Part shown: positions 1 through 59,207 of the stretch, piece by piece
How positions within the stretch are numbered: the stretch's first letter is position 1
How the letters are laid out: every line of letters starts with the position of its first letter
Source of the DNA: a bacterium
GTDB taxonomy: Bacteria; Fidelibacterota; UBA8477; JABMPR01
Assembly: GCA_013202895.1 (NCBI GenBank)
Contig: JABMPR010000256.1
Span: forward strand, 1-59,207
Direction of reading: 5' to 3'
Length of the DNA stretch: 59,207 nt
The notes under the pieces: model-generated
Seen by the model: only the letters and a program-made list of their open reading frames with translations
The model's database searches: none
Told to the model about the DNA's origin: nothing
Made by a program: the position numbers and the translations under genes

Positions 1-39
1 ATGTGAACCGAGCGCTCTAACCAACTGAGCCAATCGACC
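1..39 (-). tRNA. Partial tRNA (5' half, cut by the window edge); anticodon reads CAC (Val)
   Basis: The minus strand reads GGTCGAT-TG-GCTC-AGTTGGTTA-GAGC-G-CTCGG-TTCACAT. That is an acceptor 5' arm, a canonical D stem-loop, an anticodon-stem 5' arm and a 7-nt loop. The 3' half lies outside the window, so the fold cannot be completed. Confidence 0.55.
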
Positions 40-141
40 AATCGGCAGGAATATAACGAATGATAATTGAATATCGATTATAGAATGATTTTTGAGCTCT
101 GGTTTCGCAAGCCTCGAACTGAGTTATTAATTGGTTTCGAA

Positions 142-726
142 TCACAGAAAATCAATCCAGGCGCTTCTAATCATCTCAATCGCCAGAGCAACGAGCAGAA
201 GACCCATTATGCGACTCATTATCTCCAAACCCTGTTCACCAATAAATTTCCTGATATATCTGGCATAGTACATCGTTGCCCAAAAAATCAACAGATTTAC
301 TAACATCGCAGCTAAAGGAACCCACAGACCATATCTGGAGACCAGCAGTATGATCGCCGTTATCGCACCGGGGCCTGCTATAAGCGGTGTTGCCATGGGA
401 ATCACAATATCCTTTGAGTAGTCCTTGGCATCACCAATTGAAATGCCAAGCACATAGAGTAAACCCAATAGCAACAGAATGAGCCCACCACCTACTTGGA
501 ATGAGAATATGGAAATACTAAAAAAATCGAGTACTCCTTCTCCAATAAAGACAAATATCGTCAATAAAATTAAAGATACTCGTGCTGCACGATGAGCACT
601 ATGTTTGGCTCTATCCTCGGTGAAATCCTTTGTTAAAGTCATAAACACCGGTAAGCCACCAAAAGGATCCATGATTACCAGGAGTGTTACAAAAGCGTGC
701 GTGAAAGCATCAATATCCAAAATCAT
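142..726 (-). CDS. MarC/UPF0056 family integral membrane protein
   Basis: 194 aa and multi-TM. The N-terminal FVTLLVIMDPFGGLPVF motif is typical of the MarC family. Its start overlaps the aroB stop by 4 nt. Confidence 0.8.
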   Translation of the reverse strand: MILDIDAFTHAFVTLLVIMDPFGGLPVFMTLTKDFTEDRAKHSAHRAARVSLILLTIFVFIGEGVLDFFSISIFSFQVGGGLILLLLGLLYVLGISIGDAKDYSKDIVIPMATPLIAGPGAITAIILLVSRYGLWVPLAAMLVNLLIFWATMYYARYIRKFIGEQGLEIMSRIMGLLLVALAIEMIRSAWIDFL

Positions 727-1838
727 CCGATCTCCCTCCAGGCTTTAGTGATTGATTCAATCGCCAGTTTGATCATTAATTTCGGTATGCCGGTCTGCAT
801 ATGTGCTTCACCTAAACTTTTCAGTAGAACGAAATTCAGCTGAGTTTTATCTACCTTTTTATCCAGACGGGTTGTCTGTTCAACAGCTATGGGATCCAGC
901 TCATCAAACGCAACCTGAATTGGGATATGCACTAACAATTCAGAGAGTTTTTTCCATTCCTCTGCAGAAAACTGCCCGACCTGATTCGATAGCCAGCCTG
1001 CACCATACATCCCCAGAATAACAGCCTCGCCATGTCTAATCTTACCATAACCTAATGTGGTCTCTATTGCATGTCCCAGTGTATGTCCAAAATTCAAAAT
1101 CCGCCTGAGATCGGATTCTTTCTCATCTGCAATGACAACTTCAGCTTTCAATTCACAGCTACGGACGATAGCCTGGATTATCTTTTCATTGGCTTTTGAT
1201 CCCAACAACACATCCATATTGGTGATTAAAAAATCCAGATAATCCCGATCCCGGATGAGACCCATCTTCAACATTTCCGCAAACCCGGATACTCTATCTC
1301 GCTGGTCCAGACTGCTCAAGACCTCAACATCCATTAAAACCAGATCTGGTTGATAAAAACTTCCAACTAAATTTTTTCCGGCACTGTGATTCACACCAGT
1401 CTTGCCTCCAACTGCTGCATCTACCATGGCAAGCAGCGTTGTGGGAATATGAACCAAGCCAACCCCACGATACAGAACACTTGCTACAAAACCACCCAGG
1501 TCAGTGGTTACGCCACCCCCCAGTGTGATAATTGTCCCACTGCGTTCCATCCCCTGTGCAATCAGGGCTGAGATAACCTGCTCGGCGCTAGCCAGAGTTT
1601 TATATTCTTCCCCGTCGGGTATCAAGATTGTACGGGTCACGTATCCTGCTGATTGCAGACTGCGCCGCAAAGGATCCCCGTAAAGATTATTTATTTTATT
1701 GTTGCTGATAATACCTATTGGACCATTTACCTCGATAGCTATCAGGTGATCGGCAACCTCAGACAGCAGCCCCTTACCGACAAGGATCTCATATTGTCCA
1801 CTCTGGTGGGTGATTTTCAGTTGGGAAAGCTCAGACAT
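723..1838 (-). CDS. aroB: 3-dehydroquinate synthase
   Basis: 371 aa. Carries GGGVTTDLGGF, the NFGHTLGHAIE metal-site motif and KxGxN. It sits in the aro operon and overlaps aroK by 8 nt. Confidence 0.9.
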   Translation of the reverse strand: MSELSQLKITHQSGQYEILVGKGLLSEVADHLIAIEVNGPIGIISNNKINNLYGDPLRRSLQSAGYVTRTILIPDGEEYKTLASAEQVISALIAQGMERSGTIITLGGGVTTDLGGFVASVLYRGVGLVHIPTTLLAMVDAAVGGKTGVNHSAGKNLVGSFYQPDLVLMDVEVLSSLDQRDRVSGFAEMLKMGLIRDRDYLDFLITNMDVLLGSKANEKIIQAIVRSCELKAEVVIADEKESDLRRILNFGHTLGHAIETTLGYGKIRHGEAVILGMYGAGWLSNQVGQFSAEEWKKLSELLVHIPIQVAFDELDPIAVEQTTRLDKKVDKTQLNFVLLKSLGEAHMQTGIPKLMIKLAIESITKAWREIG

Positions 1839-2367
1839 GAACTCGTTCTAATTCTCCCAATATGTTACTCGCTATAATTTCCGGGGGGAAACCGCCACTG
1901 TTGATACGAATTTTTGCCACTTTTGTATATGCCTCACGGCGAGCAATCAGGATATTATTCAATTGCGACATGGCGTCCTCAGTCTCTTTTAGCAAGGGAC
2001 GATTACCCGAATGTTCGATACGAGCTAGCGCTTCCGCAGGAGATAAATCCAACCACACAACAAGCTCATGAGCTAAGAAATTCAAGTTTTTTTGTCGAGT
2101 AACCACGCCACCACCGCAGCAGATAACAGCTCGGTTTTTGTGCGCGGTTTCCATCATAATCTGCTCCTCATAATCACGGAATCCTGTTTCACCTTCCTCT
2201 GCAAAAATTGTCGAAATACTCTTTCCGGTCAGCGCTTCAATCTCCAAATCCGTATCAACCAATTGCCAATCAAGTGTTGTCGCCAAAATTCTGCCTACAG
2301 TGCTTTTCCCAGCACCCATGATCCCAATTAAATACACGCGCGTAATACTAGCTGCCGACATATTCAT
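1831..2367 (-). CDS. aroK: Shikimate kinase
   Basis: 178 aa. Carries the Walker A motif GIMGAGKSTVGR and the CGGGVV lid motif. It overlaps the aroC stop by 4 nt. Confidence 0.9.
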   Translation of the reverse strand: MNMSAASITRVYLIGIMGAGKSTVGRILATTLDWQLVDTDLEIEALTGKSISTIFAEEGETGFRDYEEQIMMETAHKNRAVICCGGGVVTRQKNLNFLAHELVVWLDLSPAEALARIEHSGNRPLLKETEDAMSQLNNILIARREAYTKVAKIRINSGGFPPEIIASNILGELERVHV

Positions 2368-3524
2368 GGTTTAATAGCTGTTTCTGCCATGTGAGCTTTG
2401 ACCTGCTCCAGAGAGTCTCCCCCAAACTTTTCAAGAAGGGCATCCGTAAGGATCAGGGCCAGCATGGCTTCTCCGATCACCGAAGCTGCTGGTACCGCAC
2501 AGGTATCGGTACGCTCTTTGTGAGCCACTCCAGGCTCGCGAGTTTTGATGTCTACCGAGCGCAGAGGACGAGCCAGAGTTGGAATCGGTTTCATGGTCAC
2601 CTGTACGCGGATCAGCTCCCCGTTGGACATCCCACCTTCTATCCCTCCGGCGTGATTACTGGCACGGCGGATCGATTCACCTTCTTTCACAATCTCATCA
2701 TGAGATTGTGATCCCGGTGCTTCCGCCACATTTAATCCATCGCCAATATTGACCCCTTTCATGGCATTGATGGACATCATTGCTGCAGCAATTCTAGCAT
2801 CCAGCTTACGATCCCAATGGGTATAGGATCCAAGCCCAACTGGCAAACCAGAAGCCAGTATTTCGAACACGCCACCAACAGAATCACCCTGGCTTCGAAG
2901 CGTATCAATATGCTTGATCATCTTTTGTGATGCGTCCTCGCTGAGACAACGAACTGCGGAGTTGTCCGCTTTGGAATTTAATACGCGTAAATCAGTTATC
3001 TCCTCTGGTGTAAATTTTTCTGAACCTATCTGGAGGACATGACTGGCAATCTCAATTCCCAATTCCCTTAGAAATACGCGACAAACTGCTCCAAGTGCCA
3101 CTCGCATTGCAGTTTCACGTGCTGAAGAGCGCTCCAATACATTTCGGATATCGGTGAAACCAAATTTCTGGACTCCAGCCAAGTCAGCGTGACCAGGTCT
3201 TGGAAGTGTTACTTCTTGTACAAGCGCATCGGGTTGCTTATGAGACATGCGTTCTTCTTTCCAGTTCTCCCAATCCTTATTCTGAATCCATAAGGCAATC
3301 GGCGATCCAAGGCTTAGACCATGACGCAAGCCACTTGTTATCTCAGCATGATCTTGCTCTATCTTCATCCGACCACCACGACCATGACCCATTTGTCGTC
3401 GAGCCAGATCTTGAGCGATAATATCTTCTGACAGGGGAACACCTGCGGGGAAGCCTTCCAGAATTCCTGAAAGTCCTTTTCCGTGAGATTCGCCTGCAGT
3501 TAGAAATTTTAGTCTATGCAGCAT
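2364..3524 (-). CDS. aroC: Chorismate synthase
   Basis: 386 aa. Carries the FLTAGESHG, SSARETA and GGIEGGMSNGE signature segments. Confidence 0.95.
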   Translation of the reverse strand: MLHRLKFLTAGESHGKGLSGILEGFPAGVPLSEDIIAQDLARRQMGHGRGGRMKIEQDHAEITSGLRHGLSLGSPIALWIQNKDWENWKEERMSHKQPDALVQEVTLPRPGHADLAGVQKFGFTDIRNVLERSSARETAMRVALGAVCRVFLRELGIEIASHVLQIGSEKFTPEEITDLRVLNSKADNSAVRCLSEDASQKMIKHIDTLRSQGDSVGGVFEILASGLPVGLGSYTHWDRKLDARIAAAMMSINAMKGVNIGDGLNVAEAPGSQSHDEIVKEGESIRRASNHAGGIEGGMSNGELIRVQVTMKPIPTLARPLRSVDIKTREPGVAHKERTDTCAVPAASVIGEAMLALILTDALLEKFGGDSLEQVKAHMAETAIKP

Positions 3525-3578
3525 GTTTGCGACTCACTGAATTAGCGTCTGATGCTTGTTTGTATTTGGGAGTTAACA

Positions 3579-4445
3579 TCACTCAAACTTACGTTTAAAC
3601 CCGGTGATTTTGTTGTGAACTGCCTCACGTAGCTCATTGATTTTAATTTGGCTCCAATTTTGTGGTCCAAACCAGATATCCACCGAAGCCATCGCCTGAT
3701 AGAGGTACATATCCAACCCGGATACGGTTTGACAATCAGAAAATACTGCCTCAGAAAGCAATCGTGTATTCAAAGGGCTGAAAATAGTATCGATCACCAC
3801 ATCAACGGATGCCAGGATATCGCCATCTAAAGGAGTTTCCCTGGTATTAGGTTTCATGCCTATGGGAGTGCAGTTCACCAAACAAAATGATTCTTCAATG
3901 GGTTCAACGGCACTGGCATCCCAGGCACAACCTGACAACTTCATTCCCTCAGTCGAGGACTCAAGATCCTTGATCATGATTTTGGCGCGTTTTGGATCAC
4001 GAGCAATAACTGTAGCTTTTTCAGCACCAACCCGTGCCAGTCCAAAACAGATAGCGCGAGCAGCACCCCCACTACCCAGCACAACTACTTTTTTGCCGGA
4101 CAAATCAACTTTTGCTGCTTCAAGCGATTTTACAAAACCATACCAGTCCGTATTGTAGCCAGTAAGCTTCCCTGCATGACGCCGGACACAGTTCACGGCG
4201 CCAATCGGTGCGGTACGATCATTAATTTCATCCAGATATGGTATAATGGTGGACTTATGGGGTATGGTTACATTAAACCCATCCAATTTTTTAGCCGTCG
4301 GCAAACCGACCCAACGTTCAAGATCGCTTTGCGGAACCTTGATTTTCTTAAATGCTGCTTCCAGGCCAAGTTTTTCATAGATCCACTCATGCATGAAATC
4401 ACTAACACTTTGTCTGATGGGATCACCAATGACTGCTAATTTCAC
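3579..4445 (-). CDS. aroE: Shikimate 5-dehydrogenase
   Basis: 288 aa. Carries NVTIPHK and the GSGGAARA Rossmann motif. Confidence 0.9.
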   Translation of the reverse strand: MKLAVIGDPIRQSVSDFMHEWIYEKLGLEAAFKKIKVPQSDLERWVGLPTAKKLDGFNVTIPHKSTIIPYLDEINDRTAPIGAVNCVRRHAGKLTGYNTDWYGFVKSLEAAKVDLSGKKVVVLGSGGAARAICFGLARVGAEKATVIARDPKRAKIMIKDLESSTEGMKLSGCAWDASAVEPIEESFCLVNCTPIGMKPNTRETPLDGDILASVDVVIDTIFSPLNTRLLSEAVFSDCQTVSGLDMYLYQAMASVDIWFGPQNWSQIKINELREAVHNKITGFKRKFE

Positions 4446-4540
4446 TTTTTACTCCTGCCTTCTTGGCATATTCAATTCTTGCATATTATCTATTCCCATT
4501 TACCACGCAAAGGATATTAACTTTTATATCTTATAACTCT

Positions 4541-5800
4541 TCAGCTCGATATGTTTCGAAGCTCTTCAAAGAAGCCGGGGTGTGAAATATCGACACAGGT
4601 AGAATTATCTAACACAGCAGGCAGTTTGCTAATCAGGCCTGCAACACCCATTGTCATGGCTATTCGATGGTCCTTGAAAGTTTTTACAGCGCCACCTCTC
4701 AATGTGGTGGGTCCTTCAATACTGAAGCCATCCTCGCTTTCAAATATTTTGGATCCCCAGGCACTCATATTGCTTACGATGGAAGTGATTCGGTCAGATT
4801 CTTTAACCCTCAATTCTGCTGCTCCTCTCACGATGGTTTCACCCTTCGCTTGACTCGCCAGCAATGCGATTAGCGGCAGTTCATCAATCAGATTTGGGAT
4901 ATGTTCTGGGTGAATTCGAATACTTTTTAAATTTGAAGAACGAATTCGTAAATCGGCGACTGCCTCCCCAAAATGCTTTTCTTTATTGGCAATCGTAATA
5001 TTTGCTCCCATTTCTTGAACCGCGTGCAGGAATGCGATTCGCGTTGGATTGATACCAACCTTGCGAATAATTAAATCTGAATCTGGAACCAATAGGGCTG
5101 CCGTAATAAAAAAAGCTGCCGCAGAAAAATCACCTGGGATAGTCAGATCAACAGCCTTCAGGGGTTTGGTCAAGGGTTTTATTGAAACCTGTCTTCCTTT
5201 AACGGTCACCCTGGCTCCCATAGCCTTTAGCAACTGTTCGGTATGATCCCGACTATAGGCTGGCGATTTCACCGTTGTCTGGCCCCTGGCATGTAGACCG
5301 GCTAACAGAATTGCCGATTTGACTTGAGCACTGGCATAGGGGAGTTCATAATCCAGCGCCCATAAATCACGACCACTTAACATAACAGGCAAATACTTAC
5401 GATCCCGGGCTGATACGTTTGCCCCCATCTGCTGCAAGGGGCGAAAAACTCGATCCATGGGTCGTTTGTGAAGTGAATCATCTCCATTGAATTGAACATG
5501 AATTGGATGGGCTGCCAATAAACCGAGCATCAAGCGAGTGGTTGTACCTGAGTTTCCGCAATACAGTGGATGTTCTGGCTGACGAAAGGGTCTTAGACCT
5601 CCCCCCTGAACTTCTACAACTGATTTTTTTTCTGTGATCTCTATCCCACAATTGCTGAGGGCGGTTTGGGTGGTTTTTAAATCAGCTCCTGGATTTAAAT
5701 TCTCAAGCCTGCTGAGACCATCCCCGAGAGCTGAGAACATCAGTGCGCGATGGCTGATTGATTTGTCACCTGGTAATGTTATCTCACCCTGTACTGACAT
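4541..5800 (-). CDS. aroA: 3-phosphoshikimate 1-carboxyvinyltransferase (EPSP synthase)
   Basis: 419 aa. Carries the LPGDKSISHR, GNSGTTTRL and DHRIAM motifs. Confidence 0.95.
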   Translation of the reverse strand: MSVQGEITLPGDKSISHRALMFSALGDGLSRLENLNPGADLKTTQTALSNCGIEITEKKSVVEVQGGGLRPFRQPEHPLYCGNSGTTTRLMLGLLAAHPIHVQFNGDDSLHKRPMDRVFRPLQQMGANVSARDRKYLPVMLSGRDLWALDYELPYASAQVKSAILLAGLHARGQTTVKSPAYSRDHTEQLLKAMGARVTVKGRQVSIKPLTKPLKAVDLTIPGDFSAAAFFITAALLVPDSDLIIRKVGINPTRIAFLHAVQEMGANITIANKEKHFGEAVADLRIRSSNLKSIRIHPEHIPNLIDELPLIALLASQAKGETIVRGAAELRVKESDRITSIVSNMSAWGSKIFESEDGFSIEGPTTLRGGAVKTFKDHRIAMTMGVAGLISKLPAVLDNSTCVDISHPGFFEELRNISS

Positions 5801-5820
5801 AAGACGATCCTCTTTTTGGG

Positions 5821-6837
5821 TCAGTCCAGCCTTTTCCCTACCGCTTCTGCAACCATGCGCGTACGATCCACCAAATCCTTAAAATCAGCCGGCACTAATT
5901 GTTGAGGACCGTCGCTTAGCGCTTCTTCTGGATTGGGATGAACTTCAATCATAATACCATGTGCTCCGGCTGCTACACCGGCAAGAGCCAGGGGAAGCAC
6001 TTTGTGTCGTTTACCCGCAGCGTGGCTGGGATCAACAATAACTGGAAGATGTGACAGGCGCTGGAAAGCTGGTATCGCGCTTACATCCAATGTATTTCGG
6101 GTATGATCCACAAAGGTACGAATGCCCCGTTCACACAGGGTCACTTGTTCATTCCCTTCGTTGAGAATGTATTCGGCCGCTAGAATAGTTTCCTTAACCG
6201 TGGCTGACATTCCTCTCTTTAGCAAAATTGGTTTGCCTGTACGAGCAGCTTCCTTTAATAAGGTGTAATTCTGCATGTTGCGGGTTCCGATCTGCAGCAT
6301 ATCAGTATATTCGGCTGTCATCTCCAAAACCTCTGTGTCGATAACTTCAGTGACCGTTGGGAGGTTGACTTCTAAACCCACCTGTTTGAGTATTTTGAGG
6401 CCCTCTTCGCCAAGTCCCTGGAAAGAATAGGGTGAGGTTCGCGGTTTGAACGCACCTCCTCGAAGGATATGCCCTCCAGCACTCTTAACAGCCTCACCAA
6501 CAATTTTGGTCTGCTCATATGATTCGATTGAGCATGGACCTGCAATCACTGAAACCTTATTCCCACCAATACTGGTGTTTCCCACTTTTACAATTGTGTC
6601 CTGGGGTTGCCATTCGCGTGAGGCGAGCTTATAAGGCGTGCTGATATCGAGGACATCGGATACTTCAGGTAGGGCTTGAAGATGTTGTTTTCCACGGAGT
6701 GGTTTAGGCCCTATAACCCCTATTAGAGTTCGGGATTCACCAGGAGCGGGTCGGGGAATGTACCCCAACTTTTCAATTTCAAATTGAACTCTATCAATAG
6801 CTGCCTGTGAGGCATTTACTTTCATTATGACGATCAT
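5821..6837 (-). CDS. 3-deoxy-7-phosphoheptulonate (DAHP) synthase, type I-beta, with an N-terminal ferredoxin-like regulatory domain
   Basis: 338 aa. The N-terminal ~70 aa (MIVIMKVNAS...RTLIGVIG) resemble the Thermotoga-type regulatory domain. The barrel carries IAGPCSIES, GAFKPRTSPYSFQG and DPSHA. Confidence 0.9.
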   Translation of the reverse strand: MIVIMKVNASQAAIDRVQFEIEKLGYIPRPAPGESRTLIGVIGPKPLRGKQHLQALPEVSDVLDISTPYKLASREWQPQDTIVKVGNTSIGGNKVSVIAGPCSIESYEQTKIVGEAVKSAGGHILRGGAFKPRTSPYSFQGLGEEGLKILKQVGLEVNLPTVTEVIDTEVLEMTAEYTDMLQIGTRNMQNYTLLKEAARTGKPILLKRGMSATVKETILAAEYILNEGNEQVTLCERGIRTFVDHTRNTLDVSAIPAFQRLSHLPVIVDPSHAAGKRHKVLPLALAGVAAGAHGIMIEVHPNPEEALSDGPQQLVPADFKDLVDRTRMVAEAVGKRLD

Positions 6838-6895
6838 TGGAAGATGTCCTTCTTCATGGGCTTGTAAGGTTTTATGTTAGTTATCAAATTGCAAC

Positions 6896-8221
6896 TTAAA
6901 TCGGGTTCCCAGTTCTCTCAACAACCAGAAATAAGGTTTTATTGTCTTTAAGATCCTGAACTCCGTATTTCTTAACTTCCAGGCCATAAATCTCGGCTGC
7001 CCTGGCCGGAGCTATCACTGCGGTTGTCTCAGAGTATTCTCCGGCATTTAGGAGTCTGGCCGCTTCTGCCGTATCTTCGGCTTCAAAATGGGGGATATGT
7101 GAATAGTTATCTTTCAGAAATCGTGAACACTGTTTCAAAGCCTGTGGATGAGATCTAAGCTCTGTAATCTGATCTTCAGTCACATCCGGTTTTGTAATGA
7201 GACATTGATTGACCTGGATATGAAACATCGAGCGGACTTTGCAGCGAGCTTTTGCGAGAGCATGAATACTCTCATGTACTACACCACCGCGGGCGTTTTC
7301 CATAGCAAGAATACCACGATCAATTGCATAAGTTGCCAGGCTGTCCATAACTCCGCGACTACTCATACACGGCTTGATATCAATCGCTCCAAGTTTTTCC
7401 TCTTCGATATAATTGCGGGCGGCTTCCTCTGAGAAACTTCCTGGAATTCCTTGATACCCTATGATTTCTGGAGGAGAATCCGGGCGGAAGATACTGGCTT
7501 TCACGGCATGTACCGAACGTGAAAAAGCGGTGAGCATCTTGGCAGTATAGGGATTGTAAAATTGCAGATCATGAAAGAGCTCTTCGGTATCCTGGCATGT
7601 CTGCTCTACTACATGATGAACTTGTCGAAACCCATGGGTATCAACTTCTGTAGGTTGAATTTTCATCCCATTCATTACCCGACCCATAAAATGGGTGATG
7701 CCCTGCGAGCGGGCTGCCTGGCGATCGTGTTCCTCCACACTTATGTCTATGATGCGGCAACCCCAGGATTGAAAAATGTTTCTCCAGTTTGCTTCACGCT
7801 TTGGATCTATCCGTGATGGACAGAAGACCAAACGCAGGTCACGATCACGTTGATAGGAGTCTGGACCAAACATTGGGTGGGTATTAAGTATCTGGACTGA
7901 TTCTGGTAAAGCATTCAGCATCCAATCACGGATACGTGTCTTCACCGATGCCACATCAATAAAAAGTTGTCCCGGATGGCATAAATCTGAAATTTTCTCT
8001 AAAAGACCCGGCATGCGGCTGATTGGAATGGCAATGAACACTGTTTCCTGCTGCATAACGCTCGTCAGATCACTCCAGGTGTACCCAAGGGCTTTAACAG
8101 ATTCAGATAGATCGCGTTCATCACTGATAACGAGGTCAAAATCTTTTGTCAATAATTCTGCCAGAAGGGCGCCAAAACGACCAAACCCAATAATACCGAT
8201 TGTTTGTCTCGTGTGGTTCAA
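6896..8221 (-). CDS. Fusion of prephenate/arogenate dehydrogenase (N-terminal) and prephenate dehydratase (C-terminal); no ACT domain
   Basis: 441 aa. The N-terminal half has the IGIIGFGRFG Rossmann motif, HPMFGP and EHDRQAARSQGITHF (TyrA family). From about aa 255, IIGYQGIPGSFSEEAA runs to NKTLFLVV (PDT domain). The protein stops right after that, where an ACT domain normally follows. Confidence 0.8.
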   Translation of the reverse strand: MNHTRQTIGIIGFGRFGALLAELLTKDFDLVISDERDLSESVKALGYTWSDLTSVMQQETVFIAIPISRMPGLLEKISDLCHPGQLFIDVASVKTRIRDWMLNALPESVQILNTHPMFGPDSYQRDRDLRLVFCPSRIDPKREANWRNIFQSWGCRIIDISVEEHDRQAARSQGITHFMGRVMNGMKIQPTEVDTHGFRQVHHVVEQTCQDTEELFHDLQFYNPYTAKMLTAFSRSVHAVKASIFRPDSPPEIIGYQGIPGSFSEEAARNYIEEEKLGAIDIKPCMSSRGVMDSLATYAIDRGILAMENARGGVVHESIHALAKARCKVRSMFHIQVNQCLITKPDVTEDQITELRSHPQALKQCSRFLKDNYSHIPHFEAEDTAEAARLLNAGEYSETTAVIAPARAAEIYGLEVKKYGVQDLKDNKTLFLVVERTGNPI

Positions 8222-8545
8222 TTTATTTCAATCCTTCATTCCAATATTTAGGCCGTGCTTTCAATGTTTCAATCTGAGCCCTTCGATAAACTCGGGATAC
8301 GCTGCTCGAAAAATTTTGATCCTTTGGGGGCAAAAAAAACCCCCATCAAATGACAGGGGCGGTCGTATTCAAATATCGAATATTTTCCATCACCCTGATC
8401 GAATAAAAAAATAATATTTATAATTCCTTGTCATTACAGCATGAATATAGACTGCCCCGTGAGTCATTCAAAGTTGAATGGGAAGAAAATCGGTCACTTG
8501 GTCAAATGGTATATAATCTGTATATTCGATTGATCAGGATCAATT

Positions 8546-9352
8546 ATGCCCATGACCAATTTTACCCGCCCCGCAGCAGTTGCTGGTTCGTTTTATCCGG
8601 CGGATCCGGCTTTTCTACAAAAACAGCTTATTCAACTTCTAAGTGAAGCTACTTATAAGAGTGCACTTGTACCCAAGGCTATCATTGTCCCCCATGCTGG
8701 CTATATATATTCTGGTTCCATTGCATCTGCCGCTTACCGTAGTATTCAACAACACAATGACACGATCCGAAAGGTGATATTATTCGGCCCTGGACACAGA
8801 GTCGCAGTCCATGGTTTAGCCGTTCCTCGAGTCAATCAATTCCAGACGCCATTGGGTGATATTAATCTTGACCAAAAAACCATACGCGAATTGGTAGATA
8901 CCTTTACACAGGTCAGCTACTCTGATTTAGCACATTCAGAAGAACATTCTATTGAGGTCCAGCTTCCATTTTTGCAAACAGCTCTAGACAAATTCAGCCT
9001 CATTCCGTTGGTTGTTGGTGACGCAACCGAAATTGAAGTGGCTGCTGTCATTGAACACCTCTGGGGTGATGATGAAACACTTATCGTCATCTCGTCCGAT
9101 CTCAGTCATTTTCATAACTACGACAAAGCCGTCAGGGTGGATACAGAAACCGCTGAAATTATCGAGTCATTCAGGGGTATGGACCTATCTGAAAGATCTG
9201 CCTGTGGTCGTATTCCTATCAGTGGTATCCTACTAGTTGCTAGAAAAAAGAAAATGAATATCCAGCGCTTTGATCTACGGAATTCAGGCGATACCGCTGG
9301 AGATCGACAACGAGTCGTTGGATACGGAGCATGGGGATTGTTTCAAGCGTGA
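8546..9352 (+). CDS. amrB: AmmeMemoRadiSam system protein B (Memo-like)
   Basis: 268 aa. Carries RPAAVAGSFYPADP, VPHAGYIYSG and EHSIEVQLPFL, which are Memo family hallmarks. It is followed by AMMECR1 and radical SAM partner genes. Confidence 0.85.
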   Translation: MPMTNFTRPAAVAGSFYPADPAFLQKQLIQLLSEATYKSALVPKAIIVPHAGYIYSGSIASAAYRSIQQHNDTIRKVILFGPGHRVAVHGLAVPRVNQFQTPLGDINLDQKTIRELVDTFTQVSYSDLAHSEEHSIEVQLPFLQTALDKFSLIPLVVGDATEIEVAAVIEHLWGDDETLIVISSDLSHFHNYDKAVRVDTETAEIIESFRGMDLSERSACGRIPISGILLVARKKKMNIQRFDLRNSGDTAGDRQRVVGYGAWGLFQA

Positions 9353-9927
9353 GCCAGGACCTTTTCGACCCCTTGGAACAAGCTCAACTCCTTCAAATAG
9401 CTCGTTCCTCCGTAGAGTACGGACTAACACATGAGGAGGCATTACCTGTAAACCCCACAGAGTTTAGCCCTAATTTACAAGAACCGGGGGCAGCATTTGT
9501 TACACTGGAAACCCAGGGGCAATTGCGTGGTTGTATCGGTTCTGTGAAGGCCCGTCGTCCCCTGGTTATTGATGTGAGCAAAAATGCCTGGAATGCGGCT
9601 TTCCACGATACACGTTTTAAACCACTCAAGCGTTCAGAATTCAACGATCTGCACTTCGAAATCTCAATTCTAACTCATCCCAAACCCATGACATTCAGTT
9701 CAGAGGAGAACCTAAAACAGCAACTGGTTCCCGGTACAGATGGCCTGATCTTGAAGGACGGATATCGCCGTGGTCTTTTTCTTCCCTCAGTCTGGGAAAA
9801 ACTCCCTGATATCGATACCTTTCTTTCTCACCTGAAGCAAAAGGCTGGATTTCCCGACTCTTACTGGTCGGAGACACTTGAAGTAGAGCGCTTTTATAGT
9901 TTTGAATTTAGCGATGATGATTTCTGA
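9331..9927 (+). CDS. amrA: AmmeMemoRadiSam system protein A (AMMECR1 domain)
   Basis: 198 aa. Carries GAAFVTLETQGQLRGCIGS and LPSVWE, the AMMECR1 signatures. The listed start overlaps amrB by 22 nt, so the true start may be slightly downstream. Confidence 0.85.
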   Translation: MGIVSSVSQDLFDPLEQAQLLQIARSSVEYGLTHEEALPVNPTEFSPNLQEPGAAFVTLETQGQLRGCIGSVKARRPLVIDVSKNAWNAAFHDTRFKPLKRSEFNDLHFEISILTHPKPMTFSSEENLKQQLVPGTDGLILKDGYRRGLFLPSVWEKLPDIDTFLSHLKQKAGFPDSYWSETLEVERFYSFEFSDDDF

Positions 9928-10981
9928 GCATCCTGAGTTCAGCAGGAGCCTGGATGATGGTCGGCTCCAGTGTACCTTATGTCCTCGAGACTGTAAATTA
10001 TCCGATGCACAACGTGGCCTTTGTTTTGTCAGACAACGCCAGGGTAACAGGATTGCACTCACCACCTATGGACGGTCTAGTGGCTTTGTTATAGATCCGA
10101 TTGAAAAGAAACCCCTCAATCATTTTCTGCCCGGTACACCGGTGCTCTCTTTTGGGACTGCTGGGTGTAATTTGAGCTGTAAATTCTGCCAGAATTGGGA
10201 CATTAGTAAGTCTCGTGAAATGGATACGCTTCAATCTTCGGCAACGCCAGATGCTATTGTGCAAGCCGCGCTAGAACATGGCTGCAGGAGTGTCGCATTT
10301 ACATATAATGATCCTGTCATCTTTTATGAATATGCCGTTGATACTGCCATTGCCTGCCACAAAAATGGACTGAAAACGGTAGCTGTAACAGCCGGGTATA
10401 TTTCTGAGCAGGCGCGCCCGCGGTTCTTTGAACACATGGATGCTGCCAATGTCGACTTGAAAGGTTTTAGCGAGAGCTTTTATCATGATCTCTGTGCTGG
10501 CTCATTGTCTCATGTTCTGGAAACCTTATTGTATTTGGTCCATGAGTCCCAGGTTTGGATAGAAATCACAACCCTATTAATCCCAGACGAAAATGATTCT
10601 CCTGAGGAGTTGGAAGCCATGACAAAATGGATCGCAAACAATTTAGGGAAACACATCCCCCTGCACTTCACGGCGTTTCACCCTGACTATAAGTTCACAA
10701 ACAGGTCAGCCACCCCTCATCAGACACTCATGATCGCCAGAAAGATTGCTCTGAATAATGGACTCAAACACGTCTACCTGGGGAATGTCCATGATATTGA
10801 CAATGCTGCCACTTATTGCCACAACTGTGGAATAGTATTAATCACACGCATGGGTTACCAGCTCGGGGAGTGGCATCTTGATGAACAGGGTGCATGTGAG
10901 AAGTGTGGTTCACCAATCCCCGGTGTTTTCGAGGCACAAGCGGGGAATTGGGGTAATCGTTTTCAGCGTATCAGATTTTGA
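9902..10981 (+). CDS. amrS: AmmeMemoRadiSam system radical SAM enzyme
   Basis: 359 aa. Carries the CNLSCKFCQNWDIS radical-SAM cluster motif (CxxxCxxC), an N-terminal CTLCPRDC and a C-terminal CHNCG...CEKCG Cys pair. It overlaps amrA by 26 nt. Confidence 0.85.
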   Translation: MNLAMMISEHPEFSRSLDDGRLQCTLCPRDCKLSDAQRGLCFVRQRQGNRIALTTYGRSSGFVIDPIEKKPLNHFLPGTPVLSFGTAGCNLSCKFCQNWDISKSREMDTLQSSATPDAIVQAALEHGCRSVAFTYNDPVIFYEYAVDTAIACHKNGLKTVAVTAGYISEQARPRFFEHMDAANVDLKGFSESFYHDLCAGSLSHVLETLLYLVHESQVWIEITTLLIPDENDSPEELEAMTKWIANNLGKHIPLHFTAFHPDYKFTNRSATPHQTLMIARKIALNNGLKHVYLGNVHDIDNAATYCHNCGIVLITRMGYQLGEWHLDEQGACEKCGSPIPGVFEAQAGNWGNRFQRIRF

Positions 10982-11027
10982 TTCATTGCCTCGGTTGGAA
11001 TTATAATTTTTAAAAGCTTTATAATAA

Positions 11028-11053
11028 AAGAGGATCCCCATCAGGATCCTCTT
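11028..11053 (-). terminator. Rho-independent terminator hairpin between convergent genes
   Basis: A perfect 10-bp stem, AAGAGGATCC / GGATCCTCTT, with loop CCATCA. On the minus strand it is followed by a T-rich tract (CTTTTATTAT...). Confidence 0.6.
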
Positions 11054-11079
11054 CTCAATCATAGTGCTAAAGCGATGTA

Positions 11080-11625
11080 TCAGTTCATGATACCAAGGCC
11101 ATCATCACTGTCTATAATCACGCTGGCAAATTCCAGCTCAGTATCGTCGCGGTATAGAATACCCGATTTCCGTCCAAACTGACGAGCTTTATCATAATCC
11201 ATCATAAAAACATCGCCTCGACCTCTCCAACGCTTGTTCATTGTGTCTTCAACCTGCATGGGGACGACTACCCAGACTTTATCACCATATTGGATATCTC
11301 CACCCTGACCGTAGCGACTGATTAACTCGCGACTTAGTGCCAGTACTCCAGGAAAGATCTCTTTATTGCTGGCAGTAATGTTGGGGCTGTCATCAGTTTG
11401 ACCCACAAGGGCATTGTAGGCTGTGAATACAAGTGGATGCCCTTCTGTAAATAGATCCAGGGCTGCAGCCATTTCTTCGATGTATGTGGTTAACGAATCT
11501 TTTATCAGTAATTCTTGAGAATTTATTTTTCTGATCTCTGCTTTGTGTTTCACTTCACGATTACCCAGAAATCCCAAGAAAAGGACTAATATTATCGTGT
11601 ATATGAATATATGTTTGTCTTTCAT
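11080..11625 (-). CDS. Membrane-anchored or secreted protein, possibly a 3D/DPBB (MltA-like) domain
   Basis: I prefer the start at ATG 11625 because GAGGA lies 4 nt upstream; the ORF track's start is at 11682. An N-terminal hydrophobic anchor IFIYTIILVLFLGFLG is present. The C-terminal segment with spaced Asp residues (QTDDSP...YGDKVWVV...VEDTMNKRWRGRGDVFM) resembles 3D-domain proteins. The family call is tentative. Confidence 0.4.
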   Translation of the reverse strand: MKDKHIFIYTIILVLFLGFLGNREVKHKAEIRKINSQELLIKDSLTTYIEEMAAALDLFTEGHPLVFTAYNALVGQTDDSPNITASNKEIFPGVLALSRELISRYGQGGDIQYGDKVWVVVPMQVEDTMNKRWRGRGDVFMMDYDKARQFGRKSGILYRDDTELEFASVIIDSDDGLGIMN

Positions 11626-12099
11626 TTTTCCTCTATTATGTACATTTTTTTGTCTATTATTAATTAAGTTTGATTTTTTCATGGGATGATTGTCTTTGAG
11701 GCGCTAGTATAGACGGAGCATAACGGGTCAACAAGCATTAAATTGCGTTGCATTTGGTACTCATATCGCATCCGTGACTAATATCACAAAGAATTTCTCC
11801 TTTCATTCGCGAATGTAGGCAAGTCATTGATAATAAAAGTGATAAATGTCAATTTTGTCATATTGCTTACACTCTTAAATGACTTCCGGGGTGTTTAACT
11901 CCTAATCTTTAGTATTTACTTATTTTGGGACGCAGTCATTTTCTGAGCCAAAGTTACAACCCCACTGTAACCCAGTGATGCCGATTTCAGCAGATGATGA
12001 TGTAATTGGGAAAATCATTCAACCGATTTTACTTGGAGACAACCTGAAAACGGGAAAATTCTGCCTTTAAGATAATGTGGCTATTATAGAGGTCTTCCA

Positions 12100-13116
12100 A
12101 TGAGAGCATATGTGTTAAATAAAACTGGTGATACGAGAGTACTAAATATCTCAAATGTCGAACAGCCCAGTGTTGGTCCAGATGAGGTCCGAGTTAAAAT
12201 TCAAACCATTGGGTTGAATTATGCAGAAATCCAGAGTCGCAAAGGTCTATATGGTTGGAGCCCCAAACGACCATATACTCTCGGCATGGAGGCCTTTGGG
12301 GAAATTGAAGAAATTGGCGAAGCTGTAAAGGGGTTGCAATTAGGGAAGTCAGCCATCGTCATTGGCCAATATGGATGCTATGCTGAACAGGTAGTTGTCC
12401 CGGCTGCCCAGGTTTTATCAGCGTTTGGGCATTACAGTCCATCAGAAAATGCAGCAACTGCCGTTCAATTTATGACAGCCTGGGTTGCACTGATCGAGAT
12501 ATGCCGTCTACGATCATCCGATAGAGTACTCATCCAGGCTGCTGCTGGTGGTGTAGGTACCGCGGCCCTGAAATTGGCAAAAGCCCATAACTGTGAAGTC
12601 ATTGGCACCGCTGGATCAGAAATTAAACTAGAGTTGATTCGATCATTGGGAGCTGACCTGGCTATTAATTACAGGGCAGTTGACTTTGCCGAAATTATTC
12701 GAGAGAGATACTCTGGTTCTGGTGTTGATGTTGTTCTGGAAGTAGTAGGAGGTGAGGTTTTTCGCAAAAGTCTTGATCTCCTCAACCCCTTTGGCAGATT
12801 AGTGGTTATCGGATTTGCCAGCCTCAATTTGAACAAACTGAACCCCCTATCATGGTGGAAGACTTGGAAAGATATTCCGAAGGTCAAGATCGATGCCATG
12901 GCCAGGGCATCACAAGTCGTGGGAGCTAGTCATTTGGGATATCTGTTAAATGATACAGTTAGAATGAACCGGATCTGGAATGATTTAACCAGCTTTGTAA
13001 CAAAACATGATTTAAAACCTGTTGTGGGACACGAATTTACATTTGAGCAAATGCTAGAAGCGCATGCGCTCATGGAATCTCGCCAGAGCAGTGGCAAAAT
13101 CGTTGTGCATATCTAA
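12100..13116 (+). CDS. Quinone oxidoreductase / zinc-type alcohol dehydrogenase-like (MDR superfamily)
   Basis: 338 aa. It has a GroES-like N-terminus and the AAAGGVGTAALKLAK nucleotide-binding motif. Confidence 0.75.
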   Translation: MRAYVLNKTGDTRVLNISNVEQPSVGPDEVRVKIQTIGLNYAEIQSRKGLYGWSPKRPYTLGMEAFGEIEEIGEAVKGLQLGKSAIVIGQYGCYAEQVVVPAAQVLSAFGHYSPSENAATAVQFMTAWVALIEICRLRSSDRVLIQAAAGGVGTAALKLAKAHNCEVIGTAGSEIKLELIRSLGADLAINYRAVDFAEIIRERYSGSGVDVVLEVVGGEVFRKSLDLLNPFGRLVVIGFASLNLNKLNPLSWWKTWKDIPKVKIDAMARASQVVGASHLGYLLNDTVRMNRIWNDLTSFVTKHDLKPVVGHEFTFEQMLEAHALMESRQSSGKIVVHI

Positions 13117-13172
13117 TATCACTCATTCATACCCTGGTGTGTCAGCATGCAAAATTCTGATTATATTGACAG

Positions 13173-13910
13173 ATGAGTTTTTCCCAAATCCTGTTTAGAA
13201 CAGCAGCCGAAGCCCAACGGACATGTATAGGTATTCTGGGGGCCGGTGGGAAAACGACACTTATGCATACGCTGGGCGAGGAATTATCCAAACACCATTC
13301 CCCTGTTATCCTGTCTTCCCTGACCAAGGCAAGTAGGTCTGCGGATCACGCTGTTCATTTTTATCTAGAATTCGAGTCAGAGGAAACCAGAAACGAACTG
13401 CTTGTTAATAATCCTCTGTATATTATGGGTGAAATTGAGGACGAACAAAAACTAGCTGGAGTGGATGAAGGTCAGTTGCAAAGTCTGTACGAAGCATCCG
13501 AAGTCACTATCTTTGAATGTGATGGTGCTAGAAAAAAATCAATTAAAGCACACCAACCTTTTGACCCGGTGTTTCCTGAATTCACCACGCACGGCATCAT
13601 TGTTGTCGGCGCAGATGCAGTTGGTGCCCGAGTTGATGGGAAATTGGTTCATCGTCCGGAATTATTTCGGGAAATATGGGATGTAGACGTCAACTATGAG
13701 TTGGAACCCGCATTTATTGCCAAAGTCCTCACCAGCCAGTATGGTTATCTGCAGAAAGTACCCAAAGATGTAGAATTTGCCTATTTTGTCAACAAATCTG
13801 ATACTTTCCCAGATGAAGCAGAGCAGTTGGCTCAGGCGCTTGCGACGGTCTCAAGAGCAGCAGTATATTATGGCAGCATAAAAAAGAATATTCTGATAAA
13901 GACCCTTTAA
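13173..13910 (+). CDS. yqeC: YqeC-family accessory protein of selenium-dependent molybdenum hydroxylases
   Basis: 245 aa. Carries the P-loop-like GILGAGGKTTLMHTLGEEL and ECDGARK motifs typical of YqeC. It shares an operon with ygfJ, yqeB and xdhC homologues. Confidence 0.7.
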   Translation: MSFSQILFRTAAEAQRTCIGILGAGGKTTLMHTLGEELSKHHSPVILSSLTKASRSADHAVHFYLEFESEETRNELLVNNPLYIMGEIEDEQKLAGVDEGQLQSLYEASEVTIFECDGARKKSIKAHQPFDPVFPEFTTHGIIVVGADAVGARVDGKLVHRPELFREIWDVDVNYELEPAFIAKVLTSQYGYLQKVPKDVEFAYFVNKSDTFPDEAEQLAQALATVSRAAVYYGSIKKNILIKTL

Positions 13911-14497
13911 TGCTGAATCTAGCCATGATTATCACTGCGGCAGGGCGCTCAACGCGATTCCCACCAAATAAACTGCTGAACAAGCTGGAAAAACGAACGG
14001 CAATCGAACATACCATAAACACTTTTATCGATTTTGATCTGGATCTTTATGTCATCCTTGGTTATCAAAGCGACTTGATACAGGATGTTCTCGAAAAAAA
14101 CTATGGGAGTAAACTGATCTTTGAATACAACACTCAATTTCACACTGGTCTTTCAAGCTCTGTGATCACCGGAATTAAAGCTGCTGGTAGAACCTACGAC
14201 TACTGGTGTTTTTGTCCAGGTGATAAACCTTTCATTCAGCAAAAAACCGTTAGGTTGCTGATCCAGAAACTCGAACAGGAAAAGCCTCTGATTCTGGCTC
14301 CTCGTTTTCAAAATAAACCGGGGCATCCCACCTTTTTCTCAACTGAATTATCCCCACAGTTTAGTGCTGCTACTGGTGACGTTGGCGGTCGCCAGATCAT
14401 CGATGCTTTTCGTCACGAAACATTATTCTGGGATGTGGCTGATGAGGGGGTCAGCCTAGATATGGACTACTATCTTGAATTTGAGAATGTTCGCTGA
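13910..14497 (+). CDS. MobA/MocA-like nucleotidyltransferase (YgfJ-family Mo-hydroxylase accessory protein)
   Basis: 195 aa. The N-terminal IITAAGRSTRF motif and PGDKPF are characteristic of the MocA/YgfJ family. Its start overlaps the yqeC stop as TAATG. Confidence 0.75.
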   Translation: MLNLAMIITAAGRSTRFPPNKLLNKLEKRTAIEHTINTFIDFDLDLYVILGYQSDLIQDVLEKNYGSKLIFEYNTQFHTGLSSSVITGIKAAGRTYDYWCFCPGDKPFIQQKTVRLLIQKLEQEKPLILAPRFQNKPGHPTFFSTELSPQFSAATGDVGGRQIIDAFRHETLFWDVADEGVSLDMDYYLEFENVR

Positions 14498-15293
14498 AAT
14501 CCTGGTGTGGGTCAGAGGTACCGGTGAACTGGGTAGTGCGGTTGCCCATTTACTGCATAGGGTAGGCTTTTCCGTTTTCCTGTCCGAAATCTCCCCACCC
14601 CTGGCGATTCGCAGAGCAGTTTGTTTCAGTAGGGCCATACTTGAAGATGAATCTGAGGTTGAGGGTGTTGTGGCAAGATATATAAATGGATTCGGCACTG
14701 CCCCTATTGCTAAAGCAGATGTTATACCACTATATAAAGACACTCCCCAAAAATTAATGGATTACAAACCATCCGTGCTAATTGATGCACGCATGATCAA
14801 ACACTATAATGATGATTTTCGTTCCTGGGCCGATCTGGTTATTGGTCTTGGACCAGGTTTTAATACCAGCAGCAACTGTGACCTGATTATCGAAACCAAA
14901 CGTGGCCATGATCTTGGGCGAGTCATCACTTCAGGCAAGGCGCTTTCCAATACAGGAATACCGGGTAATGTTGGAGGCGAGACAGCCAATCGCTTGATAA
15001 AATCTCCCACAGCTGGGTTGGTTAGCTGGCAGGTTGATTTCGGAGAGCTTGTTTCAAAAGGACAGCAACTCGGTGATATCGATCAATCGGTTCCAATTTA
15101 CGCCCCGCTTGATGGAATGGTGCGCGGAATGATCTCCCCTGAGACACCAGTGACTAAAAATATGAAGATTGGTGATATTGATCCCAGGGGTTCCGAAGTG
15201 AGATATCTACAGATTTCAGATAAGGCACGCATGATTGCTTCAGGAGTGCTTGAGGCGATTGTCCTGCATTTGAATGTGAGCACAAATGATTAA
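14475..15293 (+). CDS. yqeB: YqeB-family selenium-dependent molybdenum hydroxylase system protein
   Basis: 272 aa. The N-terminal VWVRGTGELGSAVAHLLHRVGF and the C-terminal lipoyl/biotinyl-like YAPLDGMVRG...IGDIDPRG segment resemble the YqeB family. The true start may be Met 14487. Confidence 0.65.
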   Translation: MNLRMFAEILVWVRGTGELGSAVAHLLHRVGFSVFLSEISPPLAIRRAVCFSRAILEDESEVEGVVARYINGFGTAPIAKADVIPLYKDTPQKLMDYKPSVLIDARMIKHYNDDFRSWADLVIGLGPGFNTSSNCDLIIETKRGHDLGRVITSGKALSNTGIPGNVGGETANRLIKSPTAGLVSWQVDFGELVSKGQQLGDIDQSVPIYAPLDGMVRGMISPETPVTKNMKIGDIDPRGSEVRYLQISDKARMIASGVLEAIVLHLNVSTND

Positions 15294-16305
15294 AGCAATT
15301 TTGCAGCATGGCGCCACGGTTGCAGGAAAACATCCATCTGTTTTATGTTCTGTTGTCCAATGGAAGGGTTCTGTTCCCAGGAAAGACTTCCCCATGATGC
15401 TGGTTCTGGAGGATGGATCAGTTATCGGAACCATTGGTGGTGGTTCGATGGAACATATGATTGCAGAAACTGCAGTGCAAATGCTACAGGATAGTTCTGA
15501 ACCGCAACTCTTTGATTTTGACATGACAGGTACCGATGTTAATGCTGATGTGGGCTTATGTGGTGGGACCGTCAAAGTTTTGGTAGAGCCCTTCACTGAA
15601 TCCATTGCATCCTTTTATAAGAAAATGCTCGCTCAAGCGCCTGAGAATAGAAAGCTCATGGTCAGATTGATCGTAGATGGCGGTGATGCAAATAGAGTCA
15701 CCCGTACATTGATTGAATCTAATAAGGATATCAGTGAATTAGATCCTGCTCTACAAGATCAGATCAAAAAGAATTTTGACCATCAACAATCCAGAGCATT
15801 CAGGGTTGGCGATAAACATCACCTCTTATGGCAACCTTTTTCAACTCCAAGAATCCATATTTTCGGTGCTGGCCATGTTGGTCAATCCGTTGCTGCTCTG
15901 GCTCATTTCAATGGGCTAACGGTACAGGTTTATGATGATCGTCCTGATCTCCTAACTGAAGATCGGTTTCCCAATGCCAATAGAATCGAAATGGCATTCC
16001 CAATTAACTGGGATAAGCTTCCAGCTATTGAAGAATCTGCTTTTGTCTTGATCGCGAGTCGTAAGCATAAGCACGATCGTGAATTACTGATGGGGCTACT
16101 CAAAGTGCCACTTAAATATGTCGGTCTTGTCAGCAGTACACGCAAATGGAGAATCCTTGCTGAAAGTCTGGTCAGCAGTGGTTTCGATTCAGCATCAGTA
16201 TCCAGAGTTCATGCTCCTGTGGGTCTCGATATTGCAGCTCAAACCGTCCCCGAAATTGCTATCAGTATTATGTCTGAGATGATCAGAGAGTATCGTAAGA
16301 TATGA
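15286..16305 (+). CDS. XdhC/CoxI-family molybdenum cofactor insertion chaperone
   Basis: 339 aa. The N-terminal XdhC_CoxI segment (VVQWKGSVPRK...GTIGGG) is followed by the Rossmann-like IFGAGHVGQSVAAL. Its start overlaps the yqeB stop as ATGATTAA. Confidence 0.8.
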   Translation: MIKAILQHGATVAGKHPSVLCSVVQWKGSVPRKDFPMMLVLEDGSVIGTIGGGSMEHMIAETAVQMLQDSSEPQLFDFDMTGTDVNADVGLCGGTVKVLVEPFTESIASFYKKMLAQAPENRKLMVRLIVDGGDANRVTRTLIESNKDISELDPALQDQIKKNFDHQQSRAFRVGDKHHLLWQPFSTPRIHIFGAGHVGQSVAALAHFNGLTVQVYDDRPDLLTEDRFPNANRIEMAFPINWDKLPAIEESAFVLIASRKHKHDRELLMGLLKVPLKYVGLVSSTRKWRILAESLVSSGFDSASVSRVHAPVGLDIAAQTVPEIAISIMSEMIREYRKI

Positions 16306-16386
16306 ACTGCTTGTCCATCCTGTTGATCCAGGGATGTAAGAAATCCTGATTTAGATGAACCTTTCCTAATATCTGATAAATCTAGC

Positions 16387-16578
16387 CTATTGAGACAGAA
16401 ATAACGCCGCGCCAGTTGCACCTCTCACCACTGAGATGGCTGAAACGAAGACATAGAACCAATTTAGATCAGGAAATCCTAAATATACTACTGCCATGAC
16501 AATGGCAATGATGATCCCCTGGATACTTTCAGTTTTGTGGATCAGGGATAACTCACGTTCATCTGGAATATATTTCAT
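16387..16578 (-). CDS. Small integral membrane protein, 3' portion; the same frame stays open upstream through a TAG to ATG 16722
   Basis: The 63-aa ORF has two hydrophobic helices. Upstream in the same frame lie 28 further hydrophobic codons, then TAG (16663..16665), then 19 codons back to an ATG that overlaps the XRE gene's stop as ATGA. Confidence 0.45.
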   Translation of the reverse strand: MKYIPDERELSLIHKTESIQGIIIAIVMAVVYLGFPDLNWFYVFVSAISVVRGATGAALFLSQ

Positions 16579-16718
16579 TTGAACGATAACCAGTACAGCG
16601 ATGAATGGAATTGCTCCATAAACAACCCCTATGAGTCCAAATTCGGTACAAGCAATATATGTCTAAAACCCACTCAAAAACTGGATGATAAACATCATCA
16701 AATAATTCCCGCGAAATG

Positions 16719-16928
16719 TCATGAATCTTTCTTCCCCATAAAAAAAATTTTCTCGATACTGGTTTCAAAAAAAGCAGCGATCTTTAAAGCAGATAATACT
16801 GAAGGGACGAACTTGCCCCGCTCGATTGAATGTATGCTTTGACGACTAAGCCCCACTGATTTTGCCAGCTGCTCCTGGGTGATATCTCGCCTAGCTCGCC
16901 AAACCTTCAATTCATTTGTTAATTCCAT
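16719..16928 (-). CDS. XRE-family helix-turn-helix transcriptional regulator (short, about 69 aa)
   Basis: MELTNELKVWRARRDITQEQLAKSVGLSRQSIHSIERGKFVPS is a classic Cro/C1-type HTH. I prefer the internal Met (16928) over the longest ORF (16982). Confidence 0.8.
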   Translation of the reverse strand: MELTNELKVWRARRDITQEQLAKSVGLSRQSIHSIERGKFVPSVLSALKIAAFFETSIEKIFFMGKKDS

Positions 16929-16950
16929 AATGCCCTCAAAATAAATTCGA

Positions 16951-16999
16951 ATTAATGTAATGTATAATATGCATAATGTCATGTTCGCATTACATTATT
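16951..16999. promoter_or_regulatory. Inverted repeat (candidate operator) in the divergent XRE/MFS promoter region
   Basis: The arms ATTAATGTAATG (16951..16962) and CATTACATTATT (16988..16999) match at 11 of 12 positions, with a perfect 10-bp core. The spacer contains TATAAT (16963..16968). Confidence 0.4.
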
Positions 17000-17092
17000 A
17001 TAAATATAATAGACACTGCCCAAACCCTTTGCCCGCAAATAGACGTTAAAACACATTTGTCCGCTCCTCGTTTTGGATTAGCCTTGCTGCTT

Positions 17093-18250
17093 ATGGAAAA
17101 CATCAAAAGGGATCGCATGTTTATTTTCCTGGCAGTTATGTCCGTTGCTTCAACAGTGGGCTTCCAAGTCTGGCGAACTCTATTCAATAATTTTGCAGTA
17201 GAAGTTGTTGGCTTAGGCGGGAATCATATTGGAATGATTCAATCAATTCGGGAAATACCTGGATTTCTGGCACTCCTGGTGGTTTATGTGACATTGATAA
17301 TAAAGGAACACCATTTATCTGCTATTTCGATTTCTTTGCTGGGAATTGGAGTGGCATTGACTGGTCTTTTTCCTTCTTATGTGGGATTGATTTTCACTAC
17401 GCTGTTTATGAGTTTTGGCTTCCATTATTTTGAAACAACCAATCAATCGCTGACCCTACAATATTTTGATATAAAGACATCTCCCTGGGTTATGGGAAAA
17501 ATGCGCAGCTATTCCTCGGCTGCTGCGATTATCATTGGTTTGATTATACTTCTGGTCAATGATTACCTCAGCTACGAGGTGATGTTCGGAGTACTGGGGT
17601 CTTTGATTATTCTTGCTGGTATTTGGGGGGTAATGCAAAATCCCACTCGCGAGGATTTGGTTCCGCAACATAAAAAGATGATTCTGCGGAAACGCTATAG
17701 CCTGTATTATTTCTTAACCTTTATGGCTGGTGCACGGCGTCAGATCTTTGTGGCCTTCGCTGTTTTTCTGCTGGTAGAGAGGTTCCAATTCAGTGTAAGG
17801 GAGATCACCCTGCTCTTTATGCTAAATAATGCCATCAACTATTTTGTGAGCCCCTTGATAGGAAAAGCTATCATTCGCTTTGGGGAACAGAAAGTGCTAT
17901 CCACCGAATATCTGAGCCTGATATTTATTTTTATTGCCTATGCAACGGTGGAATCCAAAGCAGTTATTGCCATACTATACATTTTCGATCATGTCTTTTT
18001 TAATTTTTCAATGGCTATTCGTACCTTTTTCCAGAAAATTGGAAATCCGGAGCATATGGCACCCACAATGGCTGCGGGCTTTACAATCAATCATATCGCC
18101 GCAGTTATTATTCCTGTATTGGGAGGCTTAGCCTGGATTGTAGATTATCGCATACCTTTTTTCGCAGGAGCTATCATGAGTCTAATTTCTCTGGTTGCAG
18201 TTCAATTTATATCCAGCAACATAAACAAAGCAGAGTTAAGGCACATTTAA
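17093..18250 (+). CDS. MFS-type transporter
   Basis: About 385 aa counted from Met 17093 (the ORF track's start is at 16976). It has 10-12 predicted TM helices in two halves. The substrate is unknown. Confidence 0.6.
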   Translation: MENIKRDRMFIFLAVMSVASTVGFQVWRTLFNNFAVEVVGLGGNHIGMIQSIREIPGFLALLVVYVTLIIKEHHLSAISISLLGIGVALTGLFPSYVGLIFTTLFMSFGFHYFETTNQSLTLQYFDIKTSPWVMGKMRSYSSAAAIIIGLIILLVNDYLSYEVMFGVLGSLIILAGIWGVMQNPTREDLVPQHKKMILRKRYSLYYFLTFMAGARRQIFVAFAVFLLVERFQFSVREITLLFMLNNAINYFVSPLIGKAIIRFGEQKVLSTEYLSLIFIFIAYATVESKAVIAILYIFDHVFFNFSMAIRTFFQKIGNPEHMAPTMAAGFTINHIAAVIIPVLGGLAWIVDYRIPFFAGAIMSLISLVAVQFISSNINKAELRHI

Positions 18251-18356
18251 GTCTTCATGGTTAAGGAACGCTTTCCGCATAGCTTTAAATTTTTTATGTT
18301 TGAATGATTGGCAAGACCCGTTTCATCTTTTAGCTTAATACAGAAAGGAACTATTT

Positions 18357-18584
18357 ATGCATATCAAAATTGAATATTGCGTTACTTGAAACTATCTACC
18401 TAGAGCAACCAGTTTGGTTGTGGGAATCCTTGATAAATTTGGTAATGATGTCAAATCCCTAACAGTCATACCCTCATCAGGGGGTGCGTACAATATTTGG
18501 AAAAATGATGAACCTATTTTTTCAAAACAAAAAGAGGGTCGCTTCCCCTTTAGCGATGATGAGGTAATCAATCTCCTGGGTTGA
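18357..18584 (+). CDS. SelW-like / Rdx-family selenoprotein (75 codons, Sec at TGA 18387..18389)
   Basis: Manual translation gives MHIKIEYCVT-U-NYLPRATSLVVGILDKFGNDVKSLTVIPSSGGAYNIWKNDEPIFSKQKEGRFPFSDDEVINLLG-stop. The CxxU motif follows the first beta-strand, and GG.Y.I...IFSK...GRFP is typical of Rdx proteins. AAAGGA lies upstream of the ATG. A hairpin follows the TGA. Confidence 0.7.
18399..18424 (+). promoter_or_regulatory. Candidate bacterial SECIS hairpin
   Basis: The upper stem is CAACC (18406..18410) / GGUUG (18416..18420) with apical loop AGUUU. A possible lower stem is CCUA / UGGG with a GAG bulge. The apical loop starts 22 nt after the UGA and contains a G. Confidence 0.5.
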
Positions 18585-18738
18585 TCAAATTGGCAATGTA
18601 ACTCCCGATAATCCAAGATTTAAGCCAGATCACAGATCAACATTTGTTAGCTTTTAGTCTTTGCCGCTTCAAACGCGACAGCTAAGTTTGGATGGTTTAT
18701 TTACTAACTTGAGATTAGGTGCAAGCACTGGCTTAAGA

Positions 18739-19689
18739 ATGGAGAGAATAATGTTTCGACATGTGGGGATATTCATAATTTCAAGCCTGCTTATGGCAGG
18801 TCCATCCTGGGCTGAACAACCCTATCCCAAAGGCGATCCAATTGCCCTAAGTATAGCTGGAGACTTTTATATGGCACCACAATGGTCGCCTGAAGGAGAC
18901 AGGGTGGCTGCAACAGGATCAAACTATACAGGTCTTTATCTTATTGATTTCCCCACTGGAAATTCTACTCAAATAAGCGAAGCCTATTCAGCAGGGTACG
19001 GATTTGCCTGGTCACATGATGGTTCAAAAATCGCTTCTAGAATCTCAAGTTTTGATAATATGCGACGCACCCACACCCTGGTTAGTTTCAATGTTGATGA
19101 TGCCTCGATGGAAATACTAAGCGAACCCAGGTCAATGATGGTGGGAGTTCCGCTGTGGTCCTCTACGGATTCTCATCTATATCTAACTTATGCTGACAAA
19201 CTTGAAAGTTTTAGCGTTCTTAACAGCCCTTCTGTCATTAGTGAGCCTCTTATATATGTCAATGATGGCAATATGATTTTGCGAGCAGCGGATGGATTAT
19301 CGGAGACCTCTCTATTTAGCGGCCAGGACCGGATAAGCAGTTATGCGCTTTCCCCCGATGGGTCCTTGATTGTTTATTCAAGCTCTGGCCAAAATTTGTG
19401 GATCGCCAATTCTAACGGCACCAACCTGAAAAACCTTGGAGCAGGTATAGCACCATCCTGGTCTCCGGATAGCCAGTGGATCACCTTTATGGTCACACAT
19501 GATGATGGGCATTCCATCCTGGAAGCTGATCTATATGTTATTAATACCAAGGGCCAGTCGCGTACAAATATCACAAATACTCCTGGCCAATTGGAAATGC
19601 ATCCGAAATGGTCGCCCGATGCAAGCTGGATTGTATTTGATACCGAGGGGCAAGGTCAACTCTTTGTCCAGCAAGTGGCGTGGAGGTGA
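18739..19689 (+). CDS. Secreted PD40/TolB-like beta-propeller repeat protein
   Basis: A signal peptide MFRHVGIFIISSLLMAGPSWA is present. Repeated WSPDG/WSPEGD/WSPDS/WSPDAS motifs are typical of WD40-like PD40 repeats. I prefer the ATG at 18739 over the TTG at 18661. Confidence 0.7.
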   Translation: MERIMFRHVGIFIISSLLMAGPSWAEQPYPKGDPIALSIAGDFYMAPQWSPEGDRVAATGSNYTGLYLIDFPTGNSTQISEAYSAGYGFAWSHDGSKIASRISSFDNMRRTHTLVSFNVDDASMEILSEPRSMMVGVPLWSSTDSHLYLTYADKLESFSVLNSPSVISEPLIYVNDGNMILRAADGLSETSLFSGQDRISSYALSPDGSLIVYSSSGQNLWIANSNGTNLKNLGAGIAPSWSPDSQWITFMVTHDDGHSILEADLYVINTKGQSRTNITNTPGQLEMHPKWSPDASWIVFDTEGQGQLFVQQVAWR

Positions 19690-19691
19690 TT

Positions 19692-22205
19692 ATGAAAAAT
19701 ATTTTTACCCTGCTGCTTTTCTCAATTGCTTTTCTCAATGCCCAGATAAGCGGTTTATCTGGTTGGAATCTTTTTGTGGATCCAGGTCATAGTCAAACCG
19801 AGAACATGGGTGTTAATGGCTATTCCGAAGCAGAGGAAGTCCTGGGGACTGCATTGCATCTGCGAGAGATGTTACTTACTCAAACAGATATTGATACAGT
19901 CTGGTCATCTCGCTATAATGATGATGTGAATGTTTCCCTTTATGAACGTACCGATGATGCAAATGCTCGTGGCGCTGCCTGGTACCATTCAATCCACTCC
20001 AATGCTGGCGGACCTACCAATAATGACGTCTTACTGCTCTGGGGAGAGTTATGGGACGGCACTCCTGATCCACCAGTCGGTGGCGAAGCTATGAGCGATA
20101 TCATGGTAGAAATACTTGCAGACGTTATGCGAATACCCCAGAACGGCTGGGGTTCAACCGGAGACTGTAGTTTTTATAACTCATGGGTGGACCCAACCCC
20201 CTGTACGCAATCAGGCTTTCAAGGACCCTACCTGTCCGTGAATCGTAGATCAAATATGCCCAGTGAGTTAAGCGAACAGGGACACCACACCAACCCCTTG
20301 CAAAACCAGCTCGATATGAACGAAGAGTATAAACGGATGCTAGCCTATAGTATGTTTTGGACAATCCTTGATAATTTTGGAATTGATCGTCCATTCCCTG
20401 GTATCCTGGCAGGAATCATAACAGATACCGAAACGAATATACGGGTCAATGGCGCTACGGTGATAGTGAATGGTGAAAGTTATACCACAGATACCTATGA
20501 GTCACTTTTCCATGAATACAGCGAAAATCCAGAAGCGTATCATAATGGTTTTTACTATTTTGAAGGTCTACCTGATGCCAGCTTTGAGGTCGTGGTAACA
20601 GCTGAGGGCTATTACTCTGATACGCTCCAGATTGATGCCTTATCAGATGATTTTGTGACTTTCCAGGATATTTATCTGATTCCAAATGTACCACCCATTG
20701 TACTTGCATCTCATCCCGAGAATGCTGATACCACCTATCCTGCCTGGGATATTCCATATTTCGATTTTTCCAGAGGGATGGACCGAACATCTTTGGAAAA
20801 TGCCTTTTCCATTGAACCCTACATTGAGGGCACATTTTATTTTACCGCAGACAACAAACGTATGGCTTACCTAACTTCAGACACCTTGGATTTCTTAACC
20901 AATTATACCATCACGATTGCCGGGACAGCCGTAGATTCTTATGGTCATCCCCTGGATGGAAATCAAGATGGTGTGGGAGGTGACGATTGGAGTATCTGGT
21001 TCAGAACCGGACCGCCGGACATTATCCCTCCAGCCATTGTAGATATCTATCCCGTGTCTGATGCTGACCTGGTCGATCTGCGTCCCATTGTGAATATCGT
21101 GTGGGATGAGGAGTTAGAACCGGCAAGCATACAGGATGATCTCATTAAACTGGAACGACTTGCCAATTTACAGCTGCAGGAGACAATTCTTGAGCATCAT
21201 GTAATCGACGGGAAAAGCGTTTTGGTCCTCTATTCCATGGATGAGCTACTAGATGTTGAACCTTATCGGGTGAGAATTTTTCCCGGTTTTGAGGATCTTT
21301 TTGGTAATGTTCAGGGTAGTGGAACAGTAATCACCTTCACTACATCCAATTTTGATTACAGCATAACCAATATTGATAATTTTGAAAACAATCCCTTAAA
21401 CTACTGGTGGGAAATTCAACAAAGCGGGAGTAATCTGGGAATAGTGACCGAGGAATGTAATCGAGACATATCTATTGATCACACTGTATTATCTGAAGGC
21501 AGTAACACCTCTTTGCGCATCAATTATGGCTGGAATCCCAGTGCTGGATCATGGCTAATCCGAGAATACCTTTCCGGTGGGCCAGCCCGGGATGTGCACT
21601 TTACATCCAGCCGTATTATGCAAGCCTTTGTTTTCGGAGACGGAAATGGAAACAAATTTCGTTTCTGTGTAGATGATAATATTTACGGAGCCGGAGCACA
21701 TGAGGTAAGCCCCTGGTACACCATAGACTGGTATGGCTGGCGATTGATAAGCTGGGATATGGCAGTGGATGGTACAGGTACCTGGATCGGTGATGGTAAT
21801 TTGGATGGTACTCTGGAATTTGACAGTATTCAGTTGAGTTACACACCAGGTCAGCCAACCACAGGAACTTATTATATTGACGAATTAAGAGTCGTCAATC
21901 GAGAGTATTTAGCCCTGGATCAAAATGGGATGGAGCACCCCCTCGAGTTCGCCTTACTGCCCAACTACCCCAACCCATTCAATCCCTGGACAAGTATCCC
22001 CTTCACCCTAGCCCAAAAAGCTGAAGTACGGATCAACATCTATGATCTCAAGGGGAAAGAAATTGCCCATTTAATCAGTGGGACAATGGAAGCTGGTCAG
22101 CACGTTACCCGCTGGAATGCCTCTCAAATGGCCTCTGGAATGTATCTGGTAAAAATGGAAGCCAATGATATCTCGATCACACGAAAGATAACTGTTCTAA
22201 AGTAA
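19692..22205 (+). CDS. N-acetylmuramoyl-L-alanine amidase domain protein with Ig-like domains and a T9SS C-terminal sorting domain
   Basis: GGAGG lies 5 nt upstream of ATG 19692, and a signal peptide MKNIFTLLLFSIAFLNAQ follows. The amidase_3-like segment is LFVDPGHSQ...YHSIHSNAG. A carboxypeptidase-regulatory-like segment and SbsA-type Ig segments follow. The C-terminal LLPNYPNPFNPWTSIPF...GMYLVKM...ITVLK is a Por-secretion tail. Confidence 0.75.
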   Translation: MKNIFTLLLFSIAFLNAQISGLSGWNLFVDPGHSQTENMGVNGYSEAEEVLGTALHLREMLLTQTDIDTVWSSRYNDDVNVSLYERTDDANARGAAWYHSIHSNAGGPTNNDVLLLWGELWDGTPDPPVGGEAMSDIMVEILADVMRIPQNGWGSTGDCSFYNSWVDPTPCTQSGFQGPYLSVNRRSNMPSELSEQGHHTNPLQNQLDMNEEYKRMLAYSMFWTILDNFGIDRPFPGILAGIITDTETNIRVNGATVIVNGESYTTDTYESLFHEYSENPEAYHNGFYYFEGLPDASFEVVVTAEGYYSDTLQIDALSDDFVTFQDIYLIPNVPPIVLASHPENADTTYPAWDIPYFDFSRGMDRTSLENAFSIEPYIEGTFYFTADNKRMAYLTSDTLDFLTNYTITIAGTAVDSYGHPLDGNQDGVGGDDWSIWFRTGPPDIIPPAIVDIYPVSDADLVDLRPIVNIVWDEELEPASIQDDLIKLERLANLQLQETILEHHVIDGKSVLVLYSMDELLDVEPYRVRIFPGFEDLFGNVQGSGTVITFTTSNFDYSITNIDNFENNPLNYWWEIQQSGSNLGIVTEECNRDISIDHTVLSEGSNTSLRINYGWNPSAGSWLIREYLSGGPARDVHFTSSRIMQAFVFGDGNGNKFRFCVDDNIYGAGAHEVSPWYTIDWYGWRLISWDMAVDGTGTWIGDGNLDGTLEFDSIQLSYTPGQPTTGTYYIDELRVVNREYLALDQNGMEHPLEFALLPNYPNPFNPWTSIPFTLAQKAEVRINIYDLKGKEIAHLISGTMEAGQHVTRWNASQMASGMYLVKMEANDISITRKITVLK

Positions 22206-22231
22206 ATTGGAGCCGCGACTGAGAAAAAAAC

Positions 22232-23125
22232 ATGAGATTTGTGCAATTCATATTATCCCTACTACTATTATCAAGTTCCTCTGTCCTATTTGCTGACCGT
22301 GAATCAAAGCACGGCACAGCGCCAGCCAGTTGGTCTGATCAGGTTGAGAAGGATATGGTTGCCCTCATCGCTAAAAATGAGCAAGCGAGGCAAGTTTATG
22401 GTCGCGTCGTCAAGCGCTTACGGCGTAGTGGTGTGCCAGCAACCTATGCCTGGCAGGTATTTTCTAATCCCGGCATCAAGATCGACCCTAATATTTCAAA
22501 ACGATTTTCCAAACCTGCTGAAAAAATGGATTACACTGATTATAGACGAATCTTTGTTAACACGAAACGTATTAATGGTGGAGTGAAATTCTATAACGAA
22601 CACAAGGATCTTTTGAATGATGTCTCCAGGAAATATGGTGTTGATCCCTATCTTATCATCAGCTTTGTGGGGGTAGAAACTCAATATGGGCTGTATGCAT
22701 CATCCTACCCGGTGTTCAATTCATTGCATACTATCATCCACAACATCCCCCGTCGTGCTGAATGGGCTGAGGATGAGATGGTTGCCTGGTTTATGATTTG
22801 CCGTGTGGATGGACTGGGACCACATGATGTTAAAGGATCCTACGCCGGTGCTTTTGGATATGGACAGTTTATGCCTACCAGCTTCAAACACTATGCAGTA
22901 GATATGGATGGTGATGGTGTACGTGAACCCTTTGAATGGGCTGATGTCATGGCCAGTATCGCCAATTATCTGCTAAAGCGAGGCAATTATCAAATAGGCA
23001 GCACTGACTTTTCAGAGAACTCCGCCAACTGGCGCGCAGTTTATAAATACAATCCTTCCAGGAATTATGTAAAGGTTATTCTCGAACTTCGTTCAGAACT
23101 TCAACAAGCTATCCGCAACTCCTGA
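22232..23125 (+). CDS. Lytic murein transglycosylase (MltB-like)
   Basis: 297 aa with a signal peptide. VGVETQYG and GAFGYGQFMPTSF are signatures of MltB-family lytic transglycosylases. Confidence 0.8.
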   Translation: MRFVQFILSLLLLSSSSVLFADRESKHGTAPASWSDQVEKDMVALIAKNEQARQVYGRVVKRLRRSGVPATYAWQVFSNPGIKIDPNISKRFSKPAEKMDYTDYRRIFVNTKRINGGVKFYNEHKDLLNDVSRKYGVDPYLIISFVGVETQYGLYASSYPVFNSLHTIIHNIPRRAEWAEDEMVAWFMICRVDGLGPHDVKGSYAGAFGYGQFMPTSFKHYAVDMDGDGVREPFEWADVMASIANYLLKRGNYQIGSTDFSENSANWRAVYKYNPSRNYVKVILELRSELQQAIRNS

Positions 23126-23175
23126 TCATAAACCCCAGAAATTTTACGCTTAATCCAGGCCTGGCAAACTCATGG

Positions 23176-23733
23176 CTAAGCCTTGACAAGCTTATGGGTT
23201 CCAGATTTCCCCAACAGCGTTACCAGTCCTCCAATTATATATAACACAGAAAAAAGCACTAAGCTGAATTTTGGAATAGCACACCATTTTGCCAGTACCG
23301 GTAAGAATTGATTGTGTGAGCCCAGAAGAAGCTTAATCATGGCAATATTTTCAATGATATCCAGGAAGGCGGCGAATATCGCCCCCGCTGCAAACCAGAT
23401 ACCGACTTTTTTTAGATAGACCCAGCTGGAGGGTATTTTGTCTGATACAATCAGGCAGCCAAGGGCAATCGTAATTCCATAAAGAGCGAGAAAAAGAAAA
23501 TCCAAACCCATATTGATCCCAGCATAAGTCATGATATCGCCCTTCCAGGAATCAATAATCTTTTGACTTCCTTCAGCGCTGCCTATTAATTCAAAAGTAA
23601 CGATACCTGCCGGTGCTGCGTCTGTTTTCAGGGGACCACCAGTCACTTGCATCCCAATGATAGTCAATACAGTAAAAACAAAAAGAATCCAGAATATGGT
23701 GGCCGGTCTTTCCAAATACAAAAACTTACCCAA
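23176..23733 (-). CDS. Integral membrane protein, unknown function
   Basis: 185 aa with about 5 hydrophobic helices. I recognise no motif. Confidence 0.5.
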   Translation of the reverse strand: MGKFLYLERPATIFWILFVFTVLTIIGMQVTGGPLKTDAAPAGIVTFELIGSAEGSQKIIDSWKGDIMTYAGINMGLDFLFLALYGITIALGCLIVSDKIPSSWVYLKKVGIWFAAGAIFAAFLDIIENIAMIKLLLGSHNQFLPVLAKWCAIPKFSLVLFSVLYIIGGLVTLLGKSGTHKLVKA

Positions 23734-23735
23734 TA

Positions 23736-24554
23736 TCAGCTATCCTTTTGAGAGAGATGCACATCTGATTGAGGAAACGGAATGCTGATACCAGCTTCAT
23801 CCAGAGCCAGTTTAATGCTTTCCGTCAGATCATAATTTACAGACCAATAATCTTCGGTTTTCACCCAGGGGCGCACAAAGATATTCACACTACTGTCAGC
23901 CAACTCTGAAACAGCGATGAGTGGTGCTGGGTCCCGTAGAACACGAGAGTCCACATCCAGGCTGCGCTTGAATATCTCTTTAGCCTTGCTAATATCATCT
24001 TCATATCCGATACCGAATACCAGATCCAGGCGCCGGGTTGGGTTGGCATTAATATTCGTAATAATGTCATTGGTAATCTGTCCATTGGGAACAATTACAC
24101 GTTTATTGTCTGGTGTGAGAAAAATTGTATTAAAGACAGTAATGTTTTCCACAGTCCCAGTAACACCACCTGCATTGACCGTATCCCCGATTTTGAACGG
24201 GCGAAAGAAAACCAACATAACACCACTGGCAAAATTGCCCAAAGAATCCTTTAGTGCCAGCGCAACAGCCAGACCGGCGGCGCCAAAAATAGCGAGGAAG
24301 GAGGTAGTATCAATTCCCAGCCGATCAGCAGTAGCCATCAGTACCACAATCATCAGGGCATAATAGCTAATATTATCAAGGAAGCGGATCAGAGTTTCAT
24401 CGACGTTTTGACGTTTAAGGAGTTTTCCCAATAGTGAAGTCAATTTCCGGGCGAGCCATTTCCCAACCAGGAAAATGAGCAGGGCACCCAGGATATTCCA
24501 GGCGTAATCGCTAAAGTATTTGACAGCTTGTTCAGTCAGATTATTGATGTCCAT
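23736..24554 (-). CDS. Small-conductance mechanosensitive channel (MscS family)
   Basis: 272 aa. Three N-terminal TM helices are followed by the FRPFKIGDTV...G.V..I....T beta-domain motif. Confidence 0.85.
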   Translation of the reverse strand: MDINNLTEQAVKYFSDYAWNILGALLIFLVGKWLARKLTSLLGKLLKRQNVDETLIRFLDNISYYALMIVVLMATADRLGIDTTSFLAIFGAAGLAVALALKDSLGNFASGVMLVFFRPFKIGDTVNAGGVTGTVENITVFNTIFLTPDNKRVIVPNGQITNDIITNINANPTRRLDLVFGIGYEDDISKAKEIFKRSLDVDSRVLRDPAPLIAVSELADSSVNIFVRPWVKTEDYWSVNYDLTESIKLALDEAGISIPFPQSDVHLSQKDS

Positions 24555-24591
24555 CAGCCTTCTCCCTTAATCCATGATATCAAATTTGGTA

Positions 24592-25074
24592 TTAGTCAAC
24601 GGGAGCAGGGCTGGAATTTCCCATATCCACAACAACTCGCCATTGTCCATTTTTCTGGCGCTCCCAGATATTGAGATATTTCCCATATTGCTTCTGTTTC
24701 TGTCCTTGATCATCCTTGATCGTCAGGACATACTTCCCCCAAGTCCACCCCATATCATTTGCCGCTGCAACCTCTGCCCGTTGAGGTTCCCATTCCAGGG
24801 TATAGTTTTCCTGCCCTCGTTTTAAGTTTTGGTATAATATATCGCGCCCAAAAACAGGATGTTGATTGTGAGACATCCCCATGGCATTTTCTATGAGGTA
24901 GTGTTTAAAGGCTTCAGCAGCTCCTTCTTCAACAGACATTTGTGCAAACTCACGATCGGTATTTAATAAACCGTTTTTTTCATCGTCCCTGTTTATGTTG
25001 GAATCACAATTGATCATAATTGCCATGAAAATAAACAGGATCGCGGTGAAATGGTGGGCTGTTTTTAATTTCAT
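24592..25074 (-). CDS. Lipoprotein with a SnoaL/DUF4440-like (NTF2 fold) domain
   Basis: I prefer the start at Met 25074. The signal peptide has a lipobox-like MINC. The C-terminal half (WTWGKY...YLNIWERQKNGQWRVVVD) is typical of DUF4440/NTF2-like proteins. Confidence 0.5.
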   Translation of the reverse strand: MKLKTAHHFTAILFIFMAIMINCDSNINRDDEKNGLLNTDREFAQMSVEEGAAEAFKHYLIENAMGMSHNQHPVFGRDILYQNLKRGQENYTLEWEPQRAEVAAANDMGWTWGKYVLTIKDDQGQKQKQYGKYLNIWERQKNGQWRVVVDMGNSSPAPVD

Positions 25075-25156
25075 TCTCTTTTTTATCACTCCTAAGTTTA
25101 TCTGAATAGATCTTTTCAATGAAATTGTATCTACTGGCATGAGCTCTCCCTCAAAG

Positions 25157-25510
25157 TTATTCGTGTATATCTATTACATCTTCCCGATTGGGAATGATAC
25201 ATAGAAATTCAAATGCTTTGTCGCCTAGAGTTTTGTAGGAGTGTGGTGTCCCTGCCGGGATAAAGACAATATCATTTTTATTCACAACCATGGTTTCATT
25301 ACCAATAGTAACTTCGGCTGCTCCAGCCAGACAATATTGCTCATGCTCCACTGAATTGCTATGCAGGGTCATATATCCCTCCGCTTCAATAATGAAGCGA
25401 CGCATTGCAAAATTTGGTCCTTCCTCAGAGGAGATTAGAACCTGTTTTGAGGTTCCCTGGCCAACTGATAACACTTCTTTGGGGATATTCCTGATATTGT
25501 TAGTAGACAT
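25157..25510 (-). CDS. Cupin domain protein
   Basis: 117 aa. The pattern HSNSVEHEQYCLAGAAEV...FIPAGTPHSY matches the two cupin motifs. Confidence 0.75.
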   Translation of the reverse strand: MSTNNIRNIPKEVLSVGQGTSKQVLISSEEGPNFAMRRFIIEAEGYMTLHSNSVEHEQYCLAGAAEVTIGNETMVVNKNDIVFIPAGTPHSYKTLGDKAFEFLCIIPNREDVIDIHE

Positions 25511-25575
25511 TGAGCACCTTTTTTTTGCCTGTATTTTAGTGAAGGTCTAAATTAATAATATGTTCAGAGGACACT

Positions 25576-26235
25576 TCAAAGGGACAGGTAATAATGCCAG
25601 AGTATTCTAGCCGCAACAGCCCTGTAAGGCCGCCAATTCTTCCCATAGTCCTGGAACTGTTTTAAATCGGGACGCTGATCAAGATTAAATAATTTTTGAA
25701 GGGCAGCGACTAGAGCCAGATCACCCTCGGGCCAAATATCTGGACGGCTCAAAGCCATCAACAGGTAGATCTTGGCAGTCCAGGGACCGATTCCTGTCAA
25801 AGCAGTTAATCGGGAAAATACCTCATCATCATCTAAGTTATTTAGTTCATTTATGTCCAGCGCACCATCAAGAACAGCCTGTGCCAGAATTCTGGTGTAA
25901 CGTGTTTTTTGTCTGCTGAACCCAATTTTTAACAGTTCTGCGTTGCTCAGGGTCAGAAAGTCAGCCGGCTGCACTCCTGGAAGTCGAACATTCAGTTTAT
26001 CAAAGCAGGTCCGGGCAGAGGCAAGGGACACTTGTTGTTCTAAAATGATATGCACCAGGGTTCCAAAACCAGGTTCCCGTTTCCACAATGGCGGAGAGCC
26101 AAACTGACTTACAATAGTGGCCAGCTTGGAATCCTGCTCACAAAGTTGGGAAACGGCATTTTCCAGGTTGGCTTCATCAAGAGTTATCATAGGTATCTTG
26201 GTAGATGATTTATTGTCTTTCTGATAAAAGTACAA
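25576..26235 (-). CDS. DNA-3-methyladenine glycosylase II-like (HhH-GPD superfamily)
   Basis: 219 aa. Carries ILEQQVSLASA, the LTALTGIGPWTAKIYL helix-hairpin-helix and a downstream Asp. The true start may be the internal Met at 26190. Confidence 0.75.
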   Translation of the reverse strand: MYFYQKDNKSSTKIPMITLDEANLENAVSQLCEQDSKLATIVSQFGSPPLWKREPGFGTLVHIILEQQVSLASARTCFDKLNVRLPGVQPADFLTLSNAELLKIGFSRQKTRYTRILAQAVLDGALDINELNNLDDDEVFSRLTALTGIGPWTAKIYLLMALSRPDIWPEGDLALVAALQKLFNLDQRPDLKQFQDYGKNWRPYRAVAARILWHYYLSL

Positions 26236-26254
26236 GCTATTATTAAATAAAAAC

Positions 26255-26274
26255 GGCTCCGTTCTAAAGGAGCC
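26255..26274 (-). terminator. Rho-independent terminator downstream of the M16 peptidase gene
   Basis: The stem GGCTCC / GGAGCC has an 8-nt loop. On the minus strand it is followed by GTTTTTATTT. Confidence 0.55.
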
Positions 26275-26298
26275 ATTTTAATAAAAGGAGCTTATTTA

Positions 26299-29127
26299 TC
26301 AAATTTCTGGATTGAGGGTCACCTGAATCATATTATCCAGATTAAAATATCTTTCAGCAGCAGACTGGGCAGCTTCAGCGCTAAAGCCTTCGATAAGTTC
26401 ACTAAATTTCATGAATTCATCTAGATCGCGATCTTCTTGATAATAGAGAACCAGCGAATTCAACCAGAATGAATTTCTTTTAATATTTATTTCACGTTCA
26501 CGCCTTTGAGCTTCTTTGACTTTATTTACATTAAGAATATCTGGAGGGGTTTTTATAATTCCGTTTATCTCAACCATGACTGCATCTGTCAATTCCTGAA
26601 CCCGGTCAGGTGCACAGCCAAATGTGACATTAAGCGAGTATTCGGCTTTAGGTTCTTTTGACATGCTGGCCCAAACGCCAACACCATACACACCACCCAT
26701 ATCTTCCCGTAAAACTTCCCGCAGGCGAATCCGCAACACTTGCATCATTGAATACATATCATAACGATTTTGCCGGTTATAATCAAATTCACCGGAGAAT
26801 ACAATTCTAGTTGTACTTTTAGGCTCTAAGCCACGTTTGACTTCCCGATTGATTTTACCCTCTGGAGTTTGAATCTTCTCGTCAACCCAATTCTCATTTC
26901 TGCCTGTTCCTGGCAGTGAACCGAGATATTGAAGAATCATTGGGGTAATCTGCTCCCTGGAGAAATTCCCGACAAACAAAAACGTGAAATCACCTGCATC
27001 AGCGAAGCGATCATCATAAAGCTCTTGTGCCTTAGCTAAATCAATCTGCTCTAACATATCAACGGTCATGGGATTACGTCTAACGTGATAATTATTCAGA
27101 ATTACACCTAATGTATCGCTGAAAGCTGCCTCGGGACTCAGGCTTTTGTTTTCCAGTTGGGAGCGTATCTGGGTCATAAAGGATGCATAAGCATCGGTAT
27201 CCTGACGACTCGCGGTAAATTGTAAATAAATCATCTGGAATAAAATTTCCAGGTCAGAGGAAGAGACTGAACCGCGAAATCCTTCATACAAGGAGTTGAT
27301 ATAAGGCGTGGTTGAAACCGTTTTACCTGCCAGTAGTTTTTGAAGATCTACCATACTGAACTGACCCATTCCACTATAGTCCATTATTCTGGCAGCCAGT
27401 TTACCGGTAATCAGATCAGCGTCTGAAAAAACTGAGAAACCACCAGGACTGTATGCCTGGAAAAGGATTTCATCATTTTTGAATTCCGTTGATTTCAGAA
27501 CAACGTGTAGACCATTATTAAGGTTAATTTCGTAGGTGTCAATATCTTCGTGATATTTCTCTGAAATAATACTTCCAGGTTGTGGTAAATCAGAAATCAG
27601 TGGTTCATCGGAAACATTATCAACATAGGCTTCGATGGTCAATGAGTTTATTCTTTCAAGGACAGTAGTCAACTCCTCGGCTGTGGGATTGGACAGACCC
27701 TCCTTTTCGGGACTGGAAGCCATTACCACTCGATTTTCATCCGTTATAAACTTCTGAGCAAGCGCATTTACTTCATTCAATTCAATACCTGGAATCGTTT
27801 CTTGATAAAGCCTGAATTCATATTCAAGTCCAGGTACGGCTTCTTCCTCAAGAAAGTGTCGAACCAACTCTGAGGCATAACCACGAGATTCCTGTTTATC
27901 GCGTTCCTGGAAAAGTTTTTCCATACTCCGAAGCACTTCTTTTTTAGCACGATCCAACTCAGTCGCGGTGAAGCCATGGCGACGGACACGTTCGCCCTCC
28001 ACTAGGACTGCTTCAAGCCCCTGTGGAATATTGCCGTCAACAACTCCAGCTCCCAGGCCAGCCATTTCTGAACTTCTGGCCCAAGCCCATTTTGTAGAAT
28101 AGGCATACAGAAAAGGGGCATCTGCTTTTTGTGATATCTCTCCAAATCTAGCATTCAACATCTCGTGATAAATGCGTTCAACAATATTGTCTCGGTATTC
28201 CCCTGCTGTACGATCAATTCTAGAAGGTCTTTTGAACAGGATGTTAATTCTTGAGCGAGTCGCTTCCGGGTCCGTAGCCAGGGCAAATAGCGTCTCCTCG
28301 TGATCGGGAACATCAAAGGTAATTCGTTCTCGGGTTTCGCTCTGTTTTGGGAGATCGCTAAACATATCTTTGATCTTGATTTCGATAGCTGCCGGATCAA
28401 AATCACCGACAGCAACAACTGCCATGAGATCCGGGCGATACCAATCGCGATAAAAGCGTCGAATCGATTCATAGCTTGCATTTTGAATCACATCCATGGA
28501 TCCGATGGGGAGTCGATCGGCATATTTAGAGCCCTTGAACATTATGGGCAGTTGCTTATCACGCATACGTTGTCCAGCACCTTGTCCCAAGCGCCATTCT
28601 TCAATCACAACGCCTCGTTCCTTATCAATCTCTTCGTCATCCAGACTAACCTTGTGAGCCCAGTTCTCCAGAATTTGGAAACCCTTGTCTAATTGATTCG
28701 AGCTGTCGGTAGGAACCTGGAGCATATAAACGGTCTCATCAAAACTTGTATAGGCATTCAAATCAGGGCCAAATCGCATTCCAATAGATTCAAGGTAATT
28801 TACTAGATCCTGTTTGGGGAAGTCTGTCGTCCCATTAAAGCTTAAATGCTCCAATAAATGCGCCAGACCACGTTGATCTTCATCTTCGAGGATGGCTCCA
28901 GCATTAACAACCAGCCGCAATTCTGCTCGATTTTCTGGTTTTTGATTTTTTTTAATGAAATACTTAAAACCATTGTCCAATTCCCCGCTGATTAGGTTTG
29001 GATCAACTGGAAGTTGTGCTGCCAGGTCAATATTATCATTAAGGGGCTCCTGTCCCGTGAAGACACAAGCAGTAAGCAATATACTGAGACTGATTATTAG
29101 GGTGAAAAAAGATTGTGGTCGTGACAT
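26299..29127 (-). CDS. M16-family zinc metallopeptidase (insulinase-like, both halves in one chain); probable lipoprotein
   Basis: 942 aa. Carries the HLLEHLSFNGT inverted zinc motif (HxxEH) and a downstream EE. The N-terminal signal has the lipobox LLTAC. Confidence 0.85.
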   Translation of the reverse strand: MSRPQSFFTLIISLSILLTACVFTGQEPLNDNIDLAAQLPVDPNLISGELDNGFKYFIKKNQKPENRAELRLVVNAGAILEDEDQRGLAHLLEHLSFNGTTDFPKQDLVNYLESIGMRFGPDLNAYTSFDETVYMLQVPTDSSNQLDKGFQILENWAHKVSLDDEEIDKERGVVIEEWRLGQGAGQRMRDKQLPIMFKGSKYADRLPIGSMDVIQNASYESIRRFYRDWYRPDLMAVVAVGDFDPAAIEIKIKDMFSDLPKQSETRERITFDVPDHEETLFALATDPEATRSRINILFKRPSRIDRTAGEYRDNIVERIYHEMLNARFGEISQKADAPFLYAYSTKWAWARSSEMAGLGAGVVDGNIPQGLEAVLVEGERVRRHGFTATELDRAKKEVLRSMEKLFQERDKQESRGYASELVRHFLEEEAVPGLEYEFRLYQETIPGIELNEVNALAQKFITDENRVVMASSPEKEGLSNPTAEELTTVLERINSLTIEAYVDNVSDEPLISDLPQPGSIISEKYHEDIDTYEINLNNGLHVVLKSTEFKNDEILFQAYSPGGFSVFSDADLITGKLAARIMDYSGMGQFSMVDLQKLLAGKTVSTTPYINSLYEGFRGSVSSSDLEILFQMIYLQFTASRQDTDAYASFMTQIRSQLENKSLSPEAAFSDTLGVILNNYHVRRNPMTVDMLEQIDLAKAQELYDDRFADAGDFTFLFVGNFSREQITPMILQYLGSLPGTGRNENWVDEKIQTPEGKINREVKRGLEPKSTTRIVFSGEFDYNRQNRYDMYSMMQVLRIRLREVLREDMGGVYGVGVWASMSKEPKAEYSLNVTFGCAPDRVQELTDAVMVEINGIIKTPPDILNVNKVKEAQRREREINIKRNSFWLNSLVLYYQEDRDLDEFMKFSELIEGFSAEAAQSAAERYFNLDNMIQVTLNPEI

Positions 29128-29397
29128 GTATATATCTCCAATAATTTTATTTTCAAGCGTGGCATTATAATCTCATTCAATACTGAATGTTATCGTTTCT
29201 TGGTTACAGGAAAATAACAAGTTATGATCTTAGGCGTCCATGAAAAGAAGCTATAGGTATTATCCAATGACATCGACACTCTCCAACTCATTCTATTTGT
29301 GATACCAAGACAAGTATTTGATCCAGTTTGTTTTTTTTGTAAATAAGGCGCTCGATAAAAAGATCTTCAATTGGATTGAAGAGAACTGGAGGTTTTG

Positions 29398-29808
29398 ATG
29401 GAAAAGATCTGTGTACGTGACTTTATGGCGAAAGAATTGGTTGTTTTTACGCCCGACATGGATATCTATAAGGCAATTGATGAACTAATCAAACATAGGA
29501 TTTCTGGTGCTCCGGTTGTTGATGAAACTGGTAAGATCGCCGGAATAATCTCTCAAAAAGATTGCCTCCGCATCCTGGCCAATGGCGCGTTTCACGACTT
29601 TCCTGCTGGACCGGTCAGCGAGTACATGACTGAGGCCGTAATGACAGTCCGGCCTGATATGGATATCTTCACCGTTGCCGATCTTTTTCTAAACAATGTC
29701 TACAGACGTATCCCCGTAGTTGAAAATGATATGGTTATCGGTCAGATTAGTCGTCGTGACATCCTGGTTGCTATTCAATCAATGACGGGCAAGTCAAGTT
29801 CTAAATAA
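29398..29808 (+). CDS. CBS domain pair protein
   Basis: About 136 aa with two CBS repeats (ISGAPVVDETGKIAGIISQKD and RRIPVVENDMVIGQISRRD). TGGAGG lies upstream of ATG 29398. Confidence 0.8.
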   Translation: MEKICVRDFMAKELVVFTPDMDIYKAIDELIKHRISGAPVVDETGKIAGIISQKDCLRILANGAFHDFPAGPVSEYMTEAVMTVRPDMDIFTVADLFLNNVYRRIPVVENDMVIGQISRRDILVAIQSMTGKSSSK

Positions 29809-29951
29809 AACGCCAGCCCACTGGGGAATAGTATTATCAATATGTATCAGATTGATTAAAACTCCTGTTGCCCGGAGCAGGACATCAAATATCTTGGCGC
29901 CATGAAAATTGATACCACTTTTGTACAATTAACTAATACAGGAGAAACCCA

Positions 29952-31094
29952 ATGAAGATTGGTATTCCCATTGAAACGGTCTCCGGAGAAACCCGCGTTG
30001 CCATGGTTCCCGGAATGGTCACAGCATTTACTCGCCTGGAGCATGAAGTCATCGTTCAGAAGAACGCAGGTGCTGGCTCGTATTTTTCAGATGCTGAATT
30101 TGAAAAATCCGGAGCCAGTATAGTAGAGAATGCTCAAGCGCTATTTGCCGCGGCAGATGTTGTCTTTAAGGTTCAGCCCCCCAGTGCTGAAGAAGTAAAA
30201 ATGATGAAAGATGGAGCAATCTACATGGGTTATCTCGCTCCCTTAAACAACCACGATACTCTCAACGCAATGAATGAGAAAAAGATCACAAGCTTTGCCA
30301 CAGAGTTTATCCCCAGAATCTCACGCGCCCAGAGTATGGACACATTGAGTTCTATGGCTACTCTGGCCGGATACAAAGCAGTGTTGATTTCAGCCAATCA
30401 TCTTGGCAAAATTTTTCCTTTGCTTATGACAGCAGCTGGATCAATTCCTCCAGCCACCACCTTTGTGCTTGGAGCAGGTGTGGCAGGTCTGCAGGCAATC
30501 GCCACAGCCAAGCGGCTGGGGTCCCGAGTTGAAGCCTTTGATCCTCGTCCCGCAGTCGAGGAGCAAGTCAAAAGCCTTGGTGCAACCTTTGTTCATATGG
30601 AAGTACCCGAAGAAAATGTGGAAACGACTGGCGGATACGCTAAACAGCAGTCTGACGCCTTCCTCATTGCTGAGCAAAAAGCTATCGGTGCCCGCTTGCC
30701 AAAAGTTGATATCATTATCACAACAGCAGCAATTTTTGGTAAAAAAGCACCCATCCTCATCACTGAGGATATGGTTAAAATGATGCGACCTGGGTCTGTC
30801 ATTGTTGATCTGGCAATTGAAGGTGGTGGAAACTGCCAACTTTCCGAGTTGGGCAAAACAGTTGTCAAGCATGGTGTAACCATTGTGGGCACAGTAAATT
30901 TACCCGCTAAGCTTCCTATTAATGGCAGTGGAATGTTCTCCAAGAATCTACTCAATCTCTTCAAAAATATTTTCCAAAAAGAGGACAATAGTCTGGATTT
31001 TGAAGAAGAAGTAACAGCAGGAGCCTGTATCACCCACGCCGGTGAGGTCCAAAATGAACTCGTCAAAAAATCAATGACAGGAGGGAATTTATAA
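29952..31094 (+). CDS. pntAA: NAD(P) transhydrogenase subunit alpha, part 1
   Basis: 380 aa with an alanine dehydrogenase/PNT fold. Carries the VLGAGVAGLQAIATAKRLG Rossmann motif. AGGAG lies upstream. Confidence 0.9.
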   Translation: MKIGIPIETVSGETRVAMVPGMVTAFTRLEHEVIVQKNAGAGSYFSDAEFEKSGASIVENAQALFAAADVVFKVQPPSAEEVKMMKDGAIYMGYLAPLNNHDTLNAMNEKKITSFATEFIPRISRAQSMDTLSSMATLAGYKAVLISANHLGKIFPLLMTAAGSIPPATTFVLGAGVAGLQAIATAKRLGSRVEAFDPRPAVEEQVKSLGATFVHMEVPEENVETTGGYAKQQSDAFLIAEQKAIGARLPKVDIIITTAAIFGKKAPILITEDMVKMMRPGSVIVDLAIEGGGNCQLSELGKTVVKHGVTIVGTVNLPAKLPINGSGMFSKNLLNLFKNIFQKEDNSLDFEEEVTAGACITHAGEVQNELVKKSMTGGNL

Positions 31095-31393
31095 TGGAAA
31101 GTCTGATTGTATCCATTTATGTCTTCACCCTGGCCGTATTCATCGGCTTTGAGTTGATCACAAAAGTTCCACCACTGCTGCACACGCCCCTCATGTCTGG
31201 ATCAAATGCCATTTCTGGTATCACCGTAGTAGGAGCCCTCCTGGCAGCAAATGCCAGCAATTGGGGTCTAAGCACCGTTCTGGGGATTTTTGCCATAGCC
31301 TTCGCCATGATCAATGTAATTGGTGGTTTCATGGTGACCGATCGCATGTTGGGGATGTTCAAGAAAGCTAAAAAAGCTGAGAAGGGAGCCTGA
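31094..31393 (+). CDS. pntAB: NAD(P) transhydrogenase subunit alpha, part 2 (membrane)
   Basis: 99 aa with 3 TM helices. Carries the LHTPLMSGSNAISGI motif. Its start abuts the pntAA stop. Confidence 0.9.
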   Translation: MESLIVSIYVFTLAVFIGFELITKVPPLLHTPLMSGSNAISGITVVGALLAANASNWGLSTVLGIFAIAFAMINVIGGFMVTDRMLGMFKKAKKAEKGA

Positions 31394-31395
31394 TC

Positions 31396-32778
31396 ATGAT
31401 ATATCTGGAACAGTTTTCCTATCTCCTGGCATCTGTCTTATTCATTCTGGGATTAAAACTTTTGGGCTCGGCTAAAACTGCCCGTAAAGGAAACCAGTTC
31501 GCCATGTTTGGGATGGCTCTGGCAATTGTAATCACCCTGATTGTGTCAGGAATCGCTGGACCTACTCAGATTATAATCGGTATGGTGGTCGGTGGACTTA
31601 TTGGTGGTATCGTCGCCAAACGGATCGAAATGACATCCATGCCGCAAATGGTCGCCCTGTTTAATGGGTTTGGTGGTATCGCTTCAACCCTGGTAGCCTA
31701 TTCTGAATACATGCGGTTCGATGGTGCTGAGACCATGGATATCAATGTTACTGTGGTCTTAAGTTTATTCATTGGTACCGTAACACTTACAGGTTCGCTT
31801 ATAGCATTTGCAAAATTGCAGGGCATTATGCGTGGAGCTCCTATGGTATTGCCAATGCACCAGATCCTGAATTTTATTCTAATGATCGCGGCTGTGGTTT
31901 TTGGGGTCCTCAATGTTATGGAGCCAGCCATACCGCTTTGGCCAATATTGATCATAGTGGTAGCAGCAATATTTGGTGTTACCTTTGTGATACCCATCGG
32001 TGGTGCAGATATGCCCGTCGTAATCGCTCTGCTTAATTCCTATTCTGGTTTGGCAGCATCAGCCACTGGTTTTGTGTTGTCAAACAATGTCTTGATCATT
32101 GCCGGTGCCCTGGTTGGAGCTTCTGGCTTGATTCTAACGCAGCTCATGTGTGATGCCATGAACCGCAGTTTGTTTAATGTTCTCTTTGGAGCAGTTGGAA
32201 CAGATGATAGTACGGGGGAAAGCGCTGGTCCTGCTGGCGAGCAAAAGACCGTCACCCGCTATACCTCTGAAGACGCTGCCATGATAATGGACACAGTCCA
32301 GTCAGTGATTATTGTTCCTGGCTATGGACTTGCGGTCGCCCAGGCTCAGCATGTGTTGCACGAAATGACCCAATTACTTATTGCACGTGGGATTGATGTG
32401 AAATATGCGATTCACCCTGTAGCTGGTCGCATGCCCGGTCATATGAACGTACTTTTGGCTGAAGCCAATGTACCCTATGATGCATTGTATGAAATGGACG
32501 ATATCAATGATGATTTCCAGAACACTGATGTCGCTTTAATCATTGGTGCCAATGATGTTGTGAATCCGGCAGCGCGTACAAAAAAAGATAGCCCGCTTTA
32601 CGGTATGCCAATCCTAAATGTGGATTATGCCCGGACTGTCATGTTTGTAAAACGATCTATGGGTGCCGGGTTTGCCGGTGAAGCAAATCCATTGTTCTTT
32701 GATGATAAGACCATGATGGTTTTTGGTGATGCCAAGGCGGTGATAACAGGATTGGTAAGGGCTCTCAAGAAAGATTAA
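31396..32778 (+). CDS. pntB: NAD(P) transhydrogenase subunit beta
   Basis: 460 aa. A multi-TM N-terminus is followed by the NADP(H) domain, with PGYGLAVAQAQH, HPVAGRMPGHMNVLLAEA and GANDVVNP. Confidence 0.9.
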   Translation: MIYLEQFSYLLASVLFILGLKLLGSAKTARKGNQFAMFGMALAIVITLIVSGIAGPTQIIIGMVVGGLIGGIVAKRIEMTSMPQMVALFNGFGGIASTLVAYSEYMRFDGAETMDINVTVVLSLFIGTVTLTGSLIAFAKLQGIMRGAPMVLPMHQILNFILMIAAVVFGVLNVMEPAIPLWPILIIVVAAIFGVTFVIPIGGADMPVVIALLNSYSGLAASATGFVLSNNVLIIAGALVGASGLILTQLMCDAMNRSLFNVLFGAVGTDDSTGESAGPAGEQKTVTRYTSEDAAMIMDTVQSVIIVPGYGLAVAQAQHVLHEMTQLLIARGIDVKYAIHPVAGRMPGHMNVLLAEANVPYDALYEMDDINDDFQNTDVALIIGANDVVNPAARTKKDSPLYGMPILNVDYARTVMFVKRSMGAGFAGEANPLFFDDKTMMVFGDAKAVITGLVRALKKD

Positions 32779-32797
32779 CCAGCCATTATATAGAATA

Positions 32798-32830
32798 AGA
32801 AGAGCCTCAGGATTCCGGGGCTCTTTTTTT
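32798..32830 (+). terminator. Rho-independent terminator after pntB (shared with the convergent gene)
   Basis: The stem AGAAGAGCC / GGCTCTTTT (including one G-U pair) has a loop of about 12 nt and is followed by a T-run. Confidence 0.65.
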
Positions 32831-33362
32831 ATGATAAATGAATACGCTCGATTAATTTCCAGTTGCTTACCTCTCCCTGAGTCTGTACCAGATCTATGTC
32901 TGAGATTGAAATAATCCCAATGTGGAGATTCAGAATTTGTTCGTGGAAAACTCGTTTCTCTGCTTCACTGGCAAAACTATACAATAGACTGATATGAGGT
33001 GAAAAGGGCGGATCGGCCTCACGCTGAAAACTAGATCTGGCAGCCTGGTTCATATCAAATAGTCGGGATGACATAACTGTTTTTAAATATAGTGATCGGA
33101 AAAAGACATCTTCGTATGCGATAGACTCAACCAGGAGATCCAGTTTTCTAGAAGCGTGACCCAGATTTCGGAAAAGTGGCCGGATATGCTCCAGTTCTTC
33201 TGTTATCTGTCCCAGCAGAGTCAGATGAGGCTGGAGCGGTTGACCGTTCAGTTGCCTTCTTAGATCAGTCGCTATTTCATTTAGCATTTCCTTGCTTTTC
33301 TGATCCGGGATTAACCAGATCGAGTAGCCCTTAACCTCATTCTCAGACATTTGATTTTGCAT
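32829..33362 (-). CDS. 2H phosphoesterase superfamily protein (LigT / cyclic phosphodiesterase-like)
   Basis: 177 aa with two H-x-T/S-x motifs, HLTLLG and HISLLY, at the spacing typical of the 2H family. Confidence 0.7.
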   Translation of the reverse strand: MQNQMSENEVKGYSIWLIPDQKSKEMLNEIATDLRRQLNGQPLQPHLTLLGQITEELEHIRPLFRNLGHASRKLDLLVESIAYEDVFFRSLYLKTVMSSRLFDMNQAARSSFQREADPPFSPHISLLYSFASEAEKRVFHEQILNLHIGIISISDIDLVQTQGEVSNWKLIERIHLS

Positions 33363-33365
33363 AGG

Positions 33366-33746
33366 TCAATTCACCAGATATATTTTTTTTAGAACCTCCG
33401 TTACATTCCCTTGCAGATCATCCACCATCACCATGCAAATATACAATCCTGTTACAGCAATACCCCCATAACCTGCTTCACCATTCCAGATTAATGATCC
33501 ACGATGACTTACTGGCTTTGCCTGGCAGGGTTCGGCTATTTTTCTACCAGCCATATCAAAAATCATTATTGACAACAAACCTTGCTCTACTGGCAATTCA
33601 AAATTAATTCGCAGTTCGTCCGATTGCCCATCTCCATTTGGAGTAAATGGATTTGGAGATAGATCTATTGTCAGCCTGGTGGCGAGCTCAAGCAGATGCA
33701 GGCTATTCTCACAGCCTGGGGTGGCAGCAGACTCATCAATACACAC
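33366..33746 (-). CDS. C-terminal Ig-like sorting domain fragment (T9SS/CHU_C-like), in frame with the upstream LTD gene
   Basis: LSPNPFTPNGDGQSDEL...IMIFDMAGRKI...WNGEAGYGG..VTGLYIC...KKIYLVN is typical of C-terminal sorting or FlgD-Ig-like domains. It is in the same frame as 33768..36614 and only one TGA separates them. It probably does not start independently. Confidence 0.5.
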   Translation of the reverse strand: MCIDESAATPGCENSLHLLELATRLTIDLSPNPFTPNGDGQSDELRINFELPVEQGLLSIMIFDMAGRKIAEPCQAKPVSHRGSLIWNGEAGYGGIAVTGLYICMVMVDDLQGNVTEVLKKIYLVN

Positions 33747-33767
33747 ACCCCAATTTTTCGGCTCAGA

Positions 33768-36614
33768 TCACGGCATGTCTGATCTGATTCTCTCCAATGA
33801 ACGCCCTTCAACCATAGCCGTAAACTCTGCATAGGCCATTTCATCCATGGGAATACCCTGGGGATCAAACAAAATCACCGCATCATTGGTATTGTTCAAA
33901 CTTGGGAAGCCCTCAACCACAATAATCTGACACTCCCGGGGACAAGGAACCAAACCGGGCTCGCCAGCCAGGATAAGGTAGCTGTTACCAGCCAGCACCA
34001 GGCTGCTGTCAGAAATCACTTTGGGAGATAAACTGTTATCAGATATCATCCAGCCCTGCATATCCAAACTCCTGTTCTGGGGGTTATATATCTCGATCCA
34101 TTCAGATTGATCGGCCTCTGGAATCGGCATGATTTCATTAAGGATCATAGGTGTTGTATTACAGGAGACATAGGATTTTAGACTCATTTCATTGTCCCAT
34201 ATATAATCATCGTCGGGATATTGGATTTCAGCAGAAATGTCAACCCAACCACATTCGCTAATCTCGAGCTCTGATTGCCAGACCAGAGTATCTCCAGGAA
34301 CTAATGTGAGCAGCTCCTGATCAGATGAAACTATTAATTCATTGCCGTGATATACCTCAATTGTGATTCGGCTTGAAGGGACTGGATCAACTCCGGCATT
34401 CACAATCAAGGCATTGACCGTGGCGTTTTGTTCTGCCCATAGAAGGGTGTCCAGCATATAAATATTCAGCAGTGAGAGGTTACTGGCGGGTGTTAAAACA
34501 GAGTTTCGGCGTCCCGGTGTTAACCCAGTCTGATCAATACAAGTTGTCCAGCTTTCATCAAGATGAGCTGGTTTCCACAAAGCCAGACGCTCCATGCTTT
34601 TTCCTGGATCGCCACCTTGATCAGCATGGTAGCCATGAGCCAGTTGACGGTTTCCCAAAGGATCCAAAATAATGATTGAATCGGCACTGTTGTTTAAAGA
34701 GGGCCAGGGTGATACCTCCAGAATCTTAGCTTGCGGAATCGTCCAATCACTCAGGCTTATGGAATCCGGGCACACTAAAAACAGACTATCAGGAGGCACT
34801 GCTGTTAGCGAGCTGATATTGCCCTGGGTTCCACTGCGGTCTTGAAAAGTCCAACCATTGAGAATCAGTGTGTCGGTTCCAATATTAGCAAATTCAAGAA
34901 ATTCAACTTGATCTTCATCCGGGGTATAGTGAATTTCATTTAGCGCAATACGGTTAGGCCTAAAGCCTAGTATGACCTGGATGCTGGTATCAGCCAACAA
35001 AAAGTCATTATTATGATATATCATTATCAAAACATCTGAAATACCTGGCTCTAATATCGCTGTGACCAGATTAAGTGAATCCGATTCGAAACTTGGAAGG
35101 TTTCCCGACCATTCAGAGAAACCGTCTGACGCAACCTGTATTAATCGAAGGGTGTCCAGACCGACATTGGTAAAGTGGATGGTAAGTGCAACAGGTGCAG
35201 GACCAATGGGATTTGAAGTCCAAACTTTAATTTCATCAATTTGAATAGCAATTGGATTCAGTTGCTGAGTATTAATCTGGGATGGTGTCCCTCCATCAGG
35301 ATGAGAAGAGGCTGCCCAATTCCAGGACGCTAATGGAGCTATTTGAGGGTGTCGCCGCTCCAGGGATATCCCCGGATTTCCCCATGATCCACGGTAAAAA
35401 CTTTTTGTTACTAAATTACCAGTTGCATCGAATAAGCGAACTGAATCGGAAGCACTGTTTAAAGTTGCCCAGGAATCAAGGACTAAAGCATTTACTGAGC
35501 TTAAGGAGAAGAATTCCAGCGAACTGTTTTGAGCACAAAGTGTCAGGTGACTATCTGGTTCCAAAAGGCGCAAACAATCTATGATGGGATGCCGGGTCGG
35601 GTTGGCATCTGACAGTTTCCAGTTTTGGAGGGAAACCGCTGCAGTTGATACGTTTTTTATTTCTATCCATTCACCACCTTGTTCTGAGGTGGGGCTGAAC
35701 ATAATTTCTGTCACACTGATTACGTCTTTGGGATATGCGCCTAGTACTTGAAATCGTAATGTGTCATCACTTCTGACTTCATCCCCTTCCGCAGAAACCC
35801 ATATTTCTCCCTTCTGAACGCCAGATTCAAGATCGAATAGTGTTATGGGGAGGAGCAAACTCTCTTGAGACTCAATTGTCGTTGAGTTCACCAGGAATAG
35901 TTCCCATTCTGAATCTCCCTGTTCACTATTCTGATCATCATCTCTATAGATCGACATTGAAAACCCTGCTATTTGAGTTTCACCTGTATTCGTAATTGTC
36001 ACGATTATCTCCACCGGTTCTCCCAATTGATAGGAATTTACGACAATTGCATCTAGACTAAGATTATGTAGAGGTAGAGTTACCGAATTGCGATAGCCCG
36101 GTGTCCCATTCTCTATCAGAGACTGTTGCCAGATTGCCAGGGAATCGTCCGAATTCATTGAGACCCTTTCCCAGGAGTAGCCATTATCCGATGATGATGA
36201 CCAGGACATTCGACTAATAGATGTTGAATCCGGGCTGTAAATAATGACTGATTCACCAGAATTTGCCAGCCCCCCACTCCCAAAACTGGCATCTGTAATA
36301 ATCGTATAAATCGGAGTGCTGTCAGGTATCAAAGTATTGTAGAGACCTGCGCTGAAATCATATCCTGGATCTAGAATAAGTGCGTATTCCTCAGGTTTAA
36401 TGTCTAGTGGACCAGACATATGAGAGATAGTATCTACTCCATTTCCATCACTTAACACCCAACCATTGATTTGAATCACATCTTGAGAATGGTTATAAAT
36501 TTCGACATACTCGTTTTCGTATTCTGACCCCTGAGGGTTTGACATGACCTCAGAGACACGGATCTCACTGGCCTGCAGACATACTGCCAATAGAACAAGG
36601 TTCATCTTGTACAT
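33768..36614 (-). CDS. Large secreted protein with four lamin-tail domains (LTD) and Ig/CARDB-like spacers
   Basis: 948 aa with a signal peptide. LTD-type modules repeat (SEVMSNP...YVEIYN...INGWVLSD; TEIMFSP...WIEIKN...LQNWKLSD; NEIHYTP...FLEFAN...LNGWTFQD; NEIMPIP...WIEIYN...MQGWMISD). The last LTD is cut by TGA 33768..33770. Confidence 0.75.
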   Translation of the reverse strand: MYKMNLVLLAVCLQASEIRVSEVMSNPQGSEYENEYVEIYNHSQDVIQINGWVLSDGNGVDTISHMSGPLDIKPEEYALILDPGYDFSAGLYNTLIPDSTPIYTIITDASFGSGGLANSGESVIIYSPDSTSISRMSWSSSSDNGYSWERVSMNSDDSLAIWQQSLIENGTPGYRNSVTLPLHNLSLDAIVVNSYQLGEPVEIIVTITNTGETQIAGFSMSIYRDDDQNSEQGDSEWELFLVNSTTIESQESLLLPITLFDLESGVQKGEIWVSAEGDEVRSDDTLRFQVLGAYPKDVISVTEIMFSPTSEQGGEWIEIKNVSTAAVSLQNWKLSDANPTRHPIIDCLRLLEPDSHLTLCAQNSSLEFFSLSSVNALVLDSWATLNSASDSVRLFDATGNLVTKSFYRGSWGNPGISLERRHPQIAPLASWNWAASSHPDGGTPSQINTQQLNPIAIQIDEIKVWTSNPIGPAPVALTIHFTNVGLDTLRLIQVASDGFSEWSGNLPSFESDSLNLVTAILEPGISDVLIMIYHNNDFLLADTSIQVILGFRPNRIALNEIHYTPDEDQVEFLEFANIGTDTLILNGWTFQDRSGTQGNISSLTAVPPDSLFLVCPDSISLSDWTIPQAKILEVSPWPSLNNSADSIIILDPLGNRQLAHGYHADQGGDPGKSMERLALWKPAHLDESWTTCIDQTGLTPGRRNSVLTPASNLSLLNIYMLDTLLWAEQNATVNALIVNAGVDPVPSSRITIEVYHGNELIVSSDQELLTLVPGDTLVWQSELEISECGWVDISAEIQYPDDDYIWDNEMSLKSYVSCNTTPMILNEIMPIPEADQSEWIEIYNPQNRSLDMQGWMISDNSLSPKVISDSSLVLAGNSYLILAGEPGLVPCPRECQIIVVEGFPSLNNTNDAVILFDPQGIPMDEMAYAEFTAMVEGRSLERIRSDMP

Positions 36615-36765
36615 AATAATCCCATTTGTTTTAATTGAGGTTTACTTGATGATCGTAAAGTAATTCAATGAGTCTGGTATTACCAAGTTTTTCCTGAAAA
36701 TTGGGTTGAAAAAATGTATATTCGCATCGCTTCGCAAATTTGTATTTGAATAAATAGGAGGAAGA

Positions 36766-37350
36766 ATGAAAATACTGAAACCATGTCTTATGATTGTATT
36801 AGCAGCACTGGTGATGATCAGTTGTTCTGGCGCACCGGAAGCAACGGATATGCCATCGCGTAAAGCCGCTACGAACCCGAAAGGTCCAACCGATCTTCCG
36901 GATTGGTATATCAATACCCCAGATGAGGATGACACTTACATTTATTCTGTTGGTATGGGTGAATCCAGAAAAATGGATCTCGCTATTGATAAAGCCAAGC
37001 AAGCAGGAAAAGTAGAATTGTCAGAACGTATTTCTGCCAAAGTCCAGAGTCAGGTAAAAAGCTTTACTCAGGAAGCAGGGATGTCGGAAGATACTCAGAT
37101 AATGGAGTTCTATCAGTCTACTTCCAAAACGGTCACCAATAACACCCTGAATGGCGTGACCGTCTTGAAACGCTATCCCTACAAAAAATCAGGTGGCACC
37201 TGGTTGGCTTATGTTCAAATGGGTTTGAAAAAAGATGCTGTAAACAACGAAGTCGTAAGTCTTATTCAAAATGAAGAAGCTCTCTATGCTCAGTTTAAAG
37301 CCTCTCAAGCCTTTCAGGAATTAGAAGCGGCTGTTGGGGACACAAAATAA
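36766..37350 (+). CDS. Lipoprotein, LPP20-like
   Basis: AGGAGG lies upstream. The signal peptide has the lipobox VMISC. The segment YIYSVGMGES...DLAIDKAKQAGKVELSERISAKVQS resembles the LPP20 family. Confidence 0.55.
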   Translation: MKILKPCLMIVLAALVMISCSGAPEATDMPSRKAATNPKGPTDLPDWYINTPDEDDTYIYSVGMGESRKMDLAIDKAKQAGKVELSERISAKVQSQVKSFTQEAGMSEDTQIMEFYQSTSKTVTNNTLNGVTVLKRYPYKKSGGTWLAYVQMGLKKDAVNNEVVSLIQNEEALYAQFKASQAFQELEAAVGDTK

Positions 37351-37371
37351 ATCTCTGCTTACATGATTCAT

Positions 37372-37399
37372 AAAACGGCTCCCTGATGGGAGCCGTTTT
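37372..37399. terminator. Bidirectional rho-independent terminator
   Basis: A perfect 12-bp stem, AAAACGGCTCCC / GGGAGCCGTTTT, has loop TGAT. A/T runs on both sides sit between convergent genes. Confidence 0.8.
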
Positions 37400-37477
37400 A
37401 ATTACATCGAAAACATCCTAAGAATTAAATCTGTGCTAATGGCGTCGCCGGCTGTAAACAATTGAATTATCTTTACA

Positions 37478-38656
37478 TTAATTATTGTTTCTAATCCCTC
37501 TAGGACATGGAGGCAATATCCCTTTTTCAGGTATCTGTCCCGATGTGACTTCCATGCAATCCAGTGGATCGCAACAAGTCGTGCAGACCCTTTTGTAAGC
37601 CCTTACCCCGGTTAGTCTGATCTGAGGTGCCAGAAAATTTTTCTTTAAGGGCTCTTCACGTAAGAGGTCTGTACTTAGATATTTCTTATTGTCATCTGGG
37701 AAAACGGTCACCACAACAGCATCCTCATCCAATTTCTCTTGGGCTATGAGAGCTCCCAGAAAATTTGCACCAGATGAAATCCCTACACCAAGACCCAACT
37801 CTTCAGCCAGTTTTTGAGCCATCAAAATGGCATCACCATCATCAACACCGACCACATCATCGAGACCATTCAGATCCAGGATAGGTGGAATAAATTCGTC
37901 CGAAATCCCCTGTATGCGATGTTTACCGATTTTGTGTCCTGCAGAAAGTGTTGGAGAGTTTGCAGGTTCCAGAGGGTGGATCTTTATGGCAGGGAATTTT
38001 TCCTTAAGAAACCGTCCGGTACCCATTATGGTTCCACCAGTCCCAACACCCGCAACAAACGCATCAGGTGAAAGATCGCGGAATCTCAATTGCCCCCAGA
38101 TTTCAGGTCCTGAACCCCGATAATGAGCTTCTGAATTGTCTTCATTCGAGAACTGGCGTGGCAGAAAGGTGTTCTCCCTTCTTTCAGCCAACTCCTCTGC
38201 CCGCTGGATGCTGCCGACAAAGCCTCCTCCATCCCGGCTTACCAGGACAATCTCTGCGCCCAGGCTGCGAATCAGGTTAATTCTTTCTTCACTCATCCAA
38301 CCCGGCATAAATATGGTTACTGGATGCCCAAGCGCTCTCCCGATAGCTGAGAAAGCGATCCCTGTGTTCCCGCTTGTCGCCTCAATAATCAGATCTCCTG
38401 GCTTTAAAATTCCTCTGGCGTAACCCTGTTCAAGAATATGAAACGCCATCCGATCCTTAATGCTTCCAGTCATATTTAGATTTTCCGCTTTGGCATAAAG
38501 CGTACGAGACTTTCCCTTAAACATAAATTCAATGGCCAGTAATGGTGTGTTGCCAATAAGACTTGCTAAACCACGTATGCGCCCTTGGCTCCCATTTTCT
38601 GCTTCTATTTCTGCGCTTCCACTATTTGAATTGGAATGATCCAGCGCTTCAGACAT
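37478..38656 (-). CDS. Cysteine synthase family PLP enzyme (CysK/CysM-like) with a Cys-rich C-terminal extension
   Basis: 392 aa. Carries NMTGSIKDR (PLP lysine), TSGNTGIA and [10 protein letters not shown]. After the core, a tail of about 60 aa contains [10 protein letters not shown]...PPCP. Confidence 0.8.
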
Positions 38657-38733
38657 AATCCCGTTCCCTATTTTAGATCAATTTTTTGTTTAACTCAACA
38701 AATGAAGATTTATGGACCCGCATTCTCTTGTTC

Positions 38734-39441
38734 CTAAAAGAATCCCGGAATCAAATACCAACTGCGTTTCTTATACTCCGCCCACTCAGGGTAGCGCGAC
38801 ATGGATCGTTCTTTCATACTGATATTGACTGCAAACAGACCAATCCAAACCCAGGCTAATATTGCCCAAGGAATCCAGCACCAAACCAAAGTTGCGTATG
38901 CACCATAAATCATCATCTCCCCCAAATAATTGGGGTGGCGGACATAACGAAACATCCCAGATGTAATCAAACCCTTTTGATATTTTAAAGCATAATATTT
39001 TTGGGAATCTGCGGTCAGCATAATCGCTATTCCAAGGGTATGCAATGCGATGGCGGTGGTCATCCAGGCCCAATTGGCACCCATGTGAGCTTCCCCTAAA
39101 ATGGGGGAAATTAATAGGTAGGGGATTACCCAGTAGGGTCCCAGAACGGCTGCAACAGCGATAAATGCACCTCCAAATGTGATACGGGTCTGCCACCTTG
39201 GATCTGGAAAGGCAACATCTTTCAATAGCCAGCAAAATCCATAACTGCCATGCAGACCTAAATAAACCCATGCTTGATCACTGAAATTCTGAAAATAAAA
39301 CATCAAACCCAGGACCCAAAAGGCAGTTGCCCCCTTCTGAAAATTTATCACCCAATTAGATTTTAATATTTTTGGACCACCTAAAAATTCAACATTCAAA
39401 TAATTTATTGTTCGACTTATGCTTGAAACAAAATCTGACAT
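38734..39441 (-). CDS. DUF1295 / ICMT-like membrane methyltransferase or reductase family protein
   Basis: 235 aa and multi-TM. The C-terminal RYVRHPNYLGEMMIYGAYA motif is typical of the ICMT/DUF1295/steroid-reductase-like fold. Confidence 0.65.
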   Translation of the reverse strand: MSDFVSSISRTINYLNVEFLGGPKILKSNWVINFQKGATAFWVLGLMFYFQNFSDQAWVYLGLHGSYGFCWLLKDVAFPDPRWQTRITFGGAFIAVAAVLGPYWVIPYLLISPILGEAHMGANWAWMTTAIALHTLGIAIMLTADSQKYYALKYQKGLITSGMFRYVRHPNYLGEMMIYGAYATLVWCWIPWAILAWVWIGLFAVNISMKERSMSRYPEWAEYKKRSWYLIPGFF

Positions 39442-39662
39442 GTTCAGGACCTTTGATATTTGTGTTTATTCATTAGTGCTGCTTTGGATCACTCAGTAAA
39501 AATATTTGGTGTTTGCTCTTCCTTCCAGATCAGCACTGAAGCATCAATTTATTTGGGAATTAGCGCTTATGCGAATAAAAGGTGTGTTCATCTTCCCATT
39601 CGCTTTTGCTGCGGAACAAATATTGTCACCTTTAGTTAATCAACTATATTTGCTGAACTTTT

Positions 39663-40619
39663 TTGAAGGAGTGCAAGCTGAAGCATAGCAGATTTATAAA
39701 ACAAGTTTCAAAGTCACTTTCCTTCGTTACTTTAACTTTGTTATTTATTACCTGCAATCAGGCACAGGAGCCTATGAAGTATAATAAACTTACCCCGGAT
39801 GAAGAACGCGTTATCGTTAATAAGGGAACCGAAAAACCCTATAGTGGCAAATATGAACATCACGAGGAAAAGGGTGTTTACACCTGCAAACGCTGTGATA
39901 CCCCCCTATATCGCTCTGCGGATAAATTTGATGCCCAATGTGGCTGGCCAAGCTTTGATGATGAAATTCCTGGTGCTGTTAAACGCGTCAAAGATGCTGA
40001 CGGGCGCCGAACCGAAATTTTGTGTGCCAAATGTGATGGTCATCTGGGGCATGTATTTCTGGGAGAAGGGTTTACCCCAAACAATACGCGTCATTGTGTT
40101 AACTCTATTTCTCTTAACTTTGAACCGTTGGAGCTTCAAATGGAAAAAGCCATTTATGCCTCAGGTTGTTTTTGGGGAGTAGAATATCAACTTCAAAAAA
40201 TCAAAGGTGTGATTTCAACAAGCGTTGGATACACCGGCGGAAGTGTCCCCAACCCTAGCTATAAACAGGTCTGCACCGGTTTAACCGGTCATGCTGAGGC
40301 TGTAGAGGTGCTTTATAATCCTGCGGAGGTCAGCTACGAAGAACTTACAAAGATATTTTTCGAAACTCATGACCCTACCCAGATTGACGGCCAGGGACCC
40401 GATATCGGCGATCAATATCGATCAGAAATCTACTATTTCTCAGATGAACAAAAACAAACTGCCGAGAAATTAATAGCAACCCTTGAGAAAAAGGGCTTAA
40501 ACGTTGTGACTGCCCTCACCCCTGCAACGACCTTTTATGATGGCGAAGAATATCATCAGGATTATTATCTTAAATCTGGGGGCACACCCTACTGCCATGC
40601 GTACACAAAACGGTTTTAA
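39663..40619 (+). CDS. msrAB: Bifunctional methionine sulfoxide reductase MsrB-MsrA with an N-terminal signal / possible lipobox
   Basis: The MsrB part has CKRCDTPLY, CGWPSF, CAKCDGHLGHVF and RHCVNS. The MsrA part has GCFWGVE and GYTGG. A hydrophobic leader with LLFITC is present. The start is uncertain: TTG 39663 precedes GAAGGAG. Confidence 0.85.
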   Translation: MKECKLKHSRFIKQVSKSLSFVTLTLLFITCNQAQEPMKYNKLTPDEERVIVNKGTEKPYSGKYEHHEEKGVYTCKRCDTPLYRSADKFDAQCGWPSFDDEIPGAVKRVKDADGRRTEILCAKCDGHLGHVFLGEGFTPNNTRHCVNSISLNFEPLELQMEKAIYASGCFWGVEYQLQKIKGVISTSVGYTGGSVPNPSYKQVCTGLTGHAEAVEVLYNPAEVSYEELTKIFFETHDPTQIDGQGPDIGDQYRSEIYYFSDEQKQTAEKLIATLEKKGLNVVTALTPATTFYDGEEYHQDYYLKSGGTPYCHAYTKRF

Positions 40620-41500
40620 GGATTAATCTCCGTTTGTACAAAATAAGTTCTGCCCAGCACAACAGTTAAAATACCACCTAGGATCAAAATTCCTGAGATA
40701 GTGAGGCGGAGCGTAATTGGTTCGGAAACGAACATCACACCCCCCAGAGCAGCTATCATAGGGACCGAAAGCTGGATAACTGCCGCCTGGGTTGCAGAAA
40801 GACCTTCAAGGGCTTTGTACCAGATCGTATACCCTAGCCCGGAGGCAATACTGCCTGACAGGGCAGCGAGGATAAAACCCTCAAGTGAAAAATGTCCATT
40901 TTTTAAAGTTAACAACACTATTATGATCACCAGGGGAATGGTTCTCATAAAATTGTGAGCTGTATCCAGCAGTGGATTGGTCGAATCCTTCCCCTTGAGT
41001 GTATACAGACCCCATGCTATTCCAGCGATGGTCATGAGGCTAAAACCGAATACTGATGGGGTTGATACACCTGGTAGAATCAGATAAACAAAACCGCTGA
41101 AAGCGATGACGATCCCAAACCATTCGCTGGCATGTAGTCTATTCCCCCTAAAAAGTGAGACGATTATCATAGTAATTTGTACTGCGCCAAAAAGGATAAG
41201 CGCTCCAGTGCCTGTGTCCAGAGTGATATAGGCAAATGAAAAAGCGATAGCATAGATAAACAACATCAAGCCAGGTTGCCAACTCCCCGTACGCGGCAAA
41301 TAGGGTTTTTCCTTTTTATAGAACAGGATCACAAGGAGTGTTAGAGCACCTGAAAGGAGCCTGATACTCGTAAAGCTACCTGCATCAATAGCTGCTTCAC
41401 CCAGGGCCAGGCGGCACAGAACCGAGTTCGCAGCAAAGGCAATCAATGCCATAGCAGTGAGTACGATTGTTTTACCGACACGATTTGACTGATTAGCCAT
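40616..41500 (-). CDS. EamA/DMT-family transporter
   Basis: 294 aa with 10 TM helices in two EamA-like halves. Confidence 0.75.
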   Translation of the reverse strand: MANQSNRVGKTIVLTAMALIAFAANSVLCRLALGEAAIDAGSFTSIRLLSGALTLLVILFYKKEKPYLPRTGSWQPGLMLFIYAIAFSFAYITLDTGTGALILFGAVQITMIIVSLFRGNRLHASEWFGIVIAFSGFVYLILPGVSTPSVFGFSLMTIAGIAWGLYTLKGKDSTNPLLDTAHNFMRTIPLVIIIVLLTLKNGHFSLEGFILAALSGSIASGLGYTIWYKALEGLSATQAAVIQLSVPMIAALGGVMFVSEPITLRLTISGILILGGILTVVLGRTYFVQTEINP

Positions 41501-41522
41501 TAATCAGCCTTACCGCTTACTT

Positions 41523-43142
41523 TCAACCTTCTGAATCACCACCGAATGCAACTCCGCTTAAGTCCGCCATTTCACGTTTCCAGGTAGTCAAATCGTTGAT
41601 ATTGAATTGATTCAAATGATTATGTCCACACCCTCGAGCCATAACCTGCATTAATTCCGTGGAAGCTCGAAAGAAATTATTCAGGTGATGGGCAGCCTTA
41701 TCAATTTTTATTCTTGCTCGTAAATGGGGTTGTTGCGTAGCAATACCAACCGGACAATTGTTGGTATGACAGGCGCGCATCCCAAGACAGCCGATTGCTT
41801 GCAGGGCTGCATTTGAAACAGCGATAGCGTCCGCCCCTAGAGCCAGTGCCTTTATAAAATCCGCAGGTAAACGCAAACCACCGGTTATAATCAGGGTAAT
41901 ATCCTGACGACCTTTTTTATCCAGATAGCGTCGAGCTCTAGCTAATGCTGGAATTGTCGGAACTGAGATGTTATCTCTGAATATGAGAGGCGCAGCCCCG
42001 GTTCCTCCTCCACGGCCATCCAGAATAATGTAGTCAACCCCTATATCTAGGGCGGCTTCAATATCTTGTTCTATGTGCTGAGCTGAAAGTTTAACACCAA
42101 TTGGAATCCCGCCGGTAGCCTCTCGTACCTCTCTGGCGAACTGACGATAATCATCAAGGTTCTCCCAGTCCGGAAACCGTGAAGGAGATATTGCTGGTTC
42201 ACCAGGCTTTAAACCTCGAACTTCAGCAATTTTCCCTTGAACCTTATTTCCTGGAAGATGACCACCTGTTCCAGTTTTTGCTCCCTGTCCACATTTGAAA
42301 TGAAAAGCCTGACATTTTTGGACTTTATCCATTGAATAGCCAAAACGAGCTGACGCGAGTTCATATAAATACCGGGAATTCGATGCCTGCTCTTCTGGAA
42401 GCATACCTCCTTCACCAGAACATATGCCAGTCTGGGCCATTTCAGCACCCTTTGCCAGAGCAATCTTAGCTTCTTCTGAGAGTGCCCCAAAGCTCATGTC
42501 TGAGACAAAGAGCGGATGTTCCAGGACCAGAGGCTTTTTGGCATTGGGGCCAATGATTACTTGTGTCGCTACGGGTGCATCATCCAGGAGCGGGACCTTG
42601 TGTAATTGGGCGGTCAGAATCTGAAGATCATCCCATTGAGGGAGTGCATTGCGGTCAACACCCATAGCAGCTACGCGGCCATGATGCCCGGTTTTGGTCA
42701 ATCCATGTTGGGCAAGATGCTGGATGTACTGAGTGTGTGGTTCTTCCGGTGTACCATGAAAATCCTGATAAAGCCCCTGGTAAGTTGTCCGATTATAAGG
42801 CTGAGGATTATCCTTTTCCCAGGCTTGGACTTCATCTTCATCTACCCAGACCTGACCATCAGATATCCAGGCAGTAAATTGATGTAAACGTTCCTTGGGA
42901 TTGTAAGAACTAATACCCGTTTTGTACTGATAGTCCCAACCATGCAAACCACACATTAAATTTGGTCCATCTACATGTCCGTCTGCCATTAAGGCTCCCC
43001 GATGAAGACAGCGACCATACATCACAGACACTTGTTCTTCATCCTCCCAACGCACTAACACCAGATCAACATTTGCGATTTCGGCATAAGCTGGCTCAAT
43101 AGGTATTAGTTTGGCCCAATCCGCTATTGCTACTTTATTCAT
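41523..43142 (-). CDS. Fusion of a Rieske [2Fe-2S] domain and a glutamate-synthase-like FMN domain (GltS domain 2 family)
   Basis: 539 aa. The N-terminus has CLHRG...CGLHGWDY (Rieske CxH...CxxH). The remainder has SFGALS, KCGQGAKTGTGGHLPG, DGRGGGTGAAP and ITGGLR, as in GltB FMN-domain homologues. Confidence 0.75.
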   Translation of the reverse strand: MNKVAIADWAKLIPIEPAYAEIANVDLVLVRWEDEEQVSVMYGRCLHRGALMADGHVDGPNLMCGLHGWDYQYKTGISSYNPKERLHQFTAWISDGQVWVDEDEVQAWEKDNPQPYNRTTYQGLYQDFHGTPEEPHTQYIQHLAQHGLTKTGHHGRVAAMGVDRNALPQWDDLQILTAQLHKVPLLDDAPVATQVIIGPNAKKPLVLEHPLFVSDMSFGALSEEAKIALAKGAEMAQTGICSGEGGMLPEEQASNSRYLYELASARFGYSMDKVQKCQAFHFKCGQGAKTGTGGHLPGNKVQGKIAEVRGLKPGEPAISPSRFPDWENLDDYRQFAREVREATGGIPIGVKLSAQHIEQDIEAALDIGVDYIILDGRGGGTGAAPLIFRDNISVPTIPALARARRYLDKKGRQDITLIITGGLRLPADFIKALALGADAIAVSNAALQAIGCLGMRACHTNNCPVGIATQQPHLRARIKIDKAAHHLNNFFRASTELMQVMARGCGHNHLNQFNINDLTTWKREMADLSGVAFGGDSEG

Positions 43143-43413
43143 CCTTTTGCTTTATTTCCTTCCTTTAAACGCACGGCCTTCCCCTCTCCATTCCTTACAA
43201 GATCCCAAGCTATATTTCTGGTAGTTTGAGCTACAATACACTATTGATTTATGCCACTACCGTGTTTGCTCAAACAGTTTAAACTGCGGGGAAGTGCGTA
43301 TGTGTCTTGGTGCATACAAACTCAATTTCAACGAATTATTAAGCTGGGATATCGTTTAGCATCCTATTAACACCAAGAATCCATCCAATCAGTTCTGGTA
43401 AACTACAAAACCT

Positions 43414-43929
43414 CTAGAATGGGCTATAGCGGGCAATGGACATACCTAGCAGTGCAATTCCCATAAATGCCAAAGCCACTTTACCGGTGAGTCCTAAGCG
43501 AGCTCCAAGCGTTTGCATTGCCAATCCCTGCTCCGGCGTGGGTGGTCCCTCATTTGATTGAATTTCGCGACCGATCACCTGCATCTGATTAAGGATGCTT
43601 CGAATAAGGAATAACGCAATAAACCAGGCTATCAGACCAGCAGTAACTCCACTCGTGAGAAGAATCCCATAGCCGCTTGCCATAAAATTTTGAGTCCCCG
43701 CCAGAGGCCAATAAATCACAAGTCCAGATAGCATGGTAAGAGTTGCTGCTGTATAAACTGAATTCATTAGTTGAGTATTAAAGGAAAGATGCTGCATGAA
43801 TTTCTGTCCTTCAGCCCCAGTAGCCTTAACTGCTGGCTGTAAAAAGACAATATTTGCAAAAGCAAATCCGACCCAGAACACACCACAAAATATGTGAATT
43901 ATCCGTAGTGGAATAATAAGTGCACCCAT
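43414..43929 (-). CDS. Integral membrane protein, unknown function
   Basis: 171 aa with 4 hydrophobic helices. I recognise no motif. Confidence 0.5.
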   Translation of the reverse strand: MGALIIPLRIIHIFCGVFWVGFAFANIVFLQPAVKATGAEGQKFMQHLSFNTQLMNSVYTAATLTMLSGLVIYWPLAGTQNFMASGYGILLTSGVTAGLIAWFIALFLIRSILNQMQVIGREIQSNEGPPTPEQGLAMQTLGARLGLTGKVALAFMGIALLGMSIARYSPF

Positions 43930-44128
43930 TATGAACCTCCTGATTATAACATTGGTTGAACATCTAAAGAGGCGTTAAGAGACTTTCTCAACTGGCTCAA
44001 TTAGACCGTTAAATTATTACAATTTAGTATTCGGGATAAAATTAGTCCGCTATTCATAATTAGCCACAACTATTGATAACGAGTCATGGCTGGGAGAGTG
44101 GAAATTAAAGCTATTTATTTGAATAGTC

Positions 44129-44743
44129 CTAGAGACTCATCATTAAAAAGCCTGTAAAAGCAGCACTGTTTGGAGAGAGAGCCGGGGACACATGAGATTT
44201 CATTTCATTAACAATGGATTGGTACTTCTTATAAAATTCCCATGATGGTCTGGGTTTATACTCCAGGGAATCCAATTCGAAGTGATCTATGACCCCCTTG
44301 GCGGTTGTGGGTTTCACAAAAACTTCATTCAGGGGCTCAAAATAGGTTGGCCAAAGACTTATCAACGACCATTTAGCCAATTTATCACGACTCAAAAGCT
44401 CAAGTAAAACCTCAAAACCCTCTTGCTTGTTGCCATGCAGTCGTTTTTGCATTCCCCGTGCCAACAGCTCCTGCTCCCCGCGATTTAGGGAATAGGCAAA
44501 ATCTCTAAATTTTGGCTTTTCAAACATGGATACCATAGAAGAACGACTAACAATTTTGTTCAAACTCTCAACAATTTCCACCGGTGATTTGAAATTCTGT
44601 TTGGCCAGGCTATCCTGGGCGAAAAGGATTATTTTGTCCATTTTATGCTTTTTCCCAATTTCCAACATCTCGGGGTTCTCAAAGCCACCGGGATAGCGTT
44701 TTAAAAATGATGCTTCTGCCTGCTTCAATTTATCTAGATTCAT
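44129..44743 (-). CDS. Hypothetical protein
   Basis: 204 aa, soluble, with coding-like composition. I do not recognise a family. It is divergent from the purine cluster. Confidence 0.5.
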   Translation of the reverse strand: MNLDKLKQAEASFLKRYPGGFENPEMLEIGKKHKMDKIILFAQDSLAKQNFKSPVEIVESLNKIVSRSSMVSMFEKPKFRDFAYSLNRGEQELLARGMQKRLHGNKQEGFEVLLELLSRDKLAKWSLISLWPTYFEPLNEVFVKPTTAKGVIDHFELDSLEYKPRPSWEFYKKYQSIVNEMKSHVSPALSPNSAAFTGFLMMSL

Positions 44744-44963
44744 AAGATCTCCAATTTATTGTGATTCAACTCATATTTTTGACAGCTGGATCGTAAACTA
44801 GCCAAATATTGCTTTATATGAACTGATAAAACTGCTGACTTCTAAGTTGAGGAACTGGTCCGCCCAAGAATTATTTAAATATCTTGTCAAATCAGACTAA
44901 ATTACGGACCGGCTCAAACTGAAACTGAACAGTTGACATTATTATTGGTATGAAAAAATTTCG

Positions 44964-46610
44964 ATGACATATACAAGCTGTATCCTTTCCGGTAGAATTG
45001 TTGATGTACTTAATCAACGAATTTTTCCGGGGAAAATTGAGATCGTTGATGGGAAAATCACTTCGGTGACAGAAACACCTGTTTCAGATACCCGGCACAT
45101 TCTTCCGGGACTTATTGATGCCCATATTCATATCGAAAGTTCTATGCTTATCCCCACCGAATTTGCCAGAGCAGCAGTCATCCATGGAACGGTTGCCACG
45201 GTGTCAGATCCGCATGAGATCGCCAATGTTTTGGGGATGCGGGGTGTTAATTTTATGCTTGAGAATGCAAAGCAGACCCCTTTCAAATTTTATTTTGGGG
45301 CACCATCATGTGTCCCTGCAACGCCATTTGAGACGGCAGGTGCCAGCATCTCCGTCAAGGAAATCAAAGAGCTCCTTGATCGGCCAGAGATTGTAAGTCT
45401 CTCGGAAATGATGAATGTTCCAGGCGTACTCAACGATGCCCCTGATGTAATTGAAAAACTGTCACTCGCTCAATCCGCCGGTAAAGTGGTTGATGGTCAC
45501 GCTCCTGGCTTACGAGGGGAGGCGGTTGGCAAATACGTTGGCGCCGGGATCACTACGGACCATGAATGCTTTACTATAGAAGAAGCCCATGAAAAATTAG
45601 CTTTGGGGATGCAGGTGCAAATCCGTGAAGGTTCGGCTGCTCGCAATCTGGATGATCTGATCCCACTCCTTGACAGCCATTATAAAAATTGCATGCTTTG
45701 CAGTGATGACAAACATCCTGATGATCTGGCTGAGGGACATATTAACAAAATGGTAAAACGAGCCCTTGACGCTGGAATCGCACCCCTAAAAGTGCTGTGG
45801 AGCGCTTCCGTCACCCCCATCAAAACCTATGGTCTTGAGGTTGGCTTGCTACAGGTTGGTGATTCGGCAGATTTGATAATCGTTGATGATTTGAATAATT
45901 TCGAAATCCTCGAGACCTATATCGATGGAGTCTGTGTTGCCCAATCGGGCACCACGCATCTCGTTTCTCAGCCTAGCGATCCCATAAACCATTTCGAAGC
46001 CCAATTACAAAAACCTGAGCAGTTAAGAATAAAGCCAAAATCAGCAGTTATCCCGGTTATCGAAGTGATTGACGGTCAACTTGTTACCAAGAAATTTATG
46101 TGGACTCCCCTATTGGATGATAAGGGCTATATTCAAACCGACCTGGATACCGATATATTGAAAATTGCTGTTTTAAATCGCTATTCTCTATCTCAACCGG
46201 CCATTGCATTTATAAAGAACTTTGGATTAAAGCAGGGAGCTATTGCATCATCCGTTGCCCATGATTCTCATAATATTGTTGCTGTCGGTACCTCAGACAC
46301 GGCTCTGGCCGATGTCATGAATCTGGTTATTGAAAACAAAGGCGGTATTGCTGCTGTTACAAACGAAGGGGAGCATGTCTTAGCCTTAGCGGTTGCCGGG
46401 ATCATGTCTAATGAAGATTGTTTCAAGGTTGGCCAAGCCTACGGTCGCATGGACGAATTGGCAAAAGAAATGGGATCTCAATTGAGTGCCCCATATATGA
46501 CACTCTCCTTCATGGCATTGCTAGTTATACCAGAAATCAAATTGAGCGACAAAGGTTTGTTTGATGGAGATAAATTCGAGTTTTTAGATGTATTTGAGCG
46601 ATATAATTAA
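44964..46610 (+). CDS. ade: Adenine deaminase
   Basis: 548 aa. ILPGLIDAHIHIESSM and SDPHEIANV are amidohydrolase metal ligands in the Ade-type arrangement. Confidence 0.85.
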   Translation: MTYTSCILSGRIVDVLNQRIFPGKIEIVDGKITSVTETPVSDTRHILPGLIDAHIHIESSMLIPTEFARAAVIHGTVATVSDPHEIANVLGMRGVNFMLENAKQTPFKFYFGAPSCVPATPFETAGASISVKEIKELLDRPEIVSLSEMMNVPGVLNDAPDVIEKLSLAQSAGKVVDGHAPGLRGEAVGKYVGAGITTDHECFTIEEAHEKLALGMQVQIREGSAARNLDDLIPLLDSHYKNCMLCSDDKHPDDLAEGHINKMVKRALDAGIAPLKVLWSASVTPIKTYGLEVGLLQVGDSADLIIVDDLNNFEILETYIDGVCVAQSGTTHLVSQPSDPINHFEAQLQKPEQLRIKPKSAVIPVIEVIDGQLVTKKFMWTPLLDDKGYIQTDLDTDILKIAVLNRYSLSQPAIAFIKNFGLKQGAIASSVAHDSHNIVAVGTSDTALADVMNLVIENKGGIAAVTNEGEHVLALAVAGIMSNEDCFKVGQAYGRMDELAKEMGSQLSAPYMTLSFMALLVIPEIKLSDKGLFDGDKFEFLDVFERYN

Positions 46611-46658
46611 CTGCACCAAACAGATCAATTATGTTCACAACGAATTGAAAAAGGGAAA

Positions 46659-48923
46659 ATGAGCTCTCAAAGCCACAATATTGGGACGAGACTAAAACGG
46701 GTCGATGCTCGAGATAAAATCATTGGCGTAACCCGGTTTTTAACAGATCTAGAGGTGGAGAATATGCTTCATGCAGCACCCATCTATTCCCCTGTTGCAA
46801 ATGGCCGACTTCTAAGTATTGATGGCAGTCCTGCAGAAGGGGATCCAGATTTTGTTGCTCTCTTCACCGCTCAGGATATTCCAGGAGAGAATCAAGTTGG
46901 GGTAATCATAGAAGACCAGCCCCTATTGGCAGACGAGGTGGTGAGATACATCGGTGATAGTGTTGGTCTCCTTGTAGCAAAAACCCCTGAATCTGCACAG
47001 CGTCTGGCACGGCTTGTTGTTGTGAATATCGAAACCATGGAAGCAATTTTTTCAATTGATGATAGCCGCGATGCAAGCTCGGGATTTTTGCATGAAACCA
47101 ATCTGGCCTGCCAGCACCAGGTGAAGCGGGGAAACCCTGAGGCTGGATTTAAGGCCTCCGACCAGATCATCGAAGCCAGCTTTGAAACACCCTTCCAGGA
47201 GCACTATTATCTCGAACCCCAGGGCTGCATTGCTCAATCAACGCCAACGGGTGGCATCTATATTATTGGATCAATCCAATGTCCCTTCTATGTTCAAAAA
47301 GCAGTCTCTAAAGCACTGGCAATACCCTTTGCCAAAATCAAGGTTGAACAAGCTCCTATTGGAGGTGCTTTTGGAGGCAAAGAGGATGTTCCATCAGAAA
47401 TCTGTGCCCGAGCTGCGCTTGCTGCTCAAATACTGCAAAAACCTGTTAAAATAATATACGGGCGCACCGATGATGCCCAGCTCACAAGCAAACGCCATCC
47501 TTTTCAAATGCATTATAAAGTGGGGGTGACCAACGAGGGGAAACTACTGGCGGCAGACATCAAACTTGAAGAAAATGCTGGTGCCTATGCCACCCTTTCT
47601 TCAGTGGTTTCTTATAGATCAGCCATGCAGGCCATGGGTCCATATGTGATTCCAGACATCTCAGTTGAATCCAAATCCTATTATACCAATCTTCCGCCCA
47701 CAGGGGCCTTTCGGGGATTTGGTTCTCCTCAGGCCGCTTTTGGACATGAACGAATAATGGATATTATTGCTAGCAAGCTAAAGCTGGATCCTGTGGAACT
47801 GCGACTCAGAAATATTTTGAAACCCGACACCAAAACATTGACGGGGCAGTTACTAATATCCAGTGTGGGAGCTGAAGAAACGCTACGATCAGCAACCCAG
47901 GCTGCAAATTGGTCTTCGCAGGATGCCAATTCAGATTCCCGCTGGAAGACCGGGTATGGTGTCTCTCTCATTCACTATGGAAATTGTCTTGGGGCTGCCG
48001 GGTGGTTCATGGATGGTAGTGGTGTTAAAATAAAAATTCATCGGGATGCTAGTATTTCGGTTGCTTTTGGGCTGGTTGAAATGGGTCAGGGGGCTCTCAC
48101 AGTGGTGACCCAAATGACGGCGGAAGCCCTGGGTGTGGAGCCATCAAGAATTATGGTCATGCCAACAGACACCGATCAGGTACCGGATAGCGGTCCGGCA
48201 GTTGCCAGTCGTAATGTAATCATGACAGGGAATGCCATTCGAGATGCCGCCAGAAAACTGCTGCCAATCCTGAAAGAGGCTGCTGCTGAACTTATGCAGT
48301 GTGATCTAAACGAAATCAAGCTTGAAAAGGGTTTAGTCTATAGCACAAGAAACAATGAGTCAATTTCATTTGAGGAACTGACCAACTATTTATATTTGTC
48401 AAATCGACCCATGGACGCTCTAGGATGGTGGCATGTCCCAGCATTGAAGTATGACGCCGTCACTGGTACTGGAGAGGCCTATTTCACGTATTCCTACGCC
48501 ACTCACGTAGCTAAAGTGAAAGTTGATACTTTGACAGGCCTGGTAAAGGTGGAAAAGATATGGGCATCCCATGATGTCGGGCGTGCCATCAATCCTGCTG
48601 GTCTGGAAGCGCAGATTGAAGGTGGGACAGCTCAAGGCATTGGCTGGGCACTTACAGAACACTTTAAAACAGATCTTGGGAAAGTCCTGTCAGACAACCT
48701 TACTACCTATCTTCTGCCCACGGCATTGGATGTTGGCGATATAGAATCTATTTTTATTGAAGACCCGGAACCTGAAGGTCCCTGGGGGGCAAAGGGAGTC
48801 GGAGAGCCAGCAATTATCCCCACAGCGGGAGCCATCGCAAATGCCGTCAGTAATGCCATTGGAAGACCGATTAACAGCATTCCCATATTACCGGAAGATG
48901 TTCTAGAAATGATGAATGGATGA
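46659..48923 (+). CDS. Xanthine dehydrogenase family, molybdopterin-binding large subunit (candidate selenium-dependent hydroxylase)
   Basis: 754 aa. Carries GGAFGGKE, TGAFRGFG, QGEGQ-like QMTAE and the WGAKGVGEPA catalytic Glu region. Confidence 0.85.
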   Translation: MSSQSHNIGTRLKRVDARDKIIGVTRFLTDLEVENMLHAAPIYSPVANGRLLSIDGSPAEGDPDFVALFTAQDIPGENQVGVIIEDQPLLADEVVRYIGDSVGLLVAKTPESAQRLARLVVVNIETMEAIFSIDDSRDASSGFLHETNLACQHQVKRGNPEAGFKASDQIIEASFETPFQEHYYLEPQGCIAQSTPTGGIYIIGSIQCPFYVQKAVSKALAIPFAKIKVEQAPIGGAFGGKEDVPSEICARAALAAQILQKPVKIIYGRTDDAQLTSKRHPFQMHYKVGVTNEGKLLAADIKLEENAGAYATLSSVVSYRSAMQAMGPYVIPDISVESKSYYTNLPPTGAFRGFGSPQAAFGHERIMDIIASKLKLDPVELRLRNILKPDTKTLTGQLLISSVGAEETLRSATQAANWSSQDANSDSRWKTGYGVSLIHYGNCLGAAGWFMDGSGVKIKIHRDASISVAFGLVEMGQGALTVVTQMTAEALGVEPSRIMVMPTDTDQVPDSGPAVASRNVIMTGNAIRDAARKLLPILKEAAAELMQCDLNEIKLEKGLVYSTRNNESISFEELTNYLYLSNRPMDALGWWHVPALKYDAVTGTGEAYFTYSYATHVAKVKVDTLTGLVKVEKIWASHDVGRAINPAGLEAQIEGGTAQGIGWALTEHFKTDLGKVLSDNLTTYLLPTALDVGDIESIFIEDPEPEGPWGAKGVGEPAIIPTAGAIANAVSNAIGRPINSIPILPEDVLEMMNG

Positions 48924-50235
48924 TATGAACCAGATTTTATTGAACAAGCTGAGAATAATGAATCCCTTTGGAAAGCCAGAATTTTTGGATGACGCAGCGA
49001 TCATCATCGAGGATGGAAACATCAACTCAATTATTAGTGGTCATTCTCCGGATGGATTCCAAGGTGATATCTTTGATATGGGAGGCAAAACGGTGCTGCC
49101 TGGTATGATCAATGCCCATACGCACCTTTATTCCTCCCTGGCTCTTGGCATGCCGCCACCCAAAAACATACCTGGTGATTTTGTAGAAATCCTTAAAGAA
49201 ATCTGGTGGAAACTAGATTTGGCATTGGATCATTCCTCCGCTCAAGCTTCATTTGAGTCAGGGTTACTGGACTGTATTTTAAATGGGGTCACGACAGTTA
49301 TTGATCATCATGCCAGTCCCAATTTTGTGTCAGGTTCATTAGATTTACTGGTAGCTAGCGCTGAAAAGTTTGGAATCAACATCAGTGTCTGTTTTGAGGC
49401 TTCTGATCGTAATGGTCTCGAGAATTTCCAACAAGAACTTGATGAGAGTCTACACGCCCTTGAAAAATATAGGGATCATCCCCATGTGCTCCCCTTGATT
49501 GGCCTGCATGCTTCTTTTACATTGTCGGACGAATCTCTACAAAAGGTTAGTGATAGCCTGCAAGGTCATCAGGATTGGGGAATCCATATCCATGTGGCCG
49601 AGGATCTGGCAGATGAGAGAGATGCCAAGAGTAGAGGCTATGCATCCGTCATTGAACGCCTGGATCATTTTAGTCTCCTGAATAACCGATGCTTGATTGT
49701 GCATGGGATTTTCATAACCCGTCAGGACAGACAGACATTGCTCCAGCATGGCTGTAAATTAATCCACAACCCATCATCCAACGCCAACAACCGAGTGGGA
49801 ATCCTTGAGACTGAGATCATCGATTCATTGCACGCTGGTTTGGGAACGGATGGTAAACAAAACAACATGCTGGCCGAGGTCAATCAGGGACTTCTCATCC
49901 GTTCTGCAAAAGCATGTGAGCCTGTAAATTATTTAGAGCTATTATTCAAAAATAATCCCAACATTGCATCTCACTTATTTGCTAAGAGTTTAGGGCGCAT
50001 TTCTGCGGGAGCCCAGGCAGACCTGGTGTTTTATGATTATCATCCCCGGACTGAGATTCATGCTGATAATTTTATGAGCCACATTCTGTACGGGTTTGAA
50101 AAGCCAAGTGATGTCATGAGTCACGGGATTTTTCGGGTGCGGAATGGCAGGCTTCCGGACATTGATGCAGGCGCTATTTTGGAAAATGCTAAAATCCAGT
50201 CCTCACGTGTCTGGGAAGCAATGCAAAAGCATTGA
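48916..50235 (+). CDS. ssnA: SsnA-like aminohydrolase (chlorohydrolase / cytosine-guanine deaminase family)
   Basis: 439 aa. Carries PGMINAHTHLYS, IHVAED and LGTDG. Its position next to the XDH, ygeY and ygeW genes matches the SsnA context. Confidence 0.7.
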   Translation: MDDMNQILLNKLRIMNPFGKPEFLDDAAIIIEDGNINSIISGHSPDGFQGDIFDMGGKTVLPGMINAHTHLYSSLALGMPPPKNIPGDFVEILKEIWWKLDLALDHSSAQASFESGLLDCILNGVTTVIDHHASPNFVSGSLDLLVASAEKFGINISVCFEASDRNGLENFQQELDESLHALEKYRDHPHVLPLIGLHASFTLSDESLQKVSDSLQGHQDWGIHIHVAEDLADERDAKSRGYASVIERLDHFSLLNNRCLIVHGIFITRQDRQTLLQHGCKLIHNPSSNANNRVGILETEIIDSLHAGLGTDGKQNNMLAEVNQGLLIRSAKACEPVNYLELLFKNNPNIASHLFAKSLGRISAGAQADLVFYDYHPRTEIHADNFMSHILYGFEKPSDVMSHGIFRVRNGRLPDIDAGAILENAKIQSSRVWEAMQKH

Positions 50236-50316
50236 GGTGCTGGTAAACTTTGATATATGTAATTTTCCATATACTCCATATTTGCAGTATTAAATAAGTT
50301 ACGGAAGACCAATAAT

Positions 50317-51528
50317 ATGAACATTGAATTTGATCAAATTCTGAAACAAGCTGAGACTTACCGGGCCGATATTTCTCGTTTTTTACGTGATATGATCGCC
50401 ATCCCCAGTGAAAGTTGCCATGAAGAGCAGGTCATCTTGCGTATCAAGGCAGAGATGGAAAAGGTCGGTTTCGATAAAATTGAAATAGATGAAATGGGGA
50501 ACATTTATGGTACCATTGGACATGGCTCTCATGTCATTGCTATGGATGCTCATGTTGATACTGTAGGTGTCGGGAATATTGAGAATTGGGAGGTCGACCC
50601 TTATAAAGGTTTTGAAGATGAGGAAATCATCATGGGTCGAGGTGCCTCAGATCAAGAAGGCGGGATGGCCAGTATGGTTTATGCCGGAAAGATTATAAAA
50701 GATCTGGGTCTTACAGCTGATTATACCCTGATAATAACAGGCACTGTACAGGAAGAAGATTGTGATGGGCTGTGCTGGCAATACATCATGGACAATAAAA
50801 AAATTCAACCGGAATTTGTGGTAAGCACGGAGCCGACTTCCTGCCATATTTATCGTGGACAACGGGGTAGAATGGAGATTAAAGTCACTACGTCTGGCAT
50901 CAGTGCCCATGGTTCTGCCCCTGAACGTGGAGACAATGCCATCTACAAAATGGCGCCAATCCTGCAAGAACTTGAGGAATTGAATTATCATCTGGCAGAT
51001 CATGAGTTTCTTGGGAAAGGATCTCTTACAGTATCTGAGGTCTTTTTCAGTTCACCTTCACGTTGTGCCGTTGCAGATGGTTGCTCAATTTCTATCGATC
51101 GTCGTCTGACTATAGGCGAGACAGCCGAGACAGCACTAAAGGAGATTGGTGAATTGCCAGCAGTAATGGCTGCCAAAGCCACTGTGGAAATGTATGATTA
51201 TGAACAAGCTAGCTACACTGGTTTCACCTATGCTACCGAAGCATATTTTCCGACCTGGCTGATTGATGAAGATCATAATGTCACGCAAGCTTTGGAAGAT
51301 GCTTATCAGGGGCTTTTTAAGGAAGCTCCCATTGTTGATAAGTGGACATTTTCCACAAATGGGGTTGCTATCATGGGACTTTATAATGTACCCTGCATCG
51401 GATTTGGTCCAGGAGCAGAAGTTGAAGCACATGCCCCCAATGAGAAGACCTGGAAAAGCCACTTGGTAAAGGCGGCTGCAATGTATGCAACCATACCACT
51501 CGCCTATATCGCTAGAATTAAAGCATAA
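50317..51528 (+). CDS. ygeY: YgeY-family M20 peptidase/deacylase (selenium-metabolism-linked hydrolase)
   Basis: 403 aa. It is near-colinear with E. coli YgeY as I recall it: [68 protein letters not shown] and [15 protein letters not shown]. Confidence 0.85.
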
Positions 51529-51608
51529 TATTGCACAGGTTTCTGGTTTTCGTTAATGACGCTATCAAAACGAACTGAACCTTTCCAGGATATCATTATT
51601 GGAGAAGC

Positions 51609-52766
51609 ATGAATACCATAATTGAAAAGATAAAAACTCTGGATTTGAGGAAGTATGGACATGATTTTCTGTTAACCTGGGACAAATCACCTGACGAGCT
51701 TGAAGCAACCTTACTTTTAGCTGAGTTAATGAGAGAAAGACATCGTTTGGGAAAATCCAACCTGGTTTTTAATTCCGGATTGGCCGTATCCATTTTTAGA
51801 GACAAAAGCACCAGGACCCGTTTCAGCTTTGCTTCTGCAGCAAACGCATTGGGTCTGGCGGTATCGGATATGGATGAAGAGAAATCACAGATTTCCCATG
51901 GTGAAACGGTGCGTGAAACAGCTAACATGATTTCCTTTATGACACGCGTGATCGGTATCAGAGATGATGTGTATCTTGGTGAAGGTCACACCTACATGCA
52001 GGAGGTTTCTGAAGCCGTGCAAACCGGCTTTGAGGAAGGTGTCCTGCATAACCGTCCTGGCTTGGTTAATCTCCAGTGCGATATTGACCATCCAACCCAG
52101 AGTATGTCTGACCTGGCTATGTTAAAAAATTATTTTGGTTCACTGGACCGATTGAAGGGCAAAAAAATCGCTATGACATGGGCTTATTCACCCAGTTATG
52201 GCAAACCGCTATCTGTGCCCCAGGGAATTATTGGATTACTCACTCGCTATGGAATGAATGTCACGCTGGCACATCCCGAAGGCTATACACTTATACCTGA
52301 AGTGCTTGAACTGGCTAAAAATCAAGCGCAAAGTACGAGTGGATCATTCCATGTAAGCAACGATATGGATGATGCCTTTAGTGACGCAGATATAGTCTAT
52401 CCAAAATCCTGGGCTCCATTTCAGGTTATGGAAAAGCGCACCAGCCTTTTAACACAAGGGAATCGTGCTGGTCTCCAGGATCTGGAAAAAACCTGTCTGG
52501 AAAACAATGCCAAATTTACAGGCTGGGAATGTACCGAAGAGAAGATGAAACTGACCAAAGATGGTAAAGCGCTCTATATGCATTGTCTACCCGCTGATAT
52601 TACAGGCATAAGCTGCGAGCAAGGCGAAGTAAGTGCTTCCGTATTTGACAGGTATCGTCGTGATACATATATGGAAGCAAGCTACAAGCCCTTTATTATA
52701 GCGGCCATGATGTTTCTGACCAGTTTAAAAGATCCCAGGGCCGTGCTTAACAAATTGGCAGATTAA
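51609..52766 (+). CDS. ygeW: YgeW-type knotted carbamoyltransferase
   Basis: 385 aa. Carries FRDKSTRTRFSF, HGETVRETANMISF, LVNLQCDIDHPTQSM, MTWAYSPSYGKPLSVPQGIIGL and LYMHCLPADI, which closely resemble E. coli YgeW. Confidence 0.9.
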   Translation: MNTIIEKIKTLDLRKYGHDFLLTWDKSPDELEATLLLAELMRERHRLGKSNLVFNSGLAVSIFRDKSTRTRFSFASAANALGLAVSDMDEEKSQISHGETVRETANMISFMTRVIGIRDDVYLGEGHTYMQEVSEAVQTGFEEGVLHNRPGLVNLQCDIDHPTQSMSDLAMLKNYFGSLDRLKGKKIAMTWAYSPSYGKPLSVPQGIIGLLTRYGMNVTLAHPEGYTLIPEVLELAKNQAQSTSGSFHVSNDMDDAFSDADIVYPKSWAPFQVMEKRTSLLTQGNRAGLQDLEKTCLENNAKFTGWECTEEKMKLTKDGKALYMHCLPADITGISCEQGEVSASVFDRYRRDTYMEASYKPFIIAAMMFLTSLKDPRAVLNKLAD

Positions 52767-52918
52767 AAATGATCTTATTTTTTCAGCGAAGTTCACAAAC
52801 GTGATTTACAAGCAGAAAATCAACATGACTCTGGTTGAACCTTGTGATGAACCGAATAATTGCCTAAAGTAATTTGTAGAATTTGCCCAATAAGCGGATT
52901 TAAAAAAGAAAGTCCAAG

Positions 52919-54385
52919 ATGAACTCGAAACAAATACTCAAAAACACAATTCAGCGCTGCAAAGAGCAGAATATTATCCTGCCAACCTACAAGCAGATGG
53001 CAAATCCAGAATTGATTCCAGAGGGGATTAAAGATGAGCTAAAACAGGGTATTGGTCTATGGGATCTTAATCCTCGTAACCTGTTTCGACTCACCTGGCA
53101 GAATGAACCCGTGCCCTCTGGAGGCGGCTTTGGAGATGTGAATTATCTTGAACTACCCTCCGAAATGACAGGCACAAAAGCCCGAATAATTGTGCTTATT
53201 GGGAAATTCTTTCCAACGGGTGCCCATAAAGTCGGAGCCACGTTTGGTCCCTTGGTTGAAAAGCTGATAACTGGTCATTTTGACCCTACCCACCAGAAGG
53301 CTCTTTGGCCTTCGACAGGTAATTATTGTCGTGGTGGTGCCTATGATGCCTCTCTCCTGGGATGCCCCTCAATTGCCGTTCTACCAGAAGAAATGTCCCG
53401 GGAACGTTACGAATGGCTGGAACAAGTTGGTTCAGAAATTATTCTGACCCCGGGTGGAGAAGCCAATGTCAAGGAGATCTATGATAAGGTTAAACAATTA
53501 AAAGCAGAGCGTGGGGATGACATCGTTGTGTTAAACCAATTTGATGAAATTGGAAATCCCATGTGGCATTATGCTGTAACGGGTCACGCCATGGAGAAAG
53601 TATTTAATAGCATCAATTCGGGGGAGGCACGCTTTAGTGGCTTATTCCTGACCCAGGGCTCTGCAGGAACCCTTGGTTCAGCCGATTATCTGCGAACCCG
53701 ATTTCCCAGATTGACAGTGGCTGCAGGGGAAGCTCTTCAGGTTCCGACTCTCCTACAAAATGGCTATGGCGCTCATCGTATTGAGGGTATCGGAGATAAA
53801 CATGTCCCCTGGATTCACAATATGAAAAACATGGATATGGTTATTGGGATCGATGATAATATTTCCATGAATTTGATGCGATTGTTTAATGAACCTATAG
53901 GACATGATCTGCTAAAAAGCAAAAAGATCAATCCTAATTTAATCAATAAACTTGATTACCTGGGAATTTCCAGCATTGCAAACATAGCTGGAGCCATCAA
54001 ATTAGCCAAATATTACGAGTATAATGAGCATGATGTTGTCTTCACGGTGGCAACCGATTCTATGGAAATGTATCAATCTCGTCTTCAAGAATTGCTGGCA
54101 AGCGAGGGTGATTACACTGAAATCCGGGCAAATGTGGATTTTGAACGCTATCTCCAGGGATTGGATGATGAAGGTGTACTGGAACTTACCTACCGGGACA
54201 AGAAACGCATGCACAATCTGAAATATTTCACCTGGATCGAACAACAGGGAAAGACCGTGGAAGAATTGGATGCGCAATGGTATGATGACAATTACTGGTC
54301 GTCAAAATTTGCTCTGGCAGATGATTGGGATGAAAAGATTGAAGCCTTTAATGCAGAAACAGGCTTACTGAAGAAATACATTTAA
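52919..54385 (+). CDS. Fold-type II (TrpB/CysK-like) PLP-dependent enzyme, unknown specificity
   Basis: 488 aa. FPTGAHKVGA is a candidate PLP-lysine motif and TQGSAGTLGS a candidate phosphate-binding loop. N- and C-terminal extensions make it longer than CysK. The subfamily is not recognised. Confidence 0.6.
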   Translation: MNSKQILKNTIQRCKEQNIILPTYKQMANPELIPEGIKDELKQGIGLWDLNPRNLFRLTWQNEPVPSGGGFGDVNYLELPSEMTGTKARIIVLIGKFFPTGAHKVGATFGPLVEKLITGHFDPTHQKALWPSTGNYCRGGAYDASLLGCPSIAVLPEEMSRERYEWLEQVGSEIILTPGGEANVKEIYDKVKQLKAERGDDIVVLNQFDEIGNPMWHYAVTGHAMEKVFNSINSGEARFSGLFLTQGSAGTLGSADYLRTRFPRLTVAAGEALQVPTLLQNGYGAHRIEGIGDKHVPWIHNMKNMDMVIGIDDNISMNLMRLFNEPIGHDLLKSKKINPNLINKLDYLGISSIANIAGAIKLAKYYEYNEHDVVFTVATDSMEMYQSRLQELLASEGDYTEIRANVDFERYLQGLDDEGVLELTYRDKKRMHNLKYFTWIEQQGKTVEELDAQWYDDNYWSSKFALADDWDEKIEAFNAETGLLKKYI

Positions 54386-54397
54386 AGTATCGGCATC

Positions 54398-55639
54398 ATG
54401 AAGATAGAAGAGATAAAGGGATTACAGTGCTACCAGTGCAACTGCCTATTCCCCATTGATCCTTTCCCTTACACTTGTCCCCAATGTGGAAAGAATCTGG
54501 ATTATATTTATGATTATGAAATGATCAAGAGTTCGTGGACAAAAACTGGACTTGAGCAAAATCCAGATCTATCTATGTGGCGATACCACCCCTTACTTCC
54601 AGTAAGTCAGGTCCCCGACAATACTTCCCTCAGGGTTGGTGGAACTCCGCTCGTGAACTTGCCAAAGATCGCCAATCAGCATGGACTGTCCACATTCCAG
54701 ATCAAGGATGACACACGTAATCCCTCCGGATCGTTGAAGGATCGAGCAAGTGAAGTGGGGATACAACACGCTCTTGAATTGGGAAAAGATACAATTGTTG
54801 GTGCCTCCACCGGCAATGCCGGGTCTTCGCTGGCAGCACTAGCAGCACATCATGGTTTTACCAGCGTCATATTTGCTCCAGCAAATGCACCACCAGCTAA
54901 ACTGGCTCAGATTCGCCAACATGGCGCAAAACTGATAGCTATAGATTCAAATTATGACCGTGCTTTTGACCTGGCTATTGAATGGACAAAATTGAACAAT
55001 CATTACTCACGTAACACTGGATATAATCCTATTCTGGCAGAGGGGAAAAAAACGGTCGCTTTTGAGATCGCTGAACAAAATAACTGGCAGGTCCCGGATC
55101 ATATCTTTATCCCTGTGGGCGATGGTTGCATTATCTCAGGTGTCTATAAGGGGTTTTTTGATTTACTGGCCCTGGATTGGATTGACCACATGCCAAGATT
55201 ACATCCAGTTCAAGCCCACGGATCGGCGGCAATTGTAAACAGTCTTTCTCGCGAGGGTGCGATTGAAAGTGTGCAAGCACAAACCCTTGCAGATAGTATC
55301 AGCGTCGATAAACCACGAGATGGGGAAAAAGCGCGTCGCGCCATTTTAGCAAGTGGTGGCGTCGGATTTAAGGTCAGTGATGACGAAATATTATCTGCCC
55401 AACAGGCATTATCCGGGTCTACCGGATTGTTTGCTGAACCCGCTGCTGCTGCAGCCTATGCTGGATTTCTCCAGGCCTCAGAAAAGATTTTTTTCAATGC
55501 AGACGATAAAGTTACGGTTCTGATCACAGGTACTGGTTTAAAAGATATTCCAGCTGCACAGAAAAATCTGGGTTCGCTTGAGATCATACCGGCAGAAATA
55601 TCTGAAATTGAGAATTATTTAAGCCGGGATAATAAATAG
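54398..55639 (+). CDS. Threonine synthase-like PLP enzyme with an N-terminal zinc ribbon
   Basis: 413 aa. Carries CYQCN...CPQCG, MWRYHPLLPV, GGTPLV, NPSGSLKDRAS and STGNAGSS, the arrangement of archaeal/Thermotoga-type ThrC. Its placement inside a purine cluster argues against housekeeping ThrC. Confidence 0.65.
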   Translation: MKIEEIKGLQCYQCNCLFPIDPFPYTCPQCGKNLDYIYDYEMIKSSWTKTGLEQNPDLSMWRYHPLLPVSQVPDNTSLRVGGTPLVNLPKIANQHGLSTFQIKDDTRNPSGSLKDRASEVGIQHALELGKDTIVGASTGNAGSSLAALAAHHGFTSVIFAPANAPPAKLAQIRQHGAKLIAIDSNYDRAFDLAIEWTKLNNHYSRNTGYNPILAEGKKTVAFEIAEQNNWQVPDHIFIPVGDGCIISGVYKGFFDLLALDWIDHMPRLHPVQAHGSAAIVNSLSREGAIESVQAQTLADSISVDKPRDGEKARRAILASGGVGFKVSDDEILSAQQALSGSTGLFAEPAAAAAYAGFLQASEKIFFNADDKVTVLITGTGLKDIPAAQKNLGSLEIIPAEISEIENYLSRDNK

Positions 55640-55641
55640 AC

Positions 55642-56130
55642 ATGCTGCATCATCCTTCACCGACCCCTTTTCAACTCGCTGTAACTGTCAACGGCAAATT
55701 AGTGGAAAGAGAGGTGGTCACACATCTCCGATTAATGGATTTTCTGCGTGATGATCTTGGGCTGACAGGGACCAAAGAAGTCTGCGGAGAAGGAGAGTGT
55801 GGTGCCTGTACGATCATCATGGATGGCCAGACTGTCAATTCCTGTTTGATTCTGGCTGTTGAGGCACAGGGTCGCGAAATTCTGACCATTGAAGGTCTGG
55901 CTGATATGGATGCATTAACACAGCTTCAAAAAGCTTTTGAGGATCACCATGCTGTCCAGTGTGGCTATTGTATTCCCGGGATGGTGCTCATCGGTGAAAA
56001 GCTATTGGAACGCACGCCCCAGCCAACCCGCGCTGAAATCAAATATGAGCTCTCGGGGAATATTTGCCGTTGCACAGGATATCATAAGATTGTCGATGCC
56101 ATTGAGAATGCCACGGATAAGCACGCATAA
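55642..56130 (+). CDS. Xanthine dehydrogenase family [2Fe-2S] small subunit
   Basis: 162 aa. Carries CGEGECGACT (plant-type cluster) and QCGYCIPG...CRCTGY (second cluster). Confidence 0.9.
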   Translation: MLHHPSPTPFQLAVTVNGKLVEREVVTHLRLMDFLRDDLGLTGTKEVCGEGECGACTIIMDGQTVNSCLILAVEAQGREILTIEGLADMDALTQLQKAFEDHHAVQCGYCIPGMVLIGEKLLERTPQPTRAEIKYELSGNICRCTGYHKIVDAIENATDKHA

Positions 56131-56187
56131 AATGGAAATGTATACGCTTAATTTGGGGAATGCTGGTCCTACTGAGGTTTTCAAAGC

Positions 56188-57009
56188 ATGAAATACTACT
56201 GCCCAAAAACGCTCGCAGAATATTTCGATTTGTCCAAAAGCATAGCTGCGTTTGATGTTTCAGTTATAGCGGGTGGAACCGATCTCGTGCCTCGCTATGA
56301 GCGAGGTGATCATTTACCTGATTACCTGATCGATTTGAAACATTTGTCTGAGATAAACAGCATTGAAGTCGATGATGACTCGATTAAAATTGGGTCCCTC
56401 TCGACCATCCAAAATATTCAGGATCATTCTCTCATTCAGGAAGAATTTGGCGCGCTGCATAGTGCGGCCTATGATTTTGCTGGAGCACAGATTCGTCATC
56501 GGGGAACGATAGGTGGAAATATCTGTAATGCATCGCCGGCAGGAGATTTACTCCCACCACTCTACGCTTTTGAGGCTATGTTAACACTACAGGGACCCGC
56601 AGGTGAGCGACAAATCCCTATTGGTGAATTTATCCTTGGTCCTGGGGCCACCGACTTGCGGGTGAGCGAATTATTGACCGGCGTAACACTAGTCCGCAAG
56701 GGCTATCAATCCCTTTTTCAAAAGGTGGGTCTGCGTCAATCCATGGCTATCTCAGTATTAAATCTGGCATGCGTGTTTGAGGGTAAACATCAAGCACCCA
56801 CTCATCTTAGAATCACTGCGGGAGCTGTTGCCCCAACAGTTGTAAGCCTGGACGCTTTCTGCGAAGCTTATAAAGCCGCTCCCGGCAAGCTGAGTGAGCT
56901 ATTGGGATTAATCGATGAAGCTATCTCCCCTATCGACGATATTAGAGCAACAGCAAATTATCGTCATACGGTATTGAAAAACCTAATTAAAGAGATCTTA
57001 AAAAATTGA
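56188..57009 (+). CDS. Xanthine dehydrogenase family FAD-binding subunit (CoxM/YgfM-like)
   Basis: 273 aa. Carries IAGGTDL, HRGTIGGNICNASPAGD and ATANYR. Confidence 0.85.
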   Translation: MKYYCPKTLAEYFDLSKSIAAFDVSVIAGGTDLVPRYERGDHLPDYLIDLKHLSEINSIEVDDDSIKIGSLSTIQNIQDHSLIQEEFGALHSAAYDFAGAQIRHRGTIGGNICNASPAGDLLPPLYAFEAMLTLQGPAGERQIPIGEFILGPGATDLRVSELLTGVTLVRKGYQSLFQKVGLRQSMAISVLNLACVFEGKHQAPTHLRITAGAVAPTVVSLDAFCEAYKAAPGKLSELLGLIDEAISPIDDIRATANYRHTVLKNLIKEILKN

Positions 57010-57014
57010 GCGGT

Positions 57015-59207
57015 ATGATGAACGATAAATTATACCCTGTATCCATTCAGCACCTGGTGAGCTGGATGCTGGCAGAGCTTAAATCGGATCAACTTTTCGG
57101 CATTCCCAGAGAGCTCTTTTTCGAACCGAAACGTTCAGATCCATTTTGCATGAACCGGTACGGACAAAGGCTTGAAACACCTATAGGGGTGGCAGCCGGA
57201 CCACATACTCAACTCTCCCAGAATATCATTGCTGCCTGGTTATGTGGGTCCCGCTATATGGAACTTAAGACGGTTCAAACGCTTGATGAATTAGAAGTCA
57301 GCAAACCCTGTATTGACATGCAGGATGAGGGTTATAATTGTGAGTGGTCCCAGGAGCTCAAATTAAAACAATCCCTCGATGAATATCTTAACGCCTGGAT
57401 TGCTATCCATCTTCTTCGTCATCACTTTGCTTGGGAATCAGACCAGGGACCAGGTGTTATTTTTAATATGAGTGTAGGCTATGATCTGGCTGGCATATTG
57501 AAACCAAATGTCCAGCATTTTATGGCTCGAATGGATAACAGTCAGGACCTTTTGGATCAGAAATTGGATCTCTTAACAAAGATTTACCCCCCTGTAAAGG
57601 ACTTAAAAATCCCGGCTCGTATGACAGACAATATTACCCTCTCAACCATGCATGGTTGTCCCCCTGATGAAATCCAGCGTATTGCCAACTATTTAATTAC
57701 AGAAAAAAAACTGCACACGGCTGTCAAACTCAATCCGACTCTTTTAGGGTCAAATCAACTACGTCAAATATTGAATCATGATCTGGGGTTTGATTCGGTC
57801 CAAGTCCCAGATGAAGCATTTGATCATGACCTCAAATATCCTGAGGCAGTTAAGCTTATCAAAAGCTTGCAGACCGATGCCAAAAATAGCGGTGTAGAAT
57901 TTGGTTTGAAACTGACCAACACATTGGAGGTGGAGAATCATCGCCCGGTGTTTCCGGAGCAGGAAAGCATGATGTATCTCAGCGGTCGAGCCCTGCACCC
58001 CATCAGTATCAATCTGGCGGCAAAACTTCAGCAAGAATTCAATGGTGCCCTGGATATTTCCTTTTCTGCAGGGGCTGATGCTTTCAATGTTTCGGATTCG
58101 CTTGCCTGTAATATGCGACCCATCACCACCTGTACCGATGTCCTTAAGCCAGGCGGTTATTCTCGCCTCGGACAATATCTGAGCCGGCTCTCAGCGGATA
58201 TGCTCGAAGACAACGCGCAAAGCATAGATGAATTCATAATTGGACGGGATGAATCAGCCCGGGATTTATCACAGGCAGGATTGAATAATTTGATAGATTA
58301 TGCAGAACGAGTCATTCAAAATCCACGCTATCATAAGCACAATCATCATTTTGATTCAATAAAAACAGCCCGTAAGCTGAATGCCTTTGATTGTATTGCA
58401 GCACCCTGTGTTGATCTGTGTGCGATTAACCAGGATATTCCAGAATATCTCCATTACACGGCTCAAGCTGATTTCAAACAAGCCTTTGCTGCTATTCAAG
58501 ATACCAATCCCCTCCCAGGTGTAACGGGACATGTTTGTGATCATCTGTGTCAATTGAAATGTACCCGCAATAATTATGATTCACCGCTTCTGATTCGAGA
58601 AATCAAACGTTTTGTTACTGAACGGGAAATTGATAAACAGCCCACTACATCCGCGAAGACCACCAACCACAAAATTGCTGTTATCGGAGCGGGGCCCGCT
58701 GGCTTGTCCTGTGCTTATTTTCTGGCAAAAGCAGGAGTCGGTGTCAGTGTATATGAAGCCAAACCATTCTCCGGCGGCATGGCATCCGATGCAATTCCAG
58801 AATTCAGGTTATCGGATGATGTAATCAATCTGGACACCGGCGTGCTCGAAAAGCTGGGGGTGCGTTTTAATTATGGCGCTCGGATTGATAAAAATACTTT
58901 TAAAGATCTCCAAAAAGATTACACCCATGTATTTATCGGTGTGGGCGCTCAAAAAGCGTTAACCATGGGGGTGGCAGGTGAGGAGCTTGCAGGTGTTTTA
59001 GATCCTTTGCGCTTTCTATCCGAAATCCGGCAGGGCAGTCGACCCGCGTTAGGTAATAATGTTGCTATAATCGGTGGTGGAAATACTGCCATGGATGCCG
59101 CTCGCACAGCGCTTCGATTGTCAGGTGGGTTGGGTAATGTAAATATTTTATATCGCCGTACGAAAGCAGAGATGCCAGCGGATATTTATGAAATCGAAGC
59201 TGCGCTG
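57015..59207 (+). CDS. ygfK: YgfK-like iron-sulfur flavoprotein (DPD/GltD-like), 5' partial; open to the window end
   Basis: Manual translation from ATG 57015 gives 731 codons with no stop, which is why the ORF track lacks it. MMNDKLYPVSIQHLVSWMLAE...GVAAGPHTQLSQNIIAAWLCGSRYMELKTVQ...FNMSVGYDL...STMHGCPPDEI...VKLNPTLLG...GHVCDHLCQLKCTR...KIAVIGAGPAGLSCAYFLAKAG closely parallels E. coli YgfK as I recall it. Confidence 0.85.
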   Translation, partial: MMNDKLYPVSIQHLVSWMLAELKSDQLFGIPRELFFEPKRSDPFCMNRYGQRLETPIGVAAGPHTQLSQNIIAAWLCGSRYMELKTVQTLDELEVSKPCIDMQDEGYNCEWSQELKLKQSLDEYLNAWIAIHLLRHHFAWESDQGPGVIFNMSVGYDLAGILKPNVQHFMARMDNSQDLLDQKLDLLTKIYPPVKDLKIPARMTDNITLSTMHGCPPDEIQRIANYLITEKKLHTAVKLNPTLLGSNQLRQILNHDLGFDSVQVPDEAFDHDLKYPEAVKLIKSLQTDAKNSGVEFGLKLTNTLEVENHRPVFPEQESMMYLSGRALHPISINLAAKLQQEFNGALDISFSAGADAFNVSDSLACNMRPITTCTDVLKPGGYSRLGQYLSRLSADMLEDNAQSIDEFIIGRDESARDLSQAGLNNLIDYAERVIQNPRYHKHNHHFDSIKTARKLNAFDCIAAPCVDLCAINQDIPEYLHYTAQADFKQAFAAIQDTNPLPGVTGHVCDHLCQLKCTRNNYDSPLLIREIKRFVTEREIDKQPTTSAKTTNHKIAVIGAGPAGLSCAYFLAKAGVGVSVYEAKPFSGGMASDAIPEFRLSDDVINLDTGVLEKLGVRFNYGARIDKNTFKDLQKDYTHVFIGVGAQKALTMGVAGEELAGVLDPLRFLSEIRQGSRPALGNNVAIIGGGNTAMDAARTALRLSGGLGNVNILYRRTKAEMPADIYEIEAAL

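Follow-up and report, generated by a model that had tools for sequence, protein, structure and literature searches.

An in-frame UGA codon within a conserved gene

The locus studied here raises a simple question: does the UGA codon at positions 18387-18389 of the window (the whole stretch of DNA analysed, 59,207 nucleotides) end a short peptide, or is it decoded as selenocysteine (Sec) within a longer protein? The initial annotation had proposed the second answer, placing a hidden SelW/Rdx-family selenoprotein gene of 75 codons at this position, opened by ATG 18357 and preceded by AAAGGA. Sequence and conceptual translation (18357..18584, + strand: MHIKIEYCVT-[TGA]-NYLPRATS...INLLG) match this description exactly. 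The accompanying statement on the list of open reading frames (ORFs) holds in part: the antisense 74-aa ORF is listed, but the + strand is not empty, as a 56-aa ORF starting at a TTG codon is listed as well. The reading frames of the interval are the following:

18357..18584, + strand: SelW-like/Rdx-family selenoprotein gene of 75 codons, Sec being codon 11, with its TGA stop at 18582-18584
18387-18389, + strand: recoded UGA, codon 11, in frame
18414..18584, + strand: 56-aa ORF with a TTG start, the fragment annotated by gene callers
18392..18616, - strand: antisense 74-aa ORF from the mechanical ORF list

We conclude, with a probability of about 0.9, that 18357..18584 is a functional and independently transcribed gene encoding a 75-residue SelW-like (Rdx-family) thioredoxin-fold protein with a Cys8-x-x-Sec11 active site, and that the in-frame UGA of this hidden gene almost certainly encodes selenocysteine.

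To what extent is the frame maintained in relatives? The gene was compared at 44 related loci, 19 from genomes and 25 from metagenomes, mostly of Candidatus Neomarinimicrobiota (SAR406). Assemblies and contigs with an orthologue include JABHBL01, JADHVL01, JAERTG01, CAYVVT01 (contig of 626 kb), Ga0233446_1000002 (544 kb) and Ga0335114_10232726. TGA is present at codon 11 in 19/19 genome loci and in 25/25 metagenome loci, at protein identities of 42-79 %, and the reading frame across this codon is maintained in all 44. The peptide upstream of the UGA is conserved as M-x-IK-IEYC-xx, while codons 3, 5, 7 and 9 vary synonymously. None of the homologues ends at codon 10. The antisense ORF behaves differently. 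As the longest uninterrupted ORF of the interval in the standard list, it might be taken for the coding gene, the similarity of the + strand being incidental. However, it has no Pfam match, internal stops break up its frame in 22 of the 26 relatives compared, and substitutions track the codon phase of the + strand. The antisense ORF was rejected as a gene on the first two grounds, and this explanation is extremely improbable.

The protein is a member of the Rdx/SelW family

The initial annotation had assigned the product to the Rdx (SelW) family, with a CxxU motif directly after the first beta-strand, and had suggested a comparison of the 75-aa translation with the Pfam Rdx model. When the protein was scored with U replaced by C, it matched PF10262 with 67.1 bits (cutoff 22.6, E = 1.6e-18), residues 2-66 being aligned with profile positions 1-65 of 74, so that the match runs across the UGA codon. 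Scored alone, the sequence past the UGA reaches only 37.1 bits, the ten N-terminal codons contributing ~30 bits. The protein also passes the NCBIfam model TIGR02174 (CXXU_selWTH) with 53.7 bits (cutoff 34.2). In length and architecture it resembles the short Campylobacter-type SelW-like proteins described by NF041051 (SelTWH_Campy), but it falls short of membership in this equivalog, with a score of 72.5 bits (cutoff 88) along profile positions 1-69 of 70.

The motif that defines the family is located at the UGA:

18378..18389, + strand: CxxU redox motif Cys8-Val-Thr-Sec11, aligned with CTQC of solved Rdx proteins

C-V-T-[UGA] aligns with CTQC of 2ojl, 2fa8 and 3dex, and the second Cys of six solved CxxC Rdx proteins falls at the position of the UGA. 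Relatives thus align either Cys (the six structures) or TGA (the 44 loci) with this codon, as the initial annotation had anticipated. The fold was assessed on an AlphaFold model (pLDDT 88.2, pTM 0.74) of P0001, an orthologue with 79 % identity to the window protein. This predicted model has the thioredoxin-like beta-alpha-beta-beta-beta-alpha fold and places CxxU after strand 1 (residues 2-8) and before helix 1 (14-28). It superimposes on 2fa8, 2obk, 3dex, 2oka, 2p0g and 2ojl with TM scores of 0.85-0.88 and RMSD of 1.3-1.5 Å over 73 residues, and its best 21 PDB matches, in the same TM range, are all bacterial SelW-related/Rdx entries. The two profile matches and the predicted fold therefore bear out the family assignment.

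A hairpin downstream of the UGA is under selection as RNA

In bacteria, the published model of the SECIS element (bSECIS) asks for an apical loop of 3-9 nt, an upper stem of 4-16 bp and a spacing of 16-37 nt from the UGA, together with a G among the first two bases of the loop and a minimum free energy (MFE) of -7.5 kcal/mol or below (PMC13188914). The initial annotation had pointed to a hairpin with the expected geometry, drawn with a CAACC/GGUUG upper stem, an AGUUU loop and a lower stem. The elements found are:

18405..18421, + strand: bacterial SECIS core within the coding sequence, a 7-bp stem GCAACCA/UGGUUGU with a GUU loop, based on comparative evidence
18399..18424, + strand: possible lower stem, CCU 18399-18401 with GGG 18422-18424, from the minimum-energy fold of the window sequence

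The core, made of strands GCAACCA (18405-18411) and UGGUUGU (18415-18421) closed by the GUU loop (18412-18414), fits the published model on all four of its constraints, with a loop of 3 nt, a stem of 7 bp, G-U in the loop and a loop start 22 nt past the UGA; its MFE is -9.5 kcal/mol. This is the same element as the one drawn initially, as the AGUUU drawing simply omits the loop-closing A-U pair and the outermost G-U pair. The lower stem did not stand: across relatives only 65 % of its cells are paired and covariation is absent, and we rejected it as a part of the SECIS, the alignment suggesting that it is probably not required for the element.

Considered alone, the hairpin is not more than what chance provides. 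Its stability is ordinary for its composition (z = -0.74, 40/200 shuffles folding equally well), the single-sequence folding statistics being non-significant (z = 0.28 and -0.74), and ~10 % of the TGA triplets of the window precede a hairpin that passes this loose bacterial SECIS model, or 2 % when stems of 7 bp or more are demanded. A search of the whole window with Rfam at gathering thresholds gave no match, which says little. Since stability is unremarkable, the argument rests on comparative evidence and not on thermodynamics.

This comparative evidence was obtained from 31 distinct sequences. The helix is paired in 100 % of 217 cells, and sliding the partner strand lowers this to 7-49 %. 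Twelve double-sided compensatory changes occur, at two pairs, and the pair 21-33 is found as AU, GC, CG, GU and UG, while the first G of the loop is invariant. The covariation score of 0.256 was reached by none of 500 shuffles (0.128 +/- 0.015), and the slid controls gave 0.007-0.093. In addition, synonymous-codon entropy drops to 0.30 bits at codons 17-22, compared to 1.51 bits elsewhere (p = 1e-4). The hairpin is under selection as RNA, and the proposed SECIS geometry is both consistent with the published model and conserved with covariation. The similarity of the protein across the UGA is far beyond chance, as is the retention of both UGA and hairpin at 44/44 loci.

Conserved signals precede the ATG and not the internal start

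We then considered the sequence upstream of the frame, in which two signals were read:

18308..18336, + strand: putative sigma-70-type promoter, with a -35-like TTGGCA (18308-18313), a 17-nt spacer and a -10-like TAGCTT (18331-18336)
18344..18349, + strand: Shine-Dalgarno AAAGGA, read from the sequence, 7 nt before ATG 18357

In most of the 23 loci compared by eye, TTG(T/G/C)CAA, a spacer of ~17 nt and TAG(T/C)TT lie at a constant distance from the ATG, even though this DNA is intergenic; this pattern suggests that 18308..18336 acts as a promoter. A sigma-70 consensus scan called no promoter there because the -10 element matches at only 3/6 positions. AAGGAG or AAAGGA is present at the position of the Shine-Dalgarno in nearly all relatives. 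Both conserved signals precede ATG 18357 and not the internal TTG.

These observations bear on the possibility that the UGA is a true stop, in which case the product would be the 56-aa fragment with TTG 18414 as its start and the upstream ten codons would be a short uORF or a non-coding leader. Gene callers do give proteins of 51-56 aa for 12 of 16 database relatives, one of these short proteins is named 'Rdx family protein' by NCBI, and the C-terminal fragment clears the Pfam cutoff by itself. However, such a fragment would be devoid of strand 1 and of the family-defining CxxU/CxxC motif. The starts that were called are inconsistent from one relative to another (TTG or ATG, at 'LVAGIL', 'VGIL' or 'LDKF') and have no Shine-Dalgarno, in contrast to ATG 18357 with its conserved Shine-Dalgarno and promoter. 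Moreover, the ten upstream codons are conserved as protein, with synonymous changes, and account for the ~30 bits of Rdx score mentioned above, and the frame is retained across the TGA in all 44 loci. A true stop at this position is hence very improbable.

The genetic code and the Sec machinery

If the UGA is read through, is the inserted residue Sec? Within the window, TGA is the commonest ordinary stop codon, ending 24 of 51 long ORFs, including at overlapping ATGA junctions. A reassigned code (codes 4 and 25) is therefore excluded and recoding is site-specific, as the initial annotation had stated from aroB and the radical SAM gene. A mechanical scan of the window for further genes with an in-frame TGA returned only junk frames in intergenic gaps; the window thus contains no second selenoprotein that could lend independent support to Sec decoding.

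Genes for SelA, SelB, SelD and tRNA-Sec were not found in ~67 kb of the genome (the window and 7.8 kb of source contig), nor in ~0.6 Mb of flanks of the 44 related loci. ARAGORN detected no tRNA-Sec when run on the window, the 19 genome loci (L001-L019) and L047-L050, of which L047 and L049 are the same contig as the window, and tblastn with E. coli SelA, SelB and SelD gave no match in the window, the 44 related loci or the extended source contig. In a large-database search with E. coli SelA, the matches listed (at least 120) were all enterobacterial. In a published survey, two SAR406 single-cell genomes were scored as Sec-utilising, SelB being the signature of the trait (PMC5029168, Table S2), and three others were classified as 'orphan SelD', neither Sec machinery nor selenoprotein genes being detected in these incomplete genomes (PMC5029168). 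For the SAR406 single-cell genome AAA003-L08, five selenoprotein genes were reported. A search of the literature on Marinimicrobia, Marinisomatota or SAR406 with selenocysteine or selenoprotein yielded no paper on this gene, the only relevant data being the tables of Peng et al. 2016.

It could be argued from these data that the UGA is read as a residue other than Sec: a suppressor or near-cognate tRNA might insert Trp, Cys or Gly, an alternative code might apply, or decoding might bypass SelB. The Sec machinery is absent from all the sequence examined (window, source contig and flanks of relatives), a SelB-free route would fit the SAR406 genomes reported without SelA/SelB, three SAR406 genomes are listed as 'orphan SelD', and ENA gene calls render the codon as W under code 4. 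However, the W calls are artefacts of contigs of ~1 kb or less, and the 24 of 51 long ORFs ending at TGA speak against codes 4 and 25. The codon is located at the catalytic Cys/Sec position of the family, where Trp or Gly would abolish the motif; the selected hairpin has exactly the SelB-type geometry with a G-U loop; and the two Sec-utilising SAR406 genomes were scored through the SelB signature (PMC5029168). Non-Sec readthrough is thus quite improbable, and the chance that a lineage with 'orphan SelD' members decodes this UGA independently of SelB is very slight at most.

We therefore retain selenocysteine as the residue predicted at the UGA, and the most plausible route for its insertion is SelB-dependent. 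Translation would initiate at ATG 18357, and the ribosome would not terminate at UGA 18387. The mRNA hairpin 18405-18421 would display its G-U apical loop 22 nt past the UGA and recruit SelB, the elongation factor dedicated to Sec, with its load of Sec-tRNA(Sec), Sec would be inserted, and translation would run on to TGA 18582. The SelW-like product would have a redox role, as a small thiol/selenol oxidoreductase cycling between selenol/thiol and selenenylsulfide states.

A selenium-cofactor block is located upstream of the gene

The initial annotation had also placed a maturation operon for Se-dependent molybdenum hydroxylases 2 kb from the gene. Two proteins encoded upstream pass the corresponding NCBIfam equivalog cutoffs, which establishes this proximity:

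13173-13910: YqeC (TIGR03172, 138.9 bits, cutoff 73.05)
14475-15293: YqeB (TIGR03309, 271.3 bits, cutoff 220)

YgeY, YgeW and subunits of the XDH family are encoded at 46.6-57 kb of the window, and the window thus carries the selenium-cofactor trait, i.e., maturation of Se-dependent molybdenum hydroxylases. By the definition of this trait (PMC5029168), the presence of YqeB and YqeC implies SelD and the use of selenium in this genome.

Throughout Neomarinimicrobiota, the SelW-like gene lies 0.1-3 kb downstream of a yqeC-mocA-yqeB-xdhC block, and in L018, the most divergent member, it directly follows xdhC. One may ask whether the selenoprotein, instead of having a generic redox role, is tied to the labile-selenium cofactor pathway, serving for instance as a selenol/thiol carrier or reductant for the YqeB/YqeC/XdhC-type maturation of the Se-dependent Mo-hydroxylases of the window. 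Against this, the gene is served by a separate promoter, joined in L018 by a separate terminator, and the linkage to the yqeC block is missing from the unrelated lineages in which the gene occurs (L019, L042-L046). The functional linkage is unsupported outside the phylum, and we consider it unlikely.

Comparison with known selenoproteins and SECIS elements

SelW-like proteins are a known selenoprotein family (PMC1088965, PMC2398784, PMC13188914) and the most abundant one in marine prokaryotes, with 48 genes in the Sargasso Sea and 427 Sec compared to 56 Cys forms in GOS (PMC1088965, PMC2398784). The SELENOW-like family is listed as 'predicted with high confidence' in a 2026 review. The gene of the window shares with the bacterial members (PF10262; NF041051 and TIGR02174, e.g., of Campylobacter) the family, the CxxU motif after strand 1, a length of 70-75 aa, the in-frame UGA followed by a SECIS hairpin in the coding region, and the marine setting. 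It differs from the Campylobacter-type equivalog by its score (72.5 versus 88 bits for NF041051), and thus forms a distinct subgroup. It also differs from the Sargasso Sea and GOS sequences: those reads were anonymous and could reveal neither lineage, nor synteny, nor promoter, whereas here the gene is assigned to Candidatus Neomarinimicrobiota, with fixed synteny and a conserved promoter of its own.

The Cys-type Rdx structures (2fa8, Agrobacterium Atu0228; 2obk, 2oka, 3dex, 2p0g and 2ojl) have the same fold and motif position but carry CxxC (CTQC), are ~100-108 aa long with extra termini, and show a sequence identity of only 23-30 %. The thioredoxin-like fold with CxxU/CxxC after strand 1 is also common to eukaryotic SelW, SelT, SelH, SelV and MIEN1, mouse SelW (2npb) and MIEN1 (2ljk) being the next-best structural matches (TM 0.70-0.76). 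The eukaryotic proteins show 16-22 % sequence identity and rely on a SECIS in the 3'-UTR with a kink-turn quartet, and on SBP2 and eEFSec, whereas the element described here is a simple hairpin in the coding region, in the bacterial style. Like the SelB-recognised SECIS of the E. coli fdhF or Moorella type, it is a stem-loop just past the UGA with a G-U apical loop at canonical spacing. In contrast to these, it has no primary-sequence similarity to them, a bulged U comparable to U17 of fdhF is not evident, and SelB binding is here predicted.

Implications

Knowledge of the Sec-decoding mechanism and of SelW-like function is unchanged by these results. As the gene falls in the commonest, already known selenoprotein family of marine bacteria, their main value is the correction of an annotation. 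This gene is systematically mis-called in the lineage: JGI and NCBI calls give fragments of 51-56 aa without the active site, and ENA calls on short contigs give the full-length protein with a spurious Trp (code 4). The alignment of 31 hairpin sequences with compensatory changes illustrates cleanly how a SECIS within a coding region evolves under compensation, and a covariance model could be built from it. With regard to the organisms, part of the abundant and formerly anonymous marine SelW-like pool is now assigned to Candidatus Neomarinimicrobiota (SAR406), a major phylum of the dark ocean. The 'orphan SelD' listings of SAR406 more likely reflect incomplete genomes than a new selenium pathway. 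Two adjacent selenium traits are thus present in the lineage: the first is Sec, and the second, the YqeB/YqeC cofactor trait, is accompanied by hydroxylases that are probably its clients.

A SelW-like gene with an in-frame UGA

On comparative sequence evidence, positions 18357..18584 are very probably (about nine chances in ten) a translated SelW-like gene with a predicted selenocysteine (Sec). The frame described in the initial annotation, MHIKIEYCVT followed by TGA and onward from ATG 18357 with AAAGGA upstream, agrees with the sequence and is laid out as follows.

Elements and ORF calls at the SelW-like gene
18308-18336, + strand: promoter-like pair TTGnCAA, 17-nt spacer, TAGyTT, from conservation among relatives
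18344-18349, + strand: Shine-Dalgarno AAAGGA, 7 nt before ATG 18357
18357, + strand: start codon ATG, opening MHIKIEYCVT, TGA, then 64 codons
18387-18389, + strand: in-frame TGA, codon 11
18392..18616, - strand: antisense ORF, 74 aa (mechanical ORF list)
18414..18584, + strand: TTG ORF, 56 aa (mechanical ORF list)
18582-18584, + strand: terminal TGA, end of the 75-codon frame

The Shine-Dalgarno sequence and the promoter-like pair are kept in most of the 23 loci compared. The ORF list does contain the antisense ORF noted initially; the + strand, said to be empty, carries the 56-aa TTG fragment, which is the product reported by automatic gene callers. The antisense ORF was rejected as a gene: stop codons interrupt it in 22 of 26 relatives, and it matches no family.

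For profile scoring, U was replaced by C in the 75-residue translation. The proposed assignment to the Rdx/SelW family was borne out: Pfam Rdx (PF10262) aligns with residues 2-66 across the UGA (E 1.6e-18, 67.1 bits), and the translation passes NCBIfam TIGR02174 (CXXU_selWTH) with 53.7 bits (cutoff 34.2), while the equivalog NF041051 (short Campylobacter-type) scores 72.5 bits, below its cutoff of 88. The fragment downstream of the UGA by itself scores 37.1 bits with PF10262, and thus the ten upstream codons add ∼30 bits of family-specific signal. The translation also matches six bacterial Rdx proteins of known structure (2ojl, 2fa8, 3dex, 2p0g, 2obk, 2oka), which have C-T-Q-C where the window gene has C-V-T-[UGA]; the two motifs align, so that the second Cys falls at the UGA. 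An AlphaFold model of a 79% identical orthologue, P0001 (pLDDT 88, pTM 0.74), comprises strand 2-8, helix 14-28, strands 34-40, 45-49 and 52-56, and helix 67-74, which places the CxxU motif in the junction between strand 1 and helix 1. This model superimposes on the six crystal structures with TM scores of 0.85-0.88 (RMSD 1.3-1.5 Å, 73 residues), remoter matches being, in order, MIEN1, mouse SelW and thioredoxins.

The UGA codon is conserved

The comparison covered 19 loci of species-representative genomes (Candidatus Neomarinimicrobiota in nearly every case, one Myxococcales and a few labelled Lentisphaeria) and 25 further related loci taken from metagenomes. TGA occupies codon 11 in 44 of these 44 loci, whose protein identity runs from 79% down to 42%, and the frame runs on in each; homologues ending at codon 10, which would have spoken against the gene, were not among them. 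Relatives keep the decapeptide preceding the UGA, M-x-(I/V)-K-(I/V)-E-Y-C-x-x, while its codons vary synonymously (Ile3 ATC/ATT/ATA, Tyr7 TAT/TAC, Val9 GTT/GTC/GTA). A reassigned genetic code, in which every TGA would be read as an amino acid, is excluded because TGA serves as a normal stop more often than any other codon in the window: it ends 24 of the 51 non-overlapped ORFs that reach 100 aa or more, among them cases with overlapping ATGA junctions; recoding is therefore site-specific, as originally proposed.

In one Neomarinimicrobiota MAG (L010, positions 36-47, codons 8-11), S-V-T-U replaces C-V-T-U; this may be either a genuine SxxU variant or an error in the sequence. Four loci (L002, L011, L017 and L018) come from MAG records named "uncultured Lentisphaeria bacterium" (binchicken / SRP co-assemblies). 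They show the gene order of the Neomarinimicrobiota loci and 50-80% protein identity to them, and the label is probably wrong.

A covarying hairpin follows the UGA

The predicted fold downstream of the UGA is a hairpin with a 7-bp stem (G18405-A18411 / U18415-U18421) closed by a GUU loop. The published bacterial SECIS model calls for a loop of 3-9 nt, an upper stem of 4-16 bp, a UGA spacing of 16-37 nt, a G among the first two loop bases, most often as G[G/U], and an MFE of at most -7.5 kcal/mol (PMC13188914); the hairpin lies within every one of these bounds (3 nt, 7 bp, 22 nt, GU and -9.5 kcal/mol). Its stability is no better than that of shuffled sequence (z = -0.74), and in our own scan of the 2,654 TGA triplets of the window, 10% are followed by a hairpin fitting the model and 2% by one whose stem has 7 bp or more. 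The hairpin by itself therefore proves little.

The comparative case for this putative SECIS is decisive. In an alignment of 34 hairpin sequences, 31 of them distinct, all 217 cells of the helix (100%) are paired, compared with 7-49% once the 3' arm is shifted by 1-3 nt. AU, GC, CG, GU and UG are all seen at pair 21-33, and AU and GC at pair 22-32, with 12 double-sided changes in total at the two, and the observed covariation score was matched in 0 of 500 shuffles. The first loop base is an invariant G, and the second is U in 32/34 and G in 2/34. Each of codons 17-22 (A-T-S-L-V-A) is spelled in essentially a single way (mean entropy 0.30 bits versus 1.51 bits for the gene's other 4-/6-fold degenerate codons; Mann-Whitney p = 1e-4); frozen synonymous sites of this kind are what an RNA structure within a coding sequence should leave behind. 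The SECIS-like geometry claimed initially thus stands, except for a lower stem CCU/GGG, which is 65% paired across the alignment and not conserved.

Orthologues are mis-annotated

The protein database holds 16 close relatives. Four are full-length 75-aa calls in ENA entries from contigs of ∼1 kb or less, and their W at position 11 betrays translation under code 4 (UGA read as Trp). The other 12 are 51-56-aa calls that start, inconsistently, past the UGA; such JGI and NCBI fragments carry the names "selenoprotein W-related" or "Rdx family protein". Orthologues are thus systematically cut short or mistranslated in public databases.

Selenium-cofactor genes and other neighbours

The Se-dependent Mo-hydroxylase maturation operon reported nearby was recovered, with YqeC and YqeB above their NCBIfam cutoffs.

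Selenium-cofactor and Mo-hydroxylase genes
13173-13910: YqeC (TIGR03172, 138.9 bits, cutoff 73)
13910-14497: MocA-like cytidylyltransferase
14475-15293: YqeB (TIGR03309, 271 bits, cutoff 220)
15286-16305: XdhC-family maturation factor
44964-59207, + strand: purine-catabolism / "selenium-dependent molybdenum hydroxylase" neighbourhood, continuing in L047 (the extension of the contig) at 10831-19583
46659-48923: XDH-family Mo subunit
55642-56130: XDH-family 2Fe-2S subunit
56188-57009: XDH-family FAD subunit
From near 57018, past the window's end: YgfK-like Fe-S/FAD protein, 1099 aa

The neighbourhood at 44964-59207 resembles E. coli ygeW-ygfK; it encodes YgeY (676 bits, cutoff 321), YgeW (629 bits, cutoff 500), adenine deaminase, an SsnA-like protein and two PLP enzymes, and a second XDH trio lies beyond the window on the source contig. 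These genes are probable clients and associates of the YqeB/YqeC at 13-16 kb.

Throughout the phylum the genes keep the order ADH-YqeC-MocA-YqeB-XdhC-(HTH)-MFS-SelW-PD40-amidase. The SelW-like gene of L018 lies directly behind xdhC, ∼120 nt downstream, and an obvious terminator then follows; yqeB/yqeC were not seen near the gene in the unrelated lineages L019 and L042-L046. Wherever it occurs, the SelW-like gene seems to be transcribed on its own, so we read its linkage to the Se-cofactor genes as inherited synteny rather than an operon.

The most conserved neighbour is the MFS transporter immediately upstream (16976-18250, + strand), with 74-88% identity across the phylum versus 52-65% for YqeB, YqeC and XdhC; it is absent from L018. 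The 670-bp gap between the XdhC-like and MFS genes holds an XRE/Cro-type helix-turn-helix gene (∼69 aa, about 16719-16927, - strand), most similar to the RstR/HipB-type repressor families of NCBIfam, below cutoffs. Farther away, at 142-8221 (- strand) and 8546-10981 (+ strand), lie a complete shikimate/aromatic amino-acid operon (aroB, aroK, aroC, aroE, aroA, DAHP synthase and a prephenate dehydrogenase/dehydratase fusion) and an adjoining AmmeMemoRadiSam system (Memo, AMMECR1 and a radical SAM enzyme, TIGR04337, 602 bits). Some bacteria have an MsrA that is itself a selenoprotein. The bifunctional MsrB/MsrA methionine sulfoxide reductase gene at 39663-40619 (+ strand; NF004042, 448 bits, cutoff 330) has no in-frame TGA, and its MsrA is apparently not a selenoprotein.

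Sec-decoding machinery

The window corresponds to about 48.2-107.4 kb, reversed, of the JGI metagenome contig Ga0335114_10232726 (107,541 bp; sample 3300032731), with 99.97% identity over the 3 kb compared. Using the E. coli SelA, SelB and SelD sequences from NC_000913, tblastn gave no match in the window, the 44 related loci or the extra 7.8 kb of this contig; ARAGORN found no tRNA in the window or the 19 genome loci, and a SelA database search returned only enterobacterial clusters among the matches listed.

Single-cell genomes are typically incomplete. Peng et al. (2016), who used SelD/SelA/SelB to score the Sec trait and took SelB as its signature, list two Sec-utilising single-cell genomes of SAR406 (Neomarinimicrobiota), with 1 and 5 selenoproteins (PMC5029168, Table S2), and three others with an "orphan SelD" and no trait found (Table 1). 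This published context is mixed, mostly supportive; given such incompleteness, it is simplest to suppose that Sec use is a trait of the phylum and that the "orphans" are assembly gaps.

SelW-like CxxU proteins have been known as bacterial selenoproteins for two decades and are described as the most abundant such family in marine prokaryotes, with 48 genes in the Sargasso Sea study and 427 Sec versus 56 Cys forms in GOS (PMC1088965, PMC2398784), and a 2026 review places the "SELENOW-like protein, PF10262, CxxU" in families "predicted with high confidence" (PMC13188914); the window gene therefore belongs to an already known kind. Our analysis adds its placement in Neomarinimicrobiota, a clean, covariation-backed alignment of the putative SECIS, a conserved putative promoter, the finding that public annotations cut short or mistranslate the gene, and its co-location with a complete Se-cofactor trait.

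Follow-up and report, generated by a model that had tools for sequence, protein, structure and literature searches.

Positions 44964 to 59207 of the window (the whole stretch of DNA analysed, 59,207 nt) hold ten tightly packed plus-strand genes, in the order ade, molybdenum subunit of a xanthine dehydrogenase (XDH; Mo1), SsnA-like, YgeY, YgeW, two PLP enzymes (PLP1 and PLP2), XDH Fe-S subunit (FeS1), XDH FAD subunit (FAD1) and YgfK. The DNA comes from an uncultured Marinimicrobia/Fidelibacterota (FCB-group) bacterium of a water-column metagenome; no RNA runs containing the stretch were found. A first-pass annotation made from the sequence had given this gene order with its coordinates and families, and open reading frames and family searches bore it out. 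The intergenic gaps are, in order, 48, -8 (or +1), 81, 80, 152, 12, 2, 57 and -4 (or +5) nt. An 8-nt overlap reported between the Mo1 and SsnA-like genes (48916..48923) depends on the start codon, as it exists with ATG 48916 but gives way to a 1-nt gap with the in-frame ATG 48925, which the JGI gene caller chose. Five intervening genes indeed put 6.7 kb between the end of Mo1 and the Fe-S gene.

A metagenome contig (L001) that matches the window at 99.99% identity across 13 kb extends the cluster by ~6.6 kb, with ygfK followed by an 8-oxoguanine deaminase homologue and then a contiguous second molybdenum enzyme (FAD2-FeS2-Mo2); Mo2 is the last gene, and the genes after it are unrelated. The whole cluster spans ~20.8 kb and 15 co-directional genes, of which the window holds the first 14 kb, or two-thirds. 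A synteny comparison in relatives revealed that the cluster genes are co-conserved, with the split layout recurring in 18 species-level genomes as Mo1-SsnA-(YgeY)-YgeW-(CK)-PLP1-PLP2-FeS1-FAD1-YgfK, where CK is carbamate kinase; most of these continue with OGD-FAD2-FeS2-Mo2 where the contig is long enough. Since the same order is found in 18 species-level genomes, the arrangement, judged from synteny, is not due to chance.

Proposed purine entry and two molybdenum enzymes

The cluster begins, as the first-pass annotation had it, with an adenine deaminase gene (ade, 44964..46610, plus strand, 548 aa), whose product carries the Pfam domains Amidohydro_1 and Adenine_deam_C and exceeds the TIGR01178 cut-off (603.5 vs 472.5 bits). 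The 12 closest relatives keep this gene, as does locus L021; L016 has an ADA-family deaminase instead. The downstream amidohydrolase exceeds the 8-oxoguanine deaminase cut-off (589 vs 532 bits) and matches the solved enzyme 7WW2 with 435 bits.

By sequence, the split enzyme resembles ordinary, XdhA/XdhB-like xanthine dehydrogenases. Its molybdopterin subunit Mo1 (46659..48923, plus strand, 754 aa) scores best with pucD (493 bits) and XdhA (484 bits), below the cut-offs of all models, and aligns with E. coli XdhA at 332 bits vs 219 for XdhD. The Glu/Arg/Glu XDH triad is present in it (GGKED, FRGFG, GEPA) but not the XdhD insertion, and the solved relatives that match it best are R. capsulatus XDH and bovine XDH. 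The [2Fe-2S] subunit FeS1 (55642..56130, plus strand, 162 aa; Fer2 and Fer2_2) reaches 179 bits with the XdhC-type model, under cut-off, and is 41% identical to E. coli XdhC, and the FAD subunit FAD1 (56188..57009, plus strand, 273 aa; FAD_binding_5 and CO_deh_flav_C) scores 107 bits against E. coli XdhB vs 45 against YgfM. Across the window and L001, no XDH subunit model reached its cut-off in NCBIfam-type searches.

It is instead the downstream FAD2/FeS2/Mo2 enzyme that resembles the E. coli urate reductase, YgfM-XdhD, in its sequence and gene order. Mo2 scores 571 bits with the XdhD model vs 229 for Mo1, and among its solved relatives the best match is 4-hydroxybenzoyl-CoA reductase, which is a reductive dehydroxylase. 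FAD2 matches the YgfM model only and is nearer to E. coli YgfM than to XdhB, and FAD2, FeS2 and Mo2 follow one another colinearly with ygfM-xdhD. Mo2 also carries the XdhD-specific insertion, including the GEG glutamate that was highlighted as E606 (Li et al., PMC12507026). The first-pass reading as a cluster of the ygeW-ygfK-ssnA-xdhD type with a split XDH thus stands and is refined in detail, in that the enzyme in the window is XdhA/XdhB-like and the XdhD/YgfM-like one lies downstream of it.

The two roles could be reversed, since the two experimentally verified urate reductases differ in architecture and the C. difficile one, in spite of its low homology, was assigned because of proximity; homology alone does not suffice to recognise a urate reductase (Li et al., PMC12507026). 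We regard such a swap, with Mo1/FeS1/FAD1 as the urate reductase (DOPDH) and the Mo2 set as the xanthine dehydrogenase, as possible but rather unlikely. Mo1 is embedded among the downstream-pathway genes, it outscores Mo2 with the selenium-dependent XDH model TIGR03311 (447 vs 330 bits), and the sole molybdenum enzyme beside SsnA and the PLP pair in Bacteroidales and Cloacimonadota is Mo1-like (~30% identical, without the XdhD insertion). Set against these points are the fit of Mo2/FeS2/FAD2 to XdhD and YgfM by HMM score, insertion, gene order and pairwise score, and the nearest solved relatives, which are true XDHs for Mo1, with the triad kept, and a reductive dehydroxylase for Mo2.

The same window contains, 29 kb upstream of the purine cluster, a plus-strand yqeC/mocA-like/yqeB/xdhC-like operon (13173..16305) for the maturation of selenium-dependent molybdenum hydroxylases. 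YqeC (TIGR03172, 139 vs 73 bits) and YqeB (TIGR03309, 271 vs 220 bits) lie above their cut-offs, supporting the earlier link to selenium-dependent hydroxylases, and the MocA-like and XdhC-like genes score under theirs. Genes of the yqeC/yqeB type directly adjoin the cluster in relatives L020, L021 and L044. Both molybdenum enzymes probably depend on this YqeB/YqeC selenium cofactor system.

Predicted ring opening and ureido removal, and the genes absent nearby

Curated NCBIfam equivalog cut-offs are exceeded by Ade, YgeY, YgeW and full-length YgfK. The last is an Fe-S flavoenzyme assigned to 2,8-dioxopurine reduction; its gene runs off the window, which holds the 5' part (57006..59207, plus strand, start 57006 or 57015; 734 of 1099 codons). 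The fragment scores 773 bits with TIGR03315, and the full-length protein (L001 10831-14130) 958 vs the cut-off of 835. YgeY, an M20 ureido-group hydrolase (50317..51528, plus strand, 403 aa), reaches 676 bits with TIGR03526 (cut-off 321.5), and YgeW, a knotted carbamoyltransferase (51609..52766, plus strand, 385 aa), reaches 647 bits with NF005538 (vs 453) and 629 with TIGR03316 (vs 500). The SsnA-like amidohydrolase (48916..50235 or from the in-frame start 48925, plus strand, 439 aa) is presumed to be the ring-opening hydrolase working with YgfK; NF005540 is its best family, though it stays below both SsnA cut-offs (NF005540, 362 vs 444 bits; TIGR03314, 338 vs 455.5), and its next-best family scores merely 123 bits. 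Family searches thus placed YgeY, YgeW and YgfK where the first-pass annotation had put them, and SsnA too, at sub-cut-off level. Its description of the four products as close to those of E. coli K-12 suits YgeY (69% identity) and YgeW (62%) well, but YgfK (37%) and SsnA (32%; 32.5% to E. coli SsnA) only moderately.

A tblastn search of ~80 kb of contiguous sequence, with the E. coli proteins plus 34 homologues of nearer lineages as queries, found no homologue of HyuA, carbamate kinase (YqeA) or YgeX. Their reported absence from the window therefore holds; the suggested extension past its end showed that the cluster continues, but revealed no hyuA, yqeA or ygeX. In six loci (L016, L017, L018, L021, L022 and L025) a carbamate kinase gene stands immediately before PLP1, with YgeW just upstream of it in five of the six (L018 begins at the carbamate kinase gene). 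Here that spot is taken by the longest spacer in the cluster (152 nt, 52767..52918), in which tblastn detected no carbamate kinase remnant. Among the clusters of more distant relatives, 19 loci contain carbamate kinase and 17 contain HyuA, so these steps have not been given up by the lineage at large. HyuA was required in published pathway reconstitutions, and the ATP-yielding logic of YgeW needs carbamate kinase to be complete. Either the genes for the HyuA and carbamate kinase steps lie elsewhere in the genome, or these steps are bypassed.

Two PLP enzymes where ygeX would be expected

PLP1 and PLP2 share fold-type II with YgeX/DpaL (2,3-diaminopropionate ammonia-lyase) and are located where ygeX would be expected. 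PLP2 is the closest match to YgeX in the region (24% identity, 43 bits), but unlike YgeX both fall far below the NF006058 cut-off of 276 bits (PLP2, 66.5; PLP1, 18), and both have Thr at the position of YgeX Asp120; if they do degrade diaminopropionate, their mechanism must differ. The PLP1 profile was also compared with YgeX by hhalign, and PLP1 is not YgeX-like (probability 32%).

PLP1 (52919..54385, plus strand, 488 aa) is an uncharacterised enzyme with a cysteine-synthase-type core and ~170 extra residues, which scores just 51 bits with Pfam PALP and passes no NCBIfam model. Its family is compact; identity stays at or above 66% over 80 loci and at least 12 phyla, and four motifs are invariant or nearly so in 81 sequences. 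Its lysine motif reads FPTGxHKVGA. It carries an S-T-G-N carboxylate loop and an invariant HRIEGIGDKHVPW loop, where AF2 confidence is low; the pLDDT of the whole model is 84.8. The best Foldseek matches are CysK, beta-cyanoalanine synthase and CBS, and the core superposes on these and on O-ureido-L-serine synthase DcsD with target-normalised TM-scores of 0.75-0.81. In the predicted structure, the fold is that of enzymes acting on the beta carbon of three-carbon amino acids, but PLP1 differs from the O-acetylserine sulfhydrylase/beta-substituted alanine synthase family in its low identity (21-26%), its extra residues, the lysine motif and the invariant loop.

PLP2 (54398..55639, plus strand, 413 aa) begins 12 nt after PLP1 and appears to derive from threonine synthase (TIGR00260, 191 vs 167 bits; NF006050, 267 vs 303). 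It aligns over the whole catalytic domain with short bacterial threonine synthases (6CGQ, 2ZSJ, 2D1F, 1UIM; E = 1e-50) and keeps the PLP lysine. Unlike these four, it has an N-terminal zinc ribbon (CxxC...CxxC) and replaces five residues that are invariant among them (T88A, N154T, S155G, R160L, N188D), which we take, from work on the T. thermophilus enzyme, to bind the substrate phosphate. An invariant Asp has been gained at this former phosphate site. Since 46 PLP2 orthologues likewise lack the threonine synthase residues at all five positions, the public label "threonine synthase" is probably wrong.

Within 10 kb of PLP1 at 80 loci, at least one pathway gene is present in 66, PLP2 in 47 and YgeX in one, which is not a purine cluster. 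The other 14 loci have no pathway gene nearby, and the Spirochaetota PLP1 adjoins a SerA-like gene, so the substrate of PLP1 may be broader than the purine pathway. These loci also fit the ordinary published pathway, in which the genes for HyuA, carbamate kinase and YgeX would lie in another part of the genome and PLP1/PLP2, instead of catalysing the terminal step, would act for example on a side product in an accessory or amino-acid-related reaction. The limitation of our negative search to ~80 kb and the presence of carbamate kinase and HyuA inside clusters of more distant relatives point the same way. Even so, we consider this unlikely given that pathway genes flank PLP1 across many phyla, that PLP2 is so close to it in the window, that the one locus of 80 with YgeX near PLP1 is not a purine cluster, and that both folds handle small beta- or gamma-substituted amino acids, with the ancestral substrate site of PLP2 lost. 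Conserved as they are, PLP1 and PLP2 belong to a variant of the pathway rather than being incidental insertions.

A probable variant of the 2,8-dioxopurine pathway

How gut bacteria degrade purines and uric acid reductively without oxygen was worked out biochemically in 2025 (Li et al., PMC12507026; Liu et al., 10.1101/2025.04.24.650524). Family searches and co-conservation in relatives support the first-pass reading of our cluster as one for anaerobic urate/purine degradation, and we consider it likely that it encodes a variant of this 2,8-dioxopurine pathway, of which we infer every step, the terminal ones included, from homology. Ade would convert adenine to hypoxanthine, the split Mo1/FeS1/FAD1 enzyme would oxidize hypoxanthine and xanthine to urate, and the 8-oxoguanine deaminase homologue would feed 8-oxoguanine or guanine into the same pool. 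FAD2/FeS2/Mo2, as the YgfM-XdhD counterpart, would then reduce urate to 2,8-dioxopurine, whose ring would be reduced by YgfK and opened by the SsnA-like hydrolase. One ureido group would leave as carbamoyl phosphate (YgeW) and the other would be hydrolysed (YgeY), and the PLP1/PLP2 pair, in place of YgeX, would convert 2,3-diaminopropionate or ureido-alanine to pyruvate and ammonia. A different route, such as reductive pyrimidine degradation, clostridial xanthine ("xanthinase") fermentation or purine salvage/oxidation only, is very improbable: PydA, PydB and PydC do have distant analogues in YgfK, the SsnA-like protein and YgeY (Li et al., PMC12507026) and all XDH subunit models are under cut-off, but equivalog-level matches to YgeW, YgeY and YgfK mark the reductive urate route, a single cluster combines two purine deaminases with two XDH-family enzymes, and no glycine or formiminoglycine genes were found in its neighbourhood.

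The E. coli K-12 cluster is arranged as ygeW-ygeX-ygeY-hyuA-yqeA ... ygfK-ssnA-ygfM-xdhD (Li et al. 2025, PMC12507026). Common to both are YgeW, YgeY, YgfK and SsnA, a YgfM/XdhD-like enzyme with its FAD, FeS and Mo parts in matching order and a purine deaminase beside it, maturation genes (YqeB/YqeC/MocA) and, as a separate enzyme, an XdhABC-like xanthine dehydrogenase. Unlike in E. coli, HyuA, YqeA and YgeX are missing from ~80 kb here, ygeW is parted from the Fe-S gene by two other PLP enzymes, the XdhD counterpart is encoded by individual Fe-S and Mo genes, the same cluster includes the XdhA-like enzyme with its Mo gene apart from Fe-S/FAD, adenine deaminase comes first, and neither a transporter nor a sigma-54 regulator was found near the cluster. 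The same chemistry would be expected as in Clostridium sporogenes (Liu et al. 2025, 10.1101/2025.04.24.650524; Nature Microbiology), with which the cluster shares two molybdenum hydroxylases (XDH and urate reductase), probably selenium-dependent here too, and the YqeB/YqeC trait; in C. sporogenes the reductase is a single fused protein, XdhAC, whose electron donor is unknown, whereas both enzymes here have three subunits, including FAD subunits. Pathway clusters are enriched in Bacillota and host-associated habitats (Liu et al., 10.1101/2025.04.24.650524), but this one belongs to an FCB-group bacterium of the water column. Altogether, what would be new here is the pathway variant, the parent 2,8-dioxopurine route being already known.

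A predicted 2,8-dioxopurine gene cluster and its continuation

Two 2025 studies worked out a reductive urate route, in gut bacteria alone (Li et al., PMC12507026; Liu et al., 10.1101/2025.04.24.650524). Urate is first reduced to 2,8-dioxopurine, a step that E. coli carries out with XdhD-YgfM and C. sporogenes with XdhAC; YgfK reduces the ring and SsnA opens it, giving ureidomethyl-hydantoin; HyuA turns the hydantoin into 2,3-diureidopropionate; YgeW takes off one ureido group as carbamoyl phosphate, from which YqeA makes ATP; YgeY hydrolyses the second ureido group to leave 2,3-diaminopropionate; and YgeX converts this into pyruvate and ammonia (PMC12507026; 10.1101/2025.04.24.650524).

We found that the window carries a new variant of this system. 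Ten ORFs, all in one direction, fill it from 44964 to its end (ORF listing, with families from NCBIfam and Pfam scans). The first, on the + strand like the rest, is an adenine deaminase gene, ade (44964-46610), whose product passes the TIGR01178 equivalog cut-off (603.5 bits versus 472.5) and has an Adenine_deam_C domain (PF13382, 187 bits). It is followed by Mo1, a xanthine dehydrogenase (XDH)-family Mo subunit (46659-48923), for which the top models, pucD and XdhA, reach ~490 bits and every model is below its cut-off, and by an SsnA-like amidohydrolase (48916-50235), for which SsnA is the best family by far (362 bits, the next family scoring 123) yet falls under both curated cut-offs (444 and 455.5), with 32.5% identity to E. 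coli SsnA. The M20 hydrolase YgeY (50317-51528; 676 bits versus 321.5) and the carbamoyltransferase YgeW (51609-52766; 647 bits versus 453) both exceed their curated cut-offs. Next come two fold-type II PLP enzymes, PLP1 (488 aa, 52919-54385), with a weak PALP match alone (51 bits), and the threonine-synthase-like PLP2 (413 aa, 54398-55639); then the [2Fe-2S] subunit FeS1 (55642-56130; Fer2 and Fer2_2), the FAD subunit FAD1 (56188-57009; FAD_binding_5 and CO_deh_flav_C), and the 5' part of ygfK (57006-59207; 734 codons), which continues off the window. Compared with the E. coli K-12 reference region, YgeY is 69%, YgeW 62%, YgfK 37% and SsnA 32% identical, and by this homology the products would carry out the corresponding catalytic steps.

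An exact-protein match of FAD1 led to a 107.5-kb JGI metagenome contig, L001, which shares 99.99% identity with the window across 13,020 bases and is thus the window's own continuation. On this contig, full-length YgfK has 1099 aa, of which the window holds residues 1-734, and passes TIGR03315 (958 bits versus a cut-off of 835). Between ygfK and the next cluster gene lies a 4-helix-bundle gene (118 aa, 23S-rRNA-IVP family, TIGR02436; L001 14225-14581, ~2 kb past the window end). The next gene encodes OGD, an amidohydrolase homologous to 8-oxoguanine deaminase, which passes that model (589 versus 532) and scores 435 bits to the solved 7WW2; after it come FAD2 (245 aa), FeS2 (158 aa) and Mo2 (758 aa), a contiguous Mo hydroxylase at L001 16100-19583. 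In the sequence read here, which reaches ~21 kb past the window end, Mo2 is followed by unrelated genes, among them tag, dinB, trmO and those for a CLC channel and a peptidase. The whole cluster thus comprises 15 genes in ~20.8 kb, with the first two-thirds within the window. The first-pass annotation, made from sequence alone, had called this an anaerobic purine catabolism cluster of the ygeW-ygfK-ssnA-xdhD type, and at pathway level that reading is correct, with YgeY, YgeW and full-length YgfK above their cut-offs; the same family searches left the SsnA-like protein and the XDH subunits below theirs. The extension past 59207 that it proposed adds the rest of ygfK, OGD and FAD2-FeS2-Mo2, and no hyuA, yqeA or ygeX.

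The intergenic gaps are short (48, 81, 80, 152, 12, 2 and 57 nt). Since in-frame ATGs are present at both 48916 and 48925, the Mo1/SsnA junction is either the 8-nt overlap (48916..48923) reported on the first pass, if the former is used, or a 1-nt gap, if the latter is. No Rfam match to a riboswitch or other RNA element was found at E <= 1 in 39000-59207, internal terminator-like sites and promoters were no more numerous than in shuffled sequence, and the window has no notable spacer repeats. The sequencing runs that contain the stretch are all DNA runs, with no RNA run among them. The cluster is compatible with a single transcription unit, which nothing here contradicts and nothing proves.

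Two molybdenum enzymes and the selenium cofactor

C. sporogenes requires a pair of selenium-dependent molybdenum hydroxylases, one acting as xanthine dehydrogenase and the other as urate reductase (10.1101/2025.04.24.650524), and two complete Mo/Fe-S/FAD sets are present in the cluster. On the basis of scores, an insertion, the active-site triad, gene order and nearest solved relatives, we consider it fairly likely that the split Mo1 enzyme is the xanthine dehydrogenase and the downstream Mo2 enzyme the urate reductase. Mo1 scores 332 bits to E. coli XdhA versus 219 to XdhD, and Mo2 442 versus 469; FAD1 scores 107 bits to XdhB versus 45 to YgfM, and FAD2 29 versus 61, with YgfM the sole model that FAD2 matches. 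The XdhD model TIGR03313 gives 229 bits for Mo1 and 571 for Mo2. Mo2 has, and Mo1 lacks, the insertion around XdhD Glu606, a residue that Li et al. singled out as being in the XdhD active site and not in XdhA (PMC12507026). The gene order FAD2-FeS2-Mo2 is also colinear with ygfM-xdhD, and all models for this enzyme are below their cut-offs.

The XDH Glu/Arg/Glu triad is complete in Mo1 and has Gln at its first position in Mo2; we take bovine XDH residues 802 and 880 to be the substrate-binding Glu and Arg, and 1261 to be the catalytic Glu. Mo1 has the motifs GGKED, FRGFG and GEPA, and together with FeS1 and FAD1, which complete the three cofactor subunits, it shows the canonical XDH features, while scoring below the curated XDH cut-offs. 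The best solved relatives of Mo1 are R. capsulatus XDH (1JRO) and bovine XDH. That of Mo2 is 4-hydroxybenzoyl-CoA reductase, a reductive dehydroxylase, and no XDH is found among Mo2 matches at E <= 1e-60. Two observations temper this assignment: Li et al. say of the C. difficile reductase that its assignment rests on proximity, in spite of low homology (PMC12507026), and the sole Mo enzyme adjoining the Bacteroidales and Cloacimonadota clusters is distantly Mo1-like.

Outside the cluster, the window holds mostly housekeeping genes (shikimate genes, PntAB and similar) as well as a T9SS sorting domain. This domain, together with the sources named for close homologues, assigns the organism to Marinimicrobia/Neomarinimicrobiota, in the FCB group. 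Not of the housekeeping kind is a yqeC/mocA-like/yqeB/xdhC-like operon (13173-16305), in which YqeC (139 bits versus 73) and YqeB (271 versus 220), at 13173-15293, pass their cut-offs, so the selenium-cofactor trait is present in this genome. YqeB and YqeC mark the trait of having selenium-dependent molybdenum hydroxylases, and Liu et al. connected this trait with the pathway (10.1101/2025.04.24.650524).

Conserved layout and three steps without a nearby gene

We scanned one genome per species with PLP1 as the query, which returned 80 loci, and identified the ORFs of these loci by BLAST, with the cluster proteins as references alongside HyuA, YqeA and YgeX of E. coli. The order Mo1-SsnA-(YgeY)-YgeW-(CK)-PLP1-PLP2-FeS1-FAD1, where CK is carbamate kinase, was found in 18/80 loci, from Marinimicrobia, Fidelibacterota and a few other MAGs, and is usually followed, contig permitting, by YgfK-OGD-FAD2-FeS2-Mo2. 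Since the order is kept in 18 species-level loci, the distance between the Mo gene and its Fe-S and FAD genes, which the first-pass annotation had pointed out, is an inherited layout and not an assembly artefact. Sample names of the close relatives, which are names alone and not sample metadata, suggest anoxic or stratified waters.

Other features vary among the relatives. Ade heads the cluster solely in the closest relatives and in one further locus, L021; in another, L016, the place of Ade before Mo1 is taken by a deaminase of the ADA family together with an ABC permease, which fits a purine-entry role for this position. Small ORFs similar to the 4-helix-bundle gene (4-helix-bundle, or unlabelled and of 92-198 aa) occur in the ade/Mo1, FeS1/FAD1, FAD1/ygfK and ygfK/OGD spacers of relatives, which fits a mobile cassette. 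Since the divergent genes upstream (204-aa, 171-aa, Rieske/GltB-like and an EamA transporter) are mostly not conserved beside the cluster in relatives, we do not count them as members. The Rieske/GltB-like protein (539 aa; 41523-43142, - strand), with a Rieske [2Fe-2S] and a glutamate-synthase FMN domain, lies 1.8 kb upstream of ade, and a homologue lies upstream of the cluster in one relative, L004, and not in the others. The 171-aa (43414-43929) and 204-aa (44129-44743) ORFs lie on the - strand, divergent from ade, and match nothing in Pfam or NCBIfam; in L005, a homologue of the 171-aa ORF (64% identity) is immediately upstream of ade.

With the E. coli proteins HyuA, YqeA and YgeX as queries, neither the window nor L001 yielded a homologue, and 34 closer homologues from the clusters of relatives revealed nothing past superfamily similarity in ~80 kb of contiguous sequence (the window with L001, L084, L085 and L086), so the earlier statement that the window lacks these three genes stands. 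In the same ~80 kb, no HyuA homologue was found with either E. coli HyuA or homologues from relatives' clusters as queries, YqeA carbamate kinase had zero matches, and YgeX showed superfamily-level similarity to PLP2 alone. This makes the cluster a clean case of three published steps without a gene nearby. In six more distant Marinimicrobia/Fidelibacterota loci, a CK gene directly precedes PLP1, visibly between ygeW and PLP1 in five of the six, a position that corresponds to the longest spacer of the window (152 nt, 52767-52918). In five Cloacimonadota and WOR-3 loci (L030, L047, L069, L075 and L081), carbamate kinase follows two adjoining YgeW-like ORFs, ~30% identical to the window YgeW, with no YgeY nearby; these were called with a simple ORF caller and could be one split ORF, and if they are truly two genes, both ureido groups might be removed phosphorolytically.

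HyuA occurs in 17/80 loci, most of them from Bacteroidales or Cloacimonadota; the Marinimicrobia-type clusters all lack it, and it never co-occurs with OGD (0/80). This anti-correlation might cast OGD as the missing hydantoinase; however, it tracks phylogeny, and the match of OGD to a solved 8-oxoguanine deaminase (435 bits) is full-length, so we rejected this role. Ade was rejected for the same role since it passes the adenine deaminase equivalog, is absent from several otherwise identical clusters and is replaced by the ADA-family deaminase in L016.

The PLP1/PLP2 pair

At least one pathway gene lies within 10 kb of PLP1 in 66/80 loci, PLP2 in 47/80 and YgeX in a single one, which is not a purine cluster. 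PLP1 is very highly conserved, with identity of 66% or more over at least 12 phyla, its motifs FPTGxHKVGA, PSTGNYCRGG, GSAGTLG and GIGDKHVPW show no or almost no variation among 81 sequences, and its family is compact (276 of 1.84 billion representatives at E <= 1e-30). An AlphaFold2 model is confident overall (pLDDT 84.8, pTM 0.88) with the exception of residues 276-297 (window ~53744-53809), the sole segment with pLDDT < 50. This segment is also the most conserved motif, PTLL..G.HRIEGIGDKHVPW, which hardly varies in the alignment, and judging from the model it may be a mobile active-site loop or lid, or a loop ordered by a partner or substrate. The core of the model superposes on O-acetylserine sulfhydrylases, beta-cyanoalanine synthase, cystathionine beta-synthase and O-ureido-serine synthase (TM-score ~0.8, 21-26% identity), all of which act at the beta carbon of three-carbon amino acids, the chemistry needed for diaminopropionate or ureido-alanine. 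In two Spirochaetota loci (L051 8608-9816; L062 8601-9788), PLP1 lies beside, and divergent from, an ACT-domain 2-hydroxyacid dehydrogenase of the SerA type (identified by Pfam in L051, and in L062 by similarity to the L051 protein alone), with no purine genes within 10 kb, which hints that PLP1 may handle beta-substituted three-carbon amino acids more generally. A separate CysK/CysM-like gene (37478-38656, - strand; TIGR01136 312 bits versus a cut-off of 344) lies 6 kb upstream, so PLP1 is not the cell's sole cysteine-synthase-fold enzyme.

PLP2 aligns with four solved threonine synthases and passes TIGR00260 (191 bits versus 167). However, where the four solved enzymes invariantly have T88, N154, S155, R160 and N188 (T. 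thermophilus numbering), PLP2 has A, T, G, L and D, and none of the 46 PLP2 orthologues has the threonine synthase residues there; all carry A, T, G/A, L/T/M and D, with the new Asp invariant. From the T. thermophilus work, we take these five positions to be the substrate-phosphate binders, and with the residues for the phosphate of O-phosphohomoserine gone in 46/46 orthologues, PLP2 is probably not a threonine synthase. Kinship of PLP1 with YgeX past the shared fold was rejected (hhalign probability 32%); both PLP1 (18 bits) and PLP2 (66.5 bits) fail the YgeX/DpaL model NF006058 (cut-off 276), and both have Thr at the position of Asp120, which we take to be catalytic in YgeX. PLP2 has an N-terminal CxxC...CxxC zinc ribbon, which is included in the longer ORF from 54398; the source gene call gives 372 aa, versus 411-413 aa in homologues, and 54398 is probably the true start. 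The best 120 PLP2 matches are all of Marinimicrobia type, with no new contexts among them.

We found no description of the PLP1/PLP2 pair in the literature. Tentatively, and with somewhat less than even confidence, we propose an undescribed terminal branch of 2,8-dioxopurine degradation in the FCB group and many other anaerobic lineages, in which PLP1 would replace YgeX, usually with PLP2 alongside; in Marinimicrobia, the pathway would also dispense with a HyuA-type hydantoinase and gain no substrate-level ATP from carbamoyl phosphate. The role of the pair is the most conditional part of our reading: it might be a racemase with a lyase, or a heteromer, or it might instead act as a C-beta-N lyase on diaminopropionate or directly on ureido-alanine. 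CuyB/CuyA, a racemase and a D-specific lyase, offer a published precedent in which two enzymes together process a beta-substituted alanine, cysteate.

Surveys of the pathway's distribution relied on BLAST with Clostridium genes or on the generic PALP domain standing in for YgeX. Since the neighbourhood survey of Li et al. used PF00291 as the YgeX marker (PMC12507026), PLP1 and PLP2 would have counted as YgeX in it, and such surveys would have missed different terminal enzymes in many environmental clusters. Confirmation of the PLP pair would establish two new enzyme functions, correct the labels 'threonine synthase' and 'cysteine synthase' in thousands of annotations, and enlarge the enzyme set for engineering urate-degrading probiotics. 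The cluster puts the pathway in Marinimicrobia, a group known from environmental sequence alone, and if our proposal is true, SAR406-type bacteria of anoxic waters would draw carbon and nitrogen from purines and also use them as an electron sink.
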